Shown: positions 1 through 64,000 of the stretch, piece by piece
How positions within the stretch are numbered: the first letter of the stretch is position 1
Layout of the letters: each line of letters starts with the position of its first letter
Source: Chloroflexota bacterium
Lineage (GTDB): Bacteria; Chloroflexota; Dehalococcoidia; Bin125
Assembly (NCBI GenBank): GCA_028874365.1
Contig: JAPPJZ010000062.1
Coordinates: forward strand, 52,611-116,610
Reading direction: 5' to 3'
Length of the DNA stretch: 64,000 bases
The notes under the pieces: generated by a model
What the model was told of the DNA's origin: nothing
The model's database searches: none
What the model saw: the letters and a program-made list of their open reading frames with translations, nothing else
Translations under genes and position numbers: made by a program

Positions 1-871
1 CGTTCAGATTCAACCCTGGCGGCAACTCCGAGACCATCGCCGCCTCCGCCTGCCAGCCGGCTCGAGCCCGGTCCAGCAATCCCGACACCTCCGCGATGGC
101 CGCCGCCGTCCTCACTCCCCACCAGGTCAGATTCTGACCGTCGCAGAGGTACACGTGCCCCTCGCGCGCGGCAGACAGCCGCTGCTGGGCCAGCAGCTCC
201 TCGGCGTGACGTTCGCGAAATCGATACGGCTCCGACGGCAGCAGGATCACGTCGGGATCCAGCTCGATCAACTCGGTGAGCTGTAGCCGCGGGTAGCGCC
301 CGCGGGTCGATTCCTCGCAAACGTTGATCGCCCCGCATACGCGGAGCAGGTCGCCGATGTATGTGTCGCCCGACGCGGCCATGTACGGGTTGCGCCAGAT
401 CAACGCCGCCGCTCGAACCCGAGGTCGCAGCCGCTGGATGTGACGCTGCTCTTCGAGCGCTTCCTCCAGCCCATCGCTGATCTTCAGAGTGATGCCGCCG
501 ACCAGGCGAGCCACATTCTCAATCTCGGCCTTCGCCTCCTCGGCAGTCCGCACGTCCCCGACATAGACGTTCAGCCCGGCCTTGCGCAGCGCGACGACAT
601 CCTCCTCGTTGTTCTCCTCGCGATTAGCGAGCACCAGCTGTGGGTTGAGCCCAATGATTCGCTCGACGTCGGGATTCTTCGTTCCCCCGACCTTGCGGAT
701 CGCATTCGTGACCTCTGCCGGCTCGACGCAGAACCTCGTCACCCCGACCAGCCGATTGCCGAGCCGCATCGAGCAGATCAGCTCGGTGAACGACGGCACG
801 AGCGAAACGATCTCGCGCGCCGGACGCTCCAGATCGAGCTCGGTGTCGGTCGCATCAACTACGCTTGGCAT
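1..871 (-). CDS. BtuF/FhuD-type (Peripla_BP_2-like) substrate-binding protein, C-terminus runs off window; no signal peptide
   Basis: Minus-strand frame translated by hand: MPSVVDATDTELDLERPAREIVSLVPSFTELI...RYPRLQLTELIELDPDVILLPSEPY...VYLCDGQNLTWWG. These are the classic helical-backbone binding-protein motifs. ATG at 871 is bounded by an in-frame stop at 902-904. Not in the ORF track because the 3' end is cut by the window edge. Confidence 0.6.
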   Translation of the reverse strand, partial: MPSVVDATDTELDLERPAREIVSLVPSFTELICSMRLGNRLVGVTRFCVEPAEVTNAIRKVGGTKNPDVERIIGLNPQLVLANREENNEEDVVALRKAGLNVYVGDVRTAEEAKAEIENVARLVGGITLKISDGLEEALEEQRHIQRLRPRVRAAALIWRNPYMAASGDTYIGDLLRVCGAINVCEESTRGRYPRLQLTELIELDPDVILLPSEPYRFRERHAEELLAQQRLSAAREGHVYLCDGQNLTWWGVRTAAAIAEVSGLLDRARAGWQAEAAMVSELPPGLNLN

Positions 872-929
872 ACTGCTGAGGCTATCAGCGCGCCGTGCTC
901 GTCAGCGGCGCTCCTGGTCGGGAATTCAA

Positions 930-1829
930 ATGACGATCGCACCGGTCTCCGGCGCCGAAGTCGCGCTCCGCGATGTGACCGTCGGCTACGGCGGGCATCG
1001 AGTCTTCGAACACCTCACCCTGAACATCCCCGGCGGCGTCTTCACCGGCATCATCGGAGGCAACGGCTCGGGCAAGAGCACGCTGCTCAAGACCATCGCC
1101 GGACTGCTGTCCCCGTCCCAGGGCGACGTAACGGTTGGCGGCGATTCGCCCACCGCCGCGCGCGCATACCTCGGCTACATGCCCCAGGTCAGCAACGTCG
1201 ACTGGCGGTTCCCGCTGACGGTTCGTGAACTCGTCGCGATGGGGCGCTACCAGTTCAGCTGGAAGCGCCGCATCGGCCGACTCATCCGTTCCCAGGAGGA
1301 TCGCATCGCCGTTGATCGCGCGATGGCGATGATGGACGTCCAGGATCTGCACGATCGCCAGATCAACGAACTCTCCGGCGGCCAACGCAAGCGCGCGCTG
1401 ATCGCGAGGGCGCTGGCCAGGCAGCCGCGAATCCTGTTGCTCGACGAGCCCTCCGCCGCGCTCGACGCAGTCTCCGACGATCAGCTCTTCGATGTGCTCT
1501 GCGAGCTGACCGACCTCGGCACCTCTGTGATCATGACCACCCACGATCTGTCGACCGTGATTGAGCACTACGCCGAGGTGATCTGCGTGAACGCGACCGG
1601 AGGCGGTATCGTTGCCCAGGGCCCGCCCACGGAGGTCCTCACGGAGGAAGTCCTGCGCCGCACCTTCGGGCGCGAACTGGCGATCTTCTCCCGTGGTGAC
1701 ATGCACCTGGACGAATCAGAGCCTCGCGAACATCACACATTGCGCCTCGCCGACGAGCTGCAGCTTCACATGGACGAGCACGAGCATCGCGCCGGCCATG
1801 TCCACGGCGCATCACGTGAGCGTGATTAA
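930..1829 (+). CDS. ABC transporter ATP-binding protein, ZnuC/MntB-like metal-type, His-rich C-terminal tail
   Basis: Walker A GGNGSGKST, signature LSGGQRKR, Walker B LLLDEPSAALD, H-loop TTHDL, EVICVN motif like ZnuC EVLCLN. Tail HMDEHEHRAGHVHG. Real start is MTIAPVSG at 930; the track ORF 582.. is an upstream in-frame extension. Confidence 0.85.
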   Translation: MTIAPVSGAEVALRDVTVGYGGHRVFEHLTLNIPGGVFTGIIGGNGSGKSTLLKTIAGLLSPSQGDVTVGGDSPTAARAYLGYMPQVSNVDWRFPLTVRELVAMGRYQFSWKRRIGRLIRSQEDRIAVDRAMAMMDVQDLHDRQINELSGGQRKRALIARALARQPRILLLDEPSAALDAVSDDQLFDVLCELTDLGTSVIMTTHDLSTVIEHYAEVICVNATGGGIVAQGPPTEVLTEEVLRRTFGRELAIFSRGDMHLDESEPREHHTLRLADELQLHMDEHEHRAGHVHGASRERD

Positions 1830-2608
1830 GCGACGTCACCACCGTTGCGACTCAGCAGGGCGACCACTCTCCGTACCGACATCGTGAACTGACCCTCCGA
1901 CTCCGCGTGCTGAAGCTCGCGACGCCAGTCGTCGAACCGCCGCGCCCGGATCTGAGCCGATTCCAGCACCAGATAGCGCCGAATCGATTCCAGGGTGTCC
2001 CAGGCCAGGGAGCCGGGCTGGAGCGTGTCGGTACTGATCGTCACGTTCGAAATCGCGTCGACCGAGAGACCAGCCTCAGCGCCGCGTGATCGAATCCTGC
2101 GGCGCAAGTTCTCAGGCGCGCCCTTCGTATAGGCGCTCACCAGGTCGCGGCCATGCTCAGCCTCGTCCACCTGGAACCAGAGCCCTTCCCAATCGGTCTG
2201 AACCAGCAGGATCGGACCGCTGTTCACCCGCGCAATCTCGGCCAGTGTCACGGTCGGATGCCGCAACCATTCGAAGACGTCGACCAACAACGCCGAATTG
2301 AAGCTCTGATCGGCGAACGGCAACCGTTGCGCGTCGGCGCGGACGACGCCCCAATCCGCCGGCCCCAACCAGTGCCCTGGTGAGGCCGCGTCGATCGCGA
2401 CGCCATGTAGCGGCGTGCCCATCGTGATCGCCGCCAACGCGAGTCCATCGCCCGTTCCGACATCCAGGACCGGCCGGGCGTCGCGCGGCGCACGCCCATT
2501 CAGCAGCAGGTCGTAGAGCGAGTCGTAGTGTCGCTGCAACTCCTGGTGAATGACCGGGAGTTCGCCGCCCGGGCGCAACGGCGGCGCCAGCGTTCGATGG
2601 TGCGGCAC
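1826..2608 (-). CDS. class I SAM-dependent methyltransferase
   Basis: LDVGTGDG glycine-rich SAM motif, methyltransferase-11-like layout. 4-nt convergent overlap with ABC ATPase stop. Confidence 0.7.
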   Translation of the reverse strand: MPHHRTLAPPLRPGGELPVIHQELQRHYDSLYDLLLNGRAPRDARPVLDVGTGDGLALAAITMGTPLHGVAIDAASPGHWLGPADWGVVRADAQRLPFADQSFNSALLVDVFEWLRHPTVTLAEIARVNSGPILLVQTDWEGLWFQVDEAEHGRDLVSAYTKGAPENLRRRIRSRGAEAGLSVDAISNVTISTDTLQPGSLAWDTLESIRRYLVLESAQIRARRFDDWRRELQHAESEGQFTMSVRRVVALLSRNGGDVA

Positions 2609-2618
2609 GACCGGCGCC

Positions 2619-3029
2619 TCAGGCCCACTCGGACGCGATGATCGGCTGCCGCCCCGCGAACCCGTCGGCCAACTCGTGCCACCAGCTCACCGTCCGCTCG
2701 CCGTATTGCCAGCACAGGTAGACCTCGCGTCCGTCCCGCTCCGCGCGCCAGTCGATCAGGCCCCGTCTGATGTCCTTGACCTCCACCCCCTGCCGCTGAA
2801 TGTGCTCGATCAGCTCTGCGATCTGCCCTTCAAGTTTGGCGATTTCCGCCCGGATCGCAGAGTCCTCGTTGACGACCGGATCGCCGTCCGCGCTCATCGT
2901 GCGGCTCATCGACGATGAGAGCGCCGAGAGTTCGTCGAGTCGGAGCGCTCGTTTGCGCATCACGGTCACCACCGCGGCGATCTCCGGCAGGGACCGCCGA
3001 GCCTGCGAAAGCGTGAACAGCCGCGCCAT
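2619..3029 (-). CDS. hypothetical protein (DUF2203-like, YLCWQYGE motif)
   Basis: 136-aa ORF with coding-like GC3, coiled-coil centre; family assignment from memory only. Confidence 0.45.
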   Translation of the reverse strand: MARLFTLSQARRSLPEIAAVVTVMRKRALRLDELSALSSSMSRTMSADGDPVVNEDSAIRAEIAKLEGQIAELIEHIQRQGVEVKDIRRGLIDWRAERDGREVYLCWQYGERTVSWWHELADGFAGRQPIIASEWA

Positions 3030-3079
3030 GCCACGGATTCTAGGCTGCCCGCTGATTCGCGCTCACCGGAGGTCGATGC

Positions 3080-5179
3080 TCAACGCTGCGACTCGTCGTT
3101 GGGCGACGGAGGAGCGTGCGGCAAGAACCACCAATTGTTCCGCGATTGCGCGGAGTGGTTGATGAACAGCGACCGCACGGTCGCCTCCTCAGGCGGCACC
3201 GACAGCACGATCGCCAGGTCATTCGCCAGCAGTTTCACGTTCCCTCGCGGGATTACGATTTCGCCACGCCGGTGAATCGCCGTGATCACCGATGCCTCGG
3301 GCAGCGGCAGTTGCGAGACCATGCTCGACTCGGCCTGGGAACCCGGCTCCACCCGCGCCTCGATTTCGATCGCACCGACCAATCGCCGCACTGGCGCCGG
3401 CGCCGCCCGCTGACCCGAGTCACGGTCGCTCGGCTGGGCAACCTCTCGCAGGACGTCGCGCTGCGTCAGCATGCCCATCAAGCGTGACTCGTCCTCGCGG
3501 GCGACGACCGGCAACTGGCGCACATCGTGATCGACCAGCACCGACAGCGCGTAGCGCAGGTTGTCGTCGGGGTGAACGAAGACCGGCGCGACGACCGCCA
3601 GGTCAAACGCCCGTCGATCCATCTCGCCGCGCTCAACCGCCGATGCCACGTCGGTCGCCGTCACCAGGCCGATGAAGCGGTTCTGCTGGTCGGCCACCGC
3701 CACCACGTTCCCGCGCGATTGGCTCATCGCGTTGGCCAGGTCCGCGATTGTTGCCATTCTCGACACGATTGGCGTGTCAGTGCGCATCGTCGCCGCCACC
3801 GTGAGATCGTCGAGCGGAGACGGTGCGGACTCCTCCTGGACGTCCAGGCCGGCTCGGCGCAGGCGGACGTTGTAAATCGTGTCCCGGGTCAGCAGCTGGG
3901 CCAGCGCCGCGGCCAGCGCCACCGCGGTCATCAACGGCAGGATCAGCGAGTATCCGCTGAGCTCGAACACGATGAACAGCGACGTCAACGGCGCCCGCGC
4001 CGCCGCGGCAAAGACCGCCGCCATGCCCACCACGACATACGTGCCGGTCGGCCCCACGATGCTCGGCAGCGCCGACTCGAATCCCGCACCCATCAAGGCG
4101 CCCAACGTCGCGCCCACGAACAGCAACGGCGCAAACGCCCCGCCCGAAGCGCCCGAGCCAATCGTCAGCGACGCCGCGATCAGCTTGAGCACCATCAAGA
4201 TCGCCAGCGTTGAGACGGCCGTCCCACCCTCGGCGAAGATTCTGATCTGATCCAGCCCGGACCCGAGAATGTTCGATTCGATCAGCGCCAGCACACCGAC
4301 GCCGAACAGACCCAGAATCGGTCGAACCGACATCGACACGCCGAGGAACTCGAACACGTCCTCGGTGAAGAAGCGCGTTCGGACGAAGAGAATCCCGGCA
4401 ATCGCCGCCGAGATGCCGACGATCGCATGCAGGAACAACTCCCAGCTGCTGTTGATGTCGAAGTCGGGCAGGTCGAGCCCCGCCGAGTCGCCGTAGAAAG
4501 CCACGGCGACGATGTTCGCGACCACCGCAGCCACGACCACGATCGTGAAGTTGCGCACGTTGAATCGACGCAGCACCACCTCGAGCGCGAAGAACGTGCC
4601 GGCGATTGGCGTGTTGAACGTGGCCGAGATGCCGCCCGCCGCAGCCGCCGCCACCGTCAGGACCAGCATGTCGGACGGTTGCTTCGTCACGCGGCCAATC
4701 GTCGAGGCCAGCGACGCGGCGATCAGGACGATCGGACCCTCACGTCCGGCCGCGCCGCCGCCGCCCAGCGTGAATCCGGTCGCGACCAGCTTGGCCGGCG
4801 CAATGATCGGTCGCACGAATCCGCCGGCGCGTTCGACCGCGACCATCACGTACGGCACGCCCGCGCCCTGCGATTCGGACGCGACCCGCGAGACGACGAA
4901 CGCAACCGGAATCGCCGCGATCGCCGGAACCAGCATCAGGGTCCAGCCGCCCGCGAGACCATCGAGCAGCGACGTGAGCTCGTCGAAGACCATGGTCAGA
5001 CCGTCGACCAGGGCGCTCAGCGCCACGGCCGCGAATCCCGCTGCCAGACCGACCGCCACCGCAAGCAACAGCGGCGCGAGGTTGCGCGGGACGCGAACCC
5101 GGCCGACCAGCGGCAGGCGCCAGAAGAGATGCGCCGACCGGGTGCCGAATCGCCTGGACGGACGGCTGACGAGGGACAT
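3080..5179 (-). CDS. ClC-family chloride channel with C-terminal CBS pair and TrkA-C-like domain
   Basis: GREGP selectivity motif and GSGASGG in N-terminal ~450-aa membrane domain; two CBS repeats and an RCK-C-like tail. Confidence 0.9.
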   Translation of the reverse strand: MSLVSRPSRRFGTRSAHLFWRLPLVGRVRVPRNLAPLLLAVAVGLAAGFAAVALSALVDGLTMVFDELTSLLDGLAGGWTLMLVPAIAAIPVAFVVSRVASESQGAGVPYVMVAVERAGGFVRPIIAPAKLVATGFTLGGGGAAGREGPIVLIAASLASTIGRVTKQPSDMLVLTVAAAAAGGISATFNTPIAGTFFALEVVLRRFNVRNFTIVVVAAVVANIVAVAFYGDSAGLDLPDFDINSSWELFLHAIVGISAAIAGILFVRTRFFTEDVFEFLGVSMSVRPILGLFGVGVLALIESNILGSGLDQIRIFAEGGTAVSTLAILMVLKLIAASLTIGSGASGGAFAPLLFVGATLGALMGAGFESALPSIVGPTGTYVVVGMAAVFAAAARAPLTSLFIVFELSGYSLILPLMTAVALAAALAQLLTRDTIYNVRLRRAGLDVQEESAPSPLDDLTVAATMRTDTPIVSRMATIADLANAMSQSRGNVVAVADQQNRFIGLVTATDVASAVERGEMDRRAFDLAVVAPVFVHPDDNLRYALSVLVDHDVRQLPVVAREDESRLMGMLTQRDVLREVAQPSDRDSGQRAAPAPVRRLVGAIEIEARVEPGSQAESSMVSQLPLPEASVITAIHRRGEIVIPRGNVKLLANDLAIVLSVPPEEATVRSLFINHSAQSRNNWWFLPHAPPSPNDESQR

Positions 5180-5322
5180 CGACTACATCACCCGCTCGAC
5201 GCAGCCGGCCAACACGACTCGAACCATGCTCGGGCTGCGGGAGCTACCCGTCTGAGGCTATGCCTCCCGATGGCAGCGGGCAATCAGCCTCTGCGAACCC
5301 CGCGGATCGCCGCAGGTTGCGC

Positions 5323-6717
5323 CTACTCCTCCTCCAGCGCGTCTTCTTCCTGTTCGTCGGCATCCGCGGCGTCGCCCGAATTCGCATCGTTCCCTGAACC
5401 GCCGTCCAGCGAGATCCTCAGCGCCTCCACTAGGCTGTCGCCCTGGACCGTGAACACGAACGTGTAACGCGAGGCCACCGACTCATCCATCGCCAGACCG
5501 TTGACCACGATGTCGGGCACCCCATCGCCGGTGCGATCCAGGATCTCAATCCCTGAAACGGCGCCGACCTGCGCAGCCGTGCTCGTCACCGTCCGGTAGC
5601 CGTCACCCGTCGACGAGAGCACATAGAAGCTGCTCACGCAGCCCGACTCGTCGCACGTGATCTCGCGGAACGCAAGGTCGCGGACAGCGTCACCGGTGAG
5701 ATCGACATCGACGAGCTGCTGCAAGCCCTGAACTTCCCGTGCGTAGCTCAACGCGTGGTCGTACGCGATCCGATACTTCGACGGATTGCCGGGTACCGGG
5801 TCATAGACGACCAGGTTCGAATACGGCACGGCAGCGCCGAACGAGTTCGGGTCCGTGTAGATGATCGAGGCGGAGAACTGGCCGTCGTCGGTGGTGTCGA
5901 CCAGCACGATGCGATCGTGCCCGACGGCCAGCGGAGGCATCGGCCAGGCCTTGAACAGCTCGATGATCGGCTCCACCTCGTTGATCCCGTGCAACCAGGG
6001 CAATGCCGCTGCTCCGTACTGCAGGAAGTTGGCCGGCGGATCTGGAATCGTGTCGGTCGTCTGATCGGGCCCCGGCTGCGGGAACTGCGTGTACGAGACC
6101 TGTGTTGGCGTGGCTGCCGGAACCGCAACCGTCGGCAGCTCGACGCTCGGCGGCTCGATCTGCTCATCCTCTCCCTCTTGCTGCTCATCTTCAGCCGCCT
6201 GATCCTCTTCCCCATCGTCCGATTCAGTGCTGGCCGGTTCCTGGCCCGGAATCCTCAGCTCCTGCCCCACATGCAGAACGTCGGGGTCCTGAATGCCATT
6301 CAATGTGATCAAATCATCGATACGCACGTTGAACCGATTTGCGATCTGGGCCAGCGTGTCGCCCGGCTGCACGATGTAGATGCTGGGGTCGGTCTCTGGC
6401 TCCTCGACCTCAGCAGCCGTCTGTTCCCGCTGCGCGGCATCGTCCTGCGACGACGAGGTCGTCACCCGCACGGTCTCGGTCGGTTGAGCGGTCTGTTGCT
6501 CCTGGGCCTCGGACTGTGTCGTCGCCGCCGCGGCCGTGGGCTCGCTTGTTTGCGTCGTCTCGGCTGCCGTGTCGGGACGCTCGACGACATCGGGCTGCTC
6601 GTCGTCGCCGCCGAACAATCCACACGCAGAAAGGATGAATGAGCAAATCAGCAAGATGGCAAAGAGAGCGACGAACCCGACGCCACGCCGTCGAGTATGC
6701 GTACGTGTTTGGGACAT
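5323..6717 (-). CDS. LysM-domain lipoprotein with acidic low-complexity linker and FG-GAP/VCBS-like C-terminal region
   Basis: Signal peptide plus lipobox LSAC (start MSQTRTH at 6717); LysM YIVQPGDTLAQIANRFNV...LNGI; C-terminal DGxxD repeats; E/D/Q-rich linkers. Confidence 0.7.
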   Translation of the reverse strand: MSQTRTHTRRRGVGFVALFAILLICSFILSACGLFGGDDEQPDVVERPDTAAETTQTSEPTAAAATTQSEAQEQQTAQPTETVRVTTSSSQDDAAQREQTAAEVEEPETDPSIYIVQPGDTLAQIANRFNVRIDDLITLNGIQDPDVLHVGQELRIPGQEPASTESDDGEEDQAAEDEQQEGEDEQIEPPSVELPTVAVPAATPTQVSYTQFPQPGPDQTTDTIPDPPANFLQYGAAALPWLHGINEVEPIIELFKAWPMPPLAVGHDRIVLVDTTDDGQFSASIIYTDPNSFGAAVPYSNLVVYDPVPGNPSKYRIAYDHALSYAREVQGLQQLVDVDLTGDAVRDLAFREITCDESGCVSSFYVLSSTGDGYRTVTSTAAQVGAVSGIEILDRTGDGVPDIVVNGLAMDESVASRYTFVFTVQGDSLVEALRISLDGGSGNDANSGDAADADEQEEDALEEE

Positions 6718-6811
6718 CAGTGGCACAACCGCCCCGTCGCCTGTAGCCACTCTATACACATTCCCAACTTGGGGGCGAAGCGCGAAACCGCGTCTAAGCT
6801 ACGTGTCGAAG

Positions 6812-7183
6812 CTACAAGCGCGCGAGCTGTTGACCCAGCCACGCGGCCGCCAATCCGCCGACCGCGGACACGAGCAGATTGGTCAACGCCCAGACCCAGC
6901 GGCCGCCGTTGAGCAGATGCAGCGTGTCCAACCAGACGGTCGAAAACGTGGTGAATCCGCCCAGCAATCCCACCGTGATCGCCAGGCGCATGTTGTCCGA
7001 GACGCCGAGTCGCTCCAGGAACAGCGTCGCCACGAGTCCCAGCACCAGCGTCCCGCTGAGGTTGACCACCAGGATGCCCAGCGGCAAGCCGTCGGGCTGA
7101 CCAACCCAGCGATTGAGGAGGTAGCGCAGCACGGAGCCGGCCGCGCCGCCGAGCGCAATCGAAGCGATCGCCGCAACCGTCAT
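6812..7183 (-). CDS. crcB: fluoride exporter CrcB/FluC
   Basis: 123 aa, four TM, conserved GGFTTFSTF motif. Confidence 0.85.
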   Translation of the reverse strand: MTVAAIASIALGGAAGSVLRYLLNRWVGQPDGLPLGILVVNLSGTLVLGLVATLFLERLGVSDNMRLAITVGLLGGFTTFSTVWLDTLHLLNGGRWVWALTNLLVSAVGGLAAAWLGQQLARL

Positions 7184-7186
7184 CGA

Positions 7187-8071
7187 TCAGCGGCCCGTCG
7201 ATCCGAACCCGCCGGAGCCGCGCGCCGTGTCGTCGAGGTCGTCAACCTCTTCCACCGCAGTCAGCGCCACCGGCGCCACGACGAGCTGCGCAATCCGATC
7301 ACCGTGATTGACGCGGTAGCCACGACCCGACGGCCCGCGCAGCGACATCGACACCAACAGCTCACCGCGATAGTCCGCATCGACCGTGCCCCAGCCGATC
7401 TCCACGCCCCGCCGCGTCAGTCCCGAACGCGGTCGAATCTGTATCTCATAGCCCGGCGGTGGCGCGCAGGCAATGCCGGTCGGTACCGGTTGCGGCATCT
7501 GCGAGAGGTTGAGCCAACCGCCCAACTCCGAAAGGTCGGCGTACAGATCGAGGCCGGAAGACAGCTCGGAGCCGCGCGTGGGCAACTGCGCCGCCGCGCG
7601 CAATCGCCGCACGCGCAGGGCTCCGAGCCTGCCGCCCTCCGTCACAGCCCAACGGAACGGCGGGAAGTTGTCCAGCGGTGTGTCCGCCAACACGGCTGGA
7701 TCGTCGGGCGCCTGACGCAGCAGAGCCGCCGCGTCGCCGACCGTCGTCGACACGTCCACTCCCAGGTACGACGGCGCATACGGCGCCAGGCGTTCAATTC
7801 CGGACGACAGTTTGATTCGCACCCCGCGAGGCCGGTGCGTGCCGGTCCAGTGATGCAGGCCGGCTGCCAGCAGGATCAGGCCCTGGTAGAAGCTGCGGAT
7901 TGGTCGACGCTCGACCTGCCAGATCTCTTCCCACGTCTCATGCGCATCAAAGAACTGCTTCGCGTCCCACTCCGCTGCGCCCTTCGCGAGTTCGGCGCGA
8001 TGCGCTGTCGACACTGTCGGTTCAAGCGCGAGTTGTTCCGCTCGGGACGGGATCTCACGAACTCGGGCCAT
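7187..8071 (-). CDS. dut: DUF309 domain fused to dUTP diphosphatase
   Basis: N-terminus FFDAHETWEEIW...GLILLAAGLHH (DUF309-like). C-terminal dUTPase motifs SSGLDLYA, RSGLTRRG, GTVDADYRGEL, GDRIAQLVV, RGSGGFGSTG. Stop 3 nt from crcB start, so likely an operon. Confidence 0.85.
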   Translation of the reverse strand: MARVREIPSRAEQLALEPTVSTAHRAELAKGAAEWDAKQFFDAHETWEEIWQVERRPIRSFYQGLILLAAGLHHWTGTHRPRGVRIKLSSGIERLAPYAPSYLGVDVSTTVGDAAALLRQAPDDPAVLADTPLDNFPPFRWAVTEGGRLGALRVRRLRAAAQLPTRGSELSSGLDLYADLSELGGWLNLSQMPQPVPTGIACAPPPGYEIQIRPRSGLTRRGVEIGWGTVDADYRGELLVSMSLRGPSGRGYRVNHGDRIAQLVVAPVALTAVEEVDDLDDTARGSGGFGSTGR

Positions 8072-8102
8072 CAGGCCGGCCGCCTTCTGCGTTCGCTGAG
8101 CA

Positions 8103-8657
8103 GTGAGTTGTCCCGCCGCCGTCGTTCATCGACACTGTGCGCGACGCCCCACGCGTTGGATACAGGTTGAGGTAAACATCATCGCTGATTCTGTAAACGT
8201 CCAGGCAGCGCTCGCCCAGAACTTCGAAGAACTGCGATCGTTGCTCGACGCCTGCGCCGATGACCGCCTCGACGAACGCCTCGGGCCCGTCGAGTGGTCC
8301 GTTCGCGAAATCCTGCTGCACGTCGTCCACTCCGAGCGTTGGCTGCATCCTCAGCTCATGCTGCTGCGCCGCGAGGTCGCGCCGCAACTCCCGATCCCGC
8401 CCGTCGGCGGCGTCAACCTGCCCGACACGGAGTCCGAGGCATCGCTGCCGGAACTGCGATGGGCACTGACCAGCGTGCGCGAAGACACCGAGCGTCTGCT
8501 CTCCGACCTGTCATCCGATCAGCTCCGCGAACCGGCCAACATCGAACTCGACGGCGATGTGCTCGATATGTCCCTGCGAACCATCGCGCTCACCGCCGCC
8601 GATCACCAGCTCTTCCATGTCCGCCAGATTCAACGGACGCTCGGCATCGCACCCTGA
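8103..8657 (+). CDS. DinB/YfiT-like (DinB_2 family) protein
   Basis: ILLHVVHSERW and HxxxH-type four-helix-bundle motifs; start codon uncertain (probably an internal GTG/TTG near 8160). Confidence 0.6.
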   Translation: MSCPAAVVHRHCARRPTRWIQVEVNIIADSVNVQAALAQNFEELRSLLDACADDRLDERLGPVEWSVREILLHVVHSERWLHPQLMLLRREVAPQLPIPPVGGVNLPDTESEASLPELRWALTSVREDTERLLSDLSSDQLREPANIELDGDVLDMSLRTIALTAADHQLFHVRQIQRTLGIAP

Positions 8658-8738
8658 TCGCCATCCGCCCACGCTTGCCATAATCGATAGCCTGCGCGCA
8701 CCGGCCCCGCGCACTCCGCTCATTCAGGGAGCTTCGCA

Positions 8739-9308
8739 ATGCAACGCACCGCCGACGAGTACCCGGCCCGTCTCGACATCGAGTACCCGCAATCGCTCGA
8801 TCGCATCTCGACCCTGCTCCGACCGATCCTCGCAATCCCCGTCGTCGTCCTGCTCTGGTTCATCCCGCCGATGCTCTGTACGCCGGTCGCCCTGGTGCTC
8901 GTGGTGCGTCGCAAGTATCCGCGCTGGTGGTTCGACTTCAATCTCGAAGCCACCCGCTTCCACAACCGCGTCTATGCCTATCTCAATCTGATGACCGACC
9001 GGTATCCATCGACGGACGAAGAACAGTCGGTGCGGCTTGACCTCGACTACCCCGACGCCGCCCAGCTCAACCGATGGCTGCCGTTGTTCAAGTGGTTCCT
9101 GGCGATTCCGCACTACATCATCATCTGGGTGCTGGTCGGCATCCAGAACATCGTCGTGTTGATCGCCTGGTTCGCGATCCTGTTCAGCGGAACCTATCCG
9201 CGACCGCTGTTCACCTTCATGCTCAACGTCGAGCGCTGGGTCCTCCGCGTCGAGGCCTACGCCTTCCTCCTGATCACCGACCGCTACCCACCCTTCCGCC
9301 TCGGCTAG
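8739..9308 (+). CDS. DUF4389 domain membrane protein
   Basis: KYPRWWFDFNLE motif and two hydrophobic segments typical of DUF4389. Confidence 0.7.
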   Translation: MQRTADEYPARLDIEYPQSLDRISTLLRPILAIPVVVLLWFIPPMLCTPVALVLVVRRKYPRWWFDFNLEATRFHNRVYAYLNLMTDRYPSTDEEQSVRLDLDYPDAAQLNRWLPLFKWFLAIPHYIIIWVLVGIQNIVVLIAWFAILFSGTYPRPLFTFMLNVERWVLRVEAYAFLLITDRYPPFRLG

Positions 9309-9311
9309 CAG

Positions 9312-12300
9312 CTACGCCGCCAGTCTGAGCGCACCGTGCAGCTCGATCCGCCGCAGGAACCACAGGAACGCGCCCAGATTGAGCGCAAACAGCGCTGACA
9401 ACGCGCCAAACAGGATGCCAACCCCCGGCCAGTCGATGATGAACTGCAGCGCCGGCACCACATCCCGACCATCCGGCGTGAGCGCGAAGAAGTCCAACAG
9501 CACCGCGCCCGCCTGCGTCCCCACGATCAGTCCCGCTCCCAGTCCAATCGCGATGATGATCAGTTGCTCCAGCGCGATCAATCCCAGAATCTGGCGCATG
9601 CTCATCCCGACGCTCTGACACACGGCAAACTCCACCCGTCGCGCCTGCGCTGTCACTGCGGTCAGCACCACCAGACCGAACGCCGACGCGATCGCCACCG
9701 CCGCCAGCGCGCCGATGAAGACCCCATTCCACGAAGCGACGATCAGCGGGTCGGCCGCCAGTTCCTCCCGGGCGCTCTCGATCGTGGCGATGCCATCGCT
9801 CTCGATCGGCAGCTCGTACCTGGCCAATAGACCGCCCCAGCGCTGCAGCGACGCCGACGCCCACAGTTCGTTGCTCACGGCCAGCGCCACGCCGGCCGCG
9901 GCGCTGCCATACAGCCGATCGATGAATGCCGCGCGATCGATCAACACGAGCGGATCATCGCGCTGCGGGTCGTAGCTCGGGAACGTCTCAAACTGCCCGC
10001 CGACGAGGAACGTCATCGAGGATGGCCCGATCCGCAGTTTGACCGTCTCGCCGATGTTGAGCCGTCCCTGTGCGATGGCCTCCGCCGAAAACAACGCCGG
10101 CAACGGGCCCCGATCCGCGATGTAGCGCACCCCGCGCAGCGACGATGGGATCGCATTCCAGCGATAGCGCGCCTCTGTTTCGGTGACGACGAAGAAGTCG
10201 AGCGGCTCCTCGCCGACCTCCAGGGGCGTCGCCTCCCAGCGTCCTGAGCTGAAATCGGCCAACAGGTAGCTCTCGCCACGCCGGGCGTAGCTCAGATCGC
10301 CAAGCAAGATTTCTCCCCCGGCGCGTGTGAGCGCCAGGTCAAGCGACACCAGTGTCAGTGGCGCGACTGGACGCTCAGCCACCGTGGGGCTGAACCTGCT
10401 TTGCCCCTGGATCAGCCGAGCGCCCTCCAGAGGCAGATAGGCCGCCGGTTCCTCCGTTAAGCGGTTCGAGATCGTGATCCACTCCGGATCTTCTTGAACC
10501 TGAGTGGGACTGAGCGTGTCAATCGCATACCACCAGTAACGTCCGATCGCGTCCAGCACCTTGATGCCGATCACGGTCTCCTGCTCGAGCTGCACAACCG
10601 CAATCCGTAGCTCCAGCAGGCCCCCAAAATCGTCGATCACCGCTCCCTGGACTTCGTTAAGCGGTACCGCAATCTGCTGCAGGTCCGCCGGCGGCAACGC
10701 CCAGTCAGCCCCTTGTTCGGCCAGCTGATCGGCAACCACCTCGGAGTCCAACGCAGCGATCTGCAGATGACCCGAGTCTTCATCCCCTTCGAACGCCCCC
10801 ACGATCCGCTTGATCTGTGCCACCGATGCACCGCTGGCGTCCTCAATCGCCTCATATTGAACAATGTCCGAGACCGGCTCGGTCAGCCGTACCGACGCGC
10901 CCACCGCGTGCAGCGAACGATCGTTGTAAGACGTGTCGAGCGTCGTCCGGAACGAGGCCGCAAACACCGCCAGCGCACCCGCGATCGTCAGCAACAGCAC
11001 CGTCCGCGCGTAGTGCGTCGGTGTGCGACCCAGATACCAGGCGCCCATCAGCAGCGTCAGCGAGCGCCAGGGCGACGCAAGCCGGGCCAGCAGCCGCATC
11101 GTCGGTGGGAACAAGCGCAGCACGATTAGCCCAACCACGAACAGCAACACGGTCGGCGTCGCGACCGCCAGCCAGTCCAGCCGCGTCTCACCGACCAACG
11201 GCGAATCGATCGGATCGCCGGCCCATTGCAGTTCGAAGATCAGCAGAGCGCCCAGCGCTGCTACAGCCGCGTCGATCAGGGCGCGCTGCGTCCATGATGC
11301 GGGCGGCCGACCGCGCTCCCGGCGGGTCGTGACCATCGTCTGGCGAGTCGCCCGGTACGTCGGCACTGCCTGAGCCAGCAGCGCCAGCACCCCTGCGCCC
11401 ACGGCCAGGTACCACGACTCGACCGGCAGCGAGACCGGCAGGAACGGACCCGCGCCGGTAGCGGCCAGCGCCTCATCGAAGGGCGGCACGAACCCCAACA
11501 GACTGACCAGCCCCATGCCGATCAGCGGCCCCAGCAATATCGCCGGAGCGGTCAGAATCGCAGCCTCGACGATGTGCATCACGGCGACATCGCGCTGCCG
11601 GGCGCCTCGCGAACGTAGCCAGGCCGTGTCCTCGGTGCGTTGCTCGGCGAGCATCGCCGATGCCACCACCGCATAGACCAACACCGCGCCCACGAGCTGC
11701 AGCACGATCATCAATAGCGTCGACTGGGCAAACTGGAAGCGTTGGCTGAACCCGACCAGCGTGTCGACCAGTTCCGTCTCCTGCTGGATACCGTCCACGG
11801 ACTGCGAGATTCGCCGAGTCATCTGCTCCAGCGAATCGGCCGCCGCAGACGCTTCCGCCGCCGACGCGCCGTGCAAGTCGGTCCGGAACCGCTGCAGCAA
11901 CGACAGACGCAACGTGGGCGACTGCTCGGCCAGAATGCCGAGAATCCCCTCCCGCGTGGTCCAGAACCGCAGTTCCGTGTCCAGCGCCGCGATCGGCAGG
12001 AACAGCGGATCGAGCGTTGACCAACGCCGCTCGTCGGTCGACGGCTCGATGATCCCGACAATCCGCACGCGAGTCTCATGCTCGGTGCCCAGCCAAAACG
12101 GTTGCGCCAGTCGTTCGTCTCCAACGTCGAGTCCAAAGTCCTGCGCCTGCCTCCGCTCGACCATCACCTCCAACAGATCAGTCGTTGCCTCCGGTCTACG
12201 GCCGGCCACGACTTCTGAGAGGTCCGCCACATCGCTCTGCGCAACGAACGTGGCGTGATCGGCGTCCGGCGGATCGAACGGCTGCTCCTCGGTTCGCAGG

Positions 12301-12659
12301 ATGTATCCACCGGTACGGAGCGCCGTCATTCGGCCAACCGTGAGCGACGAGGCCGCCGCCGAGACTTCGTCATGGATCAGCGACTCAACGTCGTCAACTG
12401 ACGCTGAGTCCGCGGTCACGTTGGTCTGATTGAATCGCAGGTCCAGCGTTGCCGGATCGGCATCCGCGAGCGTCTGCCGCAGTCCCAGATCACGCACCGC
12501 TTCGATGAAGATCGGCGCGCTGCTCGCCAGGCCCACCGCCAGCAGCGCCCCGATCAGCAGCACCGTCGAGAGCCTGGGCGCCGAAGCGATACGCCGCAGC
12601 GCCAGTCTGCCGAGCTCTCGGGCCGTTTCACCGCGTCGAGTCGGAATCTGCTGCGACAT
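9312..12659 (-). CDS. ABC-transporter permease, FtsX-like double-domain (YbbP/MacB-type), 1115 aa
   Basis: Two FtsX modules, each with a large extracytoplasmic loop; C-terminal FtsX signature ...SVGMSMRQILGLIALEQL.... Confidence 0.8.
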   Translation of the reverse strand: MSQQIPTRRGETARELGRLALRRIASAPRLSTVLLIGALLAVGLASSAPIFIEAVRDLGLRQTLADADPATLDLRFNQTNVTADSASVDDVESLIHDEVSAAASSLTVGRMTALRTGGYILRTEEQPFDPPDADHATFVAQSDVADLSEVVAGRRPEATTDLLEVMVERRQAQDFGLDVGDERLAQPFWLGTEHETRVRIVGIIEPSTDERRWSTLDPLFLPIAALDTELRFWTTREGILGILAEQSPTLRLSLLQRFRTDLHGASAAEASAAADSLEQMTRRISQSVDGIQQETELVDTLVGFSQRFQFAQSTLLMIVLQLVGAVLVYAVVASAMLAEQRTEDTAWLRSRGARQRDVAVMHIVEAAILTAPAILLGPLIGMGLVSLLGFVPPFDEALAATGAGPFLPVSLPVESWYLAVGAGVLALLAQAVPTYRATRQTMVTTRRERGRPPASWTQRALIDAAVAALGALLIFELQWAGDPIDSPLVGETRLDWLAVATPTVLLFVVGLIVLRLFPPTMRLLARLASPWRSLTLLMGAWYLGRTPTHYARTVLLLTIAGALAVFAASFRTTLDTSYNDRSLHAVGASVRLTEPVSDIVQYEAIEDASGASVAQIKRIVGAFEGDEDSGHLQIAALDSEVVADQLAEQGADWALPPADLQQIAVPLNEVQGAVIDDFGGLLELRIAVVQLEQETVIGIKVLDAIGRYWWYAIDTLSPTQVQEDPEWITISNRLTEEPAAYLPLEGARLIQGQSRFSPTVAERPVAPLTLVSLDLALTRAGGEILLGDLSYARRGESYLLADFSSGRWEATPLEVGEEPLDFFVVTETEARYRWNAIPSSLRGVRYIADRGPLPALFSAEAIAQGRLNIGETVKLRIGPSSMTFLVGGQFETFPSYDPQRDDPLVLIDRAAFIDRLYGSAAAGVALAVSNELWASASLQRWGGLLARYELPIESDGIATIESAREELAADPLIVASWNGVFIGALAAVAIASAFGLVVLTAVTAQARRVEFAVCQSVGMSMRQILGLIALEQLIIIAIGLGAGLIVGTQAGAVLLDFFALTPDGRDVVPALQFIIDWPGVGILFGALSALFALNLGAFLWFLRRIELHGALRLAA

Positions 12660-15600
12660 CAGTCGGCGCCCTCCCGCAGCAGAGGAGCCGCTTCACGGCC
12701 CGTCGCCCAGCGTGAGATCGCGGTCGTGCCCAGCACCGCACATAACACGATCACCCCGACACCGATACCGGCCAGGACCCAGTCGATCGACAGCACCGTC
12801 GGCGGCGCAGCCGCCACCCCTTCAGCCGTGACGTCGAGGAACGCCAACAGCGCGCCCGCCACTGCCCGCCCCAGGCCGAACCCCAGCGCCACACCGGCCG
12901 CCAACACGAGGCCGACTTCCACCGCGGCTTGCGCGGTCAACCCGGCCCGACCTGAGCCGACGGTCCGCATCAGCGCAAACTCGCGAGCCCGCTCGCCGCC
13001 GGCCGCCGCGAGTGTGAAGATCAGCGCCGCCGATCCCACGATCAAGAGTCCGATGAACCCGACCACGAACAACGCCGCCGCCCCGCCCGAGCGAAACGGA
13101 TCCTCCTCCGCCGCCACGATCTTCGCCTCCGCGTCGAACACTGTGCTGGACAGATACACATCGTCCAGCAGCTCGGCGGCAATCAGGCGTCCCGCATTGC
13201 TTTCTGTCGCAGTCCACACCTCCGTGATCGGCAGCACCGCCTGAACCGCCGCGACCAGCGCCGCCCCCCGCAGCGCTAGGAGATCCACGATCAGGAACCC
13301 GCCCTGCGCCGGATTGAGCGTGGGAAAGTAGTCAACGGCCGACTGAATCCGGACCGGGATGGTCGCATTGCTGACACCGATCGGGACGATGTCGCCGACA
13401 CTGAGGTTGGCGGTCTCCATCGACGTTCGATCCATCGCCGCATTGACCGGCAGGTTCGGCGATTCGCGCACGATGATTCGCTCATCGCTGGCCGCAAGCT
13501 GCGACCAGTGGTAGCGCAGACCTCCGCCCTCGAACGAAATCCGGTCTTCGCCCGCGCCGCCTGAGGCCGGCAGCCACGGTCCAGCCTCGTCAAACGCATC
13601 CACCGCGACGGATTGCTCCCCGACCTGCGCGTTCAAGTCGTCCATGTACAACGTCCCGGTCGGCGCTCGAACCACCCGCGCCTGCGGACGCAGAATGATC
13701 GCCGCGATCCGCAGTGGTTGCTCGAGCCCGCCCAGAGGCGCGCGAAACGTGTTCCAGTCCCCGTCAACCACGGAAGCCGTATTCGTCCGAAACGGGCGCA
13801 TGTGCACCTGTCCACGGGCGTCGAGCACCCGCGCCGCCAGTTCAAGATTGCTGTTCCCCGGATTGCTGCGCACGCGAACCGTCAACGCCTCCGCCCCGTC
13901 CGGCAACTCCTGCCCGGCTCGCCCCGGCTCACGCTCGATCGCCGCCAACAGCTCGTCCGGCGGCGTGCCCAGCAAGTCCTCGTCCAGCGCCACGATCTCG
14001 GACAGCCGACTCGTCTGCAGCCCCAGCAGCACGACGCGGCTGCCTTCCCGATCGCCGCCGATCGCGCCGATCCCGCGATACGCCGCTGCCGCGCTGATTC
14101 CCTGACGGCTCTGCAGCGGCTCCGTCACCCGGCCCACCGTCGAGTTCGACAGGTTGCCGCCGATTGACACCCCGCGCAGGTCCGAACCGACCTCATATTC
14201 AATCCGCGACCGCTCGACGGTCCGAATCGTCGACGCATACGTCGCCGAGATCAGTCCCACGGCCGTGATGAACGCAACCAGGGCCGTCAGCAACATCGGG
14301 CCCGTCGGATTCCGAGCCACGCTGAGCACCCCGAGGTACAACCACGACGGAATCGGTGATCTCGAGAGCAGTGCCGCCGCGAAGCCCCACACCCGCGGGG
14401 CGACCCGCATGATCGTCAGTGCCGCGCCCAGCAGAAGCAGTCCGGGGCTCAGCATCAGCACCGGATTGATCCCGCCCGACTCAAACGCGGCCAGCGCCCC
14501 GCCCGACGCTTCGGTCTCGAACTGAAGAAACAGCACCGTTGCCAGCGCCAGCAATGCCACGTCGAGCCACGCCCGTTGCACCAACGACTGCCGCTGCGGG
14601 CGCCCCTGCGCCACGCGCTCGTTCGTCCGCTGCCGCGCATCGAACCAGGCCGGCGCCGCAAACGCGATCCAGGCGATCACCGCGCCCGCAACTGCCAGCC
14701 CCCACGCCTCCGCCGTCAGCCGCGTATCGAACGGCTCGCCGCCCGAGACCCGAGCCACTGCCTCCAATCGACCGGCATGACTCAACGCAAAAGCCGCCAG
14801 CGGCGCGCCGAGAATCGCCGCCGGTAGAGCCGCGACCCCGCCGAGCATCGCCTGCGCCCCGGCCTGCTGCCATGGTTTCGCTCCGCGAGCCGCGAGCCGT
14901 TCGCGATCGACCCGAGTCCGCTGCGCCATCACGCGTCCGACCAGCGCCACGCCGAACATCGCCACCGCGGCGATCTGCAAACCGGCCAACAGCGACTGCC
15001 CTGCCGAAAACTGCGCCTGGCGTACGAACGTCTGCAGCGTGCCCACCAGGAGCGTGCCCGCCGAGCCACCCTCCAGGCGACTCAGCTGTTGTTGCCACGC
15101 GCCCAGCGACTCGATCACGGCCTCAACCTGGTCGGAGTTAATCGCTCCGGTGTCCAGTTCCGTCCGCATCCGATGCGTCACCGGAGCTCCGAGTCGCTCC
15201 AGCGCGTCGGGCTCGGCGAACATGCCGAAATACGGCACCTCCGCGCCGCCCAGCGTGATATCGAACTGCAACTCGAACCAGACGTCCGTGTAGTGGAACG
15301 CCAGCACCCGCGTGACATCGTCCACGACCGGTTCGATGATCCCGCTGATTTCGAACTGCATCGCCTCGCTGAAACTGACCACGCTGCCGACATCGATGCT
15401 GAGCTGCTCGGCGAGCCGCGCGCCGATCACCACCTCGTCCGCCGAACCGGCCCAATCGCCCCGCACCAGCCGCGCGTTCGTCCGCAGTTGCTCGAACGAC
15501 ATCAGATACGCCAGCAGGGACTCGTTCAGACCGTTGTCGAGGCGCGTAAACCCGGCGAACGTCTCGGGAGTCTCCATGATCCGCCGTGTGTCGCTGGCCA

Positions 15601-15901
15601 GACCTGGGAACCGCTCCAGATGCCGCTCGCGGGCTTCCGCCGCTTCTCGCTCGATGCGATCGAAGTCCTCAGCGCTCGCCGGACGGAAGGCCCGCGAATG
15701 GTCCGCGAACGTGGTCCCCCGCGGCGATTGCTCGATCAACTCGCGAAGCGCGAGGTCGGCCGACGCCGCTCGAAAGACGAGCGGCAACGCCACGAGCGCG
15801 GCGGCGATGATCAGCAGCGACGCAGCCCCGAACATCAATAGCCAACCGCCCCGCAGTTCGCGTAGGGCGGCGAGCCTGAGTAGGCGGAAAAGTCCAAGCA
15901 T
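12659..15901 (-). CDS. ABC-transporter permease, FtsX-like double-domain, 1080 aa
   Basis: Same architecture as neighbour; C-terminal FtsX ...MRTVGSGRAGLTAQAAVE...; start overlaps the stop of the downstream gene (translational coupling). Confidence 0.8.
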   Translation of the reverse strand: MLGLFRLLRLAALRELRGGWLLMFGAASLLIIAAALVALPLVFRAASADLALRELIEQSPRGTTFADHSRAFRPASAEDFDRIEREAAEARERHLERFPGLASDTRRIMETPETFAGFTRLDNGLNESLLAYLMSFEQLRTNARLVRGDWAGSADEVVIGARLAEQLSIDVGSVVSFSEAMQFEISGIIEPVVDDVTRVLAFHYTDVWFELQFDITLGGAEVPYFGMFAEPDALERLGAPVTHRMRTELDTGAINSDQVEAVIESLGAWQQQLSRLEGGSAGTLLVGTLQTFVRQAQFSAGQSLLAGLQIAAVAMFGVALVGRVMAQRTRVDRERLAARGAKPWQQAGAQAMLGGVAALPAAILGAPLAAFALSHAGRLEAVARVSGGEPFDTRLTAEAWGLAVAGAVIAWIAFAAPAWFDARQRTNERVAQGRPQRQSLVQRAWLDVALLALATVLFLQFETEASGGALAAFESGGINPVLMLSPGLLLLGAALTIMRVAPRVWGFAAALLSRSPIPSWLYLGVLSVARNPTGPMLLTALVAFITAVGLISATYASTIRTVERSRIEYEVGSDLRGVSIGGNLSNSTVGRVTEPLQSRQGISAAAAYRGIGAIGGDREGSRVVLLGLQTSRLSEIVALDEDLLGTPPDELLAAIEREPGRAGQELPDGAEALTVRVRSNPGNSNLELAARVLDARGQVHMRPFRTNTASVVDGDWNTFRAPLGGLEQPLRIAAIILRPQARVVRAPTGTLYMDDLNAQVGEQSVAVDAFDEAGPWLPASGGAGEDRISFEGGGLRYHWSQLAASDERIIVRESPNLPVNAAMDRTSMETANLSVGDIVPIGVSNATIPVRIQSAVDYFPTLNPAQGGFLIVDLLALRGAALVAAVQAVLPITEVWTATESNAGRLIAAELLDDVYLSSTVFDAEAKIVAAEEDPFRSGGAAALFVVGFIGLLIVGSAALIFTLAAAGGERAREFALMRTVGSGRAGLTAQAAVEVGLVLAAGVALGFGLGRAVAGALLAFLDVTAEGVAAAPPTVLSIDWVLAGIGVGVIVLCAVLGTTAISRWATGREAAPLLREGAD

Positions 15902-16093
15902 GATGCTGCAATGCTACGACTGGCCGTACTGTTGAACGCCTCCGGCTCCTCGGTCTGCCCTTCGGTTGCCGCTGAGCCGATGGGCGCTTAGCCTGCACCT
16001 AACTAGTTCGTCCGCTCGGTCGTTGGGCGGAACGCCCGCACACCCCTTCCGAGCCGAATCAACATCGCCGGAACCACCGTCAGGAGCACGTGT

Positions 16094-16882
16094 ATGACGA
16101 CACAGACAGAAACGCACTCACAGATCGCCGTCGAGGTCTCCGGCCTCAAGGTCAACGCGCTCCAGGACGGCAGCGGACCCAACATCGTCGTCCTGCACCA
16201 CTCCACCGGCCCCGGCTGGATCCCGTTCTACGACCTCCTGGCCCAGAATCACACCGTCACCGCTATCGACATGCCCGGCTACGGGCAGTCCGAGCGCCCG
16301 GTCTGGGCTCGTCACCCGCGCGACATCGCCATCATGCTGCACAGCGCCATCCACAAGATGGGCATCGACACTGACGCCAACCTCGTCGGCATGGGCTTCG
16401 GCGGCTGGGTCGCGGCCGAGCTCGCCTGCATGCATCTGCATGGTCTCGACAGCCTCACCCTGATTGGCGCAGCCGGCGTCCAACCCGACGAGGGCGAAAT
16501 CGCCGACGTGATCTTCTACGAGTTCGAGGAGTACGTGAAGCTCGGCTTCTCCTCCGACGAGGCCTACGCCGACATCTTCGGCGACGAGGCCGCCCCCGAA
16601 CTGAAGGAGCTCTGGGACTTCTCGCGCGAGATGACCGCGCGTCTGACCTGGAAGCCCTGGATGTTCAACCGCCAGCTCCCGCATCTGCTCACCGAGCTCG
16701 AGACGCCGACCCTGCTGCTCTGGGGTGAAAACGACCGAGTCGTCCCACACGGTGTCGCCGAGGTCTACGACGCCAGCCTGCCCAACAGCAGGCTCCAGGT
16801 GCTCGAAGGGCTCGGCCATCTCGTCGAACTCGAAGACGCCCAGGCCACGGCCGACGCCGTGATCGCGCACATCAGCTCGTAG
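16094..16882 (+). CDS. alpha/beta-fold hydrolase
   Basis: HG-type oxyanion region VVLHHSTGPG, nucleophile elbow GMGFGG, SD GGAG 8 nt upstream. Confidence 0.8.
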   Translation: MTTQTETHSQIAVEVSGLKVNALQDGSGPNIVVLHHSTGPGWIPFYDLLAQNHTVTAIDMPGYGQSERPVWARHPRDIAIMLHSAIHKMGIDTDANLVGMGFGGWVAAELACMHLHGLDSLTLIGAAGVQPDEGEIADVIFYEFEEYVKLGFSSDEAYADIFGDEAAPELKELWDFSREMTARLTWKPWMFNRQLPHLLTELETPTLLLWGENDRVVPHGVAEVYDASLPNSRLQVLEGLGHLVELEDAQATADAVIAHISS

Positions 16883-16990
16883 CGAGGCAGACGATAGAGG
16901 CGTGACGCTTCGCCGTCACGTATCATCTTGAGGAACGTACAACCGGCTCGCGCAACCGCACCCTGAGCCGGAGGAACAGGAACCGAAACC

Positions 16991-18286
16991 ATGTTCATTG
17001 GCTACTTCACGGAACGTCCCTACCAGGACTTCGAATCGGGCTGGGTCGGAGCGACCGGCCGCGAAATCGAGGACCTCGGGATGACCAATGGGGATTACGA
17101 CCCCCGGATCGGCGCCGAGCTCTACAACCGCTACCTCGACGAGAAGGTCTACGCCGAGGAGATGGGCTTTGACGGCCTGATGCTCAACGAGCATCACTCC
17201 ACCCCGTTCTGCATGGGCGGCGTGATGAACGTCGAAGCCGCGATCCTCGCCCGGATCACCAAGCGCGCCAAGATCGTGCTGCTCGGCAACGTCCTCCCGA
17301 TCTGGGAAGACCCTCTGTGGCTGGCCGAGGAACTGGCCGAGATCGACATGATCTCCCGGGGCCGCCTGGTTACGGGTTGGGTCCGCGGCACCGGCCGCGA
17401 ATCGGTTGCCCACAACTCGCAGGCGCCCTTCAACTGGGAGCGCTTCCAGGAAGCCCACGACTTCGTCGTCAAGGCCTGGTCGACCCCCGGCCCCTTCCGC
17501 TGGGAAGGCGAGCACTACCAGTACCGCTACGTCAACCCCTGGGCGCGCCCCTACCAGGAGCCGCACCCCCAGATCTGGATCCCTGGCGTGATGTCGCGTA
17601 ACACGGTCAAGTGGTGCGCCGAGCATCGCTACCCCTACGTCATGCTCGCCACCGAGATCGAGCCGACCAAGAAGTCGTTCGACTACTACGATGAGGTCGC
17701 GCAGGAAAACGGCTACGAGGCCTCGACCGAGCACCACGGCTACCTCTTCAAGGTCCACGTCGACGAGACCGAAGAACTGGCCGAGGAAGCCGGCCGCAAG
17801 TACATCTCCGGACCGGCCAACCCGTTCCTCGAGGGCAACCAGGGCACCGTCCGCAGCAACCTGCAGAACCTGCCCGGTCTGACTTCGCGCACCCAGCTCC
17901 TGCCGACCGTCAGCACCTTCGCTGCCGCCGCGCGTGGACGCCAGGAGGAACAGAAGGCGGCCCTCGCAGAGAAGGAAGCCGAAACCGACAAGCGCGACGC
18001 CGACGCCTTCGGCACCTACGAGGAACAGGTCAACAAGTACTCCATCATCACGGGTACCCCCAAGACCGTGATCCCCAAGATCCGCCACGTCCTTGAAGAG
18101 CTGCGCCCCGGCAACATCTTCTTCTGGGACGGCGACGGCGCCATGAACCACGACGACGCGATGCGCTCCCTCCGCCTCTTCGGCGAGGAAGTCATCCCCG
18201 CCGTCCGCGAAATGGGCAAGGAACTCGATCTCAAGGGAGCCTTCGAGGTCAACACCCTCACCGGAGACCCAATGTCCGGCGACTAA
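16991..18286 (+). CDS. LLM-class flavin-dependent oxidoreductase (luciferase-like monooxygenase)
   Basis: TIM-barrel LLM signature GFDGLMLNEHH, 431 aa. Confidence 0.85.
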   Translation: MFIGYFTERPYQDFESGWVGATGREIEDLGMTNGDYDPRIGAELYNRYLDEKVYAEEMGFDGLMLNEHHSTPFCMGGVMNVEAAILARITKRAKIVLLGNVLPIWEDPLWLAEELAEIDMISRGRLVTGWVRGTGRESVAHNSQAPFNWERFQEAHDFVVKAWSTPGPFRWEGEHYQYRYVNPWARPYQEPHPQIWIPGVMSRNTVKWCAEHRYPYVMLATEIEPTKKSFDYYDEVAQENGYEASTEHHGYLFKVHVDETEELAEEAGRKYISGPANPFLEGNQGTVRSNLQNLPGLTSRTQLLPTVSTFAAAARGRQEEQKAALAEKEAETDKRDADAFGTYEEQVNKYSIITGTPKTVIPKIRHVLEELRPGNIFFWDGDGAMNHDDAMRSLRLFGEEVIPAVREMGKELDLKGAFEVNTLTGDPMSGD

Positions 18287-18311
18287 TCTCGCACCCGGTT
18301 CGACCAACAGA

Positions 18312-18350
18312 GACCCGCGCCCCCTGCACTGGGGCGCGGGTCTTCTGCGT
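18312..18350 (+). terminator. rho-independent terminator after LLM gene
   Basis: GACCCGCGCCCC-tgcact-GGGGCGCGGGTC followed by TTCTGCGTT, 25 nt after stop. Confidence 0.6.
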
Positions 18351-18355
18351 TAACC

Positions 18356-18525
18356 CCTCCGTCATTCCCCCCTTCTCCCGTCACTCCCGCCTTCTCCTCT
18401 TCATTCCCGCCCTCTCCCCGTCATTCCCGCGAAAGCGGGAACCCATACCGCCGCAGCGAACGGCACCTCCCACCAGAGCCCAATCCCATCCCTCAGTCAT
18501 TCCCGCGCTTGCCGCGGGAATCTCG
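18356..18525. repeat. family-C repeat cluster: 3.5 degenerate ~20-bp tandem units (GTCATTCCCnCC-TTCTCC) followed by two GTCATTCCCGCG hairpin units
   Basis: GTCATTCCCGCG-aaa-GCGGGAAC at 18420-18443 and GTCATTCCCGCG-cttg-CCGCGGGAATCTCG at 18496-18525; a third copy lies at 34777-34808. Confidence 0.7.
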
Positions 18526-18564
18526 CCTTGGTCCGCACCGACCTTCATTCAACTCCCTTTCGGG

Positions 18565-18600
18565 CTCCCTCTCCCTCTGGGAGAGGGTTGGGGTGAGGGC
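18565..18600. repeat. family-B hairpin repeat (CTCCCTCTCCC-tctg-GGAGAGGGttGGGGTGAGGGC)
   Basis: Recurs at 19430, 33176, 50281 and, in reverse orientation, at 51914 and 52003. Confidence 0.7.
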
Positions 18601-18691
18601 CGCCCCTTCCGACAACCACGATACACCAACCACGAACACCCTTTCTGTATAGTGACCAGAACGTACGTTCACGCTCAGAGAGGGTCCGACC

Positions 18692-19387
18692 ATGCACATC
18701 CCACCCAACCAACGTCGACGCGCCATCCAGGGCCACTACCTCCGCCAACGCGGCCACTCGCTGCGCCAGATCGCCGAACAGCAGAACCTCTGCCCCGACA
18801 TCGTCCGCTCCGACCTCAAGCTCGTCGAAACCCATTGGAGCTCGATCGCCGCCGCGGCTGCCGACGACCTTCTGCTCGAATCGCTGCAGCTCCTCAGGAT
18901 CAGGCTCTCGCTCGCCATCAAGAACGACGATGTCTCCAACAACGCCGAACGCCTCACCCCGGTCGAGTACCTCCGTGCACGCGATGCCCAGGAAACCGGG
19001 CTCAACAACCTCGCCCGCGAAATCCGCCGCACCGCCCAGGACGTCCACCGACGAGCCGCACAGCGCGCCGACCAACCCGACCTCTACGACGATGTACCGC
19101 AAGAACCAGGCGAAAACACTCCAGAACTAGTCAAAACTGACCACCCCGATCGCACGATCTCCAGTCCAGAGCAGAAGATCGTCGAATCTAAGCCCCAGCA
19201 AGAAAAAATTCCCGCGGAAACCGCCCACCTGCCCGATCAGCCCGAGTATGACCCTCTGATCGAGGAGGTCTTCAACGAATTCCCCCACCTCAGAGGCCAG
19301 TCAACCGAGCAAATCCTCGCCTTCCTCGACCAACTCACTGATCCCGAAGCATCGGAGCCCGCTGTCTACGCCGAGGCCGCCGGCTAG
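18692..19387 (+). CDS. hypothetical protein with N-terminal HTH; C-terminal half compositionally atypical (lower GC, E/P/Q-rich)
   Basis: RRRAIQGHYLRQRGHSLRQIAEQQNL resembles sigma-70 region 4 or terminase small-subunit HTH; gene is bracketed by repeat clusters. Confidence 0.5.
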   Translation: MHIPPNQRRRAIQGHYLRQRGHSLRQIAEQQNLCPDIVRSDLKLVETHWSSIAAAAADDLLLESLQLLRIRLSLAIKNDDVSNNAERLTPVEYLRARDAQETGLNNLAREIRRTAQDVHRRAAQRADQPDLYDDVPQEPGENTPELVKTDHPDRTISSPEQKIVESKPQQEKIPAETAHLPDQPEYDPLIEEVFNEFPHLRGQSTEQILAFLDQLTDPEASEPAVYAEAAG

Positions 19388-19429
19388 GCCCCCAAAGGCC
19401 CCTCTCTTCTGGTTCCCGCTCCTTCCGGT

Positions 19430-19508
19430 CCCCTCTCCCTCTGGGAGAGGGTTAGAGCCTGCCCCCGCGAAGGCGGGGGGTGAGGGTCCCGCGAAGCCCG
19501 CCCCGCAC
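19430..19508. repeat. composite B+A hairpin repeat
   Basis: CCCTCTCCCTCTGGGAGAGGG + CCCCCGCgaagGCGGGGGG + GGGTCCCGCgaagCCCGCCCC. Confidence 0.65.
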
Positions 19509-19627
19509 CTGATTCCCGATGCCCCGCACTCGATGCGGGGCCCAGACCTCGATGTTCGAGCGCAGCGTCGGCGTCCCGCTCGCCCCTACGCTCTGCCGCA
19601 GGAGCCATCACCATCTACGATCCCACC

Positions 19628-21292
19628 ATGACCCAGCGGATCATCGTCATCGGTGGCGGACCCGGGGGCTCCACCGCCGCCACCCTCCTCGCCCGACAGG
19701 GCTTCGATGTCACCCTCTTCGAGCGCGAAGTCTTCCCCCGCGAACACGTCGGTGAGTCACTCCTGCCCGCCTCGATCCCCATCCTCGAAACCCTCGGCGT
19801 CATCGACGAGATCGAGGCCGCCGGTTTCACTCCCAAGTACGGAGCGACGATGGTCTGGGGGCGAGAACCGGAGCCCTGGTCCTGGCATTTCGCCGAGACC
19901 AACGCCAGCTATCCCCACGCCTACCAGGTCTGGCGCCCGACCTTCGACCAGATGCTCCTCCGCAATGCCGAGCGCAACGGCGTATCGGTCCACGAGGGTT
20001 GCCGAGTCGTCGATGTCAGCCTCGATGAGACCGACCCCTCATCGGTGACGGTGGAATCAGCAAACGGAGAGACTCAAGCCCACGAAGCCGAATGGATCGT
20101 CGACGCCAGCGGCCAGAACGGCTTCCTCGCTCGCCGACTCGACCTACGCGTCAACGACGAGTTCTTTCGCAACCTGGCCGTCTACAGCTACTTCCGCGGC
20201 GCCGATCGCCTCCCTGAACCCGACACGGGCAACATCTTCATCGAGGCCTACGAACACGGCTGGTCCTGGGCCATCCCCCTGCCCGACGACGTCATGTCCG
20301 TCGGAGTCGTCGTCGACGCGGCCTGGGGAGGCTCCAAACTCAACGAAGCGCCGACCGAGGAGTTCTACCGCCGGCAGCTCTCGATGACCCAGCGCACCGC
20401 CGCGATGCTCAGGCCGTCCCGGATGATCGACGACCCGCGCGTCATCCGCGACTGGTCGTACACCTCGCAACGCCTCGTCGGCGACGGCTACATCCTCGTC
20501 GGCGACGCCGCCTGCTTTATCGACCCGCTCTTCTCCTCCGGCGTCCACCTGGCGCTGTCTTCGGCGGTCCTCGCCTCGGCCTACGTGACGTCGGCCCTGA
20601 GAGATCCCGAAATGCGCGAGCCCGCCGCCGAGGTCTACACCCAGCTCTACATGCAGCAGTACCACCAGTTCCGCGAGATGGCCGCCCTCTTCTACGCGTC
20701 CAATCGCACCTCCGACTCCTACTTCTGGGAGGCCCGGCGCATCACGCAAAGCGCGGACGATGTCTCACCGCGCGAAGCCTTTATCGCCGCCGTCGCCGGA
20801 CAACCGCCCCAAGGCTACGAGCGCGTCGTCCTCGAACGAGGCGAAGCGCCCCCCGACTTCGTCGAAGGGGTCGCCGCCGTCGAAACCGAGCGCGCCGAGC
20901 GCGACGCCGAAATGACCAAATTAATCGATTCTGCCTGGCCCGATCGCAGCCCAATGCTCGACGCCGTCCCCGCGCTCGCTCCGGGCGTCACGCTGGCCCG
21001 CAAGCCCGTCGTCGGCGATGGACAGTTCGAGTGGGGAGCCGTGATCTCCTCGTCGACGCGCCCCCAGGGAGCCCCAATCTCGACGCTGATCGCCGCCCTC
21101 GCCACCCGAATCGACGGCCAGCGGCCGGTCCGTGTTCTCCTCGACGACCTCCTCGAAGGAGTCGAACCCCGCCAGCGAGCCCAACTCCTCCCCGGCCTCC
21201 TCACCGCCCTCCGCGTCCTCTACGTCGACGGAATGATCGCACGTTGGACTCCTGCGCAAGACCCTCAAGTACCTTCCTCCCCCCGAGAGTGA
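19628..21292 (+). CDS. FAD-dependent halogenase (tryptophan-halogenase family) with ~140-aa C-terminal extension
   Basis: GGGPGGS dinucleotide motif, halogenase signature GWSWAIPL (WxWxIP), GDAACFIDPLFSSGVH; 554 aa. Confidence 0.8.
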   Translation: MTQRIIVIGGGPGGSTAATLLARQGFDVTLFEREVFPREHVGESLLPASIPILETLGVIDEIEAAGFTPKYGATMVWGREPEPWSWHFAETNASYPHAYQVWRPTFDQMLLRNAERNGVSVHEGCRVVDVSLDETDPSSVTVESANGETQAHEAEWIVDASGQNGFLARRLDLRVNDEFFRNLAVYSYFRGADRLPEPDTGNIFIEAYEHGWSWAIPLPDDVMSVGVVVDAAWGGSKLNEAPTEEFYRRQLSMTQRTAAMLRPSRMIDDPRVIRDWSYTSQRLVGDGYILVGDAACFIDPLFSSGVHLALSSAVLASAYVTSALRDPEMREPAAEVYTQLYMQQYHQFREMAALFYASNRTSDSYFWEARRITQSADDVSPREAFIAAVAGQPPQGYERVVLERGEAPPDFVEGVAAVETERAERDAEMTKLIDSAWPDRSPMLDAVPALAPGVTLARKPVVGDGQFEWGAVISSSTRPQGAPISTLIAALATRIDGQRPVRVLLDDLLEGVEPRQRAQLLPGLLTALRVLYVDGMIARWTPAQDPQVPSSPRE

Positions 21293-21300
21293 GGGCCAAT

Positions 21301-21356
21301 CCCCTCTCCCCCCGCCGCAGGCGGGGGGAGATGTCCCGTAGGGACAGAGGGGGGCA
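21301..21356. repeat. family-A nested-hairpin repeat
   Basis: CCCCTCTCCCCCCGC-cgcag-GCGGGGGGAGATG-tcccgtaggga-CAGAGGGGGGCAC. Confidence 0.75.
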
Positions 21357-21412
21357 CGCCGCGCGCCAACCCTTAGAATCGTGCCAACCTCGGTTGTAAG
21401 GCGGGCAGCGAC

Positions 21413-21964
21413 ATGACCACAGCCAAATCCCGGACTTCGGGCCGAATCGAACAACTCAACGTCTCACCTGGCGGCGTGCCCAAGCGTGCCGTCCCCGAAG
21501 CCGTCGTCAACGAGTACGGCCTCACCCAGGACCGACAGCGCGACCGCCGCCACCACGGCGGCACCGAGCGCGCCGTCTGCCTGTTCTCTGCCGAAATCCT
21601 CGACAGTCTCCGCGCCGACGGCCATCAGATCGGCCCCGGCACAACCGGCGAGAATGTGACCATACGCGGCATCGACTGGAAAAAGCTCGTCCCCGGCTCG
21701 CGCGTTCACCTCGGCGAACAGGTCATCGTGGAGGTCACCTCCTACGCCGCCCCCTGCCGGATCATCGCCCACTGCTTCCGCGACGGCGACTTCAACCGCA
21801 TCAACCAGGCCACGCATCCAGGACGTTCCCGCCTCTACGCACGCGTCGTCCGGCAGGGGACCATGTACCCGGGCGACGACGTCACAATCGAGGCTGACTC
21901 GGCCGCCGACCGAGGCGCTCGACTACAACCCAAAACCACACGTTGGCGTCCGCCCTCGAGCTGA
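21413..21964 (+). CDS. MOSC-domain protein (YiiM-like)
   Basis: GENVTIRGID and surrounding beta-barrel pattern; 183 aa. Confidence 0.7.
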   Translation: MTTAKSRTSGRIEQLNVSPGGVPKRAVPEAVVNEYGLTQDRQRDRRHHGGTERAVCLFSAEILDSLRADGHQIGPGTTGENVTIRGIDWKKLVPGSRVHLGEQVIVEVTSYAAPCRIIAHCFRDGDFNRINQATHPGRSRLYARVVRQGTMYPGDDVTIEADSAADRGARLQPKTTRWRPPSS

Positions 21965-22096
21965 TTTCCTCCCCCCGGAATCCGTAGCGCCGTTGCAATC
22001 AATGGCGCCTGCGCAGTGATACTCTGCGCGCACGCGAATACGAATGTCCAATCGAGAGAACGCGACTCGCCAGGTCTTTGGAACGGGAGCAGAACG

Positions 22097-22702
22097 ATGA
22101 CCACCGAAGCATCCGCCCGCCAGGCCGCCCTGATCGCACGGCGATACCCCAGTCGCGCCACCCTACGCGGCGGCCGCGAGATCGACATGCGCCTGATGGC
22201 CCCCGCCGACAAGGCCCGCTTCCTCGCCTTCGCCCGCTCGCTCTCACGCGACGACTTGCTCTACCTGCCCTGGGACATCACCGACGAAGGCGTGGTTGAC
22301 CGCTGGCTGGAGAACATCGCCGAACATCGCACCACTACCGTCCTTGCCGTGGACTCCGGAGACATCGTCGGCGAGGCGTCGTTGGTCCACAACGAAGCGG
22401 GCTGGACCGACCACATCGGAGAAATCCGCGTCACCGTCAACTCCCAGATCCGCGGCCAGGGTCTCGGCCGATTCCTGGCCGAGGAGATCTTCGCCATCGC
22501 CGACTCCATCGGCCTCGAGCGCATCTCCGCCCGCATGACCCACGATCAGCTCAGCGCGCAGGCCGTGTTCGAGTCTCTCGGCTTCCAGGCCGTCGCGACC
22601 CTGCCCGGCTGGGTCATGGACCGCAGCGGCCGTCTCCGCGACCTCGTCGTCATGGCCTACGACCTCCGCGCCCGAGGCGCTCCCACCTCCGCCCAACGCT
22701 GA
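22097..22702 (+). CDS. GNAT-family N-acetyltransferase
   Basis: Acetyl-CoA pocket IRGQGLGRFL; start MTTEAS at 22097 with GGGAGC SD. Confidence 0.75.
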   Translation: MTTEASARQAALIARRYPSRATLRGGREIDMRLMAPADKARFLAFARSLSRDDLLYLPWDITDEGVVDRWLENIAEHRTTTVLAVDSGDIVGEASLVHNEAGWTDHIGEIRVTVNSQIRGQGLGRFLAEEIFAIADSIGLERISARMTHDQLSAQAVFESLGFQAVATLPGWVMDRSGRLRDLVVMAYDLRARGAPTSAQR

Positions 22703-22756
22703 AGCTTGTCGCTGCCGCTCTCCCTGCGCAGCGGGCGTTTCGCCGACCTCCCCGTT

Positions 22757-22807
22757 CCCCTCTCCCCCCGCGCAGCGGGGGGAGATGCCGAAGGCAGAGG
22801 GGGGCAC
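22757..22807. repeat. family-A nested-hairpin repeat (identical to copy at 38691)
   Basis: cccctctccccccgcgcagcggggggagatgccgaaggcagaggggggcac, 51/51 identical to 38691-38741. Confidence 0.8.
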
Positions 22808-22915
22808 ACCAACACGCGCTGATGCTGCGCTGTCCTCACAGGCGCCCGCCCGCCCCCACGCTTCCGCCATTGCACCTATCCTGTCGGGACAACCCATGGC
22901 ACGACAGGACCTCCG

Positions 22916-24283
22916 ATGACCACCCCGACCCAGGAAGCGCTACGCAAGCAATCGCTGGAACACCTCTGGATCCCCACCCAGTCGCACGCCGACCTCGCGG
23001 CCGACGATGGATTGCTGGTCATCCGTAAAGGCGAAGGAATCTTCCTGCACGACGACCAGGGACGCGAGTACATGGACGCCATGTCCGGTCTCTGGCTCAA
23101 CGCGGTCGGACACGGTCGCACCGAACTCGCCGACATCGCACATGAGCAGATGTCGCAACTCGCTTACCAGAACACCTTCGCCTACGCCTCCGAGCCGGCC
23201 GTCAACCTGGCCACCAAGCTCGCCGAACTGACGCCCTCAAACATTCGCAAGGCCGTCTTCGTCAACGGCGGATCTGAAGCCGTCGAAACCGCTCTCAAGA
23301 TCGCCAAGCAGTACCACCGCATCCGAGGCAACGCCGCCAAGTTCAAGGTGATCTCGCGGATCGGTTCCTACCACGGCCAGACCGCCGGCGCGCTCTCGGT
23401 CAACGCCGCAACCTACTCAATGCGCGCCCCCTACGAGCCGCTGGTGCCGGGCTCGATCCACGTGCCCGGCGTCAACTGCGACCGTTGCCCCTACGAAAAG
23501 ACCTTCCCCGAGTGCGACGTCTTCTGCGCGCGCACCATCGAGGATGTCGTGACGGCGGCCGGCCCCGACACGGTCGCGGCGATCATCGCCGAGCCGATCT
23601 CCACTGCCAACGGCAGCTACGTCCCCGACCGGAAGTACTGGCAGACGCTGCGCGAGATCTGCGACAAACATGACATCGTGCTGATCGCCGACGAGGTGAT
23701 CAATGGCTTCGGCCGCACCGGCAAGTGGTTCGGCATGGACCACTTCGGCGTCCAGCCCGACATCATGACCACAGCCAAGCAAATCTCATCCGGCTACTCG
23801 CCCATTGCCGCCACGCTCGTCAGCGATGAAATCGCCAAGACCTTCGAAGAGGCCGGCAAGGACGGCACGATCGGCGGGATCACCTGGGGCGCAAACCCCG
23901 TCTCCTGCGCCGTCGCGCTCGGCAACCTCAACATCATCGAACGCGAGGGTCTCGTCGAGAATTCCGCCCGCGTCGGCGAGCACGTACGCTCCCGACTCGT
24001 GCAACTGCGCGAGGAGCATCGCACGATTCACCACACTCGCGGGATCGGCATGATGCACGTCGTCGAGCTAAAGAAGGATCCGCTGACCGGCGAGGACTTC
24101 GACGAAGCCGACAACGTGCAGGCGCGGATGACCCAGTACATGAGGGACGAAGGCGTCCTCGCACGGGCCGGTACCTCGGTTCCGTTCGCCCCGCCGCTGA
24201 CCACCAACCTCGAAGAGGCCGACGAGTTGGTCAACCGCATTTCCCGCTCAATCGCGAGGCTCGAATCCGAGTTGGGTCTGTAG
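22916..24283 (+). CDS. class-III (omega-type) PLP-dependent aminotransferase
   Basis: VNGGSEAVE, DEVINGFGRTG, K-containing TTAKQISSGY; 455 aa. Confidence 0.85.
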   Translation: MTTPTQEALRKQSLEHLWIPTQSHADLAADDGLLVIRKGEGIFLHDDQGREYMDAMSGLWLNAVGHGRTELADIAHEQMSQLAYQNTFAYASEPAVNLATKLAELTPSNIRKAVFVNGGSEAVETALKIAKQYHRIRGNAAKFKVISRIGSYHGQTAGALSVNAATYSMRAPYEPLVPGSIHVPGVNCDRCPYEKTFPECDVFCARTIEDVVTAAGPDTVAAIIAEPISTANGSYVPDRKYWQTLREICDKHDIVLIADEVINGFGRTGKWFGMDHFGVQPDIMTTAKQISSGYSPIAATLVSDEIAKTFEEAGKDGTIGGITWGANPVSCAVALGNLNIIEREGLVENSARVGEHVRSRLVQLREEHRTIHHTRGIGMMHVVELKKDPLTGEDFDEADNVQARMTQYMRDEGVLARAGTSVPFAPPLTTNLEEADELVNRISRSIARLESELGL

Positions 24284-24379
24284 GGAGAACTGAAAACCCG
24301 CAAGCCGCCTGAGCGCAGCGCCCGCCGGTCGAGAGCACAGCGGGCCGCGGTCAGGCGGCGTGTCTGTGGTCGGGAAGCG

Positions 24380-24715
24380 CTAGAACGTACTCAGCGCGCC
24401 GGGGCGGTCGTCGTGGATCGGAATAATCTCCGCGAAACCGGAGAACTTGAACACTTCCTGGATGTGATCCTGCACCGCACAAAGCGCAAGTTGGCCGGCC
24501 GACTGACTGGTTCGCTTGGCGGCCATCAAGAGGACCCTGAGCCCGGCCGAGGAGATGTAGTTGATCCCCTCGAAATTCATCAAGATCTGATTGTCCCCCG
24601 CGTCGATTCGGCCGAGTAGCGCCTCTTCGAACGCCTTCGCATTGGTCCCGTCGATTCGTCCGAGCGGGTTCAGCACCAGCACGCTGTCGTCGTATTCCGG
24701 GTAAAGGTCAACCAT
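24380..24715 (-). CDS. STAS-domain anti-sigma-factor antagonist (SpoIIAA/RsbV-like)
   Basis: 111 aa; phospho-acceptor region INYISSAGLRVLL. Confidence 0.8.
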   Translation of the reverse strand: MVDLYPEYDDSVLVLNPLGRIDGTNAKAFEEALLGRIDAGDNQILMNFEGINYISSAGLRVLLMAAKRTSQSAGQLALCAVQDHIQEVFKFSGFAEIIPIHDDRPGALSTF

Positions 24716-24754
24716 CAGTCGTCTCCTCTATCGGCCTGAAGCGGCGTGACTAGC

Positions 24755-26803
24755 TTATTCCGAATCATCCTCAGACGTCGCCCGCGTTTGTCTCAACGTC
24801 GTGACATTGCGGTCATCAATCCGCTCGTAGTTTACCGCATCGAATGTCGATGCAATCAGCTGCAGGCCGAGTCCACCGATCGGCCGCTCGAGCAGGTCCA
24901 ACTCCGTGTCCTGCCCCGTCGCCTCCAGCGGATTGAATGCGGGGCCGTTGTCCTCGTAGCGAACCACGATCGTCTCGCCTTCCCGGCGCATCGCGATCGA
25001 GATGTCCGCTTCGTTCTCTCGACCCGGGAACCCATGCTCGATCGTGTTCGTGAACAGCTCGTCCAGCGCCAGGTTGATCCGATACAGCTCCATCGGATCG
25101 AACCCCTCTGTTTCGGCGAACCGCTCAACGAAGGCGGCTACCCGCGGGAGCGACGTCTCCAGAGTCGGCTGTACCACCATGCGCCGCCATCCCGACGCCA
25201 GGTGCGTCTCACCGCGCCCTGGGATGAACGGCTCTTCAAGCGCCCCGCCGACGAACTGAACCGCCATACACGTAATGTCGTCGAACTGCTTGGCGTCGCC
25301 CGAGAACGTGCGCAGGTCGGTCAGCACCGACTCCATCAGCTCCTGCGGGCCCTCACCGTTGAGCCCGGCGAGCTTCTCTTCCAGCCGCTCCCGACCGAAC
25401 TGCTGCCCGGCAACGTCCTCCGCCTCCGTGATTCCATCGGTGTAGAGGAACATCGACGCCCCTTCATCGAGCGGAATCGTCGTCTCCGTGTAGTTGAGCT
25501 CCGGCAGCACGCCGAGCGCGATCCCGCCGGTCATCGGGATCATCTCCGGCCCCTCATTCGGGCGCATCAGGTACGGCGGATCGTGGCCCGCATTCACATA
25601 GGTCAGCGTGCCCAGCTCCAGATCAATCACACCGAAGAACGCCGTGATGAAGAGTTCCTTCGGATTCATCGAGCAGAGCTGGTCGTTCGTCTCGGCAACG
25701 GCCATGCTCGGGTCGGCATGCTGATTCGCCGCGCTCCGCAACAGCGCGCGTCCAACCGCCATCATCAACGCCGAGGCCACGCCCTTGCCCGACACGTCCG
25801 CGATCGCGAACGCCAGGTGCCCGTGATCGGTGATGAACGCGTCGTAGAAGTCGCCGCCCACATCCAGCGCAGGCGTCATGAACGCGGCTACGCCGGCGCG
25901 CGGATCTTCCGGCAGGTCCGACGGCACCAGCGCCGCCTGCACCGAGTGCGCCATCTCCAGGTCGTTGCGAATCTCGCGCTGCGCATCCTCAAGCGCCTGG
26001 TTCTTCTCCGACAACTCAACCGTGCGCTCCTCGACGATCGCATTCAGTCTGATCTCACGTGCGCCGACCTCGCGAGCCATGTCCAGGAACACGCCCGCCA
26101 GCTCCCCGTACTCGTCGCGCGTCAACGATGTGTTCCGCAGCGATGCAGCGACCGACGGTTCCGGTTGCTGCCCGTCTTCGACCGCCCGCGCGGCGCGAAC
26201 CATCAATCCAATCGGGCGCGCCAGCCGCTTGGCCAGGAACCAACTGGCCAGCACCAGCAGCAGCAGCAGGGCGATCACCCCGATCAGGTACTCGAGCCGG
26301 TACAGATCGAAGTGATTGCCGATGTGATTGCTCGTGAACTCGACCCTGACCGCACCGAGAGGACTACCGTCCTCGGCGCGGATCGCCGCCGTCCCGGCGT
26401 AGCGACCGTCGGTCAGCGCCTCGACGACCGCTCCGTCGCCGCCCTCCATCGCCTGGCGCGCACTTGCCACCTCAGTCCGACTGATCGGTCGCGAGCCGTC
26501 CGAGGACGCCGCAAGCCGCGCCTGCACATTGAACACCCAGATGTTGTCCAGGTCGACGGCTTCCCCCTCGACGTCAGCCGCGGAAGCCGCGTTCAAACGA
26601 ATCAGTGCGTTGACTTCATCTTCGCTCAGCGACGCCAGGTCGGCTTCCAGCAGCGAACGCGCAATCGCCTCGGCAAAGACCTCTGCCGACTTGCGTCCCG
26701 TGTCACCCTCTGAATCCAGCGCAAGCAGCAGCAGCACGACTGCCGAAGCGATCACCCCGGCGAGCGTCAGGACGGAGATCATGCCGACGATGCGCCCAGC
26801 CAT
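24755..26803 (-). CDS. membrane sensor PP2C (SpoIIE-type) phosphatase fused to C-terminal GHKL/RsbW-like serine kinase domain
   Basis: TM1, ~150-aa outside loop, TM2+HAMP, PP2C (DVSGKGVASALMM...YVNAGH...LYTDGITEA), then HATPase_c (LALDELFTNTIEHG). Confidence 0.8.
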   Translation of the reverse strand: MAGRIVGMISVLTLAGVIASAVVLLLLALDSEGDTGRKSAEVFAEAIARSLLEADLASLSEDEVNALIRLNAASAADVEGEAVDLDNIWVFNVQARLAASSDGSRPISRTEVASARQAMEGGDGAVVEALTDGRYAGTAAIRAEDGSPLGAVRVEFTSNHIGNHFDLYRLEYLIGVIALLLLLVLASWFLAKRLARPIGLMVRAARAVEDGQQPEPSVAASLRNTSLTRDEYGELAGVFLDMAREVGAREIRLNAIVEERTVELSEKNQALEDAQREIRNDLEMAHSVQAALVPSDLPEDPRAGVAAFMTPALDVGGDFYDAFITDHGHLAFAIADVSGKGVASALMMAVGRALLRSAANQHADPSMAVAETNDQLCSMNPKELFITAFFGVIDLELGTLTYVNAGHDPPYLMRPNEGPEMIPMTGGIALGVLPELNYTETTIPLDEGASMFLYTDGITEAEDVAGQQFGRERLEEKLAGLNGEGPQELMESVLTDLRTFSGDAKQFDDITCMAVQFVGGALEEPFIPGRGETHLASGWRRMVVQPTLETSLPRVAAFVERFAETEGFDPMELYRINLALDELFTNTIEHGFPGRENEADISIAMRREGETIVVRYEDNGPAFNPLEATGQDTELDLLERPIGGLGLQLIASTFDAVNYERIDDRNVTTLRQTRATSEDDSE

Positions 26804-26863
26804 GCACAGATATTAACGATTCTGATACTCAGGTGCTATCGAGAGCCGAGCAGGGCTCCAGTC

Positions 26864-27682
26864 TCAGATGTTTATCAGGCTCGATGCCGAGCAAGCGCCG
26901 TACGCGCCGCTTCTGTCTCCCAACACCGCCTGCGCCGTCGCCACGCCGTCAGCCGCTCCGCGCGAGACGACGCGCAGGTAGTGCCAATCACCGACCGGCG
27001 GACGTTGCAGATGCAGAGTGATATCGGCGTTCACATAGCCGCTGCGGCCCGGCTGCATGTTGGCAAAGGGCGAGACGAAATCGGCGATGCTCGCCGCCTG
27101 GACTGCCGGCGTCAACGACGCTTCGGCGAGCACCTGCGCATCGGCCCGTATCCAGACAACGGGCGGCTCCGTGCCGCCGGGTGCAACTACATGTCGCATC
27201 TCAAGCGTGCCCGGGTACGACACCCAGCGGTTGCCCACCCGGTCGACCCTTGCCGGTATTGCATCCTCGGGTCGAGGGGGCGCCTCATGAGCATGCTGCG
27301 CGCCAACCGCACCGAAGCTGACATCTCCGCGCAGACATAGTGTTGTGGCCTGCGTGAGCGGTGTCCCGTCGCAACTCACTCGTGTCTGGTAGACCGCAAC
27401 CCGACGGCCTTCACGGATCGACTCGACATCAAGGTTCAGCCGCCCGAACGGCACCGGACGGAAGAGATCAATCGTCTGCCTGGCAATGCGCAGCTCGCCG
27501 GTTACGCCCGATTCGCCCCGCGTCGAACGAAGCAACTCCAGCTCAACGCAATGGGCGATCAGCGCCGCAACCGGGCTCCCATGCAACGCATCGCGCGACC
27601 AGGGCCCGCGCGCCCGGTCGGTCGGTACGTAACACTCCCCGTCGCGCGCAAACAATGCCCCATCGAGCGCACGCTCAGTCAC
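26864..27682 (-). CDS. thioesterase-superfamily protein (double hot-dog, TesB-like)
   Basis: 272 aa, two hot-dog halves; assignment by overall pattern. Confidence 0.5.
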   Translation of the reverse strand: MTERALDGALFARDGECYVPTDRARGPWSRDALHGSPVAALIAHCVELELLRSTRGESGVTGELRIARQTIDLFRPVPFGRLNLDVESIREGRRVAVYQTRVSCDGTPLTQATTLCLRGDVSFGAVGAQHAHEAPPRPEDAIPARVDRVGNRWVSYPGTLEMRHVVAPGGTEPPVVWIRADAQVLAEASLTPAVQAASIADFVSPFANMQPGRSGYVNADITLHLQRPPVGDWHYLRVVSRGAADGVATAQAVLGDRSGAYGACSASSLINI

Positions 27683-27731
27683 AGCGCCGCCGGGCGCATC
27701 CGGCTGGCTCGTTGCGAGCGGACGGGCGTCA

Positions 27732-28052
27732 CTACTGGATCGGAGAGCGAGGCGTCGCTTCCAGACGCTGGACCGAGATACTGTCGCGGCTCATCATCTC
27801 CGAGACGTGCGGCGCAATCTCGTCCCGCCAGTAGTCCGAGCCATACACGTCTTCGTAGAGTCGCTCCCGCTCCTCCTCCGAGTGGAAGCGGCGAATCCAG
27901 ATGTACGTGTTGTCATCCTCTTCCGAGGTGAACGACCCCAGAATCGTCATACCCTTCGACACCTGGAAGGGAATGATCTGCTCTTCCATCAAGCGGACGA
28001 AATCTTCGCGGCGTCCCTCATTGATCGTGTACTGACGAAGTTCAAACAACAT
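27732..28052 (-). CDS. NIPSNAP-family protein
   Basis: MLFELRQYTINEGRREDFVRLMEEQ...WIRRFHSEEERERLYE. Confidence 0.7.
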   Translation of the reverse strand: MLFELRQYTINEGRREDFVRLMEEQIIPFQVSKGMTILGSFTSEEDDNTYIWIRRFHSEEERERLYEDVYGSDYWRDEIAPHVSEMMSRDSISVQRLEATPRSPIQ

Positions 28053-28154
28053 GACCTGACTGCCCTCCAGGCTGCGTAGACGCCCCGCCGCTCAGTGCCA
28101 ACACATTGACAGCGGGGCCAATGACTGTGCGTATGCTACCGCGCTAGGCTCCCG

Positions 28155-28664
28155 CTATTGGCTGGTTGCCGGACGAGTACCGAACGTCGTCGTCGAGGTG
28201 ACCACCGGCGGCGCGTCGGATCGGGAAGCCGGAGCCGAACCCGATCCGCCCCCGCTCGCGAGCAGCGACCAACGGTTGCGTCCGTTGTTCTCGATCTCGC
28301 CCATTTCCTTCATCCGCTGCAGCGTCGACTGCAACGTCGGCATCGGCTTGGCGGACTGCGGAGCAGCATCCTGCTTCTCGAGGAACGCGAGGATCTCCGT
28401 CGCGTGTACCGGCCCGCTCTGCTGACCGAGGAACTCACGCACCTTGCCGGTAATCAGGCCTCGCGGTCGGCGCGTGCGCTTGGCGCCGCCCGCGGTCCGT
28501 CGAGCGGCTCGACGCCGCGCCGGCCGAGGCGCGCTGGGAGTACCGCCCGACGATTCGTTACTCAGTAACTCCTGAATCAGGCGCCGCTTGTTCTCCAGGC
28601 GGTCAATCTCTGTCTGGATTGCCGCAAGTTCGGACTGCAGTTGCCCAGTAAACGTGTCGGCCAT
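28155..28664 (-). CDS. hypothetical protein, N-terminal coiled coil, basic linker, C-terminal winged-helix-like region
   Basis: Start MADTFTG at 28664 with GGAGGG SD; AT-rich promoter-like region upstream (TTGACG...TATACT). Confidence 0.5.
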   Translation of the reverse strand: MADTFTGQLQSELAAIQTEIDRLENKRRLIQELLSNESSGGTPSAPRPARRRAARRTAGGAKRTRRPRGLITGKVREFLGQQSGPVHATEILAFLEKQDAAPQSAKPMPTLQSTLQRMKEMGEIENNGRNRWSLLASGGGSGSAPASRSDAPPVVTSTTTFGTRPATSQ

Positions 28665-28782
28665 GTCTGCTGTTCCTCTCCCTCCGACACAATGCCAAAC
28701 CACCGTATGTGATTTGACTTCGTGACGGCATCATGTGTATTCCAACTGTTGTCTCAGTATATGCACCTGTCAGGCGCATCCG

Positions 28783-29742
28783 TCAAATGTCACCCGAACC
28801 GAGCGTGAGCATATGATCGAGTCGCCTGATCAATCGATCCTCGATCAAAGAACGTTCTGATAAGAGAACGCGGGACTGCTTGACTCCGGCCTGGCGGGCG
28901 ACATGTTCAATGACTGATGAACGCGTTAACGGCCCGTCCGACGCTCTCAACAGTGAAAGGATCATCCCGCGTAGCTCGCGTTGGGAGCCCGCGAACCGAC
29001 CCTGAGCCCGGCCCGCTGCTGGCCGCTGCCCGGCCCGGAACTTCGCTTCCGCTACACAAAGTGTTGCTAGCGGACAGAGATCACACTTAGGAGTCGGTGT
29101 ACAGATTGATGCGCCAAAGTCCATCAACGCAGGATTCCAGCGAGTTGCTTGACTATCTGGTAACAGCCGCTCCGCTGCCCAACCGATGTGAGCGCTCGGC
29201 GTGTCATTCGCAGGTTGTAGATCGCCAAACAACAAGCGTCCGAGGACTCGAACGATGTTGGTGTCGACAGCCGGCGCATCGATGCCGTGTCCAAAGTTGA
29301 GTACAATCGCCGCCGTGAATGGACCGACGCCCGGCAACGATTCCAGTAGCGTCCGCTCGCTCGGCATCCGGCCGTCGTAATGTTCACAAACGATCGTCGC
29401 GGTGCGGTGGAGGTACACCGCTCGCCGTGGATAGCCCGCTCGACCCCAGACCCGAATCGCGTCGGCGTCCGAGGCCTCGGCAAGATCCCGGATCGTCGGA
29501 AACGCTGCCATCCAGCGTTCGTAGATCTGCAGGACGCGCGACATCTGTGTCTGCTGTGCCGCCACCGCTGCCACGAGCGCCGCGTATGGGTCGCGAGCGT
29601 TCCGCCAAGGGAACGGTTGCTCATGCTCGGCGTACCACGCCAGTAGACGCTTGCGTATCGCCCCCAACCGCTGCGGCGAGAGCGGACGAGGCAGTTCCGG
29701 TTCGGCGCTCCTCCCGGGCATGCTGCTCAGGTCAAACCGCAC
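28783..29742 (-). CDS. mutY: A/G-specific adenine DNA glycosylase
   Basis: HhH-GPD motif LPGVGPFTAAIV, 4Fe-4S loop CTPTPKCDLCPLATLC, C-terminal NUDIX-like domain. Confidence 0.85.
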   Translation of the reverse strand: MRFDLSSMPGRSAEPELPRPLSPQRLGAIRKRLLAWYAEHEQPFPWRNARDPYAALVAAVAAQQTQMSRVLQIYERWMAAFPTIRDLAEASDADAIRVWGRAGYPRRAVYLHRTATIVCEHYDGRMPSERTLLESLPGVGPFTAAIVLNFGHGIDAPAVDTNIVRVLGRLLFGDLQPANDTPSAHIGWAAERLLPDSQATRWNPALMDFGASICTPTPKCDLCPLATLCVAEAKFRAGQRPAAGRAQGRFAGSQRELRGMILSLLRASDGPLTRSSVIEHVARQAGVKQSRVLLSERSLIEDRLIRRLDHMLTLGSGDI

Positions 29743-30020
29743 ATGTCGTCAAAGCAGTCCCGGCCGACCGGCGTGACGTACACCCGGTACGACGACTCAC
29801 CTATATGGGTCAAATCAACGAGTCCGTGTTCCGCCAGCTTGGCCAGCACGCCCGGGTGATAGCCCTGGTGCTGCAGGGCCGGTCGAAACACCAGCCCCTC
29901 CTCCCCGACCGCGTCATCCACCACGATCGCCGTCGGATCCGGCGGATCTTGCAACGCCATCAGATCCGCCAGCAGGGCGCAGTGGTACTCGTTCAGTCGG
30001 ACATGACGAAACTGGATCAC
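29727..30020 (-). CDS. hypothetical 97-aa protein, overlaps mutY start and HEPN stop
   Basis: High GC3 (coding-like); 16-nt overlap with mutY, 4-nt overlap with HEPN gene. Confidence 0.4.
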   Translation of the reverse strand: MIQFRHVRLNEYHCALLADLMALQDPPDPTAIVVDDAVGEEGLVFRPALQHQGYHPGVLAKLAEHGLVDLTHIGESSYRVYVTPVGRDCFDDMCGLT

Positions 30021-30427
30021 GATTCGAGCGAGCTGAGTTTGGTCGAGACGAACTCAACAACGTCCTGGGCGATCTCAACCGCGCGTGCCGAGTCGACCTG
30101 ATCGTAGACTTCGTGAGGCACGCCGCCCGGCAGCCCGGTCGGATAGCGCGTCGGATGGTGATACTTGTCCAGCAGCATCGCCACCGTTTTGATCACGTCG
30201 AACGACGTATCGAACTGCATCGCGTCCTCGCACAGGTCGGAGAGCGCGTGTCCCCAGACATGATCGGCGCCGCGAGCGAACAGGTAGCCGGCCACCGCCT
30301 TCTCGCCTGCCTGCTGACACAGAAAGCACGCCAGCGCGTGGAAGCCGCCCGACGCTGCGTGCTCGGCCGCCTCCAGATCGTGTCGTGCCTGCGCCAGCCA
30401 ACGCTCCGACTCCGCTCGCCCGCTCAC
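30017..30427 (-). CDS. HEPN-domain protein (toxin of HEPN/MNT pair)
   Basis: ARHDLEAAE...ACFLCQQAGEKAVAGYL typical HEPN helices. Confidence 0.8.
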   Translation of the reverse strand: MSGRAESERWLAQARHDLEAAEHAASGGFHALACFLCQQAGEKAVAGYLFARGADHVWGHALSDLCEDAMQFDTSFDVIKTVAMLLDKYHHPTRYPTGLPGGVPHEVYDQVDSARAVEIAQDVVEFVSTKLSSLES

Positions 30428-30762
30428 ACGATCACCGCATCACTGAGCCGCGTCGCTTCGACGATCACGCGATCCGTTTCGCAGAGTTCCGCGAACTCGT
30501 CCGGCGTGTAGACGATGAACGATGTGCCGACCTGGGGTCTCAAATGCGTCTGGAAGAAATCCGACCGGTGATGAAACGGCCGCTCGGTCTCGTGCACGAT
30601 CAGCAATTCGAGCTCGGACTCCGGTCCAACCGTGTTGCGTGCCAGATCCCCCGCTAGCCAGAACCGTTCAGCGCCAAGCTGGCGCATGGCCCCGGCGATA
30701 CGCAGGAACTCGGCCTCAAGTTGCTGACGGCGATGCGTGGCGAAACCGAACACCATCGGCAT
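30424..30762 (-). CDS. minimal nucleotidyltransferase (MNT, antitoxin partner)
   Basis: GDLARNTVGPESELELLIV NTase core; 4-nt overlap with HEPN gene. Confidence 0.8.
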   Translation of the reverse strand: MPMVFGFATHRRQQLEAEFLRIAGAMRQLGAERFWLAGDLARNTVGPESELELLIVHETERPFHHRSDFFQTHLRPQVGTSFIVYTPDEFAELCETDRVIVEATRLSDAVIV

Positions 30763-30791
30763 CGGTTCCGCCCGATCCGTTGATGTCCGAG

Positions 30792-31814
30792 CTACGTCGT
30801 CGACAGCGTCGGGGCGCGCAGCTCGGCCATGATCTGATTCTCGGACAGCGCTTCCGCGTCCTTCTTGAAGATCTGCACGCGGTGGCTGCCGAAGTCACAA
30901 ACGTACAGCCGACCCTCGTGATAGCGCACGCCCTGCGGGAAGCGCAGCAGTTTCTGCTCTTCCAACGATGTCATCTCGCGCAGGCGCAGCGTCTTCTGGT
31001 TGGCGCGAATGTACTCGCGACCCATCCGACCTAGCGTCGCCGCGCCGTAGAACGACTCCACGTAGCGGCCCCGATGGTCGTACATCACTACGCGATGTTT
31101 GTTCCGTTCCGCGACATACAGGTCGCCATGTTCGTCGACCGCCACGCCGCACGGCCGAACCACTTCGTAGCCCGGTCGCGTGCCGAAATCCATGATGTGC
31201 TCGCCCGACGCCGTCAGTTTCTGCACCCGGTCGTTACGCCAATCCGAGATGTAGACGCTGCCTTCCGCGTCGAAGGTGATTCCCCACGGCATGTTGAACT
31301 GCCCCGGAGCGTCGCCGAACTCCCCGAATCCGCCGATGTATTCGCCCGCGGACGAGAACTGCTGAATCCGGTGGTTCTGCGTGTCCACCACCCAGACGTT
31401 GCCCTCGGTGTCGAAGGCGAACCCGGACGGACGGTCGAGTTGACCTGGATCCGAACCGTGCTCGCCCCACTGGTTCAGCTTCTCGCCCTCCGGCGAGTAC
31501 GTCGTGATGTTGTGGTTGCCCTCATCGAGGACGTGCAGATTCCCGTCCTCGGTGCGTAGCAGTCCGACCGGCCACAGGTGACCCGTGTCGGCCATCGTGC
31601 CCAGGTCGCCGTGCGTCAGGTCGTCGCCCAGCTCGTCGTCGTACTTCAACGAGACCATCCGGATGTTCCCGCCGACGCCCAATTCGGTCCGGCCGACCAC
31701 ATAGATGCGATCGTCGCCGACCGCGATGTCGACAGGGAACGTGGTCACTCGGCGCATGCCGAGCACGCGCTCATAGGGGTAGCCGCAGCGCAGCATCGCA
31801 TGTGGAAATGCCAT
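30792..31814 (-). CDS. NHL-repeat beta-propeller protein
   Basis: Six repeats of the (F/Y)xxPxGxAxDxxGxxYVxDxxNxRV type. Confidence 0.75.
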   Translation of the reverse strand: MAFPHAMLRCGYPYERVLGMRRVTTFPVDIAVGDDRIYVVGRTELGVGGNIRMVSLKYDDELGDDLTHGDLGTMADTGHLWPVGLLRTEDGNLHVLDEGNHNITTYSPEGEKLNQWGEHGSDPGQLDRPSGFAFDTEGNVWVVDTQNHRIQQFSSAGEYIGGFGEFGDAPGQFNMPWGITFDAEGSVYISDWRNDRVQKLTASGEHIMDFGTRPGYEVVRPCGVAVDEHGDLYVAERNKHRVVMYDHRGRYVESFYGAATLGRMGREYIRANQKTLRLREMTSLEEQKLLRFPQGVRYHEGRLYVCDFGSHRVQIFKKDAEALSENQIMAELRAPTLSTT

Positions 31815-31841
31815 TGTGGTAGCTCCAATCGCGTCTCGCTT

Positions 31842-31893
31842 CCTCCCCTCGCGTCAGCGGGGGGAGGTGTCCCGTAGGGACGGAGGGGGGCAC
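31842..31893. repeat. family-A nested-hairpin repeat
   Basis: cctcccctcgcgtcagcggggggaggtgtcccgtagggacggaggggggcac. Confidence 0.7.
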
Positions 31894-31977
31894 TGCCCGT
31901 GGACTTGTTGGCGTCGCGCCGCTCCTCGGCCGTCCCCCTCTGTCTTCTGCATCGCCCCGTACGGGCAGAATCCGAAC

Positions 31978-33141
31978 CTAGTTCGACAGCATCGTCTGCT
32001 TGAACGGGCGAACCTGCTCAAAATCGCCGACCACGATCTCTTCCGGCTCGACGCCCATCCACTGCTCGAGCATCGTGCCGTAGATCCCGCGGAAGTCGAC
32101 TGTGTGCTTCAAGTCCTCGCCGTTCAACCAGTCCTTCGGATCGATCGACGGGTACTCCGCGTAGAGACCGCCCTCGACGTGCTCGCCGATGATGAACGCG
32201 CCGCCCCCGGATCCGTGGTCGGTGCCCGAGCCGTTGTCCTTCATCCGTCGACCAAACTCCGTGAACACCAGGACGGCAACCTCTTCGGCCGCGTCGTGCT
32301 CGCGCAGGTCGGTCAGGAAGTCGTCAAGCGCGCCGGTCATGTCGCGCAGCAGCCCGGGGTGAACGGGCGGCTGATGGGAGTGTGTGTCGTAACCGATGTG
32401 GTTCGTATAGAAGACCCGAGCCCCCAGCCCCGCCGTGTGAATCCGAGCCACGTCGCGCAGCGCCTGCGCGATCGGGTTCGAGCCGTACTCGACTGACGAC
32501 TCGTACATGCCCGGAGCCGGGGCCAGCATGTCCGCGCCGGCCAACGAGTCGATCCCCGTCTGACGCAGGTAGTCCATGACCATCCCCGCGCCGATTGCCG
32601 GCGTGTACATCCGCTTGAAGATCTCGAGGTCGCGGTTACGGTCTTCTTCGGCCTGGATATCAGGCATCAGACCGTAGTTGTCGAGGTCGCCGACCGAGGT
32701 GGCCGTCACGCCCGCGGCGACCATCGCCCGCGGCAGACCTCGGCCGATGTTGATCCCGGTCAACGGGTTCTCCGACTGCGGGTCGAGCCGCTGGATCAGC
32801 TTCGCCACCCAACCTTCGGTCGAGATCCGGTCCGGCTCGCACGTGTGCAGGATGTCCATGCCGCGGAAGTGCGAGCGTGACGAGTTCGGATAGCCAATGC
32901 CCTGGATCACGGCGACGTCGCCGTTGTCGTACATCTTCTTCATCCGCTCGGCGGCCGGATTGAAGCCCAACTCATCGTTGATCGGCATGACCTCGTCCTG
33001 AGGAACGCCAACCAGCGGTCGCGCATCGTAGTAATGGCCCTGGTTGTACGGCACCAGGGTGTTCATGAAGTCGTTCCCGCCCGAAAGCTGGACGATGACC
33101 AGGACGGGATCCTTCTTTTCGCTGTGTCCGTTGCCGCTCAT
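31978..33141 (-). CDS. DUF1501 (sulfatase-like) protein
   Basis: VLVIVQLSGGNDFMNTLVPY and C-terminal GTDHGSGG motif; 387 aa. Confidence 0.85.
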   Translation of the reverse strand: MSGNGHSEKKDPVLVIVQLSGGNDFMNTLVPYNQGHYYDARPLVGVPQDEVMPINDELGFNPAAERMKKMYDNGDVAVIQGIGYPNSSRSHFRGMDILHTCEPDRISTEGWVAKLIQRLDPQSENPLTGINIGRGLPRAMVAAGVTATSVGDLDNYGLMPDIQAEEDRNRDLEIFKRMYTPAIGAGMVMDYLRQTGIDSLAGADMLAPAPGMYESSVEYGSNPIAQALRDVARIHTAGLGARVFYTNHIGYDTHSHQPPVHPGLLRDMTGALDDFLTDLREHDAAEEVAVLVFTEFGRRMKDNGSGTDHGSGGGAFIIGEHVEGGLYAEYPSIDPKDWLNGEDLKHTVDFRGIYGTMLEQWMGVEPEEIVVGDFEQVRPFKQTMLSN

Positions 33142-33175
33142 TAGCTTGTTCCGTTCCGTTGCTTGCGTTGGTCCG

Positions 33176-33210
33176 CTCTCCCCCTGGGAGAGGGATGGGG
33201 TGAGGGTTCC
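33176..33210. repeat. family-B hairpin repeat
   Basis: ctctccccctgggagagggatggggtgagggttccc. Confidence 0.65.
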
Positions 33211-34608
33211 CTATGCGAACTGGTACTCAGGTGACGCGATCACCAGCCGCAGCGCCTGGGCAGCGCGCTGGCCCGCTTCCTCGACCGCGTCGTCGCCGTC
33301 GAACGACAACTCGCCGCCCGCCGACGCCGCCTCGAGCAGCGCCGCTCGGGTGTTGTCCGAGACCTCCAGCGGTCCAGCGAAATCGAGTGTTGCGTTGACG
33401 AGCTCTTCGGGACTGCTCGCCCCGATCTCCTGCAGCCGACTGACCAGCTCCTGTACGCCTGGCGCAGACGTGTCGGAGACGAGCTTCGAGGCGAAGTTGA
33501 TCCGCTCCATCAGCGTGCCGCCGTCGATCCATTCCTTGCCCGTGTGCCAGCCTTCGACCGACGGTGGGTCCATCAGGCTCTGGCCCATCGCGCCCATCGT
33601 CATGTGCAGATTCCACATCTCGGCTTGCGGCACTCCGAGCTTGCCCGACAGCTTGTATGCGCCGGCCACCCATTCGGCCGGACACTTGACGCGCTCGTAA
33701 CGAGCCTCTTTGAACCACTCCGCGTTGAACAGCACGCGCATCACTGCGCGCAGGTCGCCGTTCGACTCCGCGAAGGCGGACGCAAGCTCGGCCACAGCCT
33801 CGGGATTGCCCGGGTCGGTCACCGACCAGGCCGACACGCCCGGCTCGTCCTTGACGAAGAAGTTGTACAGGTGTCGCCCGATGAAGCGGCCTGTCGCCGG
33901 CTGCTGGACGATGATGTCGATGATGTCCTCGCCGTTGAAATTGCCCGTGTGGCCGAGGAACTCCTTCTCCGAGTGATCGTGCAAATCGTCGCGATACACG
34001 AAGCGCGCCGGGTATCCGCCGTGCGGGTAGAGCGGAATCGGCTGCTCGAACGTCCAGCCGGTGAAGCTGTACGCCGCCGCCTTGATGTCGTCCTCGGTGT
34101 AGTTGCCCACACCCATCGAGAACAGCTCAAGCAGTTCGCGACCGTAGTTCTCGTTCGGGGCGCCGACAACCGACTCGCTGTTGTCCAACCAGAAGATCAT
34201 CAACGGGTCGCGCGACAGTTCCGTCAACAGCACGCGCATGTTGGCCAGACCGTGCTCGCGGAACATCTGGATATGCACCGGCATGGACGGTCCGTGCTCC
34301 GACTTGAACCAGGCCGTGGCGAAAACGTGGTGCCAGAACAGTGCCATCTTCTCGCGCAGCGGCGACTCCGAGTTGACCATCCAGTAGATCCAGCGGCCGC
34401 TCCACGGCCACGGTGTATCCGAATTGGCCAACGCCGGGAAGTAGCGGAAGACCAGGTCGTCGTCGTCCTCGGCCATCGTCGGATTGATCAGGTCCTCGAC
34501 AATGTCGGCGTATGGTCGCTTCGCTAGCTCGTCCAGTTCAGCGGGTGTCACGCCCGCCCCGGCGCGACGCATCAGGTGGGCGACCAGCGCTCGTTGGTCG
34601 TCTGACAT
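33211..34608 (-). CDS. DUF1800 protein (partner of DUF1501)
   Basis: Conserved FWHHVFATA... region; preferred start MSDDQRA at 34608 (GGAGAGG SD); alternative ATG at 34659. Confidence 0.75.
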   Translation of the reverse strand: MSDDQRALVAHLMRRAGAGVTPAELDELAKRPYADIVEDLINPTMAEDDDDLVFRYFPALANSDTPWPWSGRWIYWMVNSESPLREKMALFWHHVFATAWFKSEHGPSMPVHIQMFREHGLANMRVLLTELSRDPLMIFWLDNSESVVGAPNENYGRELLELFSMGVGNYTEDDIKAAAYSFTGWTFEQPIPLYPHGGYPARFVYRDDLHDHSEKEFLGHTGNFNGEDIIDIIVQQPATGRFIGRHLYNFFVKDEPGVSAWSVTDPGNPEAVAELASAFAESNGDLRAVMRVLFNAEWFKEARYERVKCPAEWVAGAYKLSGKLGVPQAEMWNLHMTMGAMGQSLMDPPSVEGWHTGKEWIDGGTLMERINFASKLVSDTSAPGVQELVSRLQEIGASSPEELVNATLDFAGPLEVSDNTRAALLEAASAGGELSFDGDDAVEEAGQRAAQALRLVIASPEYQFA

Positions 34609-34776
34609 ATGTGGCACCTCTCCAGAAACGTCCGTGCGCGGGTACGAAAAGTCGGTCAAGCCCGCGCGATTGCTCTACAAGCGCAATATAGGACATGAGA
34701 GGCTTCCAATTGAGTACGTGTGCGTACCATTTCGATTGACTTTGCGGCGCGTGTTGGTTCAGCGAGCCAGGAATTC

Positions 34777-34808
34777 GTCATGCCCGCTCTTGCCGCGGGT
34801 ATCTCGAC
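34777..34808. repeat. family-C hairpin repeat
   Basis: gtcatgcccgctcttgccgcgggtatctcg, 26/30 match to 18496-18525. Confidence 0.6.
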
Positions 34809-34961
34809 CAAATGGGCACGGACTTCAATCACACCGTGGCGAGATTGCTGCGACGGAACGCGGCAATGACGAGGTGACAGTCGACTGGTTTGGGCAGCCC
34901 AACCCGTCGCTATACTGCGCAGCAACTTCAGCAATTCCGTACTCAGTGCCTGGAGCGCTCT

Positions 34962-36716
34962 ATGGGCCTGCACAAGACATCCGGTACCGGCGACAGCGGT
35001 TCGTCCCCCGACTACATGGACCGCAAGACCGCAGCCGCCTACGACCGCTACCGCGAGACCGTCGTCGGACGCGACAACGCCTCTGCGCTCCACCAGGCTT
35101 TTGACCTGATCAAGGACGGCCGACCGACCACCGAGATCCTCTCCGAGACGATTCGCGCGCACGCTCCCTACACCCACGTGCCATACCACCAGCGAATCGA
35201 CTCCGGAATCGTCCGCTTCGTCAACAACGACCACTGCCTGCTCTCCTCACGCGCAACGCTCGGTCTGCAGAACATGGTCTCCGAGGAGATGCGCCACCTG
35301 CCGCTCAGCCAGACCGCCTGGTACGTGCCCACCGGCCTCGATATCTGGAACCAGCTGAAGGGCCGCATGCCAGGTCATTACTCGCGCCGCACTTACGACC
35401 CCGCCAAGTACCCCGACGGCCCGGCCCCGCCCGCCGCTCACTGGGACGACCAGGAACCGGCCGACTACGACGGCTCGCTCGAGGAGGGCCTCAACGACTG
35501 GCTCACCCTCGTCCAGTACGGACACGTCAACGAGGAGTACTCACTCTTCCTCGGTCTTTGGGAGCAGTTCCCCGAGCGCCGCGAAGAAATCCTCGGCCAG
35601 ATGATGTTCGCCGGCCTGATCGACGTCCAGGACCGGATGTTCTGGAACCGCTCTTACACCACCGGCCACAAGTCCTTCCGCGCCCGCAGCACCATCCAGC
35701 TCGGACGCGCGATCGGCTGGGACAACGCCCACCACGTGCTCTACGCCGGCGTGCCCGACATCGCCGTCGGCCCGCGCTGGTACTCGCTCTTCGAGTCCGC
35801 CTGTCAGATCATGATGTACCACCTCGAGGAAGAGCCGCCCGCCTCGTCGCTCAACGCGACCCAGACCTCAACCCGAGACCAGCAACTCTTCAAGAACCAG
35901 ATCCCGCTCTCGCCGCCCGAGGCCGAAGGCCTGATCCGCTCCATCATCCGCGAGCCTGAGGAATCCTACATCGAAGACATCGTCGCGCTGCTCAAGGCCG
36001 GCCGCTCGCCCAAGTCAATCCTCGACGCCATCCAGATCGCCGCCGCCCGCGTCGTGCTCGAATGCGGCCTGCCCGCCAACTTCTCGATGCCCCAGCACGG
36101 CTACGAGTACACCAACATGCTCGGCTGGTTCTACGAGAACTTCGACCACCCGCACAAGACCAAGCTGCTCTTCATCGCCGCCAACTTCATCAACCAATGC
36201 GCGCATTGGGTGACCAACTCCAAGGGCAACAAGACCCGTGGCGCCGCCACCTACTTCGCCGGCTACTCGATGGACGAGGACGCACCGCCGATGACGCAGG
36301 GCAAGCTCCTCGGCGAACTCAACGAGGCCATGCTCGCCCTCGACACCGAGCAATCCGTCTTCTGGGTCGAGAACTATCTCAAGCAGGGCTACGACGACGG
36401 TCCGCTCGTCGAGACCCTCGCCGACGGCATCGCCAAACAAGGCAACGATCCGCACAACCAGGAAATCGGCCTCTGCATGCTCGAGGACTACCGGCGCACC
36501 ACCTCCGAGATGCGCAACACCCTGTTGCTCTCGGCTGCCCATCACACGGCCGGTCACATGAAGTACGGCGACCAGTACGAGTCCTATCGCTACTTCGCCG
36601 ACGCGTTCGACATGCAGGTTGAGGACGGCTGCCTCGGCGAGACTCCCGTCATCGAGAACCTCGCCGACGACGTCGAGGCCGAACTGCTGGTCTCGGATCC
36701 CGCGAGGGCGACATAG
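34962..36716 (+). CDS. hypothetical soluble protein (~584 aa), no recognisable domain
   Basis: Long ORF with strong GC3 bias; start at MGLHKTS (track ORF begins 34890); no TM segments. Confidence 0.5.
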   Translation: MGLHKTSGTGDSGSSPDYMDRKTAAAYDRYRETVVGRDNASALHQAFDLIKDGRPTTEILSETIRAHAPYTHVPYHQRIDSGIVRFVNNDHCLLSSRATLGLQNMVSEEMRHLPLSQTAWYVPTGLDIWNQLKGRMPGHYSRRTYDPAKYPDGPAPPAAHWDDQEPADYDGSLEEGLNDWLTLVQYGHVNEEYSLFLGLWEQFPERREEILGQMMFAGLIDVQDRMFWNRSYTTGHKSFRARSTIQLGRAIGWDNAHHVLYAGVPDIAVGPRWYSLFESACQIMMYHLEEEPPASSLNATQTSTRDQQLFKNQIPLSPPEAEGLIRSIIREPEESYIEDIVALLKAGRSPKSILDAIQIAAARVVLECGLPANFSMPQHGYEYTNMLGWFYENFDHPHKTKLLFIAANFINQCAHWVTNSKGNKTRGAATYFAGYSMDEDAPPMTQGKLLGELNEAMLALDTEQSVFWVENYLKQGYDDGPLVETLADGIAKQGNDPHNQEIGLCMLEDYRRTTSEMRNTLLLSAAHHTAGHMKYGDQYESYRYFADAFDMQVEDGCLGETPVIENLADDVEAELLVSDPARAT

Positions 36717-36772
36717 CTGGGCGTCATCTCGGCCTCACAGATCGCCCGTTATGAGTGGTACGATCTGCTGAC

Positions 36773-37795
36773 ATGACAACCGCCGAGCTCTCCAGCCGCG
36801 CTACCGACGACGAACCGGAACCACCACATAGTCTGGTCCGGCTGTCCGACGGTCGAGCCCTGAGCTGGACCGAGTATGGCGATCCCACAGGCGAGCCGAT
36901 CTTCTTCCACCACGGACTGCCCTCGTCCCGTGTTGCGGCGGCCGTCATGGCCGACGGCGCCGCACAGTCGGGCGTCCGCCTGATCGCACCGGAGCGGCCC
37001 GGATTCGGTTACTCCGACCCGCTGCCCGGGCGCACAATCTTCGATTGGCCCTCCGACCTGCGCCAGCTCGCTGACTACCTGGAACTCGAAAAGTTCTCCG
37101 TCGCTGGCATCTCCGCCGGCCTGCCCTACACCCTGGCCTGTGCCCTGCTCATGCCCGAGCGCCTCCACCGGGTCGCCTCGATCTCCGGGCTCGGAGTCAT
37201 CGACTCCGGTGAAGTTCTCGAAGGCATGTCCTATGAGTGGCGTCTGATCTACACGCTCTTCCTCAAGTCGCAGCGTCTCGCTTCACTCTGGATGCGCGGT
37301 TACGGCCGTTCCGTGCAGAAGCGCCCGGATCGCGTCGTCGCCGAGCAGATCAAGCGCATGCCGCCGGTCGACGGAGCAGTCCTCGGCTCCGAGCCCACCA
37401 GGACGAACCGAATCACCGACCTCCGCGAGGCCTTCCGCCAGGGTCCGGCCGCCGCCGGCGACGAAGCCCGCCATCACCTCGAGCCCTGGGGCTTCGAGCT
37501 GCGCGACATCGATTTCCCCGTCATGCTCTGGCACGGCATGCTCGACGAGTCGCACCCAATCCAGATGGGCGAGCGCATCGCCTCAGAACTCCCGCAGTGC
37601 CGCCCGATCTACGTCGAGGGCGTCGGTTCCCTCGGCTTCATCGAACACGCCGAGTCAATCTTCAACGAACTCTTCAGCCCACGTCCACGAGTCCGACACA
37701 GCGTCAGCCCGGTCGAGGCCGCCGCCGTCGACGAGGAAGCCGACATCTTCGCCGGCCTCCTCGAAGTCCTCCCAGAACCCCTCGCGGGCGAATAG
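36773..37795 (+). CDS. alpha/beta-fold hydrolase
   Basis: HGLPSSR oxyanion, GISAGLPY nucleophile elbow. Confidence 0.75.
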   Translation: MTTAELSSRATDDEPEPPHSLVRLSDGRALSWTEYGDPTGEPIFFHHGLPSSRVAAAVMADGAAQSGVRLIAPERPGFGYSDPLPGRTIFDWPSDLRQLADYLELEKFSVAGISAGLPYTLACALLMPERLHRVASISGLGVIDSGEVLEGMSYEWRLIYTLFLKSQRLASLWMRGYGRSVQKRPDRVVAEQIKRMPPVDGAVLGSEPTRTNRITDLREAFRQGPAAAGDEARHHLEPWGFELRDIDFPVMLWHGMLDESHPIQMGERIASELPQCRPIYVEGVGSLGFIEHAESIFNELFSPRPRVRHSVSPVEAAAVDEEADIFAGLLEVLPEPLAGE

Positions 37796-37799
37796 CCGA

Positions 37800-38615
37800 T
37801 CAGCCCCTCGCCCAGTTCAGGCTGTTCTTCAGCAGCCGACCGTACTCCTCGGTCTCCCACGTGAACCGCAACGTGCGCGGCATCTCGCCGTCTGCGTCGC
37901 GCGCGTTCTCTTCGACAAACGGCTGTGAGTTCGTCAGCGGCGAGTGACAGTGACCCAGCGCGATGTAGCAGACCCCGCCTTCTCCGATCCCGCGCGTGTA
38001 GCCGAAGACCCGCGTGATGCCGTCAGCTTCAAGCGCCGTGTCTTCCTCGTAGTCGAAGCCGAAGTCGGGATAGTTGTCCGGACCGATCGGCGCCGTTAAC
38101 AGGATGTCGGTGTTCGGCCGATCCGTGATCTCAATCATGTACGGCTCGTCGATTACATCGAACTGCTCCGGGAGCCCTTCGAGAATCGGCGAGTCCACGC
38201 TCTTCACGTCGACCGTGAATCGCTTGATCGGCGGGTGATTGATGAAGAAGCCGCCCAGCGTCTCGTGGTGCTCCATCTTCACCATCGCCCGCTTGCCCTC
38301 GCCGATTCGTGCGGCCTTGCCGCCCGACGTCCCATGCAACCCGACCCAGTGTCCGCCGTTGCCAATCCAGTCGCGCAGGATCTCGTTCTGCGGGTCGTCT
38401 GCGTATGGACCGGCCGTGTAGGTGATCAGCACGTCGGTCACCGGCAACCACTTCCACATATCAGTGAAGTCGTTACCGGTCGTCGCCCGCACGTTGCCAT
38501 CCGAGTACAGCATGTCGAGCAGTCGCAGGCGGGCAAAGTCCATGTCATGACCACCGTGCTGTCCCGGCGGAAAGCCACCCGTCACCACATGTACGCGAGT
38601 CGGTGCGCTGGCCAT
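37800..38615 (-). CDS. ThuA-like (class-I glutamine-amidotransferase-fold) protein
   Basis: ThuA pattern ...GGHWVGLHGTSGG... and GYTRGIGEGGVCYIALGH. Confidence 0.75.
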   Translation of the reverse strand: MASAPTRVHVVTGGFPPGQHGGHDMDFARLRLLDMLYSDGNVRATTGNDFTDMWKWLPVTDVLITYTAGPYADDPQNEILRDWIGNGGHWVGLHGTSGGKAARIGEGKRAMVKMEHHETLGGFFINHPPIKRFTVDVKSVDSPILEGLPEQFDVIDEPYMIEITDRPNTDILLTAPIGPDNYPDFGFDYEEDTALEADGITRVFGYTRGIGEGGVCYIALGHCHSPLTNSQPFVEENARDADGEMPRTLRFTWETEEYGRLLKNSLNWARG

Positions 38616-38690
38616 CTTGACCTCATTTCAGGTTCAGCATCGAGCGATGGCCAAATGATAGGCGAACCACGAATCGGCCGAATCTCCACT

Positions 38691-38742
38691 CCCCTCTCCC
38701 CCCGCGCAGCGGGGGGAGATGCCGAAGGCAGAGGGGGGCACT
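38691..38742. repeat. family-A nested-hairpin repeat (identical to 22757 copy)
   Basis: See 22757-22807. Confidence 0.8.
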
Positions 38743-38861
38743 CCAAGCCGTCGCTCTCCCGACCCGGGAACTATATCCCGCTTTACATCGTCTAGCTCCC
38801 TAACGGGGCGGCAGCCGGTCGTCAATCTGGCGCCCCGAGAACAGTCGGTCAGGAGGACCAC

Positions 38862-40721
38862 GTGTACGAGAACCCCACCCGAGCCAGAGTCCCGAGATGG
38901 ATTCGCATCCTCGCCCCGCCAATGATCATCTTGGCGGTGCTCGCGGCGGCAACGCTCTCCATTGCCTGCAGCGACGACGAACAGGCTGAGAGCGAACAGC
39001 CGGTTCGACAGTCCGTCGCTCAGGTCGAGGAGCAGCAACAGCAGGAGATGCAACAGGCGGCGCAGCAGCAGGAGGTTCAGCAGCAGGCTGTGTCCTACGA
39101 GCAAGAAGCGCAGGAGCAGTCATACGACTACCAGGAGCAACAACAGGCAGAGCAGCAAGAGCAAGCCGCCGCACAGGAAGCGATGCAGGAACAGGAGGAG
39201 GCCGAGCAGGCCGCCTCCGACAGCTCCCGCTCTCGTCGCCAGCAGCGCGAGCAGCGTTCGAGCGAGGAACAACGCACGCCGCGACGATCGCTGCCCGGTT
39301 CAACCAACTTCGAGGACTACGCCACCACCGGATGGCGTGACACCGTCGACGACGACACCTCCACCTTCTCGCTCGATGTCGATCGCACTTCTTACTTCCT
39401 CGCCCTCAACTGGGTCGAGGCGGGCTACGCAATCGAACCGGCCTCCGTCCGCGCCGAGGAATGGATCAACGCCTTCAACTACAACTACGAACTGCCCGAC
39501 GGCACGAACAGCTTCGCGGTCACCACTGACATCGTTGAGCACCCGCTGCACGACGACCTGCACCTCGTCCGAATTGCGACCCAGGCGCCCGAGTTCGTCG
39601 ACAACACGCCGCTCAACGTGACGCTCGTGCTGGATTCGTCCGGTTCGATGGGCACGGGCAATCGCGTGGAAATCGCCCGCGCCGCTGCCGACTCCATCCG
39701 CCGCGGACTGAGCAGGGACGACCGGATCGCCGTCGTGCTGTTCTCCGACTACATCGTCGACTACGAGGAACACCAGCGTCCCGGCGATCGCGACATCGAG
39801 CGGATTATCGGCCGGCTCACGCCGCAAAGCTCCACCAACGTGCAGGCCGGCCTGAACCTCGGTGTCGAGTTGGCCGACGACGCGAGGCGCGATCGACCTG
39901 ATGCCTACAACTACGTGATCCTCATGTCCGACGGCGTCGCGAACGTCGACGCCACCGACCCCTTTGCCATCTTGCGCACGGCCGAGGACCGCGACGACTC
40001 CAACCCGCTTCGTCTGATCACCGTCGGCGTCGGCATCGAGAACTACAACGACGTGCTGCTGGAACAGCTCGCCCAGCATGGCAACGGCTGGTACCGCTAC
40101 CTGCAGGATGTTGCTCAGGCCCGGTCGACCTTCAGTCGCGACAACTGGCTGGCCCTCTCGATCCCCTTCGCCGACCAGGCCCGCGCACAGGTCCGCTGGG
40201 ATCTCGATGCTGTCGCGGCCTGGCGTCTGGTCGGCTACGAGAACCGGGTCACTGCCGACCGCAACTTCGATGAGGCCCGCAAGGAGTTCGCAGAAATCCC
40301 GATGGGCTCGGCCACGACGATGTTCTTCGAGGTTGAACTGACGAACGACGCGATCCGTAGGGACGTCATTGACCTCGGCGAAATCGAACTCAAATGGCTG
40401 GTTCCCATGTCCGATGAGTCGAGAAGCCAGCAGGTCGGGATGGTGTCCGACATTGTCGGATTCGGCGACGATGACATGCTGGACCTGGGATCAGTCGTCG
40501 CTCTCGCCGCCGACCGCTACAGCTGGTTCGGCCAGGACGGCCTCAGCAGCGAGACCATCAGCCTCGCTGCCGAGCACCTCGATGAGATTGCCTGGTGGTT
40601 CGAGGAACTGCCGGCCGGCATCCTCAGCTCCCAGGCCGGCCAGGACTTGTCCCGACTCCTCGTCGCCATGGGAGCCATCGCCGACCAGCACGACACCGAG
40701 GACCCCGGCTACTCCCGCTAA
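38862..40721 (+). CDS. von Willebrand factor A-domain lipoprotein (YfbK-like) with Q/E-rich linker
   Basis: GTG start with GGAGGA SD; lipobox LSIAC; MIDAS motif DSSGSMG; ~100-aa Q/E low-complexity region. Confidence 0.8.
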   Translation: MYENPTRARVPRWIRILAPPMIILAVLAAATLSIACSDDEQAESEQPVRQSVAQVEEQQQQEMQQAAQQQEVQQQAVSYEQEAQEQSYDYQEQQQAEQQEQAAAQEAMQEQEEAEQAASDSSRSRRQQREQRSSEEQRTPRRSLPGSTNFEDYATTGWRDTVDDDTSTFSLDVDRTSYFLALNWVEAGYAIEPASVRAEEWINAFNYNYELPDGTNSFAVTTDIVEHPLHDDLHLVRIATQAPEFVDNTPLNVTLVLDSSGSMGTGNRVEIARAAADSIRRGLSRDDRIAVVLFSDYIVDYEEHQRPGDRDIERIIGRLTPQSSTNVQAGLNLGVELADDARRDRPDAYNYVILMSDGVANVDATDPFAILRTAEDRDDSNPLRLITVGVGIENYNDVLLEQLAQHGNGWYRYLQDVAQARSTFSRDNWLALSIPFADQARAQVRWDLDAVAAWRLVGYENRVTADRNFDEARKEFAEIPMGSATTMFFEVELTNDAIRRDVIDLGEIELKWLVPMSDESRSQQVGMVSDIVGFGDDDMLDLGSVVALAADRYSWFGQDGLSSETISLAAEHLDEIAWWFEELPAGILSSQAGQDLSRLLVAMGAIADQHDTEDPGYSR

Positions 40722-40750
40722 CACCCTCACTACCGCCATTCCCTTTCTAC

Positions 40751-40797
40751 CCCCGCCGGCAGGCGGGGGGAGATGTCACGAAGTGACAGAGGGGGCG
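40751..40797. repeat. family-A nested-hairpin repeat
   Basis: cccccgccggcaggcggggggagatgtcacgaagtgacagagggggcgc. Confidence 0.7.
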
Positions 40798-40885
40798 CAT
40801 CCCACACACCAAGGGACTCCCCACCCTCCCAAGATTCGATACAATCAGAACATACGTACACCTACGACCCAGGGAGCCTCCCAAC

Positions 40886-41212
40886 ATGCCCAACCCCTAC
40901 CACTTCCGAGCACGGATCGACCGAATCTGCCGGCGCGCCTTCGGCAACGGACCCGGCTACCTCCGCCTCAAGGCCCTCAACACTCTCGTCCGCGAACTCC
41001 ACGCCCCCAACGACCGAGCCCGGGCCAACCACCAGATGTATCTCGCCACCGACCCCTACGACGTCGCCCGCCACCAGCTCCGCTACCTCCACGACTCCGC
41101 CTCTCTTTCCTCTCTCCCCCCGCCGTCAGGCGGGGGGAGATGTCTCGTAGAGACAGAGGGGGGCCTCCCACAGGACCAACAACGACCCGACGAAGACGAC
41201 GACCCCTTGTAG
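40886..41212 (+). CDS. small conserved hypothetical protein (MPNPYHFR... family), paralog of 49854..50159; contains an in-frame family-A repeat
   Basis: About 45% identical over the first 73 aa to the minus-strand ORF at 50159; shared MPNP(Y/F)H(F/Y)R N-terminus and ...EDDDPL C-terminus; GGGAGC SD. Confidence 0.45.
   Translation: MPNPYHFRARIDRICRRAFGNGPGYLRLKALNTLVRELHAPNDRARANHQMYLATDPYDVARHQLRYLHDSASLSSLPPPSGGGRCLVETEGGLPQDQQRPDEDDDPL
41110..41166. repeat. family-A repeat embedded in frame in ORF 40886..41212
   Basis: cctctctccccccgccgtcaggcggggggagatgtctcgtagagacagaggggggcc, translated as SLSSLPPPSGGGRCLVETEGG. Confidence 0.7.
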
Positions 41213-41372
41213 TCCCCAAGCGCCATCTCTTTTTTCCCGCGCGTTTTTTTTCGAGCAGGCCGCCAACCGACCCCCCGGCCCCGCCGTGCCCGATCGACAT
41301 CAACTCCGCGATAGCCACGCCCATGCGATGATGAATGTAGCCCCCTGACACTCACCGAATGCGAGGACGCGA

Positions 41373-42545
41373 ATGTTCGACTCCACCATCGTCGACCTGC
41401 GCTACTACCTGGTCCATCCCACCCCGCCGGACACTGGCCAGCCCGACCGCTACATCGCCGGCAAGAACCTCTGCTTCGTCCGACTCGAAACCGCCGACGG
41501 CCTCCACGGTTGGGGCGAGTGCTACACACAGTCCGACCGCGACATCCAGATCACGGCCCACCTCGAGGCCATGCGGCGCTACATCGTCGGCTGGGACGCG
41601 GCACGGATAAAGCCCTGGACCGACGCGATCCACAACGACTTCGGCAACCGACGCGGCGCCATGGACCTCTACTCCGCCATCTCCGGCGTCGAGCAAGCCA
41701 TGTGGGACCTCGCCGGCAAGCGAGCCAATATGCCCGTCCATCAGCTACTCGGCGGTGCCGTCCGCGACCGCCTGCGCGTCTACGCCAACGGCTGGGCCAA
41801 GATGGACGACCTCGAGGAGCTCCAGTCCCGCGCTCGCGCCATGGTCGACCGAGGCTTCAACGCGCTCAAGTTCGACCCCGTCCCGGGCAAATGGCGCAGC
41901 TACGTCGGCATGAGCCAACTCCGCCTCGCCACCGAACGCGTCCGAGCCGTGCGGGAGGCCGTCGGCCCCGACGTCGACGTCCTGCTCGAGATCCACCGCC
42001 GCCTCAGTCCTTCCAACGCCGTCCGACTCTCGAAGATGGTCGAAGAGTACGAACCCTTCTGGTTCGAGGAGCCGGTCTGGGCCGAGAACATGACCGCCCT
42101 CGCAGCCGCCACCGCGCAGATCAACATCCCCACCGTCACCGGCGAGGAGCTCTACACCAAGTTCGAGTTCCGCGAGGCCTTCGAGCAGCGCGCCGCCGAC
42201 ATCATCAACCCCGACGTCGCCAACGTCGGCGGGATCAAGGAGCTGACCGAGATCGCGGCGATGGCCGAGATCTACTTCGTGGCCGTCGCGCCGCACAACT
42301 ACAACTCGACCACCATGGCGCTCGCCTCAACCCTCAACGCCGCCGCCACGATGCCCAACTTCATCATCACCGAGTACTTCGTCAACTTCGAACCTTGGGG
42401 CCAGCAAGCCGCCGCCCCACCCTTCGAGGTCGAAGACAGCCACATCGCCCTCCCCACCGCCCCAGGCCTCGGCCTAGATCTCGACGAAGAAGTGCTCAAG
42501 GCACACCCAGCCAAAGACTTCCCCACCCGCACGATTGGAGGCTGA
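41373..42545 (+). CDS. enolase-superfamily enzyme (mandelate racemase / muconate-lactonizing / sugar-acid dehydratase type)
   Basis: Capping domain plus TIM-barrel pattern with conserved metal-binding D/E region ...KFDP...EEP...; 390 aa. Confidence 0.8.
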   Translation: MFDSTIVDLRYYLVHPTPPDTGQPDRYIAGKNLCFVRLETADGLHGWGECYTQSDRDIQITAHLEAMRRYIVGWDAARIKPWTDAIHNDFGNRRGAMDLYSAISGVEQAMWDLAGKRANMPVHQLLGGAVRDRLRVYANGWAKMDDLEELQSRARAMVDRGFNALKFDPVPGKWRSYVGMSQLRLATERVRAVREAVGPDVDVLLEIHRRLSPSNAVRLSKMVEEYEPFWFEEPVWAENMTALAAATAQINIPTVTGEELYTKFEFREAFEQRAADIINPDVANVGGIKELTEIAAMAEIYFVAVAPHNYNSTTMALASTLNAAATMPNFIITEYFVNFEPWGQQAAAPPFEVEDSHIALPTAPGLGLDLDEEVLKAHPAKDFPTRTIGG

Positions 42546-42549
42546 CTCG

Positions 42550-42999
42550 ATGCGCCAGCTCAGCGCCATCCTGCCGGAAGACGCCTGCACCTACCGCGGC
42601 GACCGCTGGGTGTCGATCTTCATCGTGCTGCTCACTATCGTTGCGACCCTGCGCAGCGTGATCCATATCGCCCGGCACGACGGCGGCGCCGCATCTATCG
42701 CGGGCATCGACATCGAGGTCGAGGGCGGGCAGAACATCGTCGCGATCTTCGCTCAGTGGGGCTTGGTGCAACTCCTGCAGGCCTCGCTCGGCTGGGTCGT
42801 CGTGTGCCGCTACCGAGGATTGATTCCACTGATCCTGCTGATCAGCCTGCTCGAGAACGTCGGGCGAATTGTCATTGGCCGCTCAAAGCCGCTCAAGGTG
42901 GCGAAACCGCCGCCGGGCGCATACGGCTCCCTGATCATCTCGCCGATCCTGCTCATCGCCTTCTGGCGCTCACTGCCTCAGAGTGAACGCTCGCCGTGA
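42550..42999 (+). CDS. hypothetical membrane protein (4 TM)
   Basis: Start overlaps enolase stop (GGAGGCTGA ctcg ATG); hydrophobic segments. Confidence 0.45.
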   Translation: MRQLSAILPEDACTYRGDRWVSIFIVLLTIVATLRSVIHIARHDGGAASIAGIDIEVEGGQNIVAIFAQWGLVQLLQASLGWVVVCRYRGLIPLILLISLLENVGRIVIGRSKPLKVAKPPPGAYGSLIISPILLIAFWRSLPQSERSP

Positions 43000-43883
43000 T
43001 CGGCATGCCGACTCATGAAGTCCCGCAACGCAGCGATGACCCGCTCCGGCGCCTCCTCGGCGACGAAGTGACCAACGTCGTCGTAGTCGTAGACCTCGGT
43101 GTAGTCCAATGCCGACCGCCAGCGATCCAACTCCTTCCGGCGAAACGCGATGTCCCGCAGACCCCAAAAGATCAGCGTCGGCTTGTCGACGAATCGCGCC
43201 CGGTCCTCCCAGATATCACCCAGCCACTGGCTCGCCCGGATGATGTGACCAGGCAGCGCAGCACAGGCCGAGCGATCGCGCGGCGATGGCTGGGCACTGC
43301 GGTAGTGCGCCATCATCTCGGCTGTAATCGCCGACCTGGCAGCGATCGCTCTCGGCATCACCCCATTGACGAAGAAGTTGCGACGTTTGATCAGGTACTG
43401 TCCCAGCGGACACCACATCATCAGGCTGAACATCAGGAAGTGCGGGTCGCGGTTGACCGGCCAGCACCACGTGTTGGCCAGTACCATCCGCGAAACACGC
43501 CCCGGCCGACGACGAGCAAAGTCGAGACCAATCGGCCCGCCCCAGTCCGTCATCAACAACGTGATCTCACTGACGTGCAGCTCGTCCAACAGCGCCGCCA
43601 GCCGCCGAGCATGTGCATGCGGGTGGTGGTCGTCCTTGTTGTCGCTGCGAGACGACAATCCGAATCCCACATGATCGGCAGCGATGCAGCGATAGTCGGA
43701 CCGCAGGTCGGCGATCAGGTGGCGAAACTCGAACGACCAGGACGGATTGCCATGTACGAAGACGATGGCCGGGCCTTCGCCCTCATCGACATAGTGCATC
43801 CGCTGTCCGTCGGGCGTCTCGAAGTACCGGCTCTCGAACGGGTACATCTCGTCGGAGACCCATCCGGGCCTCACACCGTTCAT
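42978..43883 (-). CDS. alpha/beta-fold hydrolase, haloalkane-dehalogenase-like
   Basis: FVHGNPSWSFEFRHLI (compare HGNPTSSYLWR), nucleophile-elbow region DWGGPIG. Confidence 0.75.
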   Translation of the reverse strand: MNGVRPGWVSDEMYPFESRYFETPDGQRMHYVDEGEGPAIVFVHGNPSWSFEFRHLIADLRSDYRCIAADHVGFGLSSRSDNKDDHHPHAHARRLAALLDELHVSEITLLMTDWGGPIGLDFARRRPGRVSRMVLANTWCWPVNRDPHFLMFSLMMWCPLGQYLIKRRNFFVNGVMPRAIAARSAITAEMMAHYRSAQPSPRDRSACAALPGHIIRASQWLGDIWEDRARFVDKPTLIFWGLRDIAFRRKELDRWRSALDYTEVYDYDDVGHFVAEEAPERVIAALRDFMSRHADHGERSL

Positions 43884-43922
43884 GACGCAGACTCCCGACG
43901 AGACGTCCCGTCTGGAGCCCCA

Positions 43923-45215
43923 CTACAACAACGCTTCGTAGACGCCCTTCTCGAAGTCGGTCTCCAGGTACGCGACGGGGTTGAACTGGTACATGAACAC
44001 GTGGGTGAAGAACAGTCCGGCGAGGTTCTCGGCCGGGTCAACGAAGAACCACGTGCCCGCGGCGCCGCCCCATCCGTATGTGCCGACACTGCCGGGATAC
44101 GCCGTGCCGGCGATCCGGTCGCGCACCGCGTATCCGAACCCGAATCCAAATCCGGGGCCGGCCAAATCGATCTCCGTTCCGCAGATCGCGCCGAGGTGGT
44201 TCGCGGTCATCAGCTCAATCGTCTTCCGACCGAGTACACGCACCCCGTCCAGTTCTCCGCCGTTGAGCAGCATCGCGGCGAAGCGCGTGTACGCCGCCGG
44301 CGTCATCAGCACGCCACCGTACAGTCCGTTGCCGGATATCTGCTGGCCCAGCGACTCGCGCACCTTGTGCGAGGTCTCGGGCCGCTCGACCGGATTGAGC
44401 GCGCCCTCCTCGGACCAGTGGTGATTGGTGACCAGTCGAGCGGCATCGCCAGGCGGACAGTAGAAGCCACAGCCCTCGACCCCCAGCGGTCCAAAGATCC
44501 GCTCCTGGAAGAGCTCGTCGAGGTTCTGCCCGGTCGCTCGTTCGAGCAGCAGGGTCAGGACATCGAAATCCGCCGCATACTCCCACGCCGCGCCGGGCTG
44601 CCGCGCGTTGGGGAGCTGCGCCATCTGCAGCACGCGTGTCTCCGCCGACACCGACGTATCGACAACGCCCGGGTTGGTGATCCCGAATTCGGTACCGCTC
44701 CAGGCCGGTTCGAGCAGCGGAAACATCCCCGACGGAATGTTGCCGAACGATGGCAAGCCCGATGTCATCGTCAGCAGATCGCGAATCGTGATCTGCCTGA
44801 CCATCGGCACCGTCTGGCCCATCAGCAAGCCCTGTCCACGGACCTTGTTGGGTGGATCGAACGGGGCCAAGACCTGGCGGTTCTCGAACTCCGGCAGCCA
44901 CTTCGTGATGGGCTCGTCAACGTAGAAGACGCCCTCCTCCTGCAGTTGCATCGTCAGCGCGGCCGTGACCGGCTTGGTCTGCGAGTACATACGGAACAGC
45001 GCGTCGATCGGCAGCGGATTCTTGCGTTCCGAATCCAGGTACCCGTGCGACGAGACGTGCGCGAGATGACCATGCCGAAGCAGAACCGTCACCACGCCGG
45101 GGACCTCGTCGTTCTCAACAGCTTGCGCCATGCGAGCGTCAACACGTGCCAGCCGCTCGGCGTCGATACCGAGCGAGGCAGGATCGGCGGCAGGAAGATT
45201 GGCAAAGTCGGACAT
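43923..45215 (-). CDS. beta-lactamase-family (class-C-like) serine hydrolase
   Basis: SQTK (SxxK) motif; start MSDFANLP at 45215 (track ORF extends to 45458). Confidence 0.75.
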   Translation of the reverse strand: MSDFANLPAADPASLGIDAERLARVDARMAQAVENDEVPGVVTVLLRHGHLAHVSSHGYLDSERKNPLPIDALFRMYSQTKPVTAALTMQLQEEGVFYVDEPITKWLPEFENRQVLAPFDPPNKVRGQGLLMGQTVPMVRQITIRDLLTMTSGLPSFGNIPSGMFPLLEPAWSGTEFGITNPGVVDTSVSAETRVLQMAQLPNARQPGAAWEYAADFDVLTLLLERATGQNLDELFQERIFGPLGVEGCGFYCPPGDAARLVTNHHWSEEGALNPVERPETSHKVRESLGQQISGNGLYGGVLMTPAAYTRFAAMLLNGGELDGVRVLGRKTIELMTANHLGAICGTEIDLAGPGFGFGFGYAVRDRIAGTAYPGSVGTYGWGGAAGTWFFVDPAENLAGLFFTHVFMYQFNPVAYLETDFEKGVYEALL

Positions 45216-45297
45216 GATCGGCTCCTTGCTGAAAGACTGGCCTGTCGAGGATAGGCGCTGGGATCGCGTAGTCTCGGCATGATCAAGGGAGGTCGGC

Positions 45298-46509
45298 ATG
45301 GCGTACGAGTATGACCGCAACATCCGCGACAGGGTGGCGGTGATCGGTGTCGGCGAGACGGAGTACACGAAGCACGGACGCATCGGGCGTCCGGAGTTCC
45401 GCCTCGCCCTCGAGGCCATCCTCGCCGCCTGCGCCGACGCAGGACTCGAACCACGCATGTTGGATGGCTTCTCCTCCTACTCCGCCGATCGCAACGATCC
45501 CAACCGGCTCTCGACGGCGCTCGATCTGCCCCACTACGCCTTCGCCTCGATGGTCTACGGCGGAGGTGGTGGAGGCGTCTGCGCGGCGATCGGCAACGCA
45601 GCCGCCGGCATCGTCGCCGGCTATGCCAACTTCGTCGTGGTCTACAGAGCCCTGGCGCAGGGCGAGTTCGGTCGCTTCGGCCAGTCACGCCGGGGCGGCC
45701 GGCTGCGAGGTCAGTACGCCTTCAATGTGCCCCAGGGCCTGATGTCGCCGGCACAGTTCCTGGCAATGAAGATGCAACGCCATATGTACGAGTACGGAAC
45801 TACGTCCGAACATCTGGGACACATCGCTGTCGCCGCGAACAAGCATGCGCAGAACAATCCCCGCGCGGTGATGAACGGACGGCCGATCACGCTGGAAGAT
45901 CATCAGAACTCCCGCATGATCGCCGACCCATATCGGCTCTACGACTGCTGCCTCGAGACCGATGGCGCAGCGGCAATGATCCTCACCACCGCGGAGATCG
46001 CCCGCGACTTCACCGACAAGCCGGTCTACCTGGCGGCTTCTGTGCAGGGCTCCGGCCATCGACAGGGCAACGTGGTGGATGGCTTCTGGCACGACGACTT
46101 CATGAGTTCCAACTACACGACGATGGTCGACCGGCTGTATTCGGCCGCAGGCATGGGCCCGGACGAGATCGACTGCGGTCAATTCTACGAGAACTTCACC
46201 GGCCAGGTGCTGACCTCGTTTGAGGACCACAAGTTCTGCGAGGTCGGCGAGGGCGGCCCCTTCTGCGAAGGCGGACGACTTGAGACGAAGCAGGTCGCCG
46301 AGCCCGGCGCACCGTACGCGGGCGAGTTCCCGATCAACACCTCCGGCGGCAATCTGTCCGAGGCATACACCCACGGATTCAATCTCGCCGTCGAAGCAAT
46401 CCGTCAGCTGCGAGGCGACTCGTCCAATCCGGTCGAAGGCGCGAGAACCTGCATTGTCGCGGCCGGTCCGGCGTCCGCGCCAATCTCGTCGGCGATCTTC
46501 CGCAACTGA
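45298..46509 (+). CDS. thiolase-like protein, SCP-x / lipid-transfer (Ltp) type
   Basis: Thiolase fold without the classic active-site Cys motif; GGGGGG loop; usual partner DUF35 lies nearby. Confidence 0.75.
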   Translation: MAYEYDRNIRDRVAVIGVGETEYTKHGRIGRPEFRLALEAILAACADAGLEPRMLDGFSSYSADRNDPNRLSTALDLPHYAFASMVYGGGGGGVCAAIGNAAAGIVAGYANFVVVYRALAQGEFGRFGQSRRGGRLRGQYAFNVPQGLMSPAQFLAMKMQRHMYEYGTTSEHLGHIAVAANKHAQNNPRAVMNGRPITLEDHQNSRMIADPYRLYDCCLETDGAAAMILTTAEIARDFTDKPVYLAASVQGSGHRQGNVVDGFWHDDFMSSNYTTMVDRLYSAAGMGPDEIDCGQFYENFTGQVLTSFEDHKFCEVGEGGPFCEGGRLETKQVAEPGAPYAGEFPINTSGGNLSEAYTHGFNLAVEAIRQLRGDSSNPVEGARTCIVAAGPASAPISSAIFRN

Positions 46510-46516
46510 GCCCGCG

Positions 46517-47551
46517 CTAGGAGAGCGCCCGCTTGATGCAGTGACTGGTCGGTAGCGAATGCTCTCCAGCCTCTCGCTGGGCGATCGCCTGCCCGAGCAT
46601 CTGCCCGATCTGATTCTGCAACTTGCGGGAACGCGTCCAGCCGATGAAGCTCTCCTGCATGATCGTCACCACATAGCGGGGTTGCGATCCGAGCCAGGGC
46701 GGAGCCAACCAGATGGCGGCGCTGTTCATCCGCACGAGGGCGCGCACCCTGCTCGCCTGTGACCGGAGCGGCGAGTCGCCGACTTCCTCTGCTTCTGCCT
46801 CGTCTTCGGCCCGCTGGAGGTCGCGTATGAGCAAGGCCGCGTCCTCGTAGTCGCGCGGGTTGATCTTTGCGATGGGATCGTCGTCCTCGGATTCGGGGAT
46901 CGTGAAGTTGCCGGTCTTGATCAGCGACTCCCAGCCGGGAAGCATGGGTTCGGGGATCGTTGCGCCCCAGCGGTGGTTGTCGACTACCTCGCGGAGCAGG
47001 TCGAAGCCATCGGCCCGCGCGTCGTGCGGGACGGACTCGGATCGCGCCAGCGCGGCGAAGAGCCGGGCCAGATGGATCGGCTCGGCCCGGCTGGCGCCCC
47101 AGCGGCTGCGATGGGTGAGTTCGATCAGTTCCGGAACGCCCCAGCGTTCGTAGTACTCGGTCAGTCCGGCCAGGCCGCCGATCATCGACAGCAAGGTGGT
47201 CACGTCGGGATTCTGCGACCAGGCGACCATGTAGAACAGGGCGTCACGTTGCAGCTTGGTCAGCTCCCTCCCCTCGTCGTACGCATCGCTGAGGATGGCC
47301 CAGGCGATGGGCGGCTTGATCACGCTATGCAGGGCGTATGGTCCCGAGTGGCCGCCGGTCCAGATCGTCTCGGTTTCCAGGTCATAGACCGCAGCGCCGA
47401 TCACGGCGTCAACGCTCAGCACTTGACGTTCGAATTCGTTCGAGAGGGCGCACAGCGGGGCGTCGGCCGAGGCCGGTCGGGGGACCGCGATCAAGATCAG
47501 GGCAGGGAGCATCAAGGCGGGCAACAGGGCGAGGGCGGGCAGTCGGCGCAT
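46517..47551 (-). CDS. secreted class-A-beta-lactamase-fold serine hydrolase
   Basis: Signal peptide; all three class-A motifs present: SVIK (SxxK), SQN (SDN-loop variant), KTG. Confidence 0.6.
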   Translation of the reverse strand: MRRLPALALLPALMLPALILIAVPRPASADAPLCALSNEFERQVLSVDAVIGAAVYDLETETIWTGGHSGPYALHSVIKPPIAWAILSDAYDEGRELTKLQRDALFYMVAWSQNPDVTTLLSMIGGLAGLTEYYERWGVPELIELTHRSRWGASRAEPIHLARLFAALARSESVPHDARADGFDLLREVVDNHRWGATIPEPMLPGWESLIKTGNFTIPESEDDDPIAKINPRDYEDAALLIRDLQRAEDEAEAEEVGDSPLRSQASRVRALVRMNSAAIWLAPPWLGSQPRYVVTIMQESFIGWTRSRKLQNQIGQMLGQAIAQREAGEHSLPTSHCIKRALS

Positions 47552-47594
47552 GCCGCGTCAGCGTACTAGGCAGACAACGCGTTACTCTCGCGCT

Positions 47595-48056
47595 ATGACG
47601 AGTTCGAGCCAGCCTGCGGAGTTCCTGGATGCCCCATACTTCCCGGACGGGATGAGCGTTCCGGACCCGGACGATGCGATCAACGGCGGTTACTTCGCCG
47701 CGGCCGCCGACAGGCGGCTCGTGGTTCAGCGCTGCGCCGACTGTGGCACTCGACAGTATCCGCCGGAGTTGAACTGCCATGCGTGCTACGGCTTCAACAT
47801 GGAGTGGGAAGAGTCGGTCGGGACCGGGACGGTCTGGTCGTGGGTCGAGGTCGTGCACCCTGCCCATCCGGCGTTGCGCGAGTTCGGGCCATACATGGTG
47901 GCGTTGGTCGAATTGGACGATATGCCCGAGATCAAGCTGATGGGCGCGGTGGTTGATGCTCCGCTGGGCGGGACGATGAAGATCGGCGCGCGGGTGCGTG
48001 TGGTCTTCGAGCGGACGGCGGACGACCTCGCACAACCACGCTGGCACATGGCATGA
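47595..48056 (+). CDS. DUF35 zinc-ribbon / OB-fold protein (thiolase partner)
   Basis: CADCGTRQYPPELNCHAC rubredoxin-like zinc ribbon followed by OB fold; start MTSSSQP. Confidence 0.75.
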   Translation: MTSSSQPAEFLDAPYFPDGMSVPDPDDAINGGYFAAAADRRLVVQRCADCGTRQYPPELNCHACYGFNMEWEESVGTGTVWSWVEVVHPAHPALREFGPYMVALVELDDMPEIKLMGAVVDAPLGGTMKIGARVRVVFERTADDLAQPRWHMA

Positions 48057-49753
48057 CGGCTCAGGTGCCCGCTGCTTCGACGGCGGCATCGACTTCTCGT
48101 CGGCGCTGGGTGATCCTGCTGGTTCTGGCCGGGTCGCAGATGCTCGTCCAGCTTGACGCCACGATCATCAACACGGCGCTGCCGGCGATCAAGCGGGCCT
48201 TCGAGATGTCGGAGGCGCAGTCGCTCTGGGTGGCCGACGCCTACATGGTGATATTCGGCGGCTTGCTGCTGCTCGCGGGGGCGCTCGGCGACCGTTTCGG
48301 CCGGCGCAAGATGCTGATCGCTGGCATGGCGATCTTCGTCGTGGCGTCGATCGCGGTGGCGTTCTCGCCAGACGCCAACTTCATGATTGTCGGACGCGGA
48401 TTGCAGGGGCTGGGCGGGGCGCTGGTGATCCCGCAGACACTGTCGATCCTGACCGCGGTGTTCCCGCGTGAAGAGCGCGGCCGTGCGATCGGCATCTGGG
48501 CGGGAGCGATGGGCTTCGGGATGGCGTTTGGACCGCTGGTGGGCGGCGTCCTGGTCGACCTTATTGGTTGGGCGGGCGTGTTCTGGGTTCCGGCGCCGAT
48601 CGCCGCGCTCTGCATGGCGGGTATGGCCGCCGTACCAGAGTCGCGTTCGCAGATGCATACCAAGCTTGATGTGCCGGGCGCGATCACCGGAACGATCGCG
48701 ATGGTTGCGATCGTCTTTGCGATCATCGAGGGCATTCAGAAGGGTTGGAGTGATCCGCTGATCGTGGGTTCGTTCGCGGTGGCGATCGTCTCGGCCGTGA
48801 TGTTCATCGTGATCGAGCGGCGCACCGACCAACCGTTGCTGCCGATGGCCTTCTTCAAGCAGCGAGACTTCACCGGCTCGATGGTTGGCATGTTCTTCAT
48901 CATGTTTGCCCTGATGGGCGTGATGTTCTACATGCCGCAGTTCTTCCAACTCGTGCAGGGCATGTCTGCCTCGGAGAGCGGCGCGCGGCTGATGCCGCTG
49001 GCGCTTGCGATGATGATCTTCGCACCGATCATGGCCAAGTTGCTGCCCAAGCTTGGACCACGATTCATGTTGTTCTGGGCGCCCGCCGTACACGGCGGCG
49101 GCGCACTGTTGTTGTTCAGCTTCATTCTCGACATCGACACGCCGTACTGGATGATTGGCCTGGGGATGGCGTTCCTGGGGATGGGCGGGGCGATGCATAT
49201 GCCGGCCACGACGGACACGGCGATGGCGTCGGTGCCGGTCGACCTGGCCGGGAAGGCGTCGGCGGTGAACAACGCCGGTCGGCAGTTGGGCGGGACGCTG
49301 GCGATCGCGATCCTCGGTTCGTTTGCGGCGGCGGTGTACTCCTCCGGGGTGACGTCTGGGCTGACGCCGCTTGGTATCGCCGAAGGATCGGTCGAGATCT
49401 TGGCGACCGGGATCGGCGCGGCGCAGCAGGTGTTTCCGACGCTTGATCAGAGTGTGCTCGGTCCGGCGCAACTCGTCCTGCGGGAGTCGTTCGTCGAGGC
49501 GATCCGGGACACGATGCGGTTCGGGATCGTGTTTGCGTTGATCTCGGGCATTGTGGGGTGGTTGCTGGTGCCGAAGCGTCAGCGTCAGACACAGATGCAG
49601 TGGGAGGGCGGCCAGCCTGTCGAGCAAGGGTCCGCGGCGGCCGCGATGCCAGCCGGTACCTCGAACGGGGCGGCCGCCAACGGGGCGCGTGAGTTCGCGC
49701 CCAGTGGCAGATCGGTCGTCCTGCAGCGGCCGCAGAAGTCGGGGTTTGGCTGA
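48053..49753 (+). CDS. MFS transporter, DHA2 (EmrB/QacA, 14-TM) family
   Basis: 14 hydrophobic segments; MFS motif A GxLxDRxGRR. Confidence 0.85.
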   Translation: MTAQVPAASTAASTSRRRWVILLVLAGSQMLVQLDATIINTALPAIKRAFEMSEAQSLWVADAYMVIFGGLLLLAGALGDRFGRRKMLIAGMAIFVVASIAVAFSPDANFMIVGRGLQGLGGALVIPQTLSILTAVFPREERGRAIGIWAGAMGFGMAFGPLVGGVLVDLIGWAGVFWVPAPIAALCMAGMAAVPESRSQMHTKLDVPGAITGTIAMVAIVFAIIEGIQKGWSDPLIVGSFAVAIVSAVMFIVIERRTDQPLLPMAFFKQRDFTGSMVGMFFIMFALMGVMFYMPQFFQLVQGMSASESGARLMPLALAMMIFAPIMAKLLPKLGPRFMLFWAPAVHGGGALLLFSFILDIDTPYWMIGLGMAFLGMGGAMHMPATTDTAMASVPVDLAGKASAVNNAGRQLGGTLAIAILGSFAAAVYSSGVTSGLTPLGIAEGSVEILATGIGAAQQVFPTLDQSVLGPAQLVLRESFVEAIRDTMRFGIVFALISGIVGWLLVPKRQRQTQMQWEGGQPVEQGSAAAAMPAGTSNGAAANGAREFAPSGRSVVLQRPQKSGFG

Positions 49754-49853
49754 GTTGATCATCCTTAGTCGATGGGGGAGGGCACGGCAGAGCCAAGGGT
49801 CGGCGTTCGGCGCTCCCTGAAAGAAAGAGCTGGCGAAAAAGAGAGGCGGCGGA

Positions 49854-50159
49854 CTACAAGGGGTCGTCGTCCTCCGCGGGTGGTTGTTCTTCCTGCAGGG
49901 TGGCCCCGGCATGCGCGGGGGCGACTTCAACTAGCGCGGGGGAGGCGCGGTCGTAGAGGTCGCGGAGGAGGTGGCGGGCGTACTCGTAGGCGTCGACAGC
50001 GTTGAGCATTTGCTGGGCAATGGCGTAGCGGGGCCGGCCGGGGATGAGATCGCGAGCGAGCGCGTCAAGCGCCCGGAGTCGGATGTATGCAGGCTTGGGT
50101 CCATTGACGGTTCGCCAGAGCTGATTGACGTGGGTTCGGTAGTGGAATGGGTTGGGCAT
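49854..50159 (-). CDS. small conserved hypothetical protein (MPNPFHYR... family), paralog of 40886..41212
   Basis: See 40886..41212; GGAGGA SD. Confidence 0.45.
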   Translation of the reverse strand: MPNPFHYRTHVNQLWRTVNGPKPAYIRLRALDALARDLIPGRPRYAIAQQMLNAVDAYEYARHLLRDLYDRASPALVEVAPAHAGATLQEEQPPAEDDDPL

Positions 50160-50224
50160 GATCGGCTCCTCCGGAGACGATGGTATCAGAACGGGCGTGC
50201 GGTATAAGTATCGTGGTTGGCGGA

Positions 50225-50312
50225 GGCCCCCGCCTTCGCGGGGCCAGCACTCAATGGTTGGCGGAGGGGCAGGCTCTAGCCCTCTCTCCCTCGGAGAGGG
50301 GATCAGAGGGGC
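50225..50312. repeat. GGCCCCCGC-cttc-GCGGGGCC hairpin plus family-B repeat
   Basis: cctctctccctcggagaggggatcagagggg at 50281-50312. Confidence 0.6.
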
Positions 50313-51854
50313 TTAGTCCTCCATGAGTGATTCGGCGACGCGTTCGCCGATCATGATTGCGGTGAGGTTGGTGTTGCAGCTGACGATGTCGGGCATGATT
50401 GAGGCGTCAGCGACCCGGAGGTTGTCGACCTGGTGGACTCGACCTCGTTGATCGGTGACGGCGAGGGGGTCGGTCGCGGGGCCCATCCTGGCGGTTCCGC
50501 AGATGTGCCAGGTAGTCGAAGTGGTGCGGCGGATGTAGTCGGCGAGGGCGCTGTCGGATTCCATCACGGTGGCGCGCGGAGCGATGACGCGGTCAACGAA
50601 GGGCATGATCTCGTCGGAGTGCATGATCTGCCAGCAGAGACGGGCGCCGTCCATGAGGCGGCGCAGGTCCTCGGGATGGGACGCGTAGTTCATGTCGAGT
50701 TGGGGCTGCTCGGCCGGGTCGGTCGAGCGGAGGGTGACCGAGCCGCGCGAGTGGGGCCGCTGGATGACTGCGCCGATGCCGAAGGAGGGATGCTGGCGCG
50801 GCGCTTCGGTGAGGCCGCGTACCTGGTCCTCGTCCCAGATGGTTGAGATCGCGATCTGCATGTCGTTGAACTGGTCGGAGCCGGGCGCGGTGTAGCGCAC
50901 GCCGATCTCGGTGACGACATCGGGATCGTGGATCACCTCCGGCTTAGGGAATGCCTGCACGCCGGTGCCGAAGTGGTCGATCAGGTTCTCGCCGACGCCG
51001 GGCAGGGGTACGCGCTGGGTAATGCCGTGGGGCGAAAGCTTCTCGGCCGGGCCAATGCCGCTGCGCAGCAGGATTGCGGGCGAGACGGCCGACCCTGCCG
51101 ACACGCAAACCCGATCGCTTCGGATTGCTTCGCCATCGCTCAGCACGACGCCGTTGACGCGAGCGCCGGATTCGCCGTCGAAGTTAAGGCGGTCAACGAG
51201 CACGTCGTGACGGATGGTCAAGTTGTCGCGGTCGCGGATGGCGAGCAGGTAGGCGATGTTGGTAGATATGCGATTGCCGTTGCGGCGATTTCGCGGCCAG
51301 GGTCCGACCCCCGTGGCGTCGGGCAGGTTGTGATCCCAGACATCATCGAAGCCGCTGACTCGACAGGCGTCATAGAAGGCGCGTTGGAGGGGCTGCCAGT
51401 TGGCTTCGGGCTCGCGCTCGATCGGGATGGGACCTGACTGTCCGTGGAAGTCGCCGCCCTCGGGATCGGACTCGAGGCGTCGATACCAGGGGAGCACATC
51501 CTCGAAGGCCCAGTCGTCGCAGCCGAGGGCGACCCAGGACTCGAAGTCTCCGGGTACGCCGCGAAGCGCGATGGTGCCGTTGACGGCGGAGGAGCCGCCC
51601 ATGACCTTGCCGCGGTGCAGGGGGAACTCGCGGCCGTGGCGAGCGTTGGCCTTGAAGCCCCAGTCGTGATCGCGCCAGGAGACCCAGGGCTTGAGCAGGT
51701 CGCGGGGCATCTCTTCGACGCGGGTGTAGTCGGGTCCTGCTTCGAGCAGCAGCACGCGGCGGTTGGGGTCTTCGGAGAGTCGGGCGGCGATCACGGCTCC
51801 GGCGGATCCGGCGCCGATGATGATGTCGTCGTAGGTCGGCATGTCATCCTCCAC
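50313..51854 (-). CDS. GMC-family FAD oxidoreductase (choline-dehydrogenase-like)
   Basis: IIIGAGSAGAVIAARLSE N-terminus, GMC signatures. Confidence 0.85.
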   Translation of the reverse strand: MEDDMPTYDDIIIGAGSAGAVIAARLSEDPNRRVLLLEAGPDYTRVEEMPRDLLKPWVSWRDHDWGFKANARHGREFPLHRGKVMGGSSAVNGTIALRGVPGDFESWVALGCDDWAFEDVLPWYRRLESDPEGGDFHGQSGPIPIEREPEANWQPLQRAFYDACRVSGFDDVWDHNLPDATGVGPWPRNRRNGNRISTNIAYLLAIRDRDNLTIRHDVLVDRLNFDGESGARVNGVVLSDGEAIRSDRVCVSAGSAVSPAILLRSGIGPAEKLSPHGITQRVPLPGVGENLIDHFGTGVQAFPKPEVIHDPDVVTEIGVRYTAPGSDQFNDMQIAISTIWDEDQVRGLTEAPRQHPSFGIGAVIQRPHSRGSVTLRSTDPAEQPQLDMNYASHPEDLRRLMDGARLCWQIMHSDEIMPFVDRVIAPRATVMESDSALADYIRRTTSTTWHICGTARMGPATDPLAVTDQRGRVHQVDNLRVADASIMPDIVSCNTNLTAIMIGERVAESLMED

Positions 51855-51913
51855 CTGTCGGCAGAGGATAGGTCAGGGTTTGGAGTTCATCCGATAATGT
51901 GACGCAGAGCGGG

Positions 51914-52050
51914 ACCCTCACCCTAACCCTCTCCCACGGGGAGAGGGGATCTGGCGGGGGCTCACTCACACCTTCTCCCAATGAGAGCGGGTTCGCAGGG
52001 AGACCCTCACCCTAGCCCTCTCCCAGGGGAGAGGGGACCAGAGGGGAGCA
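51914..52050. repeat. two tandem family-B repeats in reverse orientation
   Basis: ccctcaccctaaccctctcccacggggagagggg and ccctcaccctagccctctcccaggggagagggg. Confidence 0.7.
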
Positions 52051-52072
52051 CGAAGAGCGTAGTGAGATTGAC

Positions 52073-54511
52073 ATGAGCGACAGTCTGCTGGCCGCCTATG
52101 AGGGTCTTGTTGTCTTGGACATGTCGAGGCGGATGTCGGGGGCGTTCGCGGCGCGGCTGTTTGGCGATCATGGCGCCGATGTTGTGATGCTGGAACCGCC
52201 GGAAGGTCATCCGGTGCGGCACGAGGCGCCGTTCCTGGAGGACGTTCCGGGGGCTGAGCGTTCGGCGTTGCACGCGTACGTCAACTGGAACAAGCGATCG
52301 GTGGTGATCGGCAGGCCGGCGGAGGCGGAAGCGTGGATTGTCCGTGCGGATGTGGTGATCACGACTGACGGGCGCGAAGAATTGCAGGCTTGGCCGCTCT
52401 CGGCGATGCAAATGGACGCGGTGCATCTATCGGTGACGCCGTATGGCCTTGAGGGTCCCTTGGCCGATACGCCGGGCGGCAATCTGACGCTAAACGCGCG
52501 CTGCGGTTGGGCGTACGTGAATGCCCTGCGCGACGAATCGCCATTGGCGCTGCCTTCGCGTCAGTTTGGCTACATGGGTGGACTGGCCGGATTCGTCGCG
52601 GGCGCCGCGGCGCTGCACCGCCGGTCCGAATCCGAGTCACCCGAGCTGGTCGATGTGCGCGAGCTGGAGGCGATGACGCACACCATCTATCCGTGGTCGA
52701 TTGGCGCGATCTATCAGGGCACGGGTTGGTCGCGGGGGGCGACGGGCGGGCGGCCTCGCGGGGAGCCCGGCCCGCTCTGGGAAGCGGCGGACGGTCGGAT
52801 GAACTTCGGATTCGGCGACTGGCATAACTGGGCTGAGGCGATGGCGCTGTTCAACCTGCCAGATCAGGGCGCGCGCGAGGATCTGCAGGCGCGTAACGCG
52901 CGGTACTCGAAGGATCTGTCGGCCGTGATGGCCGGGGTAGCGCGTGAGTTGCCGACGATGGAGAAGTGGCCGCTGTTTCACCGACTGGCGGAGTTGCGCT
53001 GCATTTCGGGTGTGATGCAGACGATTCCCGAGCTTGTTGAGAATGAGCAGTTTGCGGCACGGGGGTTCATTGTCGAGACCGAGCTGGCGGGCGAGAGGGT
53101 TCGGGCGTCGGGTGATCCGCATCCGATGAGTCCGCCGAGCTGGTCGGTGCGGTCGGCGGCGCCCGTGCTTGGATCGGACGATCGTGAGCCCCGGAGATCA
53201 GAACTGGATCGGCCGGTCAGCGTCCCGACGACGAAGGGGCCGCTTGATGGGGTGCGGGTTCTGACGTTTACCCAGGCGTGGAGCGGGACGTTTGGGACGG
53301 AGTTGCTGGGATTTCTGGGAGCGGACGTGGTTCAGATTGAGGCGCTTCGGCGGGTAGATATCTGGCGGCTGCTGCGGCCGTGGGTGCCGGACGCGATTCG
53401 GGACGACTCGAAGACGCAGCATCCGGTCAACCTGCAGGGGGTGTACAACGCGGTCAACCTGAACAAACGGGGGATCACTCTGGATCTGGGCACCGACGAA
53501 GGCAAGGAGATCTTCTGGCGGATGATGCCGAAGTTCGATGTGGTCTGCGAGAACTTCCGGCCAGGGGTGCTCGAGGGCTGGGGGATCACGCTGGAATCGT
53601 TAGCCGAGCAGCGCTCGGATGTGATCCTGGCGTCGATCTCGGGCTATGGCGCGACGGGGCCATTTTCGGCCTATCCGGCGAACGGCGCGACGACGGAGCC
53701 GATGTCCGGGCTGTCATCGATTCACGGATACGAGGGCGATCCGGGAATGAACACGGGCGGTCTGTATCCGGATTCGATCTCCGGTTACTCGATGGCCGGA
53801 GCGATCATCGCGGCGCTCGCGCGGCGCGAGCGGGTGACGGGGCCGCAGCGAATCGACGTGGCGATGCTTGAGGCGATGGGCGTGGTCGTCGGGGATGCGG
53901 TGCTCGAGTACGACGCGACCTCGCGGATGCCGGCGCCGATGGGCAACTTCGACAGACAGCGAGCTCCACATAACATCTACCCGTGCGCAGGGGACGACGA
54001 GTGGGTCGCGATCTCGGTCCATTCGGAGTCGGAGTGGCAGGCGCTTTGCGGGGAGATTGGCCAGGAACGACTGTCGGAGGATCCGCGATTCGATAATGCT
54101 GCGTCGCGTAAGGCGAACGAAGAGCGGTTGGACGAGATCATCACGAGCTGGACCGCCGATCGCGAATCGATCGAGGCCGAACAACGGTTAGTGGCTGTCG
54201 GGGTTGATGCGGCTCGGGTCGCGCGACCGTACGAGCAGTTCTCGGAGCCGGATCCGAACTACCTGGCGAGCGGGTTCATCCAGTCGGTACACCATCCCGA
54301 GGTCGGACCGTCGTGGCTGCCAGGTGCGCCCTGGCGATTGAGTGGGGCGGAGGATCGAGCGCTGAGGCCATCACCTTGCGTGGGCGAGCACTCGTTCGAG
54401 GTGTTCGCGCAGGAGTTGGGAATGACGGAGGCCGAGTACCGAGAGCTCGTGGAGCGGGGGATCAGCGGCACGATGGACGACGTGGCGGCCAGGAAGGCGC
54501 AAGCCCGCTGA
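52073..54511 (+). CDS. tandem-duplicated family-III CoA-transferase (CaiB/BaiF-like), two domains in one 812-aa protein
   Basis: Both halves start with the GxLxGxRVLD-type motif (LAAYEGLVVLDMSRRMSGAFAARLFGDHGADVV and GPLDGVRVLTFTQAWSGTFGTELLGFLGADVV). Confidence 0.8.
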   Translation: MSDSLLAAYEGLVVLDMSRRMSGAFAARLFGDHGADVVMLEPPEGHPVRHEAPFLEDVPGAERSALHAYVNWNKRSVVIGRPAEAEAWIVRADVVITTDGREELQAWPLSAMQMDAVHLSVTPYGLEGPLADTPGGNLTLNARCGWAYVNALRDESPLALPSRQFGYMGGLAGFVAGAAALHRRSESESPELVDVRELEAMTHTIYPWSIGAIYQGTGWSRGATGGRPRGEPGPLWEAADGRMNFGFGDWHNWAEAMALFNLPDQGAREDLQARNARYSKDLSAVMAGVARELPTMEKWPLFHRLAELRCISGVMQTIPELVENEQFAARGFIVETELAGERVRASGDPHPMSPPSWSVRSAAPVLGSDDREPRRSELDRPVSVPTTKGPLDGVRVLTFTQAWSGTFGTELLGFLGADVVQIEALRRVDIWRLLRPWVPDAIRDDSKTQHPVNLQGVYNAVNLNKRGITLDLGTDEGKEIFWRMMPKFDVVCENFRPGVLEGWGITLESLAEQRSDVILASISGYGATGPFSAYPANGATTEPMSGLSSIHGYEGDPGMNTGGLYPDSISGYSMAGAIIAALARRERVTGPQRIDVAMLEAMGVVVGDAVLEYDATSRMPAPMGNFDRQRAPHNIYPCAGDDEWVAISVHSESEWQALCGEIGQERLSEDPRFDNAASRKANEERLDEIITSWTADRESIEAEQRLVAVGVDAARVARPYEQFSEPDPNYLASGFIQSVHHPEVGPSWLPGAPWRLSGAEDRALRPSPCVGEHSFEVFAQELGMTEAEYRELVERGISGTMDDVAARKAQAR

Positions 54512-54570
54512 TATCGTTGCGACAGTTGAAGAGACTGTTGAATTTGTCCCGACTGAAGTTGGAGTGACGT

Positions 54571-57500
54571 ATGGCTGTGAGTGTTTCCGTGTCTCCCGTT
54601 TCGAAGCTGCTGATCACCAATCGCGCGGAGATCGCGATCCGGGTTGCGCGCGCGGCTTCGGACCTTGGAATCGAAACGGTCGCCGTCTACTCGACGGACG
54701 ACGCGAAGTCGCTTCACGTTCACTCGGCCGATGAGGCGGTGGAACTCGATGGATTGGGCGTGCCGGCTTACCTGAACATCGATGGACTGATCGAGGCAGC
54801 TCGGTCGACCGGTTGCGACGCGGTGCATCCGGGCTACGGATTCCTGGCGGAGTCGGCGGAGTTCGCTCGCGCCTGCCGCGATGCGGGGATCACGTTCGTG
54901 GGTCCGACGCCGCATCTGTTGGATCTGTTCGGCGACAAGGTCCGGGCGCGGCAGGCGGCTCGGGAGGCCGGGGTTGCGGTGATCGAAGGCTCGGACGAGG
55001 CGGTGACGTTGGCGGAGGCGTTGGAGTTCTTCGAGTCGCTGGGAGACGATGCGGCGATCATGGTCAAGGCCGTTGCGGGCGGCGGCGGCAGGGGTTCGCG
55101 GGCGGTGACGCAGATCGAGGACCTGGAGGCAGCCTGGGAGCGATGCGTCTCGGAGGCGCAGATGTCGTTCGGATCCGGCGCGCTGTACGTGGAGCAACTG
55201 ATTCCTCGCGCGCGGCACATCGAGGTGCAGGTGATCGGCGATTTGCACGGTGGGGTTGGACATCTCTGGGAGCGGGAGTGTTCTGTGCAGCGACGATTTC
55301 AGAAGATCGTCGAGATTGCTCCGGCGCCGCATCTGGCTTCATCGACGCGAGAGGAGATCGTCGAGGCGGCGGTGCGGATTGCTCGCGATGTGGGTTATTC
55401 GTCGCTGGGCACGTTCGAGTTCCTGCTCGATGCCTCCGAGGGTTCCAATGATCGGTTCTACTTCCTTGAGGCCAACGCGCGTTTGCAGGTCGAGCACACG
55501 GTGACCGAGCAGGTCACCGGCGTTGACCTGGTTCAGTCGCAGCTTCGCGCGGCGCGGGGAGCGACGATTGCCGAGCTGGGACTGGACGACGCATCGTGGC
55601 TGCGACCGCGCGGATTTGCGATTCAGACGCGGGTGAACATGGAGACGCTGACCGCTGACGGGTCGGTGCGTCCGGCGTCGGGGACGCTCAAGGCGTATGA
55701 GGCGCCATCCGGGCCCGGGGTTCGGACCGACGGGTTTGGCTATGTCGGTTATCAGACGTCGACGGCATTCGATTCGCTGCTGGCCAAGGTGATCGCGCAT
55801 TCGCCGACGCCGAAGCTCGAGGATGCGTTGACGCGCTCGTTGCGGGCGCTGTCGGAGTTCCGGATTGAGGGGGTGGCTTCCAACATTCCGTTCCTGACGA
55901 ACGTGCTGGAGCATGCCGACCTGGCGGAGGGTCGGGTTCACACGCGCTGGGTGGACGAGCAGATGGCCGAGCTCGCGGCGAGCAACGGCGCTCAGCGGGT
56001 CCGATATCTCTCGACCGAAGCGCCCGCGGCCGACACGGGCTTCGCAGGCGCTCGGGTCGACTCGCGCGATCCACTGGCGTTGTTCGAGCACGACCAACGC
56101 GTGAAGCAGGAGCAGTCGATCCAGGTGGTCGAGGAAGACGCGCCGGATCTGACTGGTCCGGAAGGATCGATCGGTCTGCCGGCGCCGATCCAGGGGACGA
56201 TCGTGTCGATCATGGTGGAGGAAGGCCAGGAGGTGCGGAGGGGTCAGGACCTGGTGGCGATGGAAGCGATGAAGATGGAGCACGTGATCCAGGCGGATCG
56301 CGACGGGATCGTGAAGGGGATCGCCTGCTCGGTCGGCGACGTGATTCGCGAGGGGTTCCCGCTGGTGTTCATTCTCGAGGCGGAGGTGTCGGTCGAGGCG
56401 CTTGGCGGCGGCGAGCTGATCGACCCGGACTTCATTCGCCCGGACCTGCAGGAGAACTACGATCGGCACGCGTACACGCTGGACGAGAATCGGCCGGTGG
56501 CGGTGGGCAAACGGCGCGGTCGCGGGTATCGGATGCCGCGGGAGAACATCGAGCAGCTTGTTGATCCCGGTTCGTTCCAGGAGTATTGGCCGCTGATCGT
56601 GGCGCGTCAGCACCAGCGCAACACCGACGAGCAATTGCGCGAGAACACTCCGGCGGACGGCCTGCTGGCGGGGACGGCGACGATCAACGGAGATCTGTTT
56701 GACGACGAGCGCGATGCGCGGGCGATTGTCGTGCATTACGACTACACGGTGCTGGCGGGCACTCAGGGCGGTCGCAACCACTACAAGCAGGACCGCATGT
56801 TTGAGATGGCGCGGCGGTTCAACTTCCCGATTGTGTTCTACACCGAGGGCGGCGGCGGTCGACCGGGTGACGACCGGACTGGTCCCGGCGTCGCGTTCGA
56901 TACGTACACGTTCACGCAGTTCTCGAAGCTGTCGGGCCTGGTGCCGCTGGTCGGAGTGACCAATGGTCGCTGCTTCGCCGGCAATACGGCGCTGTTGGCC
57001 TGTTGCGATGTGATCATTGCGACGGAGGGCTCGACCGTTGCGATGGGTGGTCCGGCAATGATCGAAGGCGGCGGACTTGGCATCTACACGCCTGAGGAGG
57101 TCGGGCCGATGTCGTTCCAGGTGCCGAACGGCGTGGTGGACATTTTGTGCAGGGACGAGGAAGAGGCGACCGAGGTCGCGAAGCAGTATCTGAGCTACTT
57201 CCAGGGTCCGACTAAGGAGTGGACCGCGCCGGACCAGCGGCGGTTGCGCCACATCGTGCCGGAGAATCGGCTGCGTCTGTATGACATGAAGGAGATCATC
57301 GAGACGATCGCCGACGAAGGCTCGGTGCTTGAGATCCGGGAGAAGTTTGGGATTGGGATCATCACGGCGTTGATCCGAGTCGAGGGTTATCCGATTGGAG
57401 TGATCGCTAACAATCCGCATCACCTGGCGGGTGCGATCGACTCGGATGGCTCGGACAAAGGGGCGCGATTCCTGCAGCTCTGCGACGCGTTCGACATCCC

Positions 57501-57993
57501 GGTGCTGAGCCTGATGGACTGCCCGGGGATGATGGTCGGGCCGGACGTAGAGGCGACGGCGCTCGTGCGGCACTGCGCGAGAATGTTCAACACCGGGGCC
57601 AACCTTAGCGTGCCGTTGTTCGGCGTGGTCGTGCGCAAGGCCTACGGACTCGGGGTGCAGGCGATGTGCGGCGCGAGCGCACTGGTCGGATTCTTCACCG
57701 TGGCCTGGCCGACGGCGGAGTTCGCCGGGATGAACCTTGAAGGCTCGGTCAAGTTGGGCTACCGCAAGGAGCTGATCGCGATCGAGGACCCCGACGAGCG
57801 GATTGAGACCTACGAGAACATGGTCAACCGGGCCTACGAGAACGCCAAGGCGGTCAACGCAGCGGCGGGCGGCGGCCTGGACGATGTTATCGATCCGGCG
57901 GAGACGAGAACGTGGGTTGTCAACGGTCTCAAGCGTCTACCACCGACGCCTGAGCGACGGGGGAAGAAGCGGCCGTATATCGATACGTGGTAG
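54571..57993 (+). CDS. single-chain biotin-dependent acyl-CoA carboxylase (biotin carboxylase + BCCP + carboxyltransferase)
   Basis: N-terminal ATP-grasp BC; biotinyl-Lys motif EAMKMEH; C-terminal crotonase-fold CT domain; 1140 aa. Confidence 0.85.
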   Translation: MAVSVSVSPVSKLLITNRAEIAIRVARAASDLGIETVAVYSTDDAKSLHVHSADEAVELDGLGVPAYLNIDGLIEAARSTGCDAVHPGYGFLAESAEFARACRDAGITFVGPTPHLLDLFGDKVRARQAAREAGVAVIEGSDEAVTLAEALEFFESLGDDAAIMVKAVAGGGGRGSRAVTQIEDLEAAWERCVSEAQMSFGSGALYVEQLIPRARHIEVQVIGDLHGGVGHLWERECSVQRRFQKIVEIAPAPHLASSTREEIVEAAVRIARDVGYSSLGTFEFLLDASEGSNDRFYFLEANARLQVEHTVTEQVTGVDLVQSQLRAARGATIAELGLDDASWLRPRGFAIQTRVNMETLTADGSVRPASGTLKAYEAPSGPGVRTDGFGYVGYQTSTAFDSLLAKVIAHSPTPKLEDALTRSLRALSEFRIEGVASNIPFLTNVLEHADLAEGRVHTRWVDEQMAELAASNGAQRVRYLSTEAPAADTGFAGARVDSRDPLALFEHDQRVKQEQSIQVVEEDAPDLTGPEGSIGLPAPIQGTIVSIMVEEGQEVRRGQDLVAMEAMKMEHVIQADRDGIVKGIACSVGDVIREGFPLVFILEAEVSVEALGGGELIDPDFIRPDLQENYDRHAYTLDENRPVAVGKRRGRGYRMPRENIEQLVDPGSFQEYWPLIVARQHQRNTDEQLRENTPADGLLAGTATINGDLFDDERDARAIVVHYDYTVLAGTQGGRNHYKQDRMFEMARRFNFPIVFYTEGGGGRPGDDRTGPGVAFDTYTFTQFSKLSGLVPLVGVTNGRCFAGNTALLACCDVIIATEGSTVAMGGPAMIEGGGLGIYTPEEVGPMSFQVPNGVVDILCRDEEEATEVAKQYLSYFQGPTKEWTAPDQRRLRHIVPENRLRLYDMKEIIETIADEGSVLEIREKFGIGIITALIRVEGYPIGVIANNPHHLAGAIDSDGSDKGARFLQLCDAFDIPVLSLMDCPGMMVGPDVEATALVRHCARMFNTGANLSVPLFGVVVRKAYGLGVQAMCGASALVGFFTVAWPTAEFAGMNLEGSVKLGYRKELIAIEDPDERIETYENMVNRAYENAKAVNAAAGGGLDDVIDPAETRTWVVNGLKRLPPTPERRGKKRPYIDTW

Positions 57994-58019
57994 GTCGAGT
58001 GTCGAAGCAAGGGTTTGGG

Positions 58020-58096
58020 TGGCGACCCCGAGCGGATTCGAACCGCCGATCTCCACCTTGACAGGGTGGCGTGTTAGGCCGCTACACCACGGGGCC
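58020..58096 (-). tRNA. tRNA-Asp (anticodon GTC), CCA encoded
   Basis: Hand-folded cloverleaf: acceptor GGCCCCG/CGGGGTC, anticodon stem CCACC/GGTGG with loop CTGTCAA, T-loop TTCGAAT. Confidence 0.85.
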
Positions 58097-58171
58097 GTTG
58101 GGCTAGCTTACGCGGACTGGTGATGATCGGCAACAGCGCGTAACGTGTAAGCGGAGCGTCGGAGATTGCAG

Positions 58172-58549
58172 ATGGCACGCGGTTCACGACGAGGACGGGG
58201 TGGCTCGAACCGGGCTCAGCGAGCGGCGCGGCCGCAAGGTCGGCGCGGACAACGGGGTCGCGAGGACCGGCTGCCGACGGCCCAGGCGGGGGCCGCGAAT
58301 GCGCCCGCAGGCGCGTCGATCAGCGGCAACATCCAACAACCGACGCGGATGGGTCCACGAGGCGGACGGGCGCCCGGAGGCCCACGGGGCGGGGCGGGGG
58401 GAGCGGTCGAACGTCGAGACCGCCGGGCCCGTGCGGCGGCGGCGATGCACGACTTCCACTACGTGCCCGGCGACCTTCGCTGGGTTGCCATCACGACGGT
58501 GGCGAGCGTTGTGCTGGTGCTCGCGCTGTGGGCGGCGATCACGCTGTAG
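58172..58549 (+). CDS. hypothetical Arg/Gly-rich protein with C-terminal TM helix
   Basis: GGAG SD; high GC3; could be spurious. Confidence 0.3.
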   Translation: MARGSRRGRGGSNRAQRAARPQGRRGQRGREDRLPTAQAGAANAPAGASISGNIQQPTRMGPRGGRAPGGPRGGAGGAVERRDRRARAAAAMHDFHYVPGDLRWVAITTVASVVLVLALWAAITL

Positions 58550-58602
58550 CGGCGAGCAGGCTCGCTTCTCTGAGCAGACCCGTGTCTGCATGCTGGTCGA
58601 GA

Positions 58603-58646
58603 TGCCCCCCTCTGCCTGCGGCATCTCCCCCCGCGGAGCGGGGGGA
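58603..58646. repeat. family-A repeat, inverted orientation, partial
   Basis: gcccccctctgcctgcggcatctccccccgcggagcggggggag. Confidence 0.6.
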
Positions 58647-58700
58647 GAAAAAATCCGAAGAGCTTAGGCTGAGGCCCCCACGAGGGTGTCGGCGGCCTAT

Positions 58701-59159
58701 CTATGCCTCGGTGGGTGGATCGACGAGGGCGAACGTTAAGCGGCCCTCGGCGGCGGTTTGGCCTTCGATGGTTGCGGTTGCGGCGGCTCGGCCGATGCCC
58801 CGGCGGAGGCGTTCCATTTCGACTTCGAGCCTGAGTTGATCGCCGGGGACGACCTGGCGACGAAAGCGGACGCCGTCGATGCCAGCGAACAGTCCGAGTT
58901 TGCCTGCGAACTCGTCCGCCGACAGTGCTGCGACTGCGCCGGTTTGAGCGAGGGCCTCGACGATCAATACGCCGGGCATGATTGGATTGCCGGGGAAGTG
59001 TCCCTCGAAGAACCACTCGTTAGTTGAGACGTTTTTCACTCCTACGGCGCGTCGGCCGGGCTCGAGTTCGACGATGCGGTCGACCAGCAGGATGGGGAAT
59101 CGGTGGGGGATGATTCGTTGGATCGCTCGCACGTCAAGCGGAAGTTGCAGGTCGGTCAT
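58701..59159 (-). CDS. fabZ: 3-hydroxyacyl-ACP dehydratase
   Basis: Hot-dog fold with [12 protein letters not shown] catalytic motif. Confidence 0.85.
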
Positions 59160-59992
59160 GGGGAGAGGTCTTTCAGGATCTGCATGATTCGCGTGGCCTG
59201 ATGCTCGGGCATGGGAACCGTACCGGGACCAAGTTCCGACGGATGCAGGCCGTGGAAGTCTGAGCCGACGGTCGCCACGAGACCGAGCCGCTGAGCGAGT
59301 TGTTCACCGTTGGCGATTTCGTCGGGCGTGTCGTTGCGATAGAAGATCTCCAGGCCCCGGCCACCGGCTGCGGCGAATGCCTGGGTCGCGCCGACGGGGT
59401 CGTCGTAGCGGGTGGGGTGAGCGAGCGATGAGAAGCCGCCTGTCCGGTGAATCATGTCGAGCGAATCGGAGAGGCTGAGCAGGGTCCTAGGCACGTAGGC
59501 GGGGCCTCCGTTGTGGAGATAGCGGTCGAAGGCCTCCTGCACAGATTCGACGTGGCCGGCTTCGACCATGGCGCGAGCGACGTGTGGGCGCCCGATGGAG
59601 GCCCGGCCGGCAATGTCCATCACAGATTCGTACTCAACGGGCATTCCCAGCGCATGCAAGCGCTTGACCGTGCGGCGTGCCCTGGACTTGCGTTCCTCCC
59701 GATAGCGGGTGAGCTGTCGCTCGAGTTCGTCGAGCTGCGCAGATGGCGCGAAGTAGCCGAGCACGTGCAGTTCGCCGAGATCGGGATCGCTGACGCTGAT
59801 TTCGACGCCGGCGATGAGGTCGATTCCGGTTTGTCGGGCTGCACCTCGGGCCGCTTTGACGCCTGCCAGGGTGTCGTGGTCGGTCAATGCGATGAGCTCG
59901 ACACCGTTGTCGGCGGCCTGTTGGACGACCCACTCCGGCGGCCTGGTGCCGTCGGAGCACGTGCTGTGCGTGTGCAGGTCGAGGCGGGCCAT
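59156..59992 (-). CDS. PHP-domain phosphoesterase (TrpH/YciV-like)
   Basis: [10 protein letters not shown] and PHP His/Asp clusters; 4-nt overlap with fabZ. Confidence 0.8.
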
Positions 59993-60007
59993 CGGCCGCG
60001 TCTGGTT

Positions 60008-61498
60008 CTAGCGCGCGTACTCGGCGGCGCGGGTCTCGCGCAGAACGGTGACACGAATCTGGCCGGGGTACTGCAGCGATTCCTCGATCTGCTTGGAGAT
60101 GTCTCGCGCCAGCCTCATCGCGCCGAGATCGTCGATTTCACGCGGGTCGACGACGACCCGCACCTCACGCCCGGCCTGGATGGCATATGCCTGGCCGACC
60201 CCCTCGAAGGACGTCGCGATCTCTTCCAGCGAGCGCAGCCGTTCGATGTAGCGTTCAACCGACTCACGGCGCGCGCCGGGTCGTCCGCCGGAGATGGCGT
60301 CGGCCATCTGGACGATGATCGCCTCGACGGTGCGCAGTTCGACCTCGTCGTGGTGCGCCTCGATGCAGTGGGCGATTTCCTCGGACATCTTGAAGCGGCG
60401 AGCGAGTTCGCCGCCGATGATCGCGTGGGTGCCCTCGACCTCGTGATCGATGGCTTTGCCGACGTCGTGCAGCAGTGATCCGCGCCGCGTGATCTCGACG
60501 TCGGCGTGGATTTCCTGGGCGATCATCGCGCCGATGTGAGCGGTCTCGACCGCGTGTCGGAGCTGGTTCTGGCCGTAGCTGGTGCGGAAGCGGAGGCGAC
60601 CGAAGATGTCCAGCATCTCGCGTGGCAGTCCGCTGCAGTGCGCTTCGATCGCGGCTTCGTCGCCCGATTCGCGAATGATGCGGTCGACATCCCGCTGGGC
60701 CTTTGCGACCGTTTCTTCGATGCGCGTGGGATGAATTCGGCCGTCGGCGACGAGGCGGCTGAGCGACAGTCGACCGACCTCGCGGCGCACCGGGTCGAAT
60801 CCGGAGACGGTCACGACATCGGGCGTGTCGTCAATGATCAGGTCGCAGCCGAGGGCCGATTCGAGGGCGCGGATGTTGCGGCCCTCGCGGCCGATGATGC
60901 GGCCCTTCATCTCGTCGGAGGGGATCTGCACCACGGAGACGGTGGATTCGGTGGTGACCTCGGACGCGACTCGCTGGATTGCGGTGGCGACGATCTTGCG
61001 GGCTCGGGCCTCGCCCTCGTCCTTGGCCTTTTGCTCGGCTTCGCGCACGAGGCGGCCGGCTTCGTCCGAGACTTCCTGTTCGACCTGTTCGAAGATGACT
61101 GTGCGAGCCTCATCCCTGGTCAGGTTGGAGATTTCCTCGAGGCGGCGGTCATGTTCGGCGGCGCGCTCGTCGAGCTCGGAGCTGCGCCGGTCAAGCTGTT
61201 GGCGCTCGCGGTTCAGCTTGGAATCACGCTGGTCGAGAGACTTGAGCCGCTCGTCCAGCGACGCTTCGCGTCGGTCGAGTCTGTCTACCGCCCGCTGCAG
61301 GTCGTCGCGCGCTCCGCGCACGTCGGCCAGGATCTGGTCTCGTTCGGCTTGCGCCTGCTCCCGCGCTTCCTGTAGCCGCTCACGCGCCTCCTGATCGGCC
61401 CCGTCTCGGGCCTGTTGGATGATGCGTTCGGCTTCTAGCGTGGCCTCGTCGCGTGGATCGGGCCCGCCGCGCAGGAGCCGCATCAGGGCTCCCCACAT
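60008..61498 (-). CDS. rny: ribonuclease Y
   Basis: Coiled coil, KH domain (GREGRNIRALE), HD domain (LLHDVGKAIDHE). Confidence 0.9.
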   Translation of the reverse strand: MWGALMRLLRGGPDPRDEATLEAERIIQQARDGADQEARERLQEAREQAQAERDQILADVRGARDDLQRAVDRLDRREASLDERLKSLDQRDSKLNRERQQLDRRSSELDERAAEHDRRLEEISNLTRDEARTVIFEQVEQEVSDEAGRLVREAEQKAKDEGEARARKIVATAIQRVASEVTTESTVSVVQIPSDEMKGRIIGREGRNIRALESALGCDLIIDDTPDVVTVSGFDPVRREVGRLSLSRLVADGRIHPTRIEETVAKAQRDVDRIIRESGDEAAIEAHCSGLPREMLDIFGRLRFRTSYGQNQLRHAVETAHIGAMIAQEIHADVEITRRGSLLHDVGKAIDHEVEGTHAIIGGELARRFKMSEEIAHCIEAHHDEVELRTVEAIIVQMADAISGGRPGARRESVERYIERLRSLEEIATSFEGVGQAYAIQAGREVRVVVDPREIDDLGAMRLARDISKQIEESLQYPGQIRVTVLRETRAAEYAR

Positions 61499-61655
61499 AG
61501 TGTCCTCGACTCATTGGGACTGGCATCGCGTTGGCTCTGCCTCTGGTCACGGTCGTAATCGCTCTGTTGGCTGGCCGGTTCGGGACCGGGATGAACCGAA
61601 CCGGGTATCTCCTCCACGTAGGGTACGCGCGTTGACAACGCGGCGCCACTGGACG

Positions 61656-62159
61656 TTACGCCAACTCGGACCAGGCGAGGCGTACGGCCTGCTTGGCAGC
61701 ACCCGCGTGGAAACCTCGCATTGTTAGGCGTCGCGCTTGCGCGGGTCCGAATTCGCTCCAGGTCAAGGCAGCGTTGCGACTTTGGGCCAGGCGCAACTTC
61801 TGTCGCGCAATATGCAGAGCGACCGCGAGATCATCCAACTCACCTCGTCGTTCGAGGAGTCCCAGCGTCTCCCTGATGACATCGGAGGCGAGTCCAGCGA
61901 CATTGAGTTTGGCGGCGATCTCGTTGCGGCTGTAGCGCTGCCGGCGGATGAGGCGGCGTGCTTCATGCGTGGCCAGGTCGAACGAAGCCGATTCGCGCAG
62001 CCGATCGACGAAAACGGGATCGATCTCCTGTCCGCGAGAGAAATGCGAGCGGGCGGCGAAATCGCGAGTACAGCGCAGCGACGTGCCGTCGTCGAAGTCA
62101 ACGGTGGAGAGTGCACCGCTGGCGTGGATTGACAGCACCTCGGTCATCGACCGGTCCAA
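61656..62159 (-). CDS. recX: RecA regulator RecX
   Basis: Three-helix repeats; position immediately downstream of recA. Confidence 0.7.
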   Translation of the reverse strand: MDRSMTEVLSIHASGALSTVDFDDGTSLRCTRDFAARSHFSRGQEIDPVFVDRLRESASFDLATHEARRLIRRQRYSRNEIAAKLNVAGLASDVIRETLGLLERRGELDDLAVALHIARQKLRLAQSRNAALTWSEFGPAQARRLTMRGFHAGAAKQAVRLAWSELA

Positions 62160-62177
62160 TCATGCCGCGCGATTGGC

Positions 62178-63392
62178 TCAGCCAGCGCGAGCGCGACCCT
62201 TTTTCTTGGGGGGTGGCTTGGCGATCGGGGTGGCGTCGGGCGTGCCTTCGGCGGGCATCAGTTCAGGGGCCTGGGGCAGCCCGCGTTCCTCGCGGATGCG
62301 GGCTTCGATCTCTTCGGCCACGTCGGAGTGCTCGCGGAGGAAGGCCTTGGTTCGTTCTCGACCCTGACCGAGCCGCGTGTCGCCGTAGGAATAGAAGGTG
62401 CCCTGTTTCTTGATCACCGAAGGGCTGCCTGTGGGCAGGTCGGGCGCGGGCTCGACGCCGAGGTCGATCAGACAGCCGGTCTTGGAGATGCCGTATTCGG
62501 CGGCGGTGAACATGAGATCGAACTCGGCGGTGCGGAAGGGCGGCGCGACCTTGTTCTTGACCACCTTGGCCTTGACGCGCGAACCGATGACCATCTGGCC
62601 ATCTTTGAGGGTTTCGGCGCGGCGCAGCTCGATGCGTACGGAGGAATAGAACTTGAGGGCGCGGCCGCCGGGCGTGGTCTCGGGGTTGCCGAAGACGATG
62701 CCGACCTTCTCGCGCAACTGGTTGATGAAGATCAGGACGGTCCTGGAGCGGGAGACGACGGCGGTGAGCTTGCGCAGCGCCTGGGACATGAGTCGGGCTT
62801 GCGCCCCGACCTGAACGTCTCCCATTTCCCCCTCGATCTCGGCTCGCGGGACAAGCGCAGCGACGGAGTCGACGACGACGACATCGATGGCGTTGCTGCG
62901 CACGAGGGCTTCGGCGATTTCGAGGGCCTGCTCTCCGGTGTCGGGCTGGGCGATGAGCAGCTGAGACGTGTCGATGCCCAGGCGCGAGGCGAACTCGGGG
63001 TCGAGCGCGTGCTCGACATCGACGTAGGCGGCCTGGCCGCCGAGGCGCTGCGCCTCGGCGATGACGTGCTGGGCGACGGTCGACTTGCCGGCGGATTCGG
63101 GACCGTACACCTCGACGATGCGGCCGCGGGGCAGGCCGCCAATCCCGAGGGCGACATCGAGCGAGAGTGCGCCGGTGGGAATTCCGTCGACCGACATTCG
63201 CCCACTCGCGTCGCCAAGGCGCATGAGCGCGCCTTCGCCGAAGCGGCGTTCCATGTCGCCGAGCAGTTCCGTGACCGCGGGAGGAGGTTCGTTGCTGGTG
63301 GTCATGGGCAGAGGTTCTTGTGCGTTGTCGGTGAGCGGGATGGGTTCGAGCAGGTCTGCGCCGTCGGTGGTGTTCGTCGGGTTAGATGTCAT
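62178..63392 (-). CDS. recA: recombinase RecA
   Basis: Walker [11 protein letters not shown]1/L2 loops; start MTSNPT at 63392 (track ORF extends to 63485). Confidence 0.9.
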
Positions 63393-63456
63393 AATATGCG
63401 CTGCCTTTCTGACGTTCGCGATGCGATGCAGAGGGGTGCGAACGTGTGTGCTGCGC

Positions 63457-63485
63457 ACACTACCAACGAATGCGGTCAATGTCAA
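63457..63485 (-). promoter_or_regulatory. sigma-70-type recA promoter (TTGACA-17 nt-TAGTGT) with overlapping 15-bp inverted repeat GTGTGC-N3-GCACAC
   Basis: On minus strand: gcTTGACAttgaccgcattcgttggTAGTGTgcgcagcacac; the -10 overlaps the inverted repeat at 63446-63460. Confidence 0.45.
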
Positions 63486-63515
63486 GCAAACGTTCTAGGA
63501 AAGGGTGGAACAGGA

Positions 63516-63782
63516 TCAGCGAGCACTGAGCAGGGCATTGCCGATGATCTGCAGTCCAATCAGCGCGACCAGGGGGGAGAGGTCCATCATTCCGATGACG
63601 AGGTAGCGGCGGAGCGGGGAGAGGATGGGTTCGGTGATGTCGAGCAAGAACTTGACGATCGGGTTGTAGGGGTCGAGCGGGCGGTTGGTGAACATCGGCA
63701 CCCAGCTCATCAGCACGCGGGCGAGCAGGATGAACGAGTAGATGTGGATCACGGTTCCGATGATCGTCAGGACTTCGCTCAT
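63516..63782 (-). CDS. YggT-family membrane protein
   Basis: 88 aa, two TM, YggT pattern. Confidence 0.7.
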   Translation of the reverse strand: MSEVLTIIGTVIHIYSFILLARVLMSWVPMFTNRPLDPYNPIVKFLLDITEPILSPLRRYLVIGMMDLSPLVALIGLQIIGNALLSAR

Positions 63783-64000
63783 TGTCGCCCCAGTTCCTCA
63801 GCACGTTGGTGGGCCGCGGCGACGGCTTCGATGATGGCGCCGCGTACGCCGTGTTGCTCGAGCACCCGCAGGCCGGCCGCCGTGGTGCCGCCCGGCGAGG
63901 TGACCATGTCCTTCAAGACGGCCGGATGCATTCCCGATTGCGAGGTGAACTCTGTGGAGCCGATGATGGTCTGGAGGACCATCGTCCGAGCTTCGTCGGG
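63779..64000 (-). CDS. proC: pyrroline-5-carboxylate reductase, C-terminal part (N-terminus outside window)
   Basis: C-terminal P5CR dimerisation-domain motif VTSPGGTTAAGL. Confidence 0.7.
   Translation of the reverse strand, partial: PDEARTMVLQTIIGSTEFTSQSGMHPAVLKDMVTSPGGTTAAGLRVLEQHGVRGAIIEAVAAAHQRAEELGRQ

Follow-up and report, generated by a model that had tools for sequence, protein, structure and literature searches.

The window analyzed here, a 64,000-nucleotide stretch of Chloroflexota DNA, contains a convergent pair of small open reading frames (ORFs), called the plus copy and the minus copy below after their coding strands. Their coding features are as follows.

40886 to 41212, plus strand: plus-copy coding sequence, 108 aa (ORF call, BLASTP, tblastn, ortholog in relative L002)
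40886 to 41101, plus strand: basic four-helix N-terminal domain, aa 1 to 72 of the plus copy (family alignment, AlphaFold2 model of the paralog)
41189 to 41209, plus strand: acidic C-terminal tip DEDDDPL of the plus copy (translation, alignment)
49854 to 50159, minus strand: minus-copy coding sequence, 101 aa, identical to the database entry "hypothetical protein OXN86_10445"
49857 to 49877, minus strand: acidic C-terminal tip AEDDDPL of the minus copy (translation, alignment)

An earlier note had described these ORFs as paralogs, and both the coordinates and the relationship are correct: BLASTP aligns the two proteins with 40% identity over 110 columns (E = 2e-23), their N-terminal domains are 43% identical, and both translations show the common EDDDPL C terminus. 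Between the two domains, pS is 0.48 and pN is 0.39, and the nucleotide identity is therefore about 60%, again as the note had estimated. The copies fall into two deeply separated subfamilies (43% identity), each with its own ortholog, which agrees with their description as diverged paralogs rather than arms of one element. No third copy within the window was found by tblastn. The DNA similarity extends beyond the stop codons, where the two copies share GACGACGACCCCTTGTAGTCC exactly, with T-rich tracts after it, and one 57-nt stretch reaches 81% identity between arms that are otherwise about 60% identical.

Homologs are present in other genomes. The family comprises over 100 proteins with several copies per genome, and none of the 100 homologs of 85 to 128 aa carries a Pfam domain. 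We located 25 family loci in 15 Dehalococcoidia/Chloroflexota MAGs, with at least five copies in one 3.33-Mb chromosome; among 1.84 billion proteins, the family accounts for only 35 representative clusters. It was found only in metagenome genomes of Dehalococcoidia/Chloroflexota, to which it appears to be confined. Each member is a self-contained monocistronic cassette of about 0.5 kb that begins roughly 60 nt ahead of the ATG and ends roughly 100 nt past the stop. Many long false ORFs arise in high-GC DNA (overlapping frames here are an example), repeat sequence makes up part of each ORF, and all database names in the family read “hypothetical protein,” as would suit spurious high-GC or repeat-generated frames that yield no protein product. 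However, more than 100 sequences share the start (MPNP...) and the stop (after DDDPL), and the RBS lies at a fixed distance. Each small ORF has an ortholog 91 to 97% identical in a relative, and ortholog dN/dS values of 0.04 to 0.12 in the N-terminal domain indicate strong purifying selection (0.04 to 0.06 for the minus-copy domain; 0.12 for the plus copy against its L002 ortholog, at 83% identity overall). The frame is moreover held through varied inserts, L020 excepted, and the fold is predicted with confidence. We regard the spurious-frame reading as refuted by these comparative sequence data, with next to no chance left for it; the two ORFs are functional genes of a lineage-restricted multicopy family.

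The 8.6 kb between the ORFs had been proposed to form an island, the paralogs then being boundary markers or co-regulated flanks of an acquired catabolic (hydrolase/CoA) region. The arrangement does resemble a genomic island or composite element, in that two inverted related genes surround accessory-looking metabolic genes: an enolase-superfamily protein, an alpha/beta hydrolase, two beta-lactamase-fold proteins, an MFS transporter, and a thiolase-like protein with a DUF35/ChsH2-type partner. The convergent pair and the enclosed genes are conserved jointly in three related genomes, and two copies 8.6 kb apart exceed the average density in the genome, about one per several hundred kb. However, the composition of the bracketed region is ordinary and the same as that of its flanks (GC 0.647 versus 0.650 for the window; tetranucleotide distance rank 35 of 56 equal-sized windows), no integrase or transposase is found between the ORFs among the precomputed Pfam matches of called genes, and the arms, about 60% identical in DNA, are not near-identical terminal repeats. 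The block is also syntenic in two relatives, L002 and L029, which contain the bracketed genes as well as both small ORFs, the only difference being the insertion of a ParE toxin pair in L029. Nor does the family always flank catabolic islands: one homolog lies in a wholly different neighborhood, other members are single and in unrelated contexts, and no neighbor gene recurs across 27 loci. With 5 to 10 copies per 3 to 4 Mb, the chance of some pair lying within 10 kb is about 10% by rough estimate. The island reading is already largely refuted, and we consider it very unlikely; the 8.6-kb spacing is a conserved local arrangement of the clade, for which we claim no functional meaning.

The AlphaFold2 model of the paralog of the plus copy predicts four helices (pLDDT of about 90 for residues 1 to 70) and a linker with a pLDDT below 50. 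Across the family, the N-terminal domain has a mean net charge of +3.6 and the last 12 residues one of −7.4; the disordered linker spans 21 to 59 aa, with P, A, G, and E at 12 to 17% each. The tip EEDDDP(L/W)-COOH is almost invariant, with a DDDP(L/W) end in 112 of 125 distinct members, at least 90% conservation of E96, D97, D98, and D99 in the family alignment, and an invariant P100. The family profile gave no Pfam or NCBIfam match at E values up to 10, hence none to DinI, SulA/YneA, RecX, a polymerase, or (in Pfam) SSB, and no fold neighbor of the domain was found. In layout only, the proteins resemble SSB, whose folded core is joined by a disordered linker to a 9-residue acidic tip (...DFDDDIPF in E. 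coli) that recruits partners (PMC7145534): they, too, combine a basic domain, a variable Pro/Gly/Ala-rich linker, and an acidic tip with a proline and a C-terminal hydrophobic residue. In contrast to the OB fold, however, the family core is predicted to be an all-helical four-helix domain, and compared with D-D-D-(I/L)-P-F in SSB, the family tip E-E-D-D-D-P-(L/W) lacks the Ile/Leu before the proline and the terminal Phe. A second parallel is offered by Hfq, whose acidic C-terminal domain folds back onto the basic RNA-binding rim (PMC5606850). In the modeled family protein, a basic, nucleic-acid-binding-like core would likewise be tethered to an acidic tip that might serve as a nucleic acid mimic and autoinhibitor, although the family has no Sm fold and nucleic acid binding by its helical domain is putative. 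By analogy, one might speculate that the biochemical role is that of a small SSB-like adaptor or competitor.

The linkers and the surroundings of the cassettes harbor palindromic repeats.

40739 to 40795, plus strand: intergenic family-A REP-like palindrome just 5' of the plus cassette (double hairpin, −34.1 kcal/mol, z −3.75)
41106 to 41162, plus strand: family-A REP-like repeat, in frame in the disordered linker (LSSLPPPSGGGRCLVETEGG)
49903 to 49922, minus strand: decayed palindromic repeat in the minus-copy linker (GCCCCCGCGCATGCCGGGGC, translated VAPAHAGA)
50226 to 50245 and 50276 to 50311, strand unassigned: two REP-like palindromes in the interval between a GMC oxidoreductase gene and the minus-copy promoter

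The family-A repeat is present at four places in the window (21297, 31833, 40739, and 41106) versus zero expected. That it is translated in frame in the plus copy, as the earlier note had observed, is borne out, since positions 41106 to 41162 lie inside the ORF and the frame is kept to the DDDPL end. Positions 41100 to 41170 fold as a highly stable double hairpin (−43.5 kcal/mol, z −3.9); the minus-copy remnant forms only a weak hairpin (z 0.27). The further claim that the repeat replaces a segment of the paralog stands in part: the in-frame repeat is real, but the minus-copy linker has its own decayed palindrome, and therefore native sequence was not replaced in one copy only. Tolerance of the repeat as coding sequence, one of two options originally considered, proved to be the family norm, with recognizable translated repeats in at least 81 of 125 distinct members. 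The other option, a decaying plus copy, is contradicted by its dN/dS against the ortholog, its consensus operator, and its intact acidic tip and 3' element. The hypervariable linkers consist largely of in-frame REP-like palindromes from several unrelated repeat families, and linker DNA in 25 members matches dispersed repeats outside family genes; repeat types differ between orthologs, and some repeats are nested or in tandem. In the window, all other copies of linker repeats are intergenic, and REPs cluster 5' of, within, and 3' of cassettes. The frame is preserved across inserts of many lengths in every member but the frame-broken L020. In-frame palindromic repeats in protein genes are known as Rickettsia RPE, Bordetella BRE, and pneumococcal RUP/SPRITE (reviewed in PMC3184786), which similarly are dispersed, hairpin-forming repeats that sit inside ORFs in frame and without stops, in an insertion-tolerant segment. 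Here, in contrast, one small gene family is affected, at the same position in most members, by several repeat families that turn over between orthologs, while the 7-residue tail that follows them is retained.

Small genes in several copies, each conserved at the N-terminal end and with a hypervariable stretch, also recall RiPP-like precursor peptides, in which a conserved leader is joined to a hypervariable core, or small proteins of the toxin/antitoxin type, and SOS-controlled small toxins such as TisB and SymE exist elsewhere. However, no maturase, transporter, or partner gene recurs beside family members across loci, what varies is repeat DNA ahead of an invariant tail rather than a core peptide, the family alignment contains no hydrophobic segment, and PADLOC gave no match, leaving such a function hardly probable.

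Upstream of both genes, a −10-like box adjoins a candidate operator, and comparable sites occur elsewhere in the window.

40840 to 40845, plus strand: −10-like hexamer TACAAT of the plus copy (type A promoter), its position kept across the family
40847 to 40859, plus strand: candidate LexA-type operator AGAACATACGTAC of the plus copy, directly after the −10 box and overlapping the octamer ATCAGAAC
40871 to 40876, plus strand: RBS AGGGAG of the plus copy, 9 nt 5' of the ATG
50189 to 50200, minus strand: candidate operator GCACGCCCGTTC of the minus copy (type B promoter, operator 5' of the −10 box)
50180 to 50185, minus strand: −10-like hexamer TACCAT of the minus copy, with TG in front (50187 to 50188)
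50166 to 50172, minus strand: RBS GGAGGAG of the minus copy
63440 to 63467, minus strand: recA promoter comparison site, TAGTGT then AGCACACACGTTC, with the same −10 and operator layout
18648 to 18670, plus strand: TATAGT then the perfect palindrome AGAACGTACGTTC, 5' of a 231-aa HTH-like ORF (18692 to 19387)

The octamer that had been reported upstream of both ORFs is indeed there (ATCAGAAC at 40843 to 40850, GTTCTGAT on the minus strand); it is part of a family-wide promoter/operator rather than an island edge. The plus copy shows the layout TACAAT-C-AGAACATACGTAC and the minus copy GCACGCCCGTTC-TGA-TACCAT. Family promoters fuse a −10-like box to GAAC-N4-GTAC or G(C/T)AC-N4-GTTC. The strict form GAAC-N4-(G/A)T(A/T)(C/T) is found in 19 of 28 family promoters, the others keeping one perfect half-site at the same place, and all members have a strong, AAGGAG-like RBS at a fixed position. 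No sigma-70 promoter was called at the small ORFs in a consensus scan because the −35 box is missing. The minus-copy operator has the form of the recA operator, GCAC-N4-GTTC, which lies beside the −10 box in the recA promoter of the window and is kept in the recA promoters of four relatives. The composite of a −10 hexamer next to G(A/C/T)AC-N4-GT(A/T)C, a pattern defined post hoc from the sites, occurs four times in the window versus 0.17 expected (0 of 300 simulations reached four), each time before a start codon: at the plus copy, the minus copy, recA, and the HTH ORF. At locus L010, a radical SAM gene of the PA0069/Rv2578c type, a family under LexA control in P. aeruginosa and M. tuberculosis, has GAACACATGTAC in its promoter.

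The spacer of the LexA box is RNRY-like, following the B. subtilis consensus CGAACRNRYGTTYC, and that of the present motif agrees. The motif as a whole also fits the published Gram-positive/Chloroflexi LexA box, which is GAAC-N4-GTTC in Firmicutes and Actinobacteria and takes variant forms in Chloroflexi (PMC4951493). As in a LexA regulon, the 12-bp family dyad has a GAAC half-site and overlaps the −10 box/transcription start, and the same site class precedes recA and the radical SAM gene. The candidate differs in that it is not a perfect palindrome, its half-site being GCAC in recA and consistently GTAC, not the canonical GTTC, in the family, and in that the family protein resembles no known SOS protein. 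The consistent deviation from GTTC would also suit the operator of a non-LexA regulator, for example the HTH-like protein encoded at 18692 to 19387, whose regulon would not be a DNA damage response. The only perfect palindrome, GAACGTACGTTC, precedes this HTH ORF, as for an autoregulated repressor, and no lexA gene was found in the window or any fetched locus, so that the repressor is assumed. However, recA and the radical SAM gene are classic LexA targets, and none of the other fetched loci contains a homolog of the HTH ORF; we judge a non-LexA regulator to be unlikely. Identification of the dyad as the LexA operator of this lineage is moderately supported by these sequence comparisons, in which case the family genes would share their repression with recA and be switched on by DNA damage.

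Each cassette ends in a characteristic 3' element.

41213 to 41292, plus strand: family-specific pyrimidine-rich 3' element of the plus copy (CTCTTTTTT-CCCGCGCG-TTTTTTTT ... GGCCCCGCCGTGCCCG)
49779 to 49853, minus strand: 3' element of the minus copy, ending in GGCTCTGCCGTGCCC

This T-rich element is almost absent elsewhere in these genomes, had no relevant Rfam match, and yielded zero pairs in RNAalifold on either strand. Its conservation lies outside the damage-inducible adaptor model, and we count it against that model. It might instead, with the promoter edge, mark recombination ends rather than expression signals, if the promoter-ORF-3'-element module were mainly selfish or mobile and copied by REP-associated recombination or transposition. 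In favor of this, the 84 to 93% identity shared by five copies in OZ247431.1 stops sharply at the cassette limits (about −60 and about +100), and two of the five have direct copies of a single REP on either side; promoter types are swapped and the N-terminal domain is replaced at orthologous loci, and the REP clustering around and within cassettes points the same way. However, the cassettes have no linked transposase or recombinase gene, their edges showed neither terminal inverted repeats nor target duplications that we could identify, and gene conversion between paralogs accounts equally well for the sharp edges. Many copies are stable orthologs between genomes (96 to 99% pairs), and purifying selection on the protein together with the invariant tip speaks for a host function, so that we find a mainly selfish cassette quite unlikely.

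We favor, with moderate confidence, an explanation in which functional family cassettes come under LexA-type damage regulation and, more speculatively, encode small SSB-like adaptor or competitor proteins. Through the candidate LexA dyad, the family genes would be repressed jointly with recA, and DNA damage would induce them. The product would be a folded basic core carrying, on a flexible linker, an acidic tip that ends in proline and a hydrophobic residue; this tip may dock into a basic/hydrophobic pocket of a partner or bend back to contact the basic domain of the same protein. Repeats would accumulate and turn over in the linker because it need only be flexible and keep an open frame.

The window carries two copies of a small gene, and tblastn finds these two only:

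40886..41212, plus strand: plus copy, 108 aa
49854..50159, minus strand: minus copy, 101 aa

As the earlier note had proposed, the two ORFs are paralogous: BLASTP aligns them over their full length at 40% identity (E 2e-23), with 43% identity in the N-terminal domain, and the N terminus MPNP(Y/F)H(F/Y)R and the C terminus EDDDPL are common to both. What that note had missed is that their DNA is still alike past the stop codon. A “hypothetical protein” of a Chloroflexota metagenome-assembled genome (MAG) has exactly the sequence of the minus-copy protein, and scaffold_156 (149 kb) of ENA assembly ERZ23495530 contains the window. A search of 5.8 billion proteins brought up 100 homologs, which are 85-128 aa long and all lack a Pfam domain. 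When 1.84 billion representatives were searched exhaustively with a profile, 35 clusters only and no informative domain fusion emerged; two long hits considered as remote relatives turned out to be repeat or LysM proteins with no relation to the family. Scanning one genome per species placed the family at 25 loci in 15 MAGs, whose titles all name Dehalococcoidia, Chloroflexota or Chloroflexi, and one 3.33-Mb chromosome holds at least five scattered copies. Relatives are absent from 2.9 million viral contigs, which gives no link to phages. Going by record names, we take the family-bearing MAGs to be largely marine-sponge symbionts; the sole further hint of a sponge origin is an 80%-identical RecA filed under the sponge Geodia barretti.

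The family genes are clearly coding: start and stop positions are fixed, an AAGGAG-like ribosome-binding site (RBS) lies ahead of every ATG, and dN/dS of the N-domain is 0.04-0.12 between orthologs. The suggestion that the plus copy is decaying does not hold, given its dN/dS of 0.12 and its intact operator, acidic tip and 3′ element. One locus of another MAG (L020, 5001-5903) has a broken linker frame: translation would run on into sequence foreign to the family (300 aa), with no acidic tip, which makes this member a probable pseudogene.

The two copies had been read as bracketing a catabolic island. The genes between them are as follows:

enolase-superfamily enzyme
149-aa ORF
alpha/beta hydrolase
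two beta-lactamase-fold proteins
thiolase-like protein with a DUF35/ChsH2-type partner
MFS transporter

No integrase or transposase family is among the Pfam hits listed for these genes. The GC content of the bracketed region is 0.647 versus 0.650 for the window, and its tetranucleotide usage is ordinary (rank 35 of 56 equal-sized windows). Between 30000 and 60000, GC skew tracks gene orientation, with a C-rich coding strand: the skew is about -0.1 to -0.27 where genes lie on the plus strand and +0.1 to +0.24 where they lie on the minus strand. Contigs of two related MAGs (L002 and L029) carry the same genes in the same order together with both small ORFs, the sole difference being an inserted ParE toxin pair in L029. 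This pair, a ParE-toxin gene and a 79-aa partner (17751-18316), sits between the enolase-superfamily gene and the 149-aa ORF and is found neither in the window nor in L002. Elsewhere, a homolog of 65% identity (P0005) has a nucleoside hydrolase on one side and a luciferase-like monooxygenase on the other, a completely different neighborhood, and no neighbor gene recurs across 27 family loci; the top neighbor “clusters” were alternative-frame artifacts of the family gene itself. Ordinary composition, synteny in L002 and L029, the unrelated context of P0005 and the lack of a shared neighbor thus leave the interpretation of an island bracketed by paralogs unsupported. Correcting this reading keeps the annotation of the enclosed metabolic genes from being misled.

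To describe the protein, we combined the family alignment with an AlphaFold2 model (mean pLDDT 78; about 90 over residues 1-70 and below 50 over residues 76-96). Both indicate four helices (residues 4-19, 24-38, 45-54 and 57-71), followed by a disordered linker and a tail. Across 125 distinct sequences, mean net charge is +3.6 in the basic N-domain and -7.4 over the last 12 residues, which are strongly acidic; the linker spans 21-59 aa and is rich in Pro, Ala, Gly and Glu. DDDP(L/W) forms the C-terminal end in 112 of the 125; in the alignment, the proline at position -2 is invariant and the preceding E-D-D-D residues are each at least 90% conserved. Profile libraries, a PDB sequence search and a fold search gave no meaningful match. 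The layout parallels that of SSB, which consists of a core, a disordered linker and an acidic tip (PMC7145534), and that of Hfq with its self-inhibiting acidic tail (PMC5606850). Because of these parallels, which are of architecture only, we propose that the family protein may act as an adaptor, a competitor or an autoinhibited binder in a damage response.

The linker is largely built from repeats. REP-like palindromes of at least three families occupy nearly every intergenic gap of the window:

18559, 19423, 21297, 22749, 31833, 33166, 38683, 40739, 50226, 50276, 51923, 51997, 58603: REP-like palindromes

One of them, family A, has four copies (21297, 31833, 40739 and 41106) versus none expected. 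Within the plus ORF, the copy at 41106-41162 is read in frame, just as the earlier note described; it forms a double hairpin of very high stability (-43.5 kcal/mol, z -3.9). The minus-copy linker holds a palindrome that the same note had overlooked, a decayed one at 49903-49922 translated as VAPAHAGA; other members carry the intact form of this palindrome, GTCGCCCCCGCGCAGGCGGGGGC, in their linkers. Such repeats are as a rule tolerated as coding sequence in the family, with at least 81 of the 125 sequences carrying one of six recognizable translated palindromes (including VAPAQAGA, PLPLGEGWGEG, PPPSGGGRC...ETEGG, PAPERGP and PALDA), some nested or tandem. The PLPLGEGWGEG peptides of other members have their source in one REP family of the window (CCCTCTCCC...GGGAGAGGGTTGGGGTGAGGG). 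Linker DNA matched repeats outside family genes in all 25 members tested, and every other copy of the linker repeat families in the window is intergenic.

Orthologs at the same locus carry different repeats—family A in the plus copy, family A with a nested insert in L002, and PLPLGEGRG plus VAPAKAGA in L029—which shows that the repeats turn over; despite this, L020 is the only member to lose the frame that leads to the acidic tip. Palindromic repeats read in frame have been described in Rickettsia (RPE), Bordetella (BRE) and elsewhere (PMC3184786). In comparison with these, the repeated use of one site in one family is unusual; it might reflect insertion favored at pre-existing repeats or, alternatively, selection for longer flexible tethers, both of which are possible.

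Upstream of the gene, most members have a -10-like hexamer directly followed by AGAAC-N4-GTAC, the candidate operator dyad. The octamer ATCAGAAC / GTTCTGAT that had been noticed upstream of the two copies is indeed present and is part of this promoter element, which occurs in two arrangements:

40840-40859, plus strand: plus copy, hexamer then dyad, TACAAT-C-AGAACATACGTAC, the arrangement of most members (type A)
50200-50180, minus strand: minus copy, dyad then hexamer, GCACGCCCGTTC-TGA-TACCAT, the second arrangement (type B)

Family promoters have no -35 box, and one dyad half-site is systematically imperfect in the family. The layout of hexamer next to dyad also occurs in the window's recA promoter (TTGACA, 17 nt, TAGTGT, GCGC, AGCACACACGTTC), and GCAC-N4-GTTC is kept in the recA promoters of four relatives with RecA proteins 80-91% identical. 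These relatives were found by protein search and contig look-ups, a scan of metagenome contigs having given only distant RecAs. The recA gene (62178..63392, minus strand; region 61656-63530) has a recX-like gene downstream (61656..62159), and its -35 box is overlapped by a second GAAC-containing half-site, TAGAACGTTTGC, conserved in two relatives.

The composite pattern of hexamer next to dyad occurs four times in the 64-kb window versus 0.17 expected under a Markov model, an excess that is indicative only, as the pattern was defined after the fact. Each of the four precedes a start codon: two belong to the paralogs, one to recA and one to a 231-aa ORF (18692..19387, plus strand; 18648-19387 with its promoter) that has an N-terminal HTH-like segment and had no hit in Pfam, NCBIfam or PHROGs. 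The promoter of this ORF (TATAGT, then GAACGTACGTTC) contains the only perfect palindrome of that kind in the window, and its dyad is of the operator class of recA and the small genes. In another MAG (L010), a radical SAM gene of the PA0069/Rv2578c type has the dyad, GAACACATGTAC, between its TTGACG and its TACTAT; in P. aeruginosa PA0069 belongs to the SOS genes, and in M. tuberculosis a LexA ChIP peak is found at Rv2578c. The L010 gene (7392-8252) is photolyase-like, and since its ATG follows the -10 box by only about 7 nt, its mRNA is possibly leaderless. At L017 (4475-4620), GAGAACCAAAGTTCAC is located 63 nt upstream of an 82-aa ORF (MCRSIKRLR...QFVRKISG), about 500 nt before a family member; this ORF presumably resembles DUF2277-type proteins.

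In Firmicutes and Actinobacteria the LexA motif is GAAC-N4-GTTC, and Chloroflexi have variants of it (PMC4951493). Because the dyad fits this motif and the same class is present at the recA and PA0069/Rv2578c-type promoters, we infer from these sequence features that the family cassettes are under LexA control. No lexA gene was seen in the window or the fetched loci.

Downstream, about 80-100 nt past the stop codon are conserved between paralogs of only 40% protein identity, after which similarity is lost abruptly. This 3′ element consists, in order, of CTCTCTTTTTT, CGCGCG, TTTTTTTT, CTCAC(R)GG, a short variable stretch and CCCGGCCCCGCCGTGCCCG, and it contains 32 of the 34 runs of at least seven T in 395 kb of family-bearing genomes. 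It has no Rfam match, no consensus structure on either strand and no terminator hairpin, and its single-sequence folds are no better than those of shuffles. A hok-like fold-back, in which the 3′ UTR pairs with the 5′ UTR/RBS, was rejected, as duplex energies did not surpass those of shuffled controls (mean z +0.46). The element may be a hairpin-less terminator or Rho site, a 3′-UTR regulatory segment or the edge of a duplication unit. At L005, a T-run at 7709 that resembled another 3′ element was discarded, as it falls within poly-G/N sequence of poor assembly quality; the intergenic segment (7650-7930) between an rpoC-like gene and groEL is full of poly-G/poly-C runs and N's, probably an assembly artifact and not to be taken for a repeat element.

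Promoter, gene and 3′ element also behave as a unit. Over exactly the cassette (about -60 to about +100), five copies in OZ247431.1 are mutually 84-93% identical, and beyond its edges they have nothing in common; two of the five (L011 and L015) have direct copies of the REP CCCAGTTCCCGCTTCACGCGGGAACCCG on both sides of the whole cassette, about 60 nt before and about 110 nt after it. Other family copies form 96-99% orthologous pairs between genomes. Promoter type can differ between orthologs, the minus copy of the window being type B and its L002 ortholog type A, and the L029 ortholog of the plus copy has an N-domain of 62% identity versus about 95% for the neighboring genes. Together, the sharp cassette-only identity, the promoter-type differences and the divergent L029 N-domain suggest that the family evolves by birth and death, with copies undergoing gene conversion or whole cassettes being replaced; true cassette mobility is possible.

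The account that best fits these observations is a family specific to this lineage, whose cassettes stand alone, are probably controlled by LexA and encode a basic helical domain, a repeat-built disordered linker and an invariant acidic tip. It would bring together known principles (SOS-box genes, in-frame palindromic repeats and acidic-tip adaptors) in an undescribed family. It is tempting to go further and speculate, at long odds, that the proteins are damage-inducible mimics of the SSB tail, whose EEDDDP(L/W)-COOH tip would compete for, or recruit, SSB partners in the SOS response. Selfish palindromic repeats would keep rebuilding the tether, and the same repeats would help to copy the promoter-gene-3′-element cassette around the genome, so that the T-rich 3′ element would be the end of the cassette or a new type of signal that terminates or processes transcripts without a hairpin.

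If the account of probably LexA-controlled cassettes is right, an unannotated lineage-specific family would join the predicted SOS regulon of uncultivated Dehalococcoidia/Chloroflexota. It would also be an unusually clean natural case of selfish palindromic repeats recruited as protein sequence, in which one disordered linker is hit repeatedly and the only visible constraints are the reading frame and a 7-residue tail, and hence a useful system for studying the part that repeats play in making disordered regions or extending them. Both the acidic tip and the T-rich 3′ element, which lacks a hairpin, are short motifs with sharp definition that lend themselves to testing.

Follow-up and report, generated by a model that had tools for sequence, protein, structure and literature searches.

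Members of the LCC (long-chain acyl-CoA carboxylase) family form homohexamers, use domain-swapped catalysis, and prefer long-chain acyl-CoA. Their BC, BCCP, and CT units are colinear in a single chain of ~1100 aa (PDB 4RCN and 5FIF), and one member of the family, MapLCC, takes C2–C16 substrates (PMC6491548). Among family-III CoA-transferases, succinyl-CoA:(R)-benzylsuccinate CoA-transferase (BbsEF; PDB 9FN0 and 9FOL) is composed of two separate subunits, BbsE and BbsF, which are encoded in the bbs operon together with BbsG, BbsH, BbsCD, and BbsAB. The catalytic Asp is present only in BbsF (D178, as named in the title of PDB entry 9fol, 'D178-CoA adduct'), and BbsE has Tyr at that column. Formyl-CoA transferase (Frc), a homodimer with two active sites, operates in tandem with oxalyl-CoA decarboxylase (Oxc), a ThDP enzyme, so that a family-III CoA-transferase acts with a partner that attaches a carboxyl group to a CoA ester or takes it off. 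Frc and Oxc recycle CoA between them. In the DMSP CoA-transferase/lyase DddD, the active-site residue is said to be Asp602, a position attributed to work by Alcolombri in 2014, and this numbering would put it in the second domain. DddD has been characterized from Marinomonas MWYL1 and Endozoicomonas acroporae as a didomain protein, a single chain of ~820–840 aa that bears two CaiB-like domains (PMC7174347).

The window, a 64,000-nt stretch of DNA from a Chloroflexota bacterium, contains a CoA-transferase gene and a carboxylase gene side by side on the + strand. The first (positions 52073–54511) encodes a didomain family-III CoA-transferase of 812 aa, in which PF02515 matches two stretches (448 bits), and the second (54571–57993) encodes a single-chain biotin-dependent acyl-CoA carboxylase of 1140 aa. 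Both ORFs are real at these coordinates; their codon-position GC is as in real genes, with GC3 of 0.79 for the transferase and 0.81 for the carboxylase in a window of 65% GC. A protein identical to the transferase is already recorded from a Chloroflexota MAG, under the title 'CoA transferase [Chloroflexota bacterium]'. Both enzymes come from known families, and the new point is the pairing of a didomain transferase with an LCC.

The transferase comprises an N-half (residues ~8–365; 52094–53167), a linker (residues ~366–388; 53168–53236), and a C-half (residues ~389–800; 53237–54472), all on the + strand. The N-half, which retains the N-terminal GADV...E motif, is a BbsE-like non-catalytic domain with BbsE as its best PDB match (9fn0_A, 6e-21 at 78 bits; 78–92 bits to BbsE versus 39–55 to BbsF). 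The C-half is a BbsF-like catalytic domain (best PDB match 9fn0_B, 8.5e-50; 173–176 bits to BbsF versus 102–108 to BbsE). The linker has pLDDT values of 74–81, and its length varies among homologues, with insertions of up to ~60 residues in the alignment. In the AlphaFold2 model of the whole protein the mean pLDDT is 86.8 and the pTM is 0.92, the latter supporting two halves that are packed in a fixed way; from this prediction we infer that they interlock. Foldseek returned a probability of 1.00 against BbsF, YfdE, Frc, and SUGCT, with TM-scores normalized to the target of 0.90 and 0.80 in the comparison with BbsEF, the 0.90 being that against BbsF. Pfam, AlphaFold2, and Foldseek together indicate the PF02515 fold and the paired-subunit arrangement of family III in this one chain, and the pseudo-heterodimer proposed in the preliminary description is borne out. 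The idea that a didomain form is abnormal in this family is not, as ~140 of the best 150 representatives (50%-identity clusters) are 780–880 aa long and DddD has the same form (PMC7174347).

The two halves differ at the catalytic position. Asp567 of the C-half (codon 53771–53773) aligns with D178 of BbsF and D173 of YfdE and is invariant in all 74 relatives. The corresponding residue of the N-half, which also aligns with D173 of YfdE, is Gly166 (codon 52568–52570); across the 74 sequences this position is occupied by Gly (67), Ala (2), Tyr (2), Ser (2), or His (1), and by Asp or Glu in none. A catalytic Asp in each subunit-equivalent, as in family III, was therefore not found, and the protein qualifies for the family through its C-half alone. 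Of the two complete domains described at the outset, the fold is present in both and the catalytic Asp in only one. The missing Asp had been named as a possible sign of a degenerate duplicate, but the N-half is not decaying, because its mean identity among the 74 sequences (62%) is close to that of the C-half (64%) and because it is BbsE-like; it is under purifying selection. The same asymmetry, with one partner of the E type (no Asp) and one of the F type (Asp), is found in BbsE/BbsF and is repeated in three distant didomain enzymes. By this alignment the 812-aa protein would be a heterodimer of the BbsE/BbsF type fused into one chain, with a single canonical active site, in contrast to the two of Frc, and not a duplicated enzyme, although a displaced catalytic carboxylate may exist in the N-half. 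It differs from BbsEF in that the two parts are fused, in the order E–F, with an identity of 24–29%, and in that its partner is a carboxylase; near the pair we found no bbs β-oxidation genes, no benzylsuccinate synthase, and no adjacent acyl-CoA dehydrogenase, hydratase, or SDR pair.

The carboxylase contains Biotin_carb_N, CPSase_L_D2, and Biotin_carb_C (residues 10–462), Biotin_lipoyl (538–600), and Carboxyl_trans (649–1121), so all three functional units of an acyl-CoA carboxylase are indeed in one polypeptide, and in the LCC order. It aligns colinearly with the 'long-chain acyl-CoA carboxylase' of PDB 4rcn over BC and BCCP–CT (E=0, 1031 bits) and also matches 5fif and 5h80. The biotinyl-lysine K568 lies within AMKM (566–569; codon 56272–56274), and the ATP-grasp motifs GGGGRG (at 170) and NARLQVEH (at 302, of the form NxRLQVEH) are present. 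With all biotinylation and ATP motifs found, the enzyme is predicted to be catalytically competent. Its CT domain alone gives 613 bits to 4rcn and 545 to 5fif, both LCC-type, as against 235 for the 12S transcarboxylase, ~205 for PCC β, and ~120 for MCC/GCC; it is nearest to α-carboxylating types and distant from MCC/GCC types. The ACCA model matched only partially (30.9 bits), and no ACC CT domain in the PDB scored above the PCC-type matches. A housekeeping acetyl-CoA carboxylase, either AccA/AccD-type or with a eukaryote-like CT and central domain, was considered and rejected, the CT domain being LCC-type instead, in keeping with the preliminary description. That description had also singled out the BC–BCCP–CT chain, but such a family was already described (4RCN, 5FIF). 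Compared with its known members, the window carboxylase is only about 50–55% identical and falls in a separate clade whose genes always follow a didomain CoA-transferase.

The spacer between the two genes is 59 nt long (54512–54570, + strand) and contains GGAG at 54561–54564, 6 nt ahead of the ATG. The search of 51700–58800 for terminator-like sites gave none, and with a spacer lacking one, the two genes are probably co-transcribed. Of the 74 informative loci, 59 have an LCC gene directly 3′ of the transferase gene and on its strand, namely those of Chloroflexota (45/48), Gamma/other Pseudomonadota (10/22), Alphaproteobacteria (3/3), and Planctomycetia (1/1), with median gaps of 21–86 nt. For the other 12 of the 22 loci from Gamma/other Pseudomonadota, the fetched flank of the transferase contains no LCC. 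The LCCs of these pairs constitute one clade, 62–70% identical to the window protein across phyla (49–53% for other LCCs), which argues that the pair moves as a unit; the two genes form a conserved, horizontally shared cassette. Outside Chloroflexota, no other gene was found to be conserved around the pair in the related loci examined. Marine and sponge-associated bacteria carry the cassette. Its flanks often hold transporters (MFS, ABC SBP_bac_5, and TonB receptors) and frequently an Amidohydro_3 gene as well, and both genes of the cassette are duplicated as paralogues in some loci (L033, L035, L036, L038, and L058).

Upstream of the pair, a divergent intergenic region of 218 nt (51855–52072) contains two copies of a REP-like palindromic repeat, read directly from the sequence at 51913–51947 and 52002–52035; pattern searches gave matches where none are expected by chance. 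Beyond it lies a divergent gene for a GMC-family FAD oxidoreductase of 513 aa (50313–51854, − strand; GMC_oxred_N and GMC_oxred_C), which scored 347.7 bits with the NCBIfam MftG model, below the cutoff of 387.45. This enzyme had been counted as part of the route, but its gene is present in 40 of 51 Chloroflexota loci and in none of 29 loci from other phyla. It is a lineage-specific syntenic neighbor outside the conserved cassette. The suggested resemblance to 3-hydroxypropionate or ethylmalonyl-type chemistry likewise finds no support in the window: no malonyl-CoA reductase, propionyl-CoA synthase, malyl-CoA lyase, Mct, crotonyl-CoA carboxylase/reductase, or mutase was found among the scanned window proteins.

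In cultured bacteria, LCC genes are often accompanied by other activators of acids. In Tistrella, D. radiodurans (where the genes overlap), R. opacus, and Acuticoccus, an AMP-binding ligase gene lies immediately 5′ of LCC, and in Paracoccus two ligase genes are located ~3.5–7 kb upstream on the same strand, with four ABC-transporter genes between. In C. metallidurans CH34, LCC is followed by a different didomain CoA-transferase and then by a TctC carboxylate-binding protein; the Haematobacter LCC likewise adjoins a different didomain CoA-transferase. No adjacent activating enzyme was found for the P. aeruginosa and mycobacterial LCC genes, the latter being surrounded by SDRs, a kinase-like protein, and acyl-CoA dehydrogenases, so the association is frequent but not universal. 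An arrangement of acid activator plus LCC nonetheless seems to have recurred independently. The ligase pairs follow the same logic of activation and then carboxylation, with carboxylases 49–53% identical to that of the window, but there the activation costs ATP and is carried out by an unrelated enzyme family, the AMP-forming acyl-CoA synthetases; these pairs are themselves uncharacterized.

On balance, we favor the view that the two genes form a two-step operon that would activate an imported carboxylic acid and then carboxylate it. In such a scheme, the transferase halves would fold into the interlocked pseudo-dimer typical of family III, with the N-half as a conserved non-catalytic partner completing the Asp567 site. 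Asp567 would form acyl-aspartyl anhydride and CoA-thioester intermediates, and CoA would be moved from a donor thioester to the free acid without ATP. Judging from BbsEF, SUGCT, and related enzymes, succinyl-CoA or some other dicarboxylyl-CoA is the most likely donor. The LCC-type carboxylase would then use ATP and bicarbonate to carboxylate the α-carbon of the acyl-CoA made by the transferase, and the resulting substituted malonyl-CoA would enter central metabolism or serve as CoA donor for the next round. We infer that the two enzymes are coupled, physically as well as functionally, and that the donor and the regiochemistry are as given here. The dedicated unit for acid activation and carboxylation that the preliminary description had suggested is thus probable, given that the pair is kept across four phyla/classes and that LCC is found elsewhere with ligases or didomain transferases.

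Other explanations can be weighed against this operon. The LCC might be a general acetyl-/propionyl-CoA carboxylase for lipids or propionate, and the transferase one of many SAR202-like CaiB paralogues that merely happens to adjoin it. This would fit the higher conservation of LCC (96–97% identity where the transferase has 85–89%) and its place in the same syntenic block as RNase Y, RecA, and a FabA-like gene, as well as the dozens of CaiB paralogues in SAR202 genomes (PMC5395668) and the C2–C16 range of MapLCC (PMC6491548). However, the pairing persists in Proteobacteria and Planctomycetia, although no other synteny survives there. Proteobacteria normally have AccABCD, which makes LCC an accessory enzyme there. 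Together with the LCC-type CT domain, the duplication of both genes as paralogues in some loci, which is typical of catabolic families, and the repeated recruitment of an activating enzyme by LCC, this renders a chance neighborhood distinctly unlikely. The same loss of synteny makes it very improbable that the pair belongs to a larger Bbs-like β-oxidation pathway for a substituted dicarboxylic acid, one that would include the GMC oxidoreductase, an SCP-x-type thiolase (45298–46509), and its DUF35/ChsH2-type partner (47550–48056). The transferase halves do resemble BbsE and BbsF, the thiolase and Zn-ribbon/OB-fold pair lies 4–7 kb upstream in a BbsAB-like arrangement, many Chloroflexota loci keep these genes in synteny, and a distant didomain transferase of Variovorax SRS16 clusters with a thiolase, an OB-fold protein, an enoyl-CoA hydratase, and MaoC. 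But the synteny also takes in RNase Y and RecA and is gone outside Chloroflexota, as the GMC counts illustrate; oppositely oriented β-lactamase-like and MFS efflux genes interrupt the stretch, which has no acyl-CoA dehydrogenase, hydratase, or hydroxyacyl-CoA dehydrogenase; and the BbsA and BbsB models scored far under their cutoffs (19.5 against 250 and 98 against 750 bits).

Two further readings retain a functional link between the enzymes but change the chemistry. In one, the substituted malonyl-CoA product would itself donate CoA to the next free acid, a closed cycle that mirrors, in reverse, the Frc/Oxc precedent; the Oxc reaction runs in the opposite direction, and the partner here is a carboxylase that depends on ATP and biotin. 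Across phyla, these two are the only genes kept together, with no thioesterase, mutase, or epimerase traveling along, and dicarboxylyl-CoA donors are typical of family III, to which the nearest relatives BbsF, SUGCT, YfdE, and Frc belong. On the other hand, a free alkylmalonate has no obvious use, neither an exporter nor a downstream enzyme shows consistent linkage, and the LCC–ligase pairs must recycle CoA by other means, which speaks for downstream consumption of the product CoA ester. Such a cycle is unlikely, though a small chance should be allowed for it, and no greater one for its outcome, the conversion of acid, bicarbonate, and ATP to a free substituted malonate by these two enzymes alone. 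In the other reading, the transferase would be a DddD-type transferase/lyase acting on a zwitterionic osmolyte (DMSP or a related sulfonium/ammonium propionate). Two CaiB domains with the active Asp in the C-terminal one are present in the 812-aa protein, the reported Asp602 would fit the second domain, and the cassette, like DddD, occurs in marine bacteria. The architecture is that of DddD (PMC7174347), and SAR202 CaiB-like proteins best match DddD in Swiss-Prot (PMC5395668). Since more than 140 diverse clusters have the didomain form, a shared architecture by itself says little; the closest relatives in structure and in sequence are BbsE and BbsF, no match bore the name DddD, and neither a BCCT transporter (DddT) nor DddB/DddC-type dehydrogenases nor a DddR regulator was found in the window neighborhood or among the annotated neighbors of related loci. 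We therefore regard DddD-type chemistry as highly unlikely, and so too its consequence, the release of a volatile leaving group and assimilation of the 3-carbon acyl-CoA by the carboxylase.

An operon that activates an imported acid and then carboxylates it remains the reading that we prefer. In a bolder and improbable form, the cassette would be a self-contained, horizontally mobile machine of two enzymes, fixing bicarbonate onto a free acid that is abundant in marine settings or onto an acyl group from an osmolyte, through either the closed CoA cycle or a DddD-like lyase step. If true, the physiological substrate of the LCC family, long sought, would come to light, as would a new route for the assimilation of dissolved organic matter in SAR202-like Chloroflexota, sponge symbionts, and marine Gammaproteobacteria.

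The transferase gene (52073–54511, + strand) encodes 812 aa with two CoA_transf_3 stretches recognized by Pfam, and the carboxylase gene directly downstream (54571–57993, + strand) encodes 1140 aa with colinear Pfam BC (residues 10–462), BCCP (538–600), and CT (649–1121) domains. The ORF positions are exactly those of the preliminary description, whose observation is confirmed, and both ORFs have the GC bias at third codon positions that marks real genes (the GC content of the window is 65%). The gap between the two genes is 59 nt, with GGAG located 6 nt 5′ of the ATG. The promoter and terminator scan of this operon, which is uninformative for a Chloroflexota genome, returned no terminators and no convincing promoters. 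A record identical to the 812-aa protein exists from a Chloroflexota MAG, and the closest genomic relatives are Dehalococcoidia MAGs, many of which carry sponge-type bin names. Apart from the cassette, the locus is composed of ordinary catabolic genes for SAR202-like sponge-associated Chloroflexota. Typical SAR202-like content is found at 9312–15901 (− strand), 19628–21292, 16991–18286, and 41373–42545 (all + strand); it includes a tandem pair of ∼1100-aa FtsX-type permeases along with a tryptophan-halogenase-like flavoprotein, a luciferase-like monooxygenase, and an enolase-superfamily enzyme. A 752-aa ORF (42996–45254, + strand) was rejected as a gene, as it has no Pfam match and overlaps better-supported minus-strand genes. 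A REP-like palindromic repeat (GACCCTCACCCTARCCCTCTCCC...GGGAGAGGG), for which no matches are expected by chance, occurs at 51913–51947 and 52002–52035, both inside the promoter region between the transferase and a divergent GMC oxidoreductase gene, with further intergenic copies at 18567–18601, 19431–19451, and 33186–33208.

The two halves of the transferase are unequal. The C-half (from approximately residue 389) strongly matches solved family-III enzymes, the best being BbsF, the Asp-bearing subunit of succinyl-CoA:(R)-benzylsuccinate CoA-transferase (8.5e-50). Asp567 of this half aligns with D178 of BbsF and D173 of YfdE, and the column is tied to the covalent catalytic residue by the title of PDB 9fol ('BbsEF, D178-CoA adduct'). 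The best match of the N-half is BbsE, the subunit without the catalytic Asp (6e-21, 78 bits vs 39 bits for BbsF), and the catalytic column is occupied by Gly166. When the window protein was aligned with 73 homologues from the fetched loci, D567 was invariant, and position 166 was G, A, Y, S, or H and acidic in none. The preliminary description had considered that one half might lack the aspartate and be a degenerate duplicate. The N-half does lack it, yet it has been conserved as an E-type partner and is no decaying copy, with a mean identity in the same alignment of 62% vs 64% for the C-half (50% vs 54% in a distant subset). The same asymmetry is present in BbsE/BbsF and in distant didomain enzymes of C. 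metallidurans, Bosea, and Variovorax. That the two halves arose by a recent tandem duplication was rejected, since they share only 27% identity over 216 aa and each is nearer to a different Bbs subunit.

The active sites of family-III CoA-transferases sit at the interface of two interlocked subunits, so the N-half would complete a single site around D567. Its sequence predicts the transferase to be a heterodimer fused into one chain, with one canonical active site. An AlphaFold2 model calculated with 61 sequences as input (mean pLDDT 86.8, pTM 0.92) agrees with the halves being packed in a fixed arrangement, and Foldseek placed both BbsF (TM-score 0.90) and BbsE (0.80; both normalised to target) among its best matches. 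The loop just before D567 (residues ∼537–563, 53681–53761) is among the best conserved stretches, with invariant NGATTEPM, HGY, and MN, and has the lowest confidence of the model (pLDDT 37–67); it may be a mobile lid over the active site. The linker between the halves carries in-frame inserts of up to ∼60 residues in some homologues (columns ∼430–490 of the transferase alignment). A GC-rich palindrome (CTCCCCCC-GCTCCGC-GGGGGGAG) lies within the insert of homologue P0012 (9135–9180 of locus L004), which suggests that a repeat element is tolerated within the coding linker.

Fusion of this kind is common. When 1.84 billion cluster representatives were searched, the best 150 matches included ∼140 proteins of 780–880 aa covering both halves, and cultured bacteria often carry E+F pairs, fused as well as unfused, on their plasmids and chromids. 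The subfamily of the window transferase is narrow, with just four representatives at ≥42% identity and the next at ≤38% among the matches listed. In Paraburkholderia caribensis MBA4, two adjacent unfused family-III genes (7974–9116 and 9135–10352 of the fetched locus; 380 and 405 aa, 18-nt gap) align over their full length with the fused protein of the window and likely represent a pre-fusion or fission state.

The carboxylase belongs to the LCC family of single-chain acyl-CoA carboxylases, for which a structure has been solved. It matches PDB 4rcn ('long-chain acyl-CoA carboxylase') with E=0 and 1031 bits, both BC and BCCP-CT being covered, and also the 5fif and 5h80 fragments of single-chain carboxylases. 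It contains the AMKM biotinylation motif (K568), a GGGGRG loop, and NxRLQVEH, and resembles alpha-carboxylating enzymes more closely than gamma-carboxylating ones. LCCs have been described as rare and active on C2–C16 acyl-CoAs, with a proposed part in the metabolism of carbon and nitrogen (PMC6491548). Both genes of the pair are therefore members of known families, and, given also how common the fused architecture is, the preliminary description overstated their rarity.

The pair itself is conserved. With one genome taken per species, 80 loci encoding transferase relatives were collected. Among those with enough flank, the transferase gene is directly followed on its strand by an LCC gene in 45/48 loci of Chloroflexota, 10/22 of Gamma/other Pseudomonadota, 3/3 of Alphaproteobacteria, and 1/1 of Planctomycetia, with median gaps of 21–86 nt across these groups. 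The LCCs of the cassettes form one clade, with 62–70% identity to the window LCC across phyla (49–53% for other LCCs), which suggests that the pair has spread horizontally as a unit. In this cross-phylum marine clade, the LCC always has a fused BbsEF-like transferase with one active site as its activating partner. The flanks are variable and often contain uptake systems (MFS, SBP_bac_5 ABC, TonB-dependent receptors) or an Amidohydro_3 enzyme, and all-against-all clustering of 944 ORFs from the 80 loci yielded no further conserved partner outside Chloroflexota. Adjacent paralogous copies in some Dehalococcoidia and Anaerolinea loci (two transferases each in L033, L036, and L038; two LCCs each in L035 and L058) indicate family expansion. 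One 4.7-kb contig binned as a 'Klebsiella pneumoniae' MAG (CAMDVY010000296.1, locus L059) encodes a transferase that is 52% identical to the window protein and resembles those of marine Gammaproteobacteria; it is probably mis-binned.

Several other LCC genes are accompanied by other acid activators. An AMP-binding ligase gene is located directly upstream of the LCC in Tistrella mobilis, 5′ of and overlapping it in D. radiodurans, upstream in Acuticoccus, and likewise upstream in R. opacus PD630, where a CaiB gene is present too. Paracoccus jeotgali has two such ligase genes on the same strand, with four ABC-transporter genes between them and the LCC. The LCC of Haematobacter neighbors a divergently transcribed didomain transferase, and an operon of C. 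metallidurans CH34, analogous to the window pair, comprises in this order an LCC, a different didomain transferase (25% identical), and a TctC carboxylate-binding protein. No activating enzyme stands next to the LCC in P. aeruginosa or M. heckeshornense. The mycobacterial search, with a MapLCC CT fragment rebuilt from a PDB alignment as query, returned mostly truncated proteins, and no transferase was found at the M. heckeshornense locus. There, the LCC homologue (L081, 7081–9791) is predicted as a 596-aa BCCP-CT protein with 153- and 151-aa ORFs ahead of it at the BC position; the gene is possibly disrupted, and two SDRs, an APH-type kinase, and two acyl-CoA dehydrogenases come after it. As the combination of an acid-activating enzyme and an LCC recurs independently, the general idea of a dedicated activation–carboxylation route, put forward in the preliminary description, gains support. 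A literature search of limited scope found no description of the transferase–LCC cassette or of the habit of LCCs to accompany acid activators.

We infer the coupling of the two enzymes, their substrate, and the CoA donor as follows. An imported acid would be converted to its thioester by CoA transfer at D567, and the acyl-CoA would then be alpha-carboxylated by the LCC. By analogy with BbsEF, SUGCT, YfdE, and Frc, the CoA would most likely come from succinyl-CoA or another dicarboxylyl-CoA. Four rival readings are less likely. In the first, the carboxylated product would itself be the donor, which would close a CoA cycle. In the second, the carboxylase would be a housekeeping enzyme and the transferase an unrelated neighbor. 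Taken by itself, the CT domain of the carboxylase scores 613 and 545 bits against LCC-type structures vs ≤235 bits against transcarboxylase, PCC, and ACC types and ∼120 bits against MCC/GCC, which places the carboxylase outside the housekeeping ACCases with which it might have clustered.

In the third rival, the transferase would perform a DddD-like lyase step: DddD is a characterized enzyme with two CaiB domains (PMC7174347), and SAR202 CaiB paralogues have been noted as DddD-like (PMC5395668). No named DddD was found among the transferase matches, 20 cluster representatives, or plasmid searches. In the fourth, the cassette would be part of a larger Bbs-like pathway. Upstream lie genes for an SCP-x-type thiolase ('lipid-transfer protein') and the DUF35/ChsH2 OB-fold protein that usually partners it (45298–48056), which recall BbsAB; their matches to BbsAB models are far below cutoff, and oppositely oriented genes stand between them and the cassette. 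The thiolase and OB-fold genes are split by an opposite-strand beta-lactamase-like gene, a layout conserved in related Dehalococcoidia.

The GMC oxidoreductase (50313–51854, − strand, Pfam), which the preliminary description had included in the route, lies beside the cassette in 40/51 Chloroflexota loci and 0/29 loci elsewhere, within a synteny block with RNase Y, RecA, a PHP protein, and a FabA-like protein. Its link to the cassette is phylogenetic rather than demonstrably functional. Against the model for the mycofactocin dehydrogenase MftG it reaches 347.7 bits, just below the 387.45 cutoff. The suggested resemblance to 3-hydroxypropionate or ethylmalonyl chemistry was not borne out, as none of the signature enzymes was present among the window proteins scanned.

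In summary, the repeated coupling of LCC genes to an acid-activating enzyme provides a concrete handle and a practical way towards the LCC substrate, and the fused family-III transferase is a further example in which a pseudo-enzyme half has been conserved.
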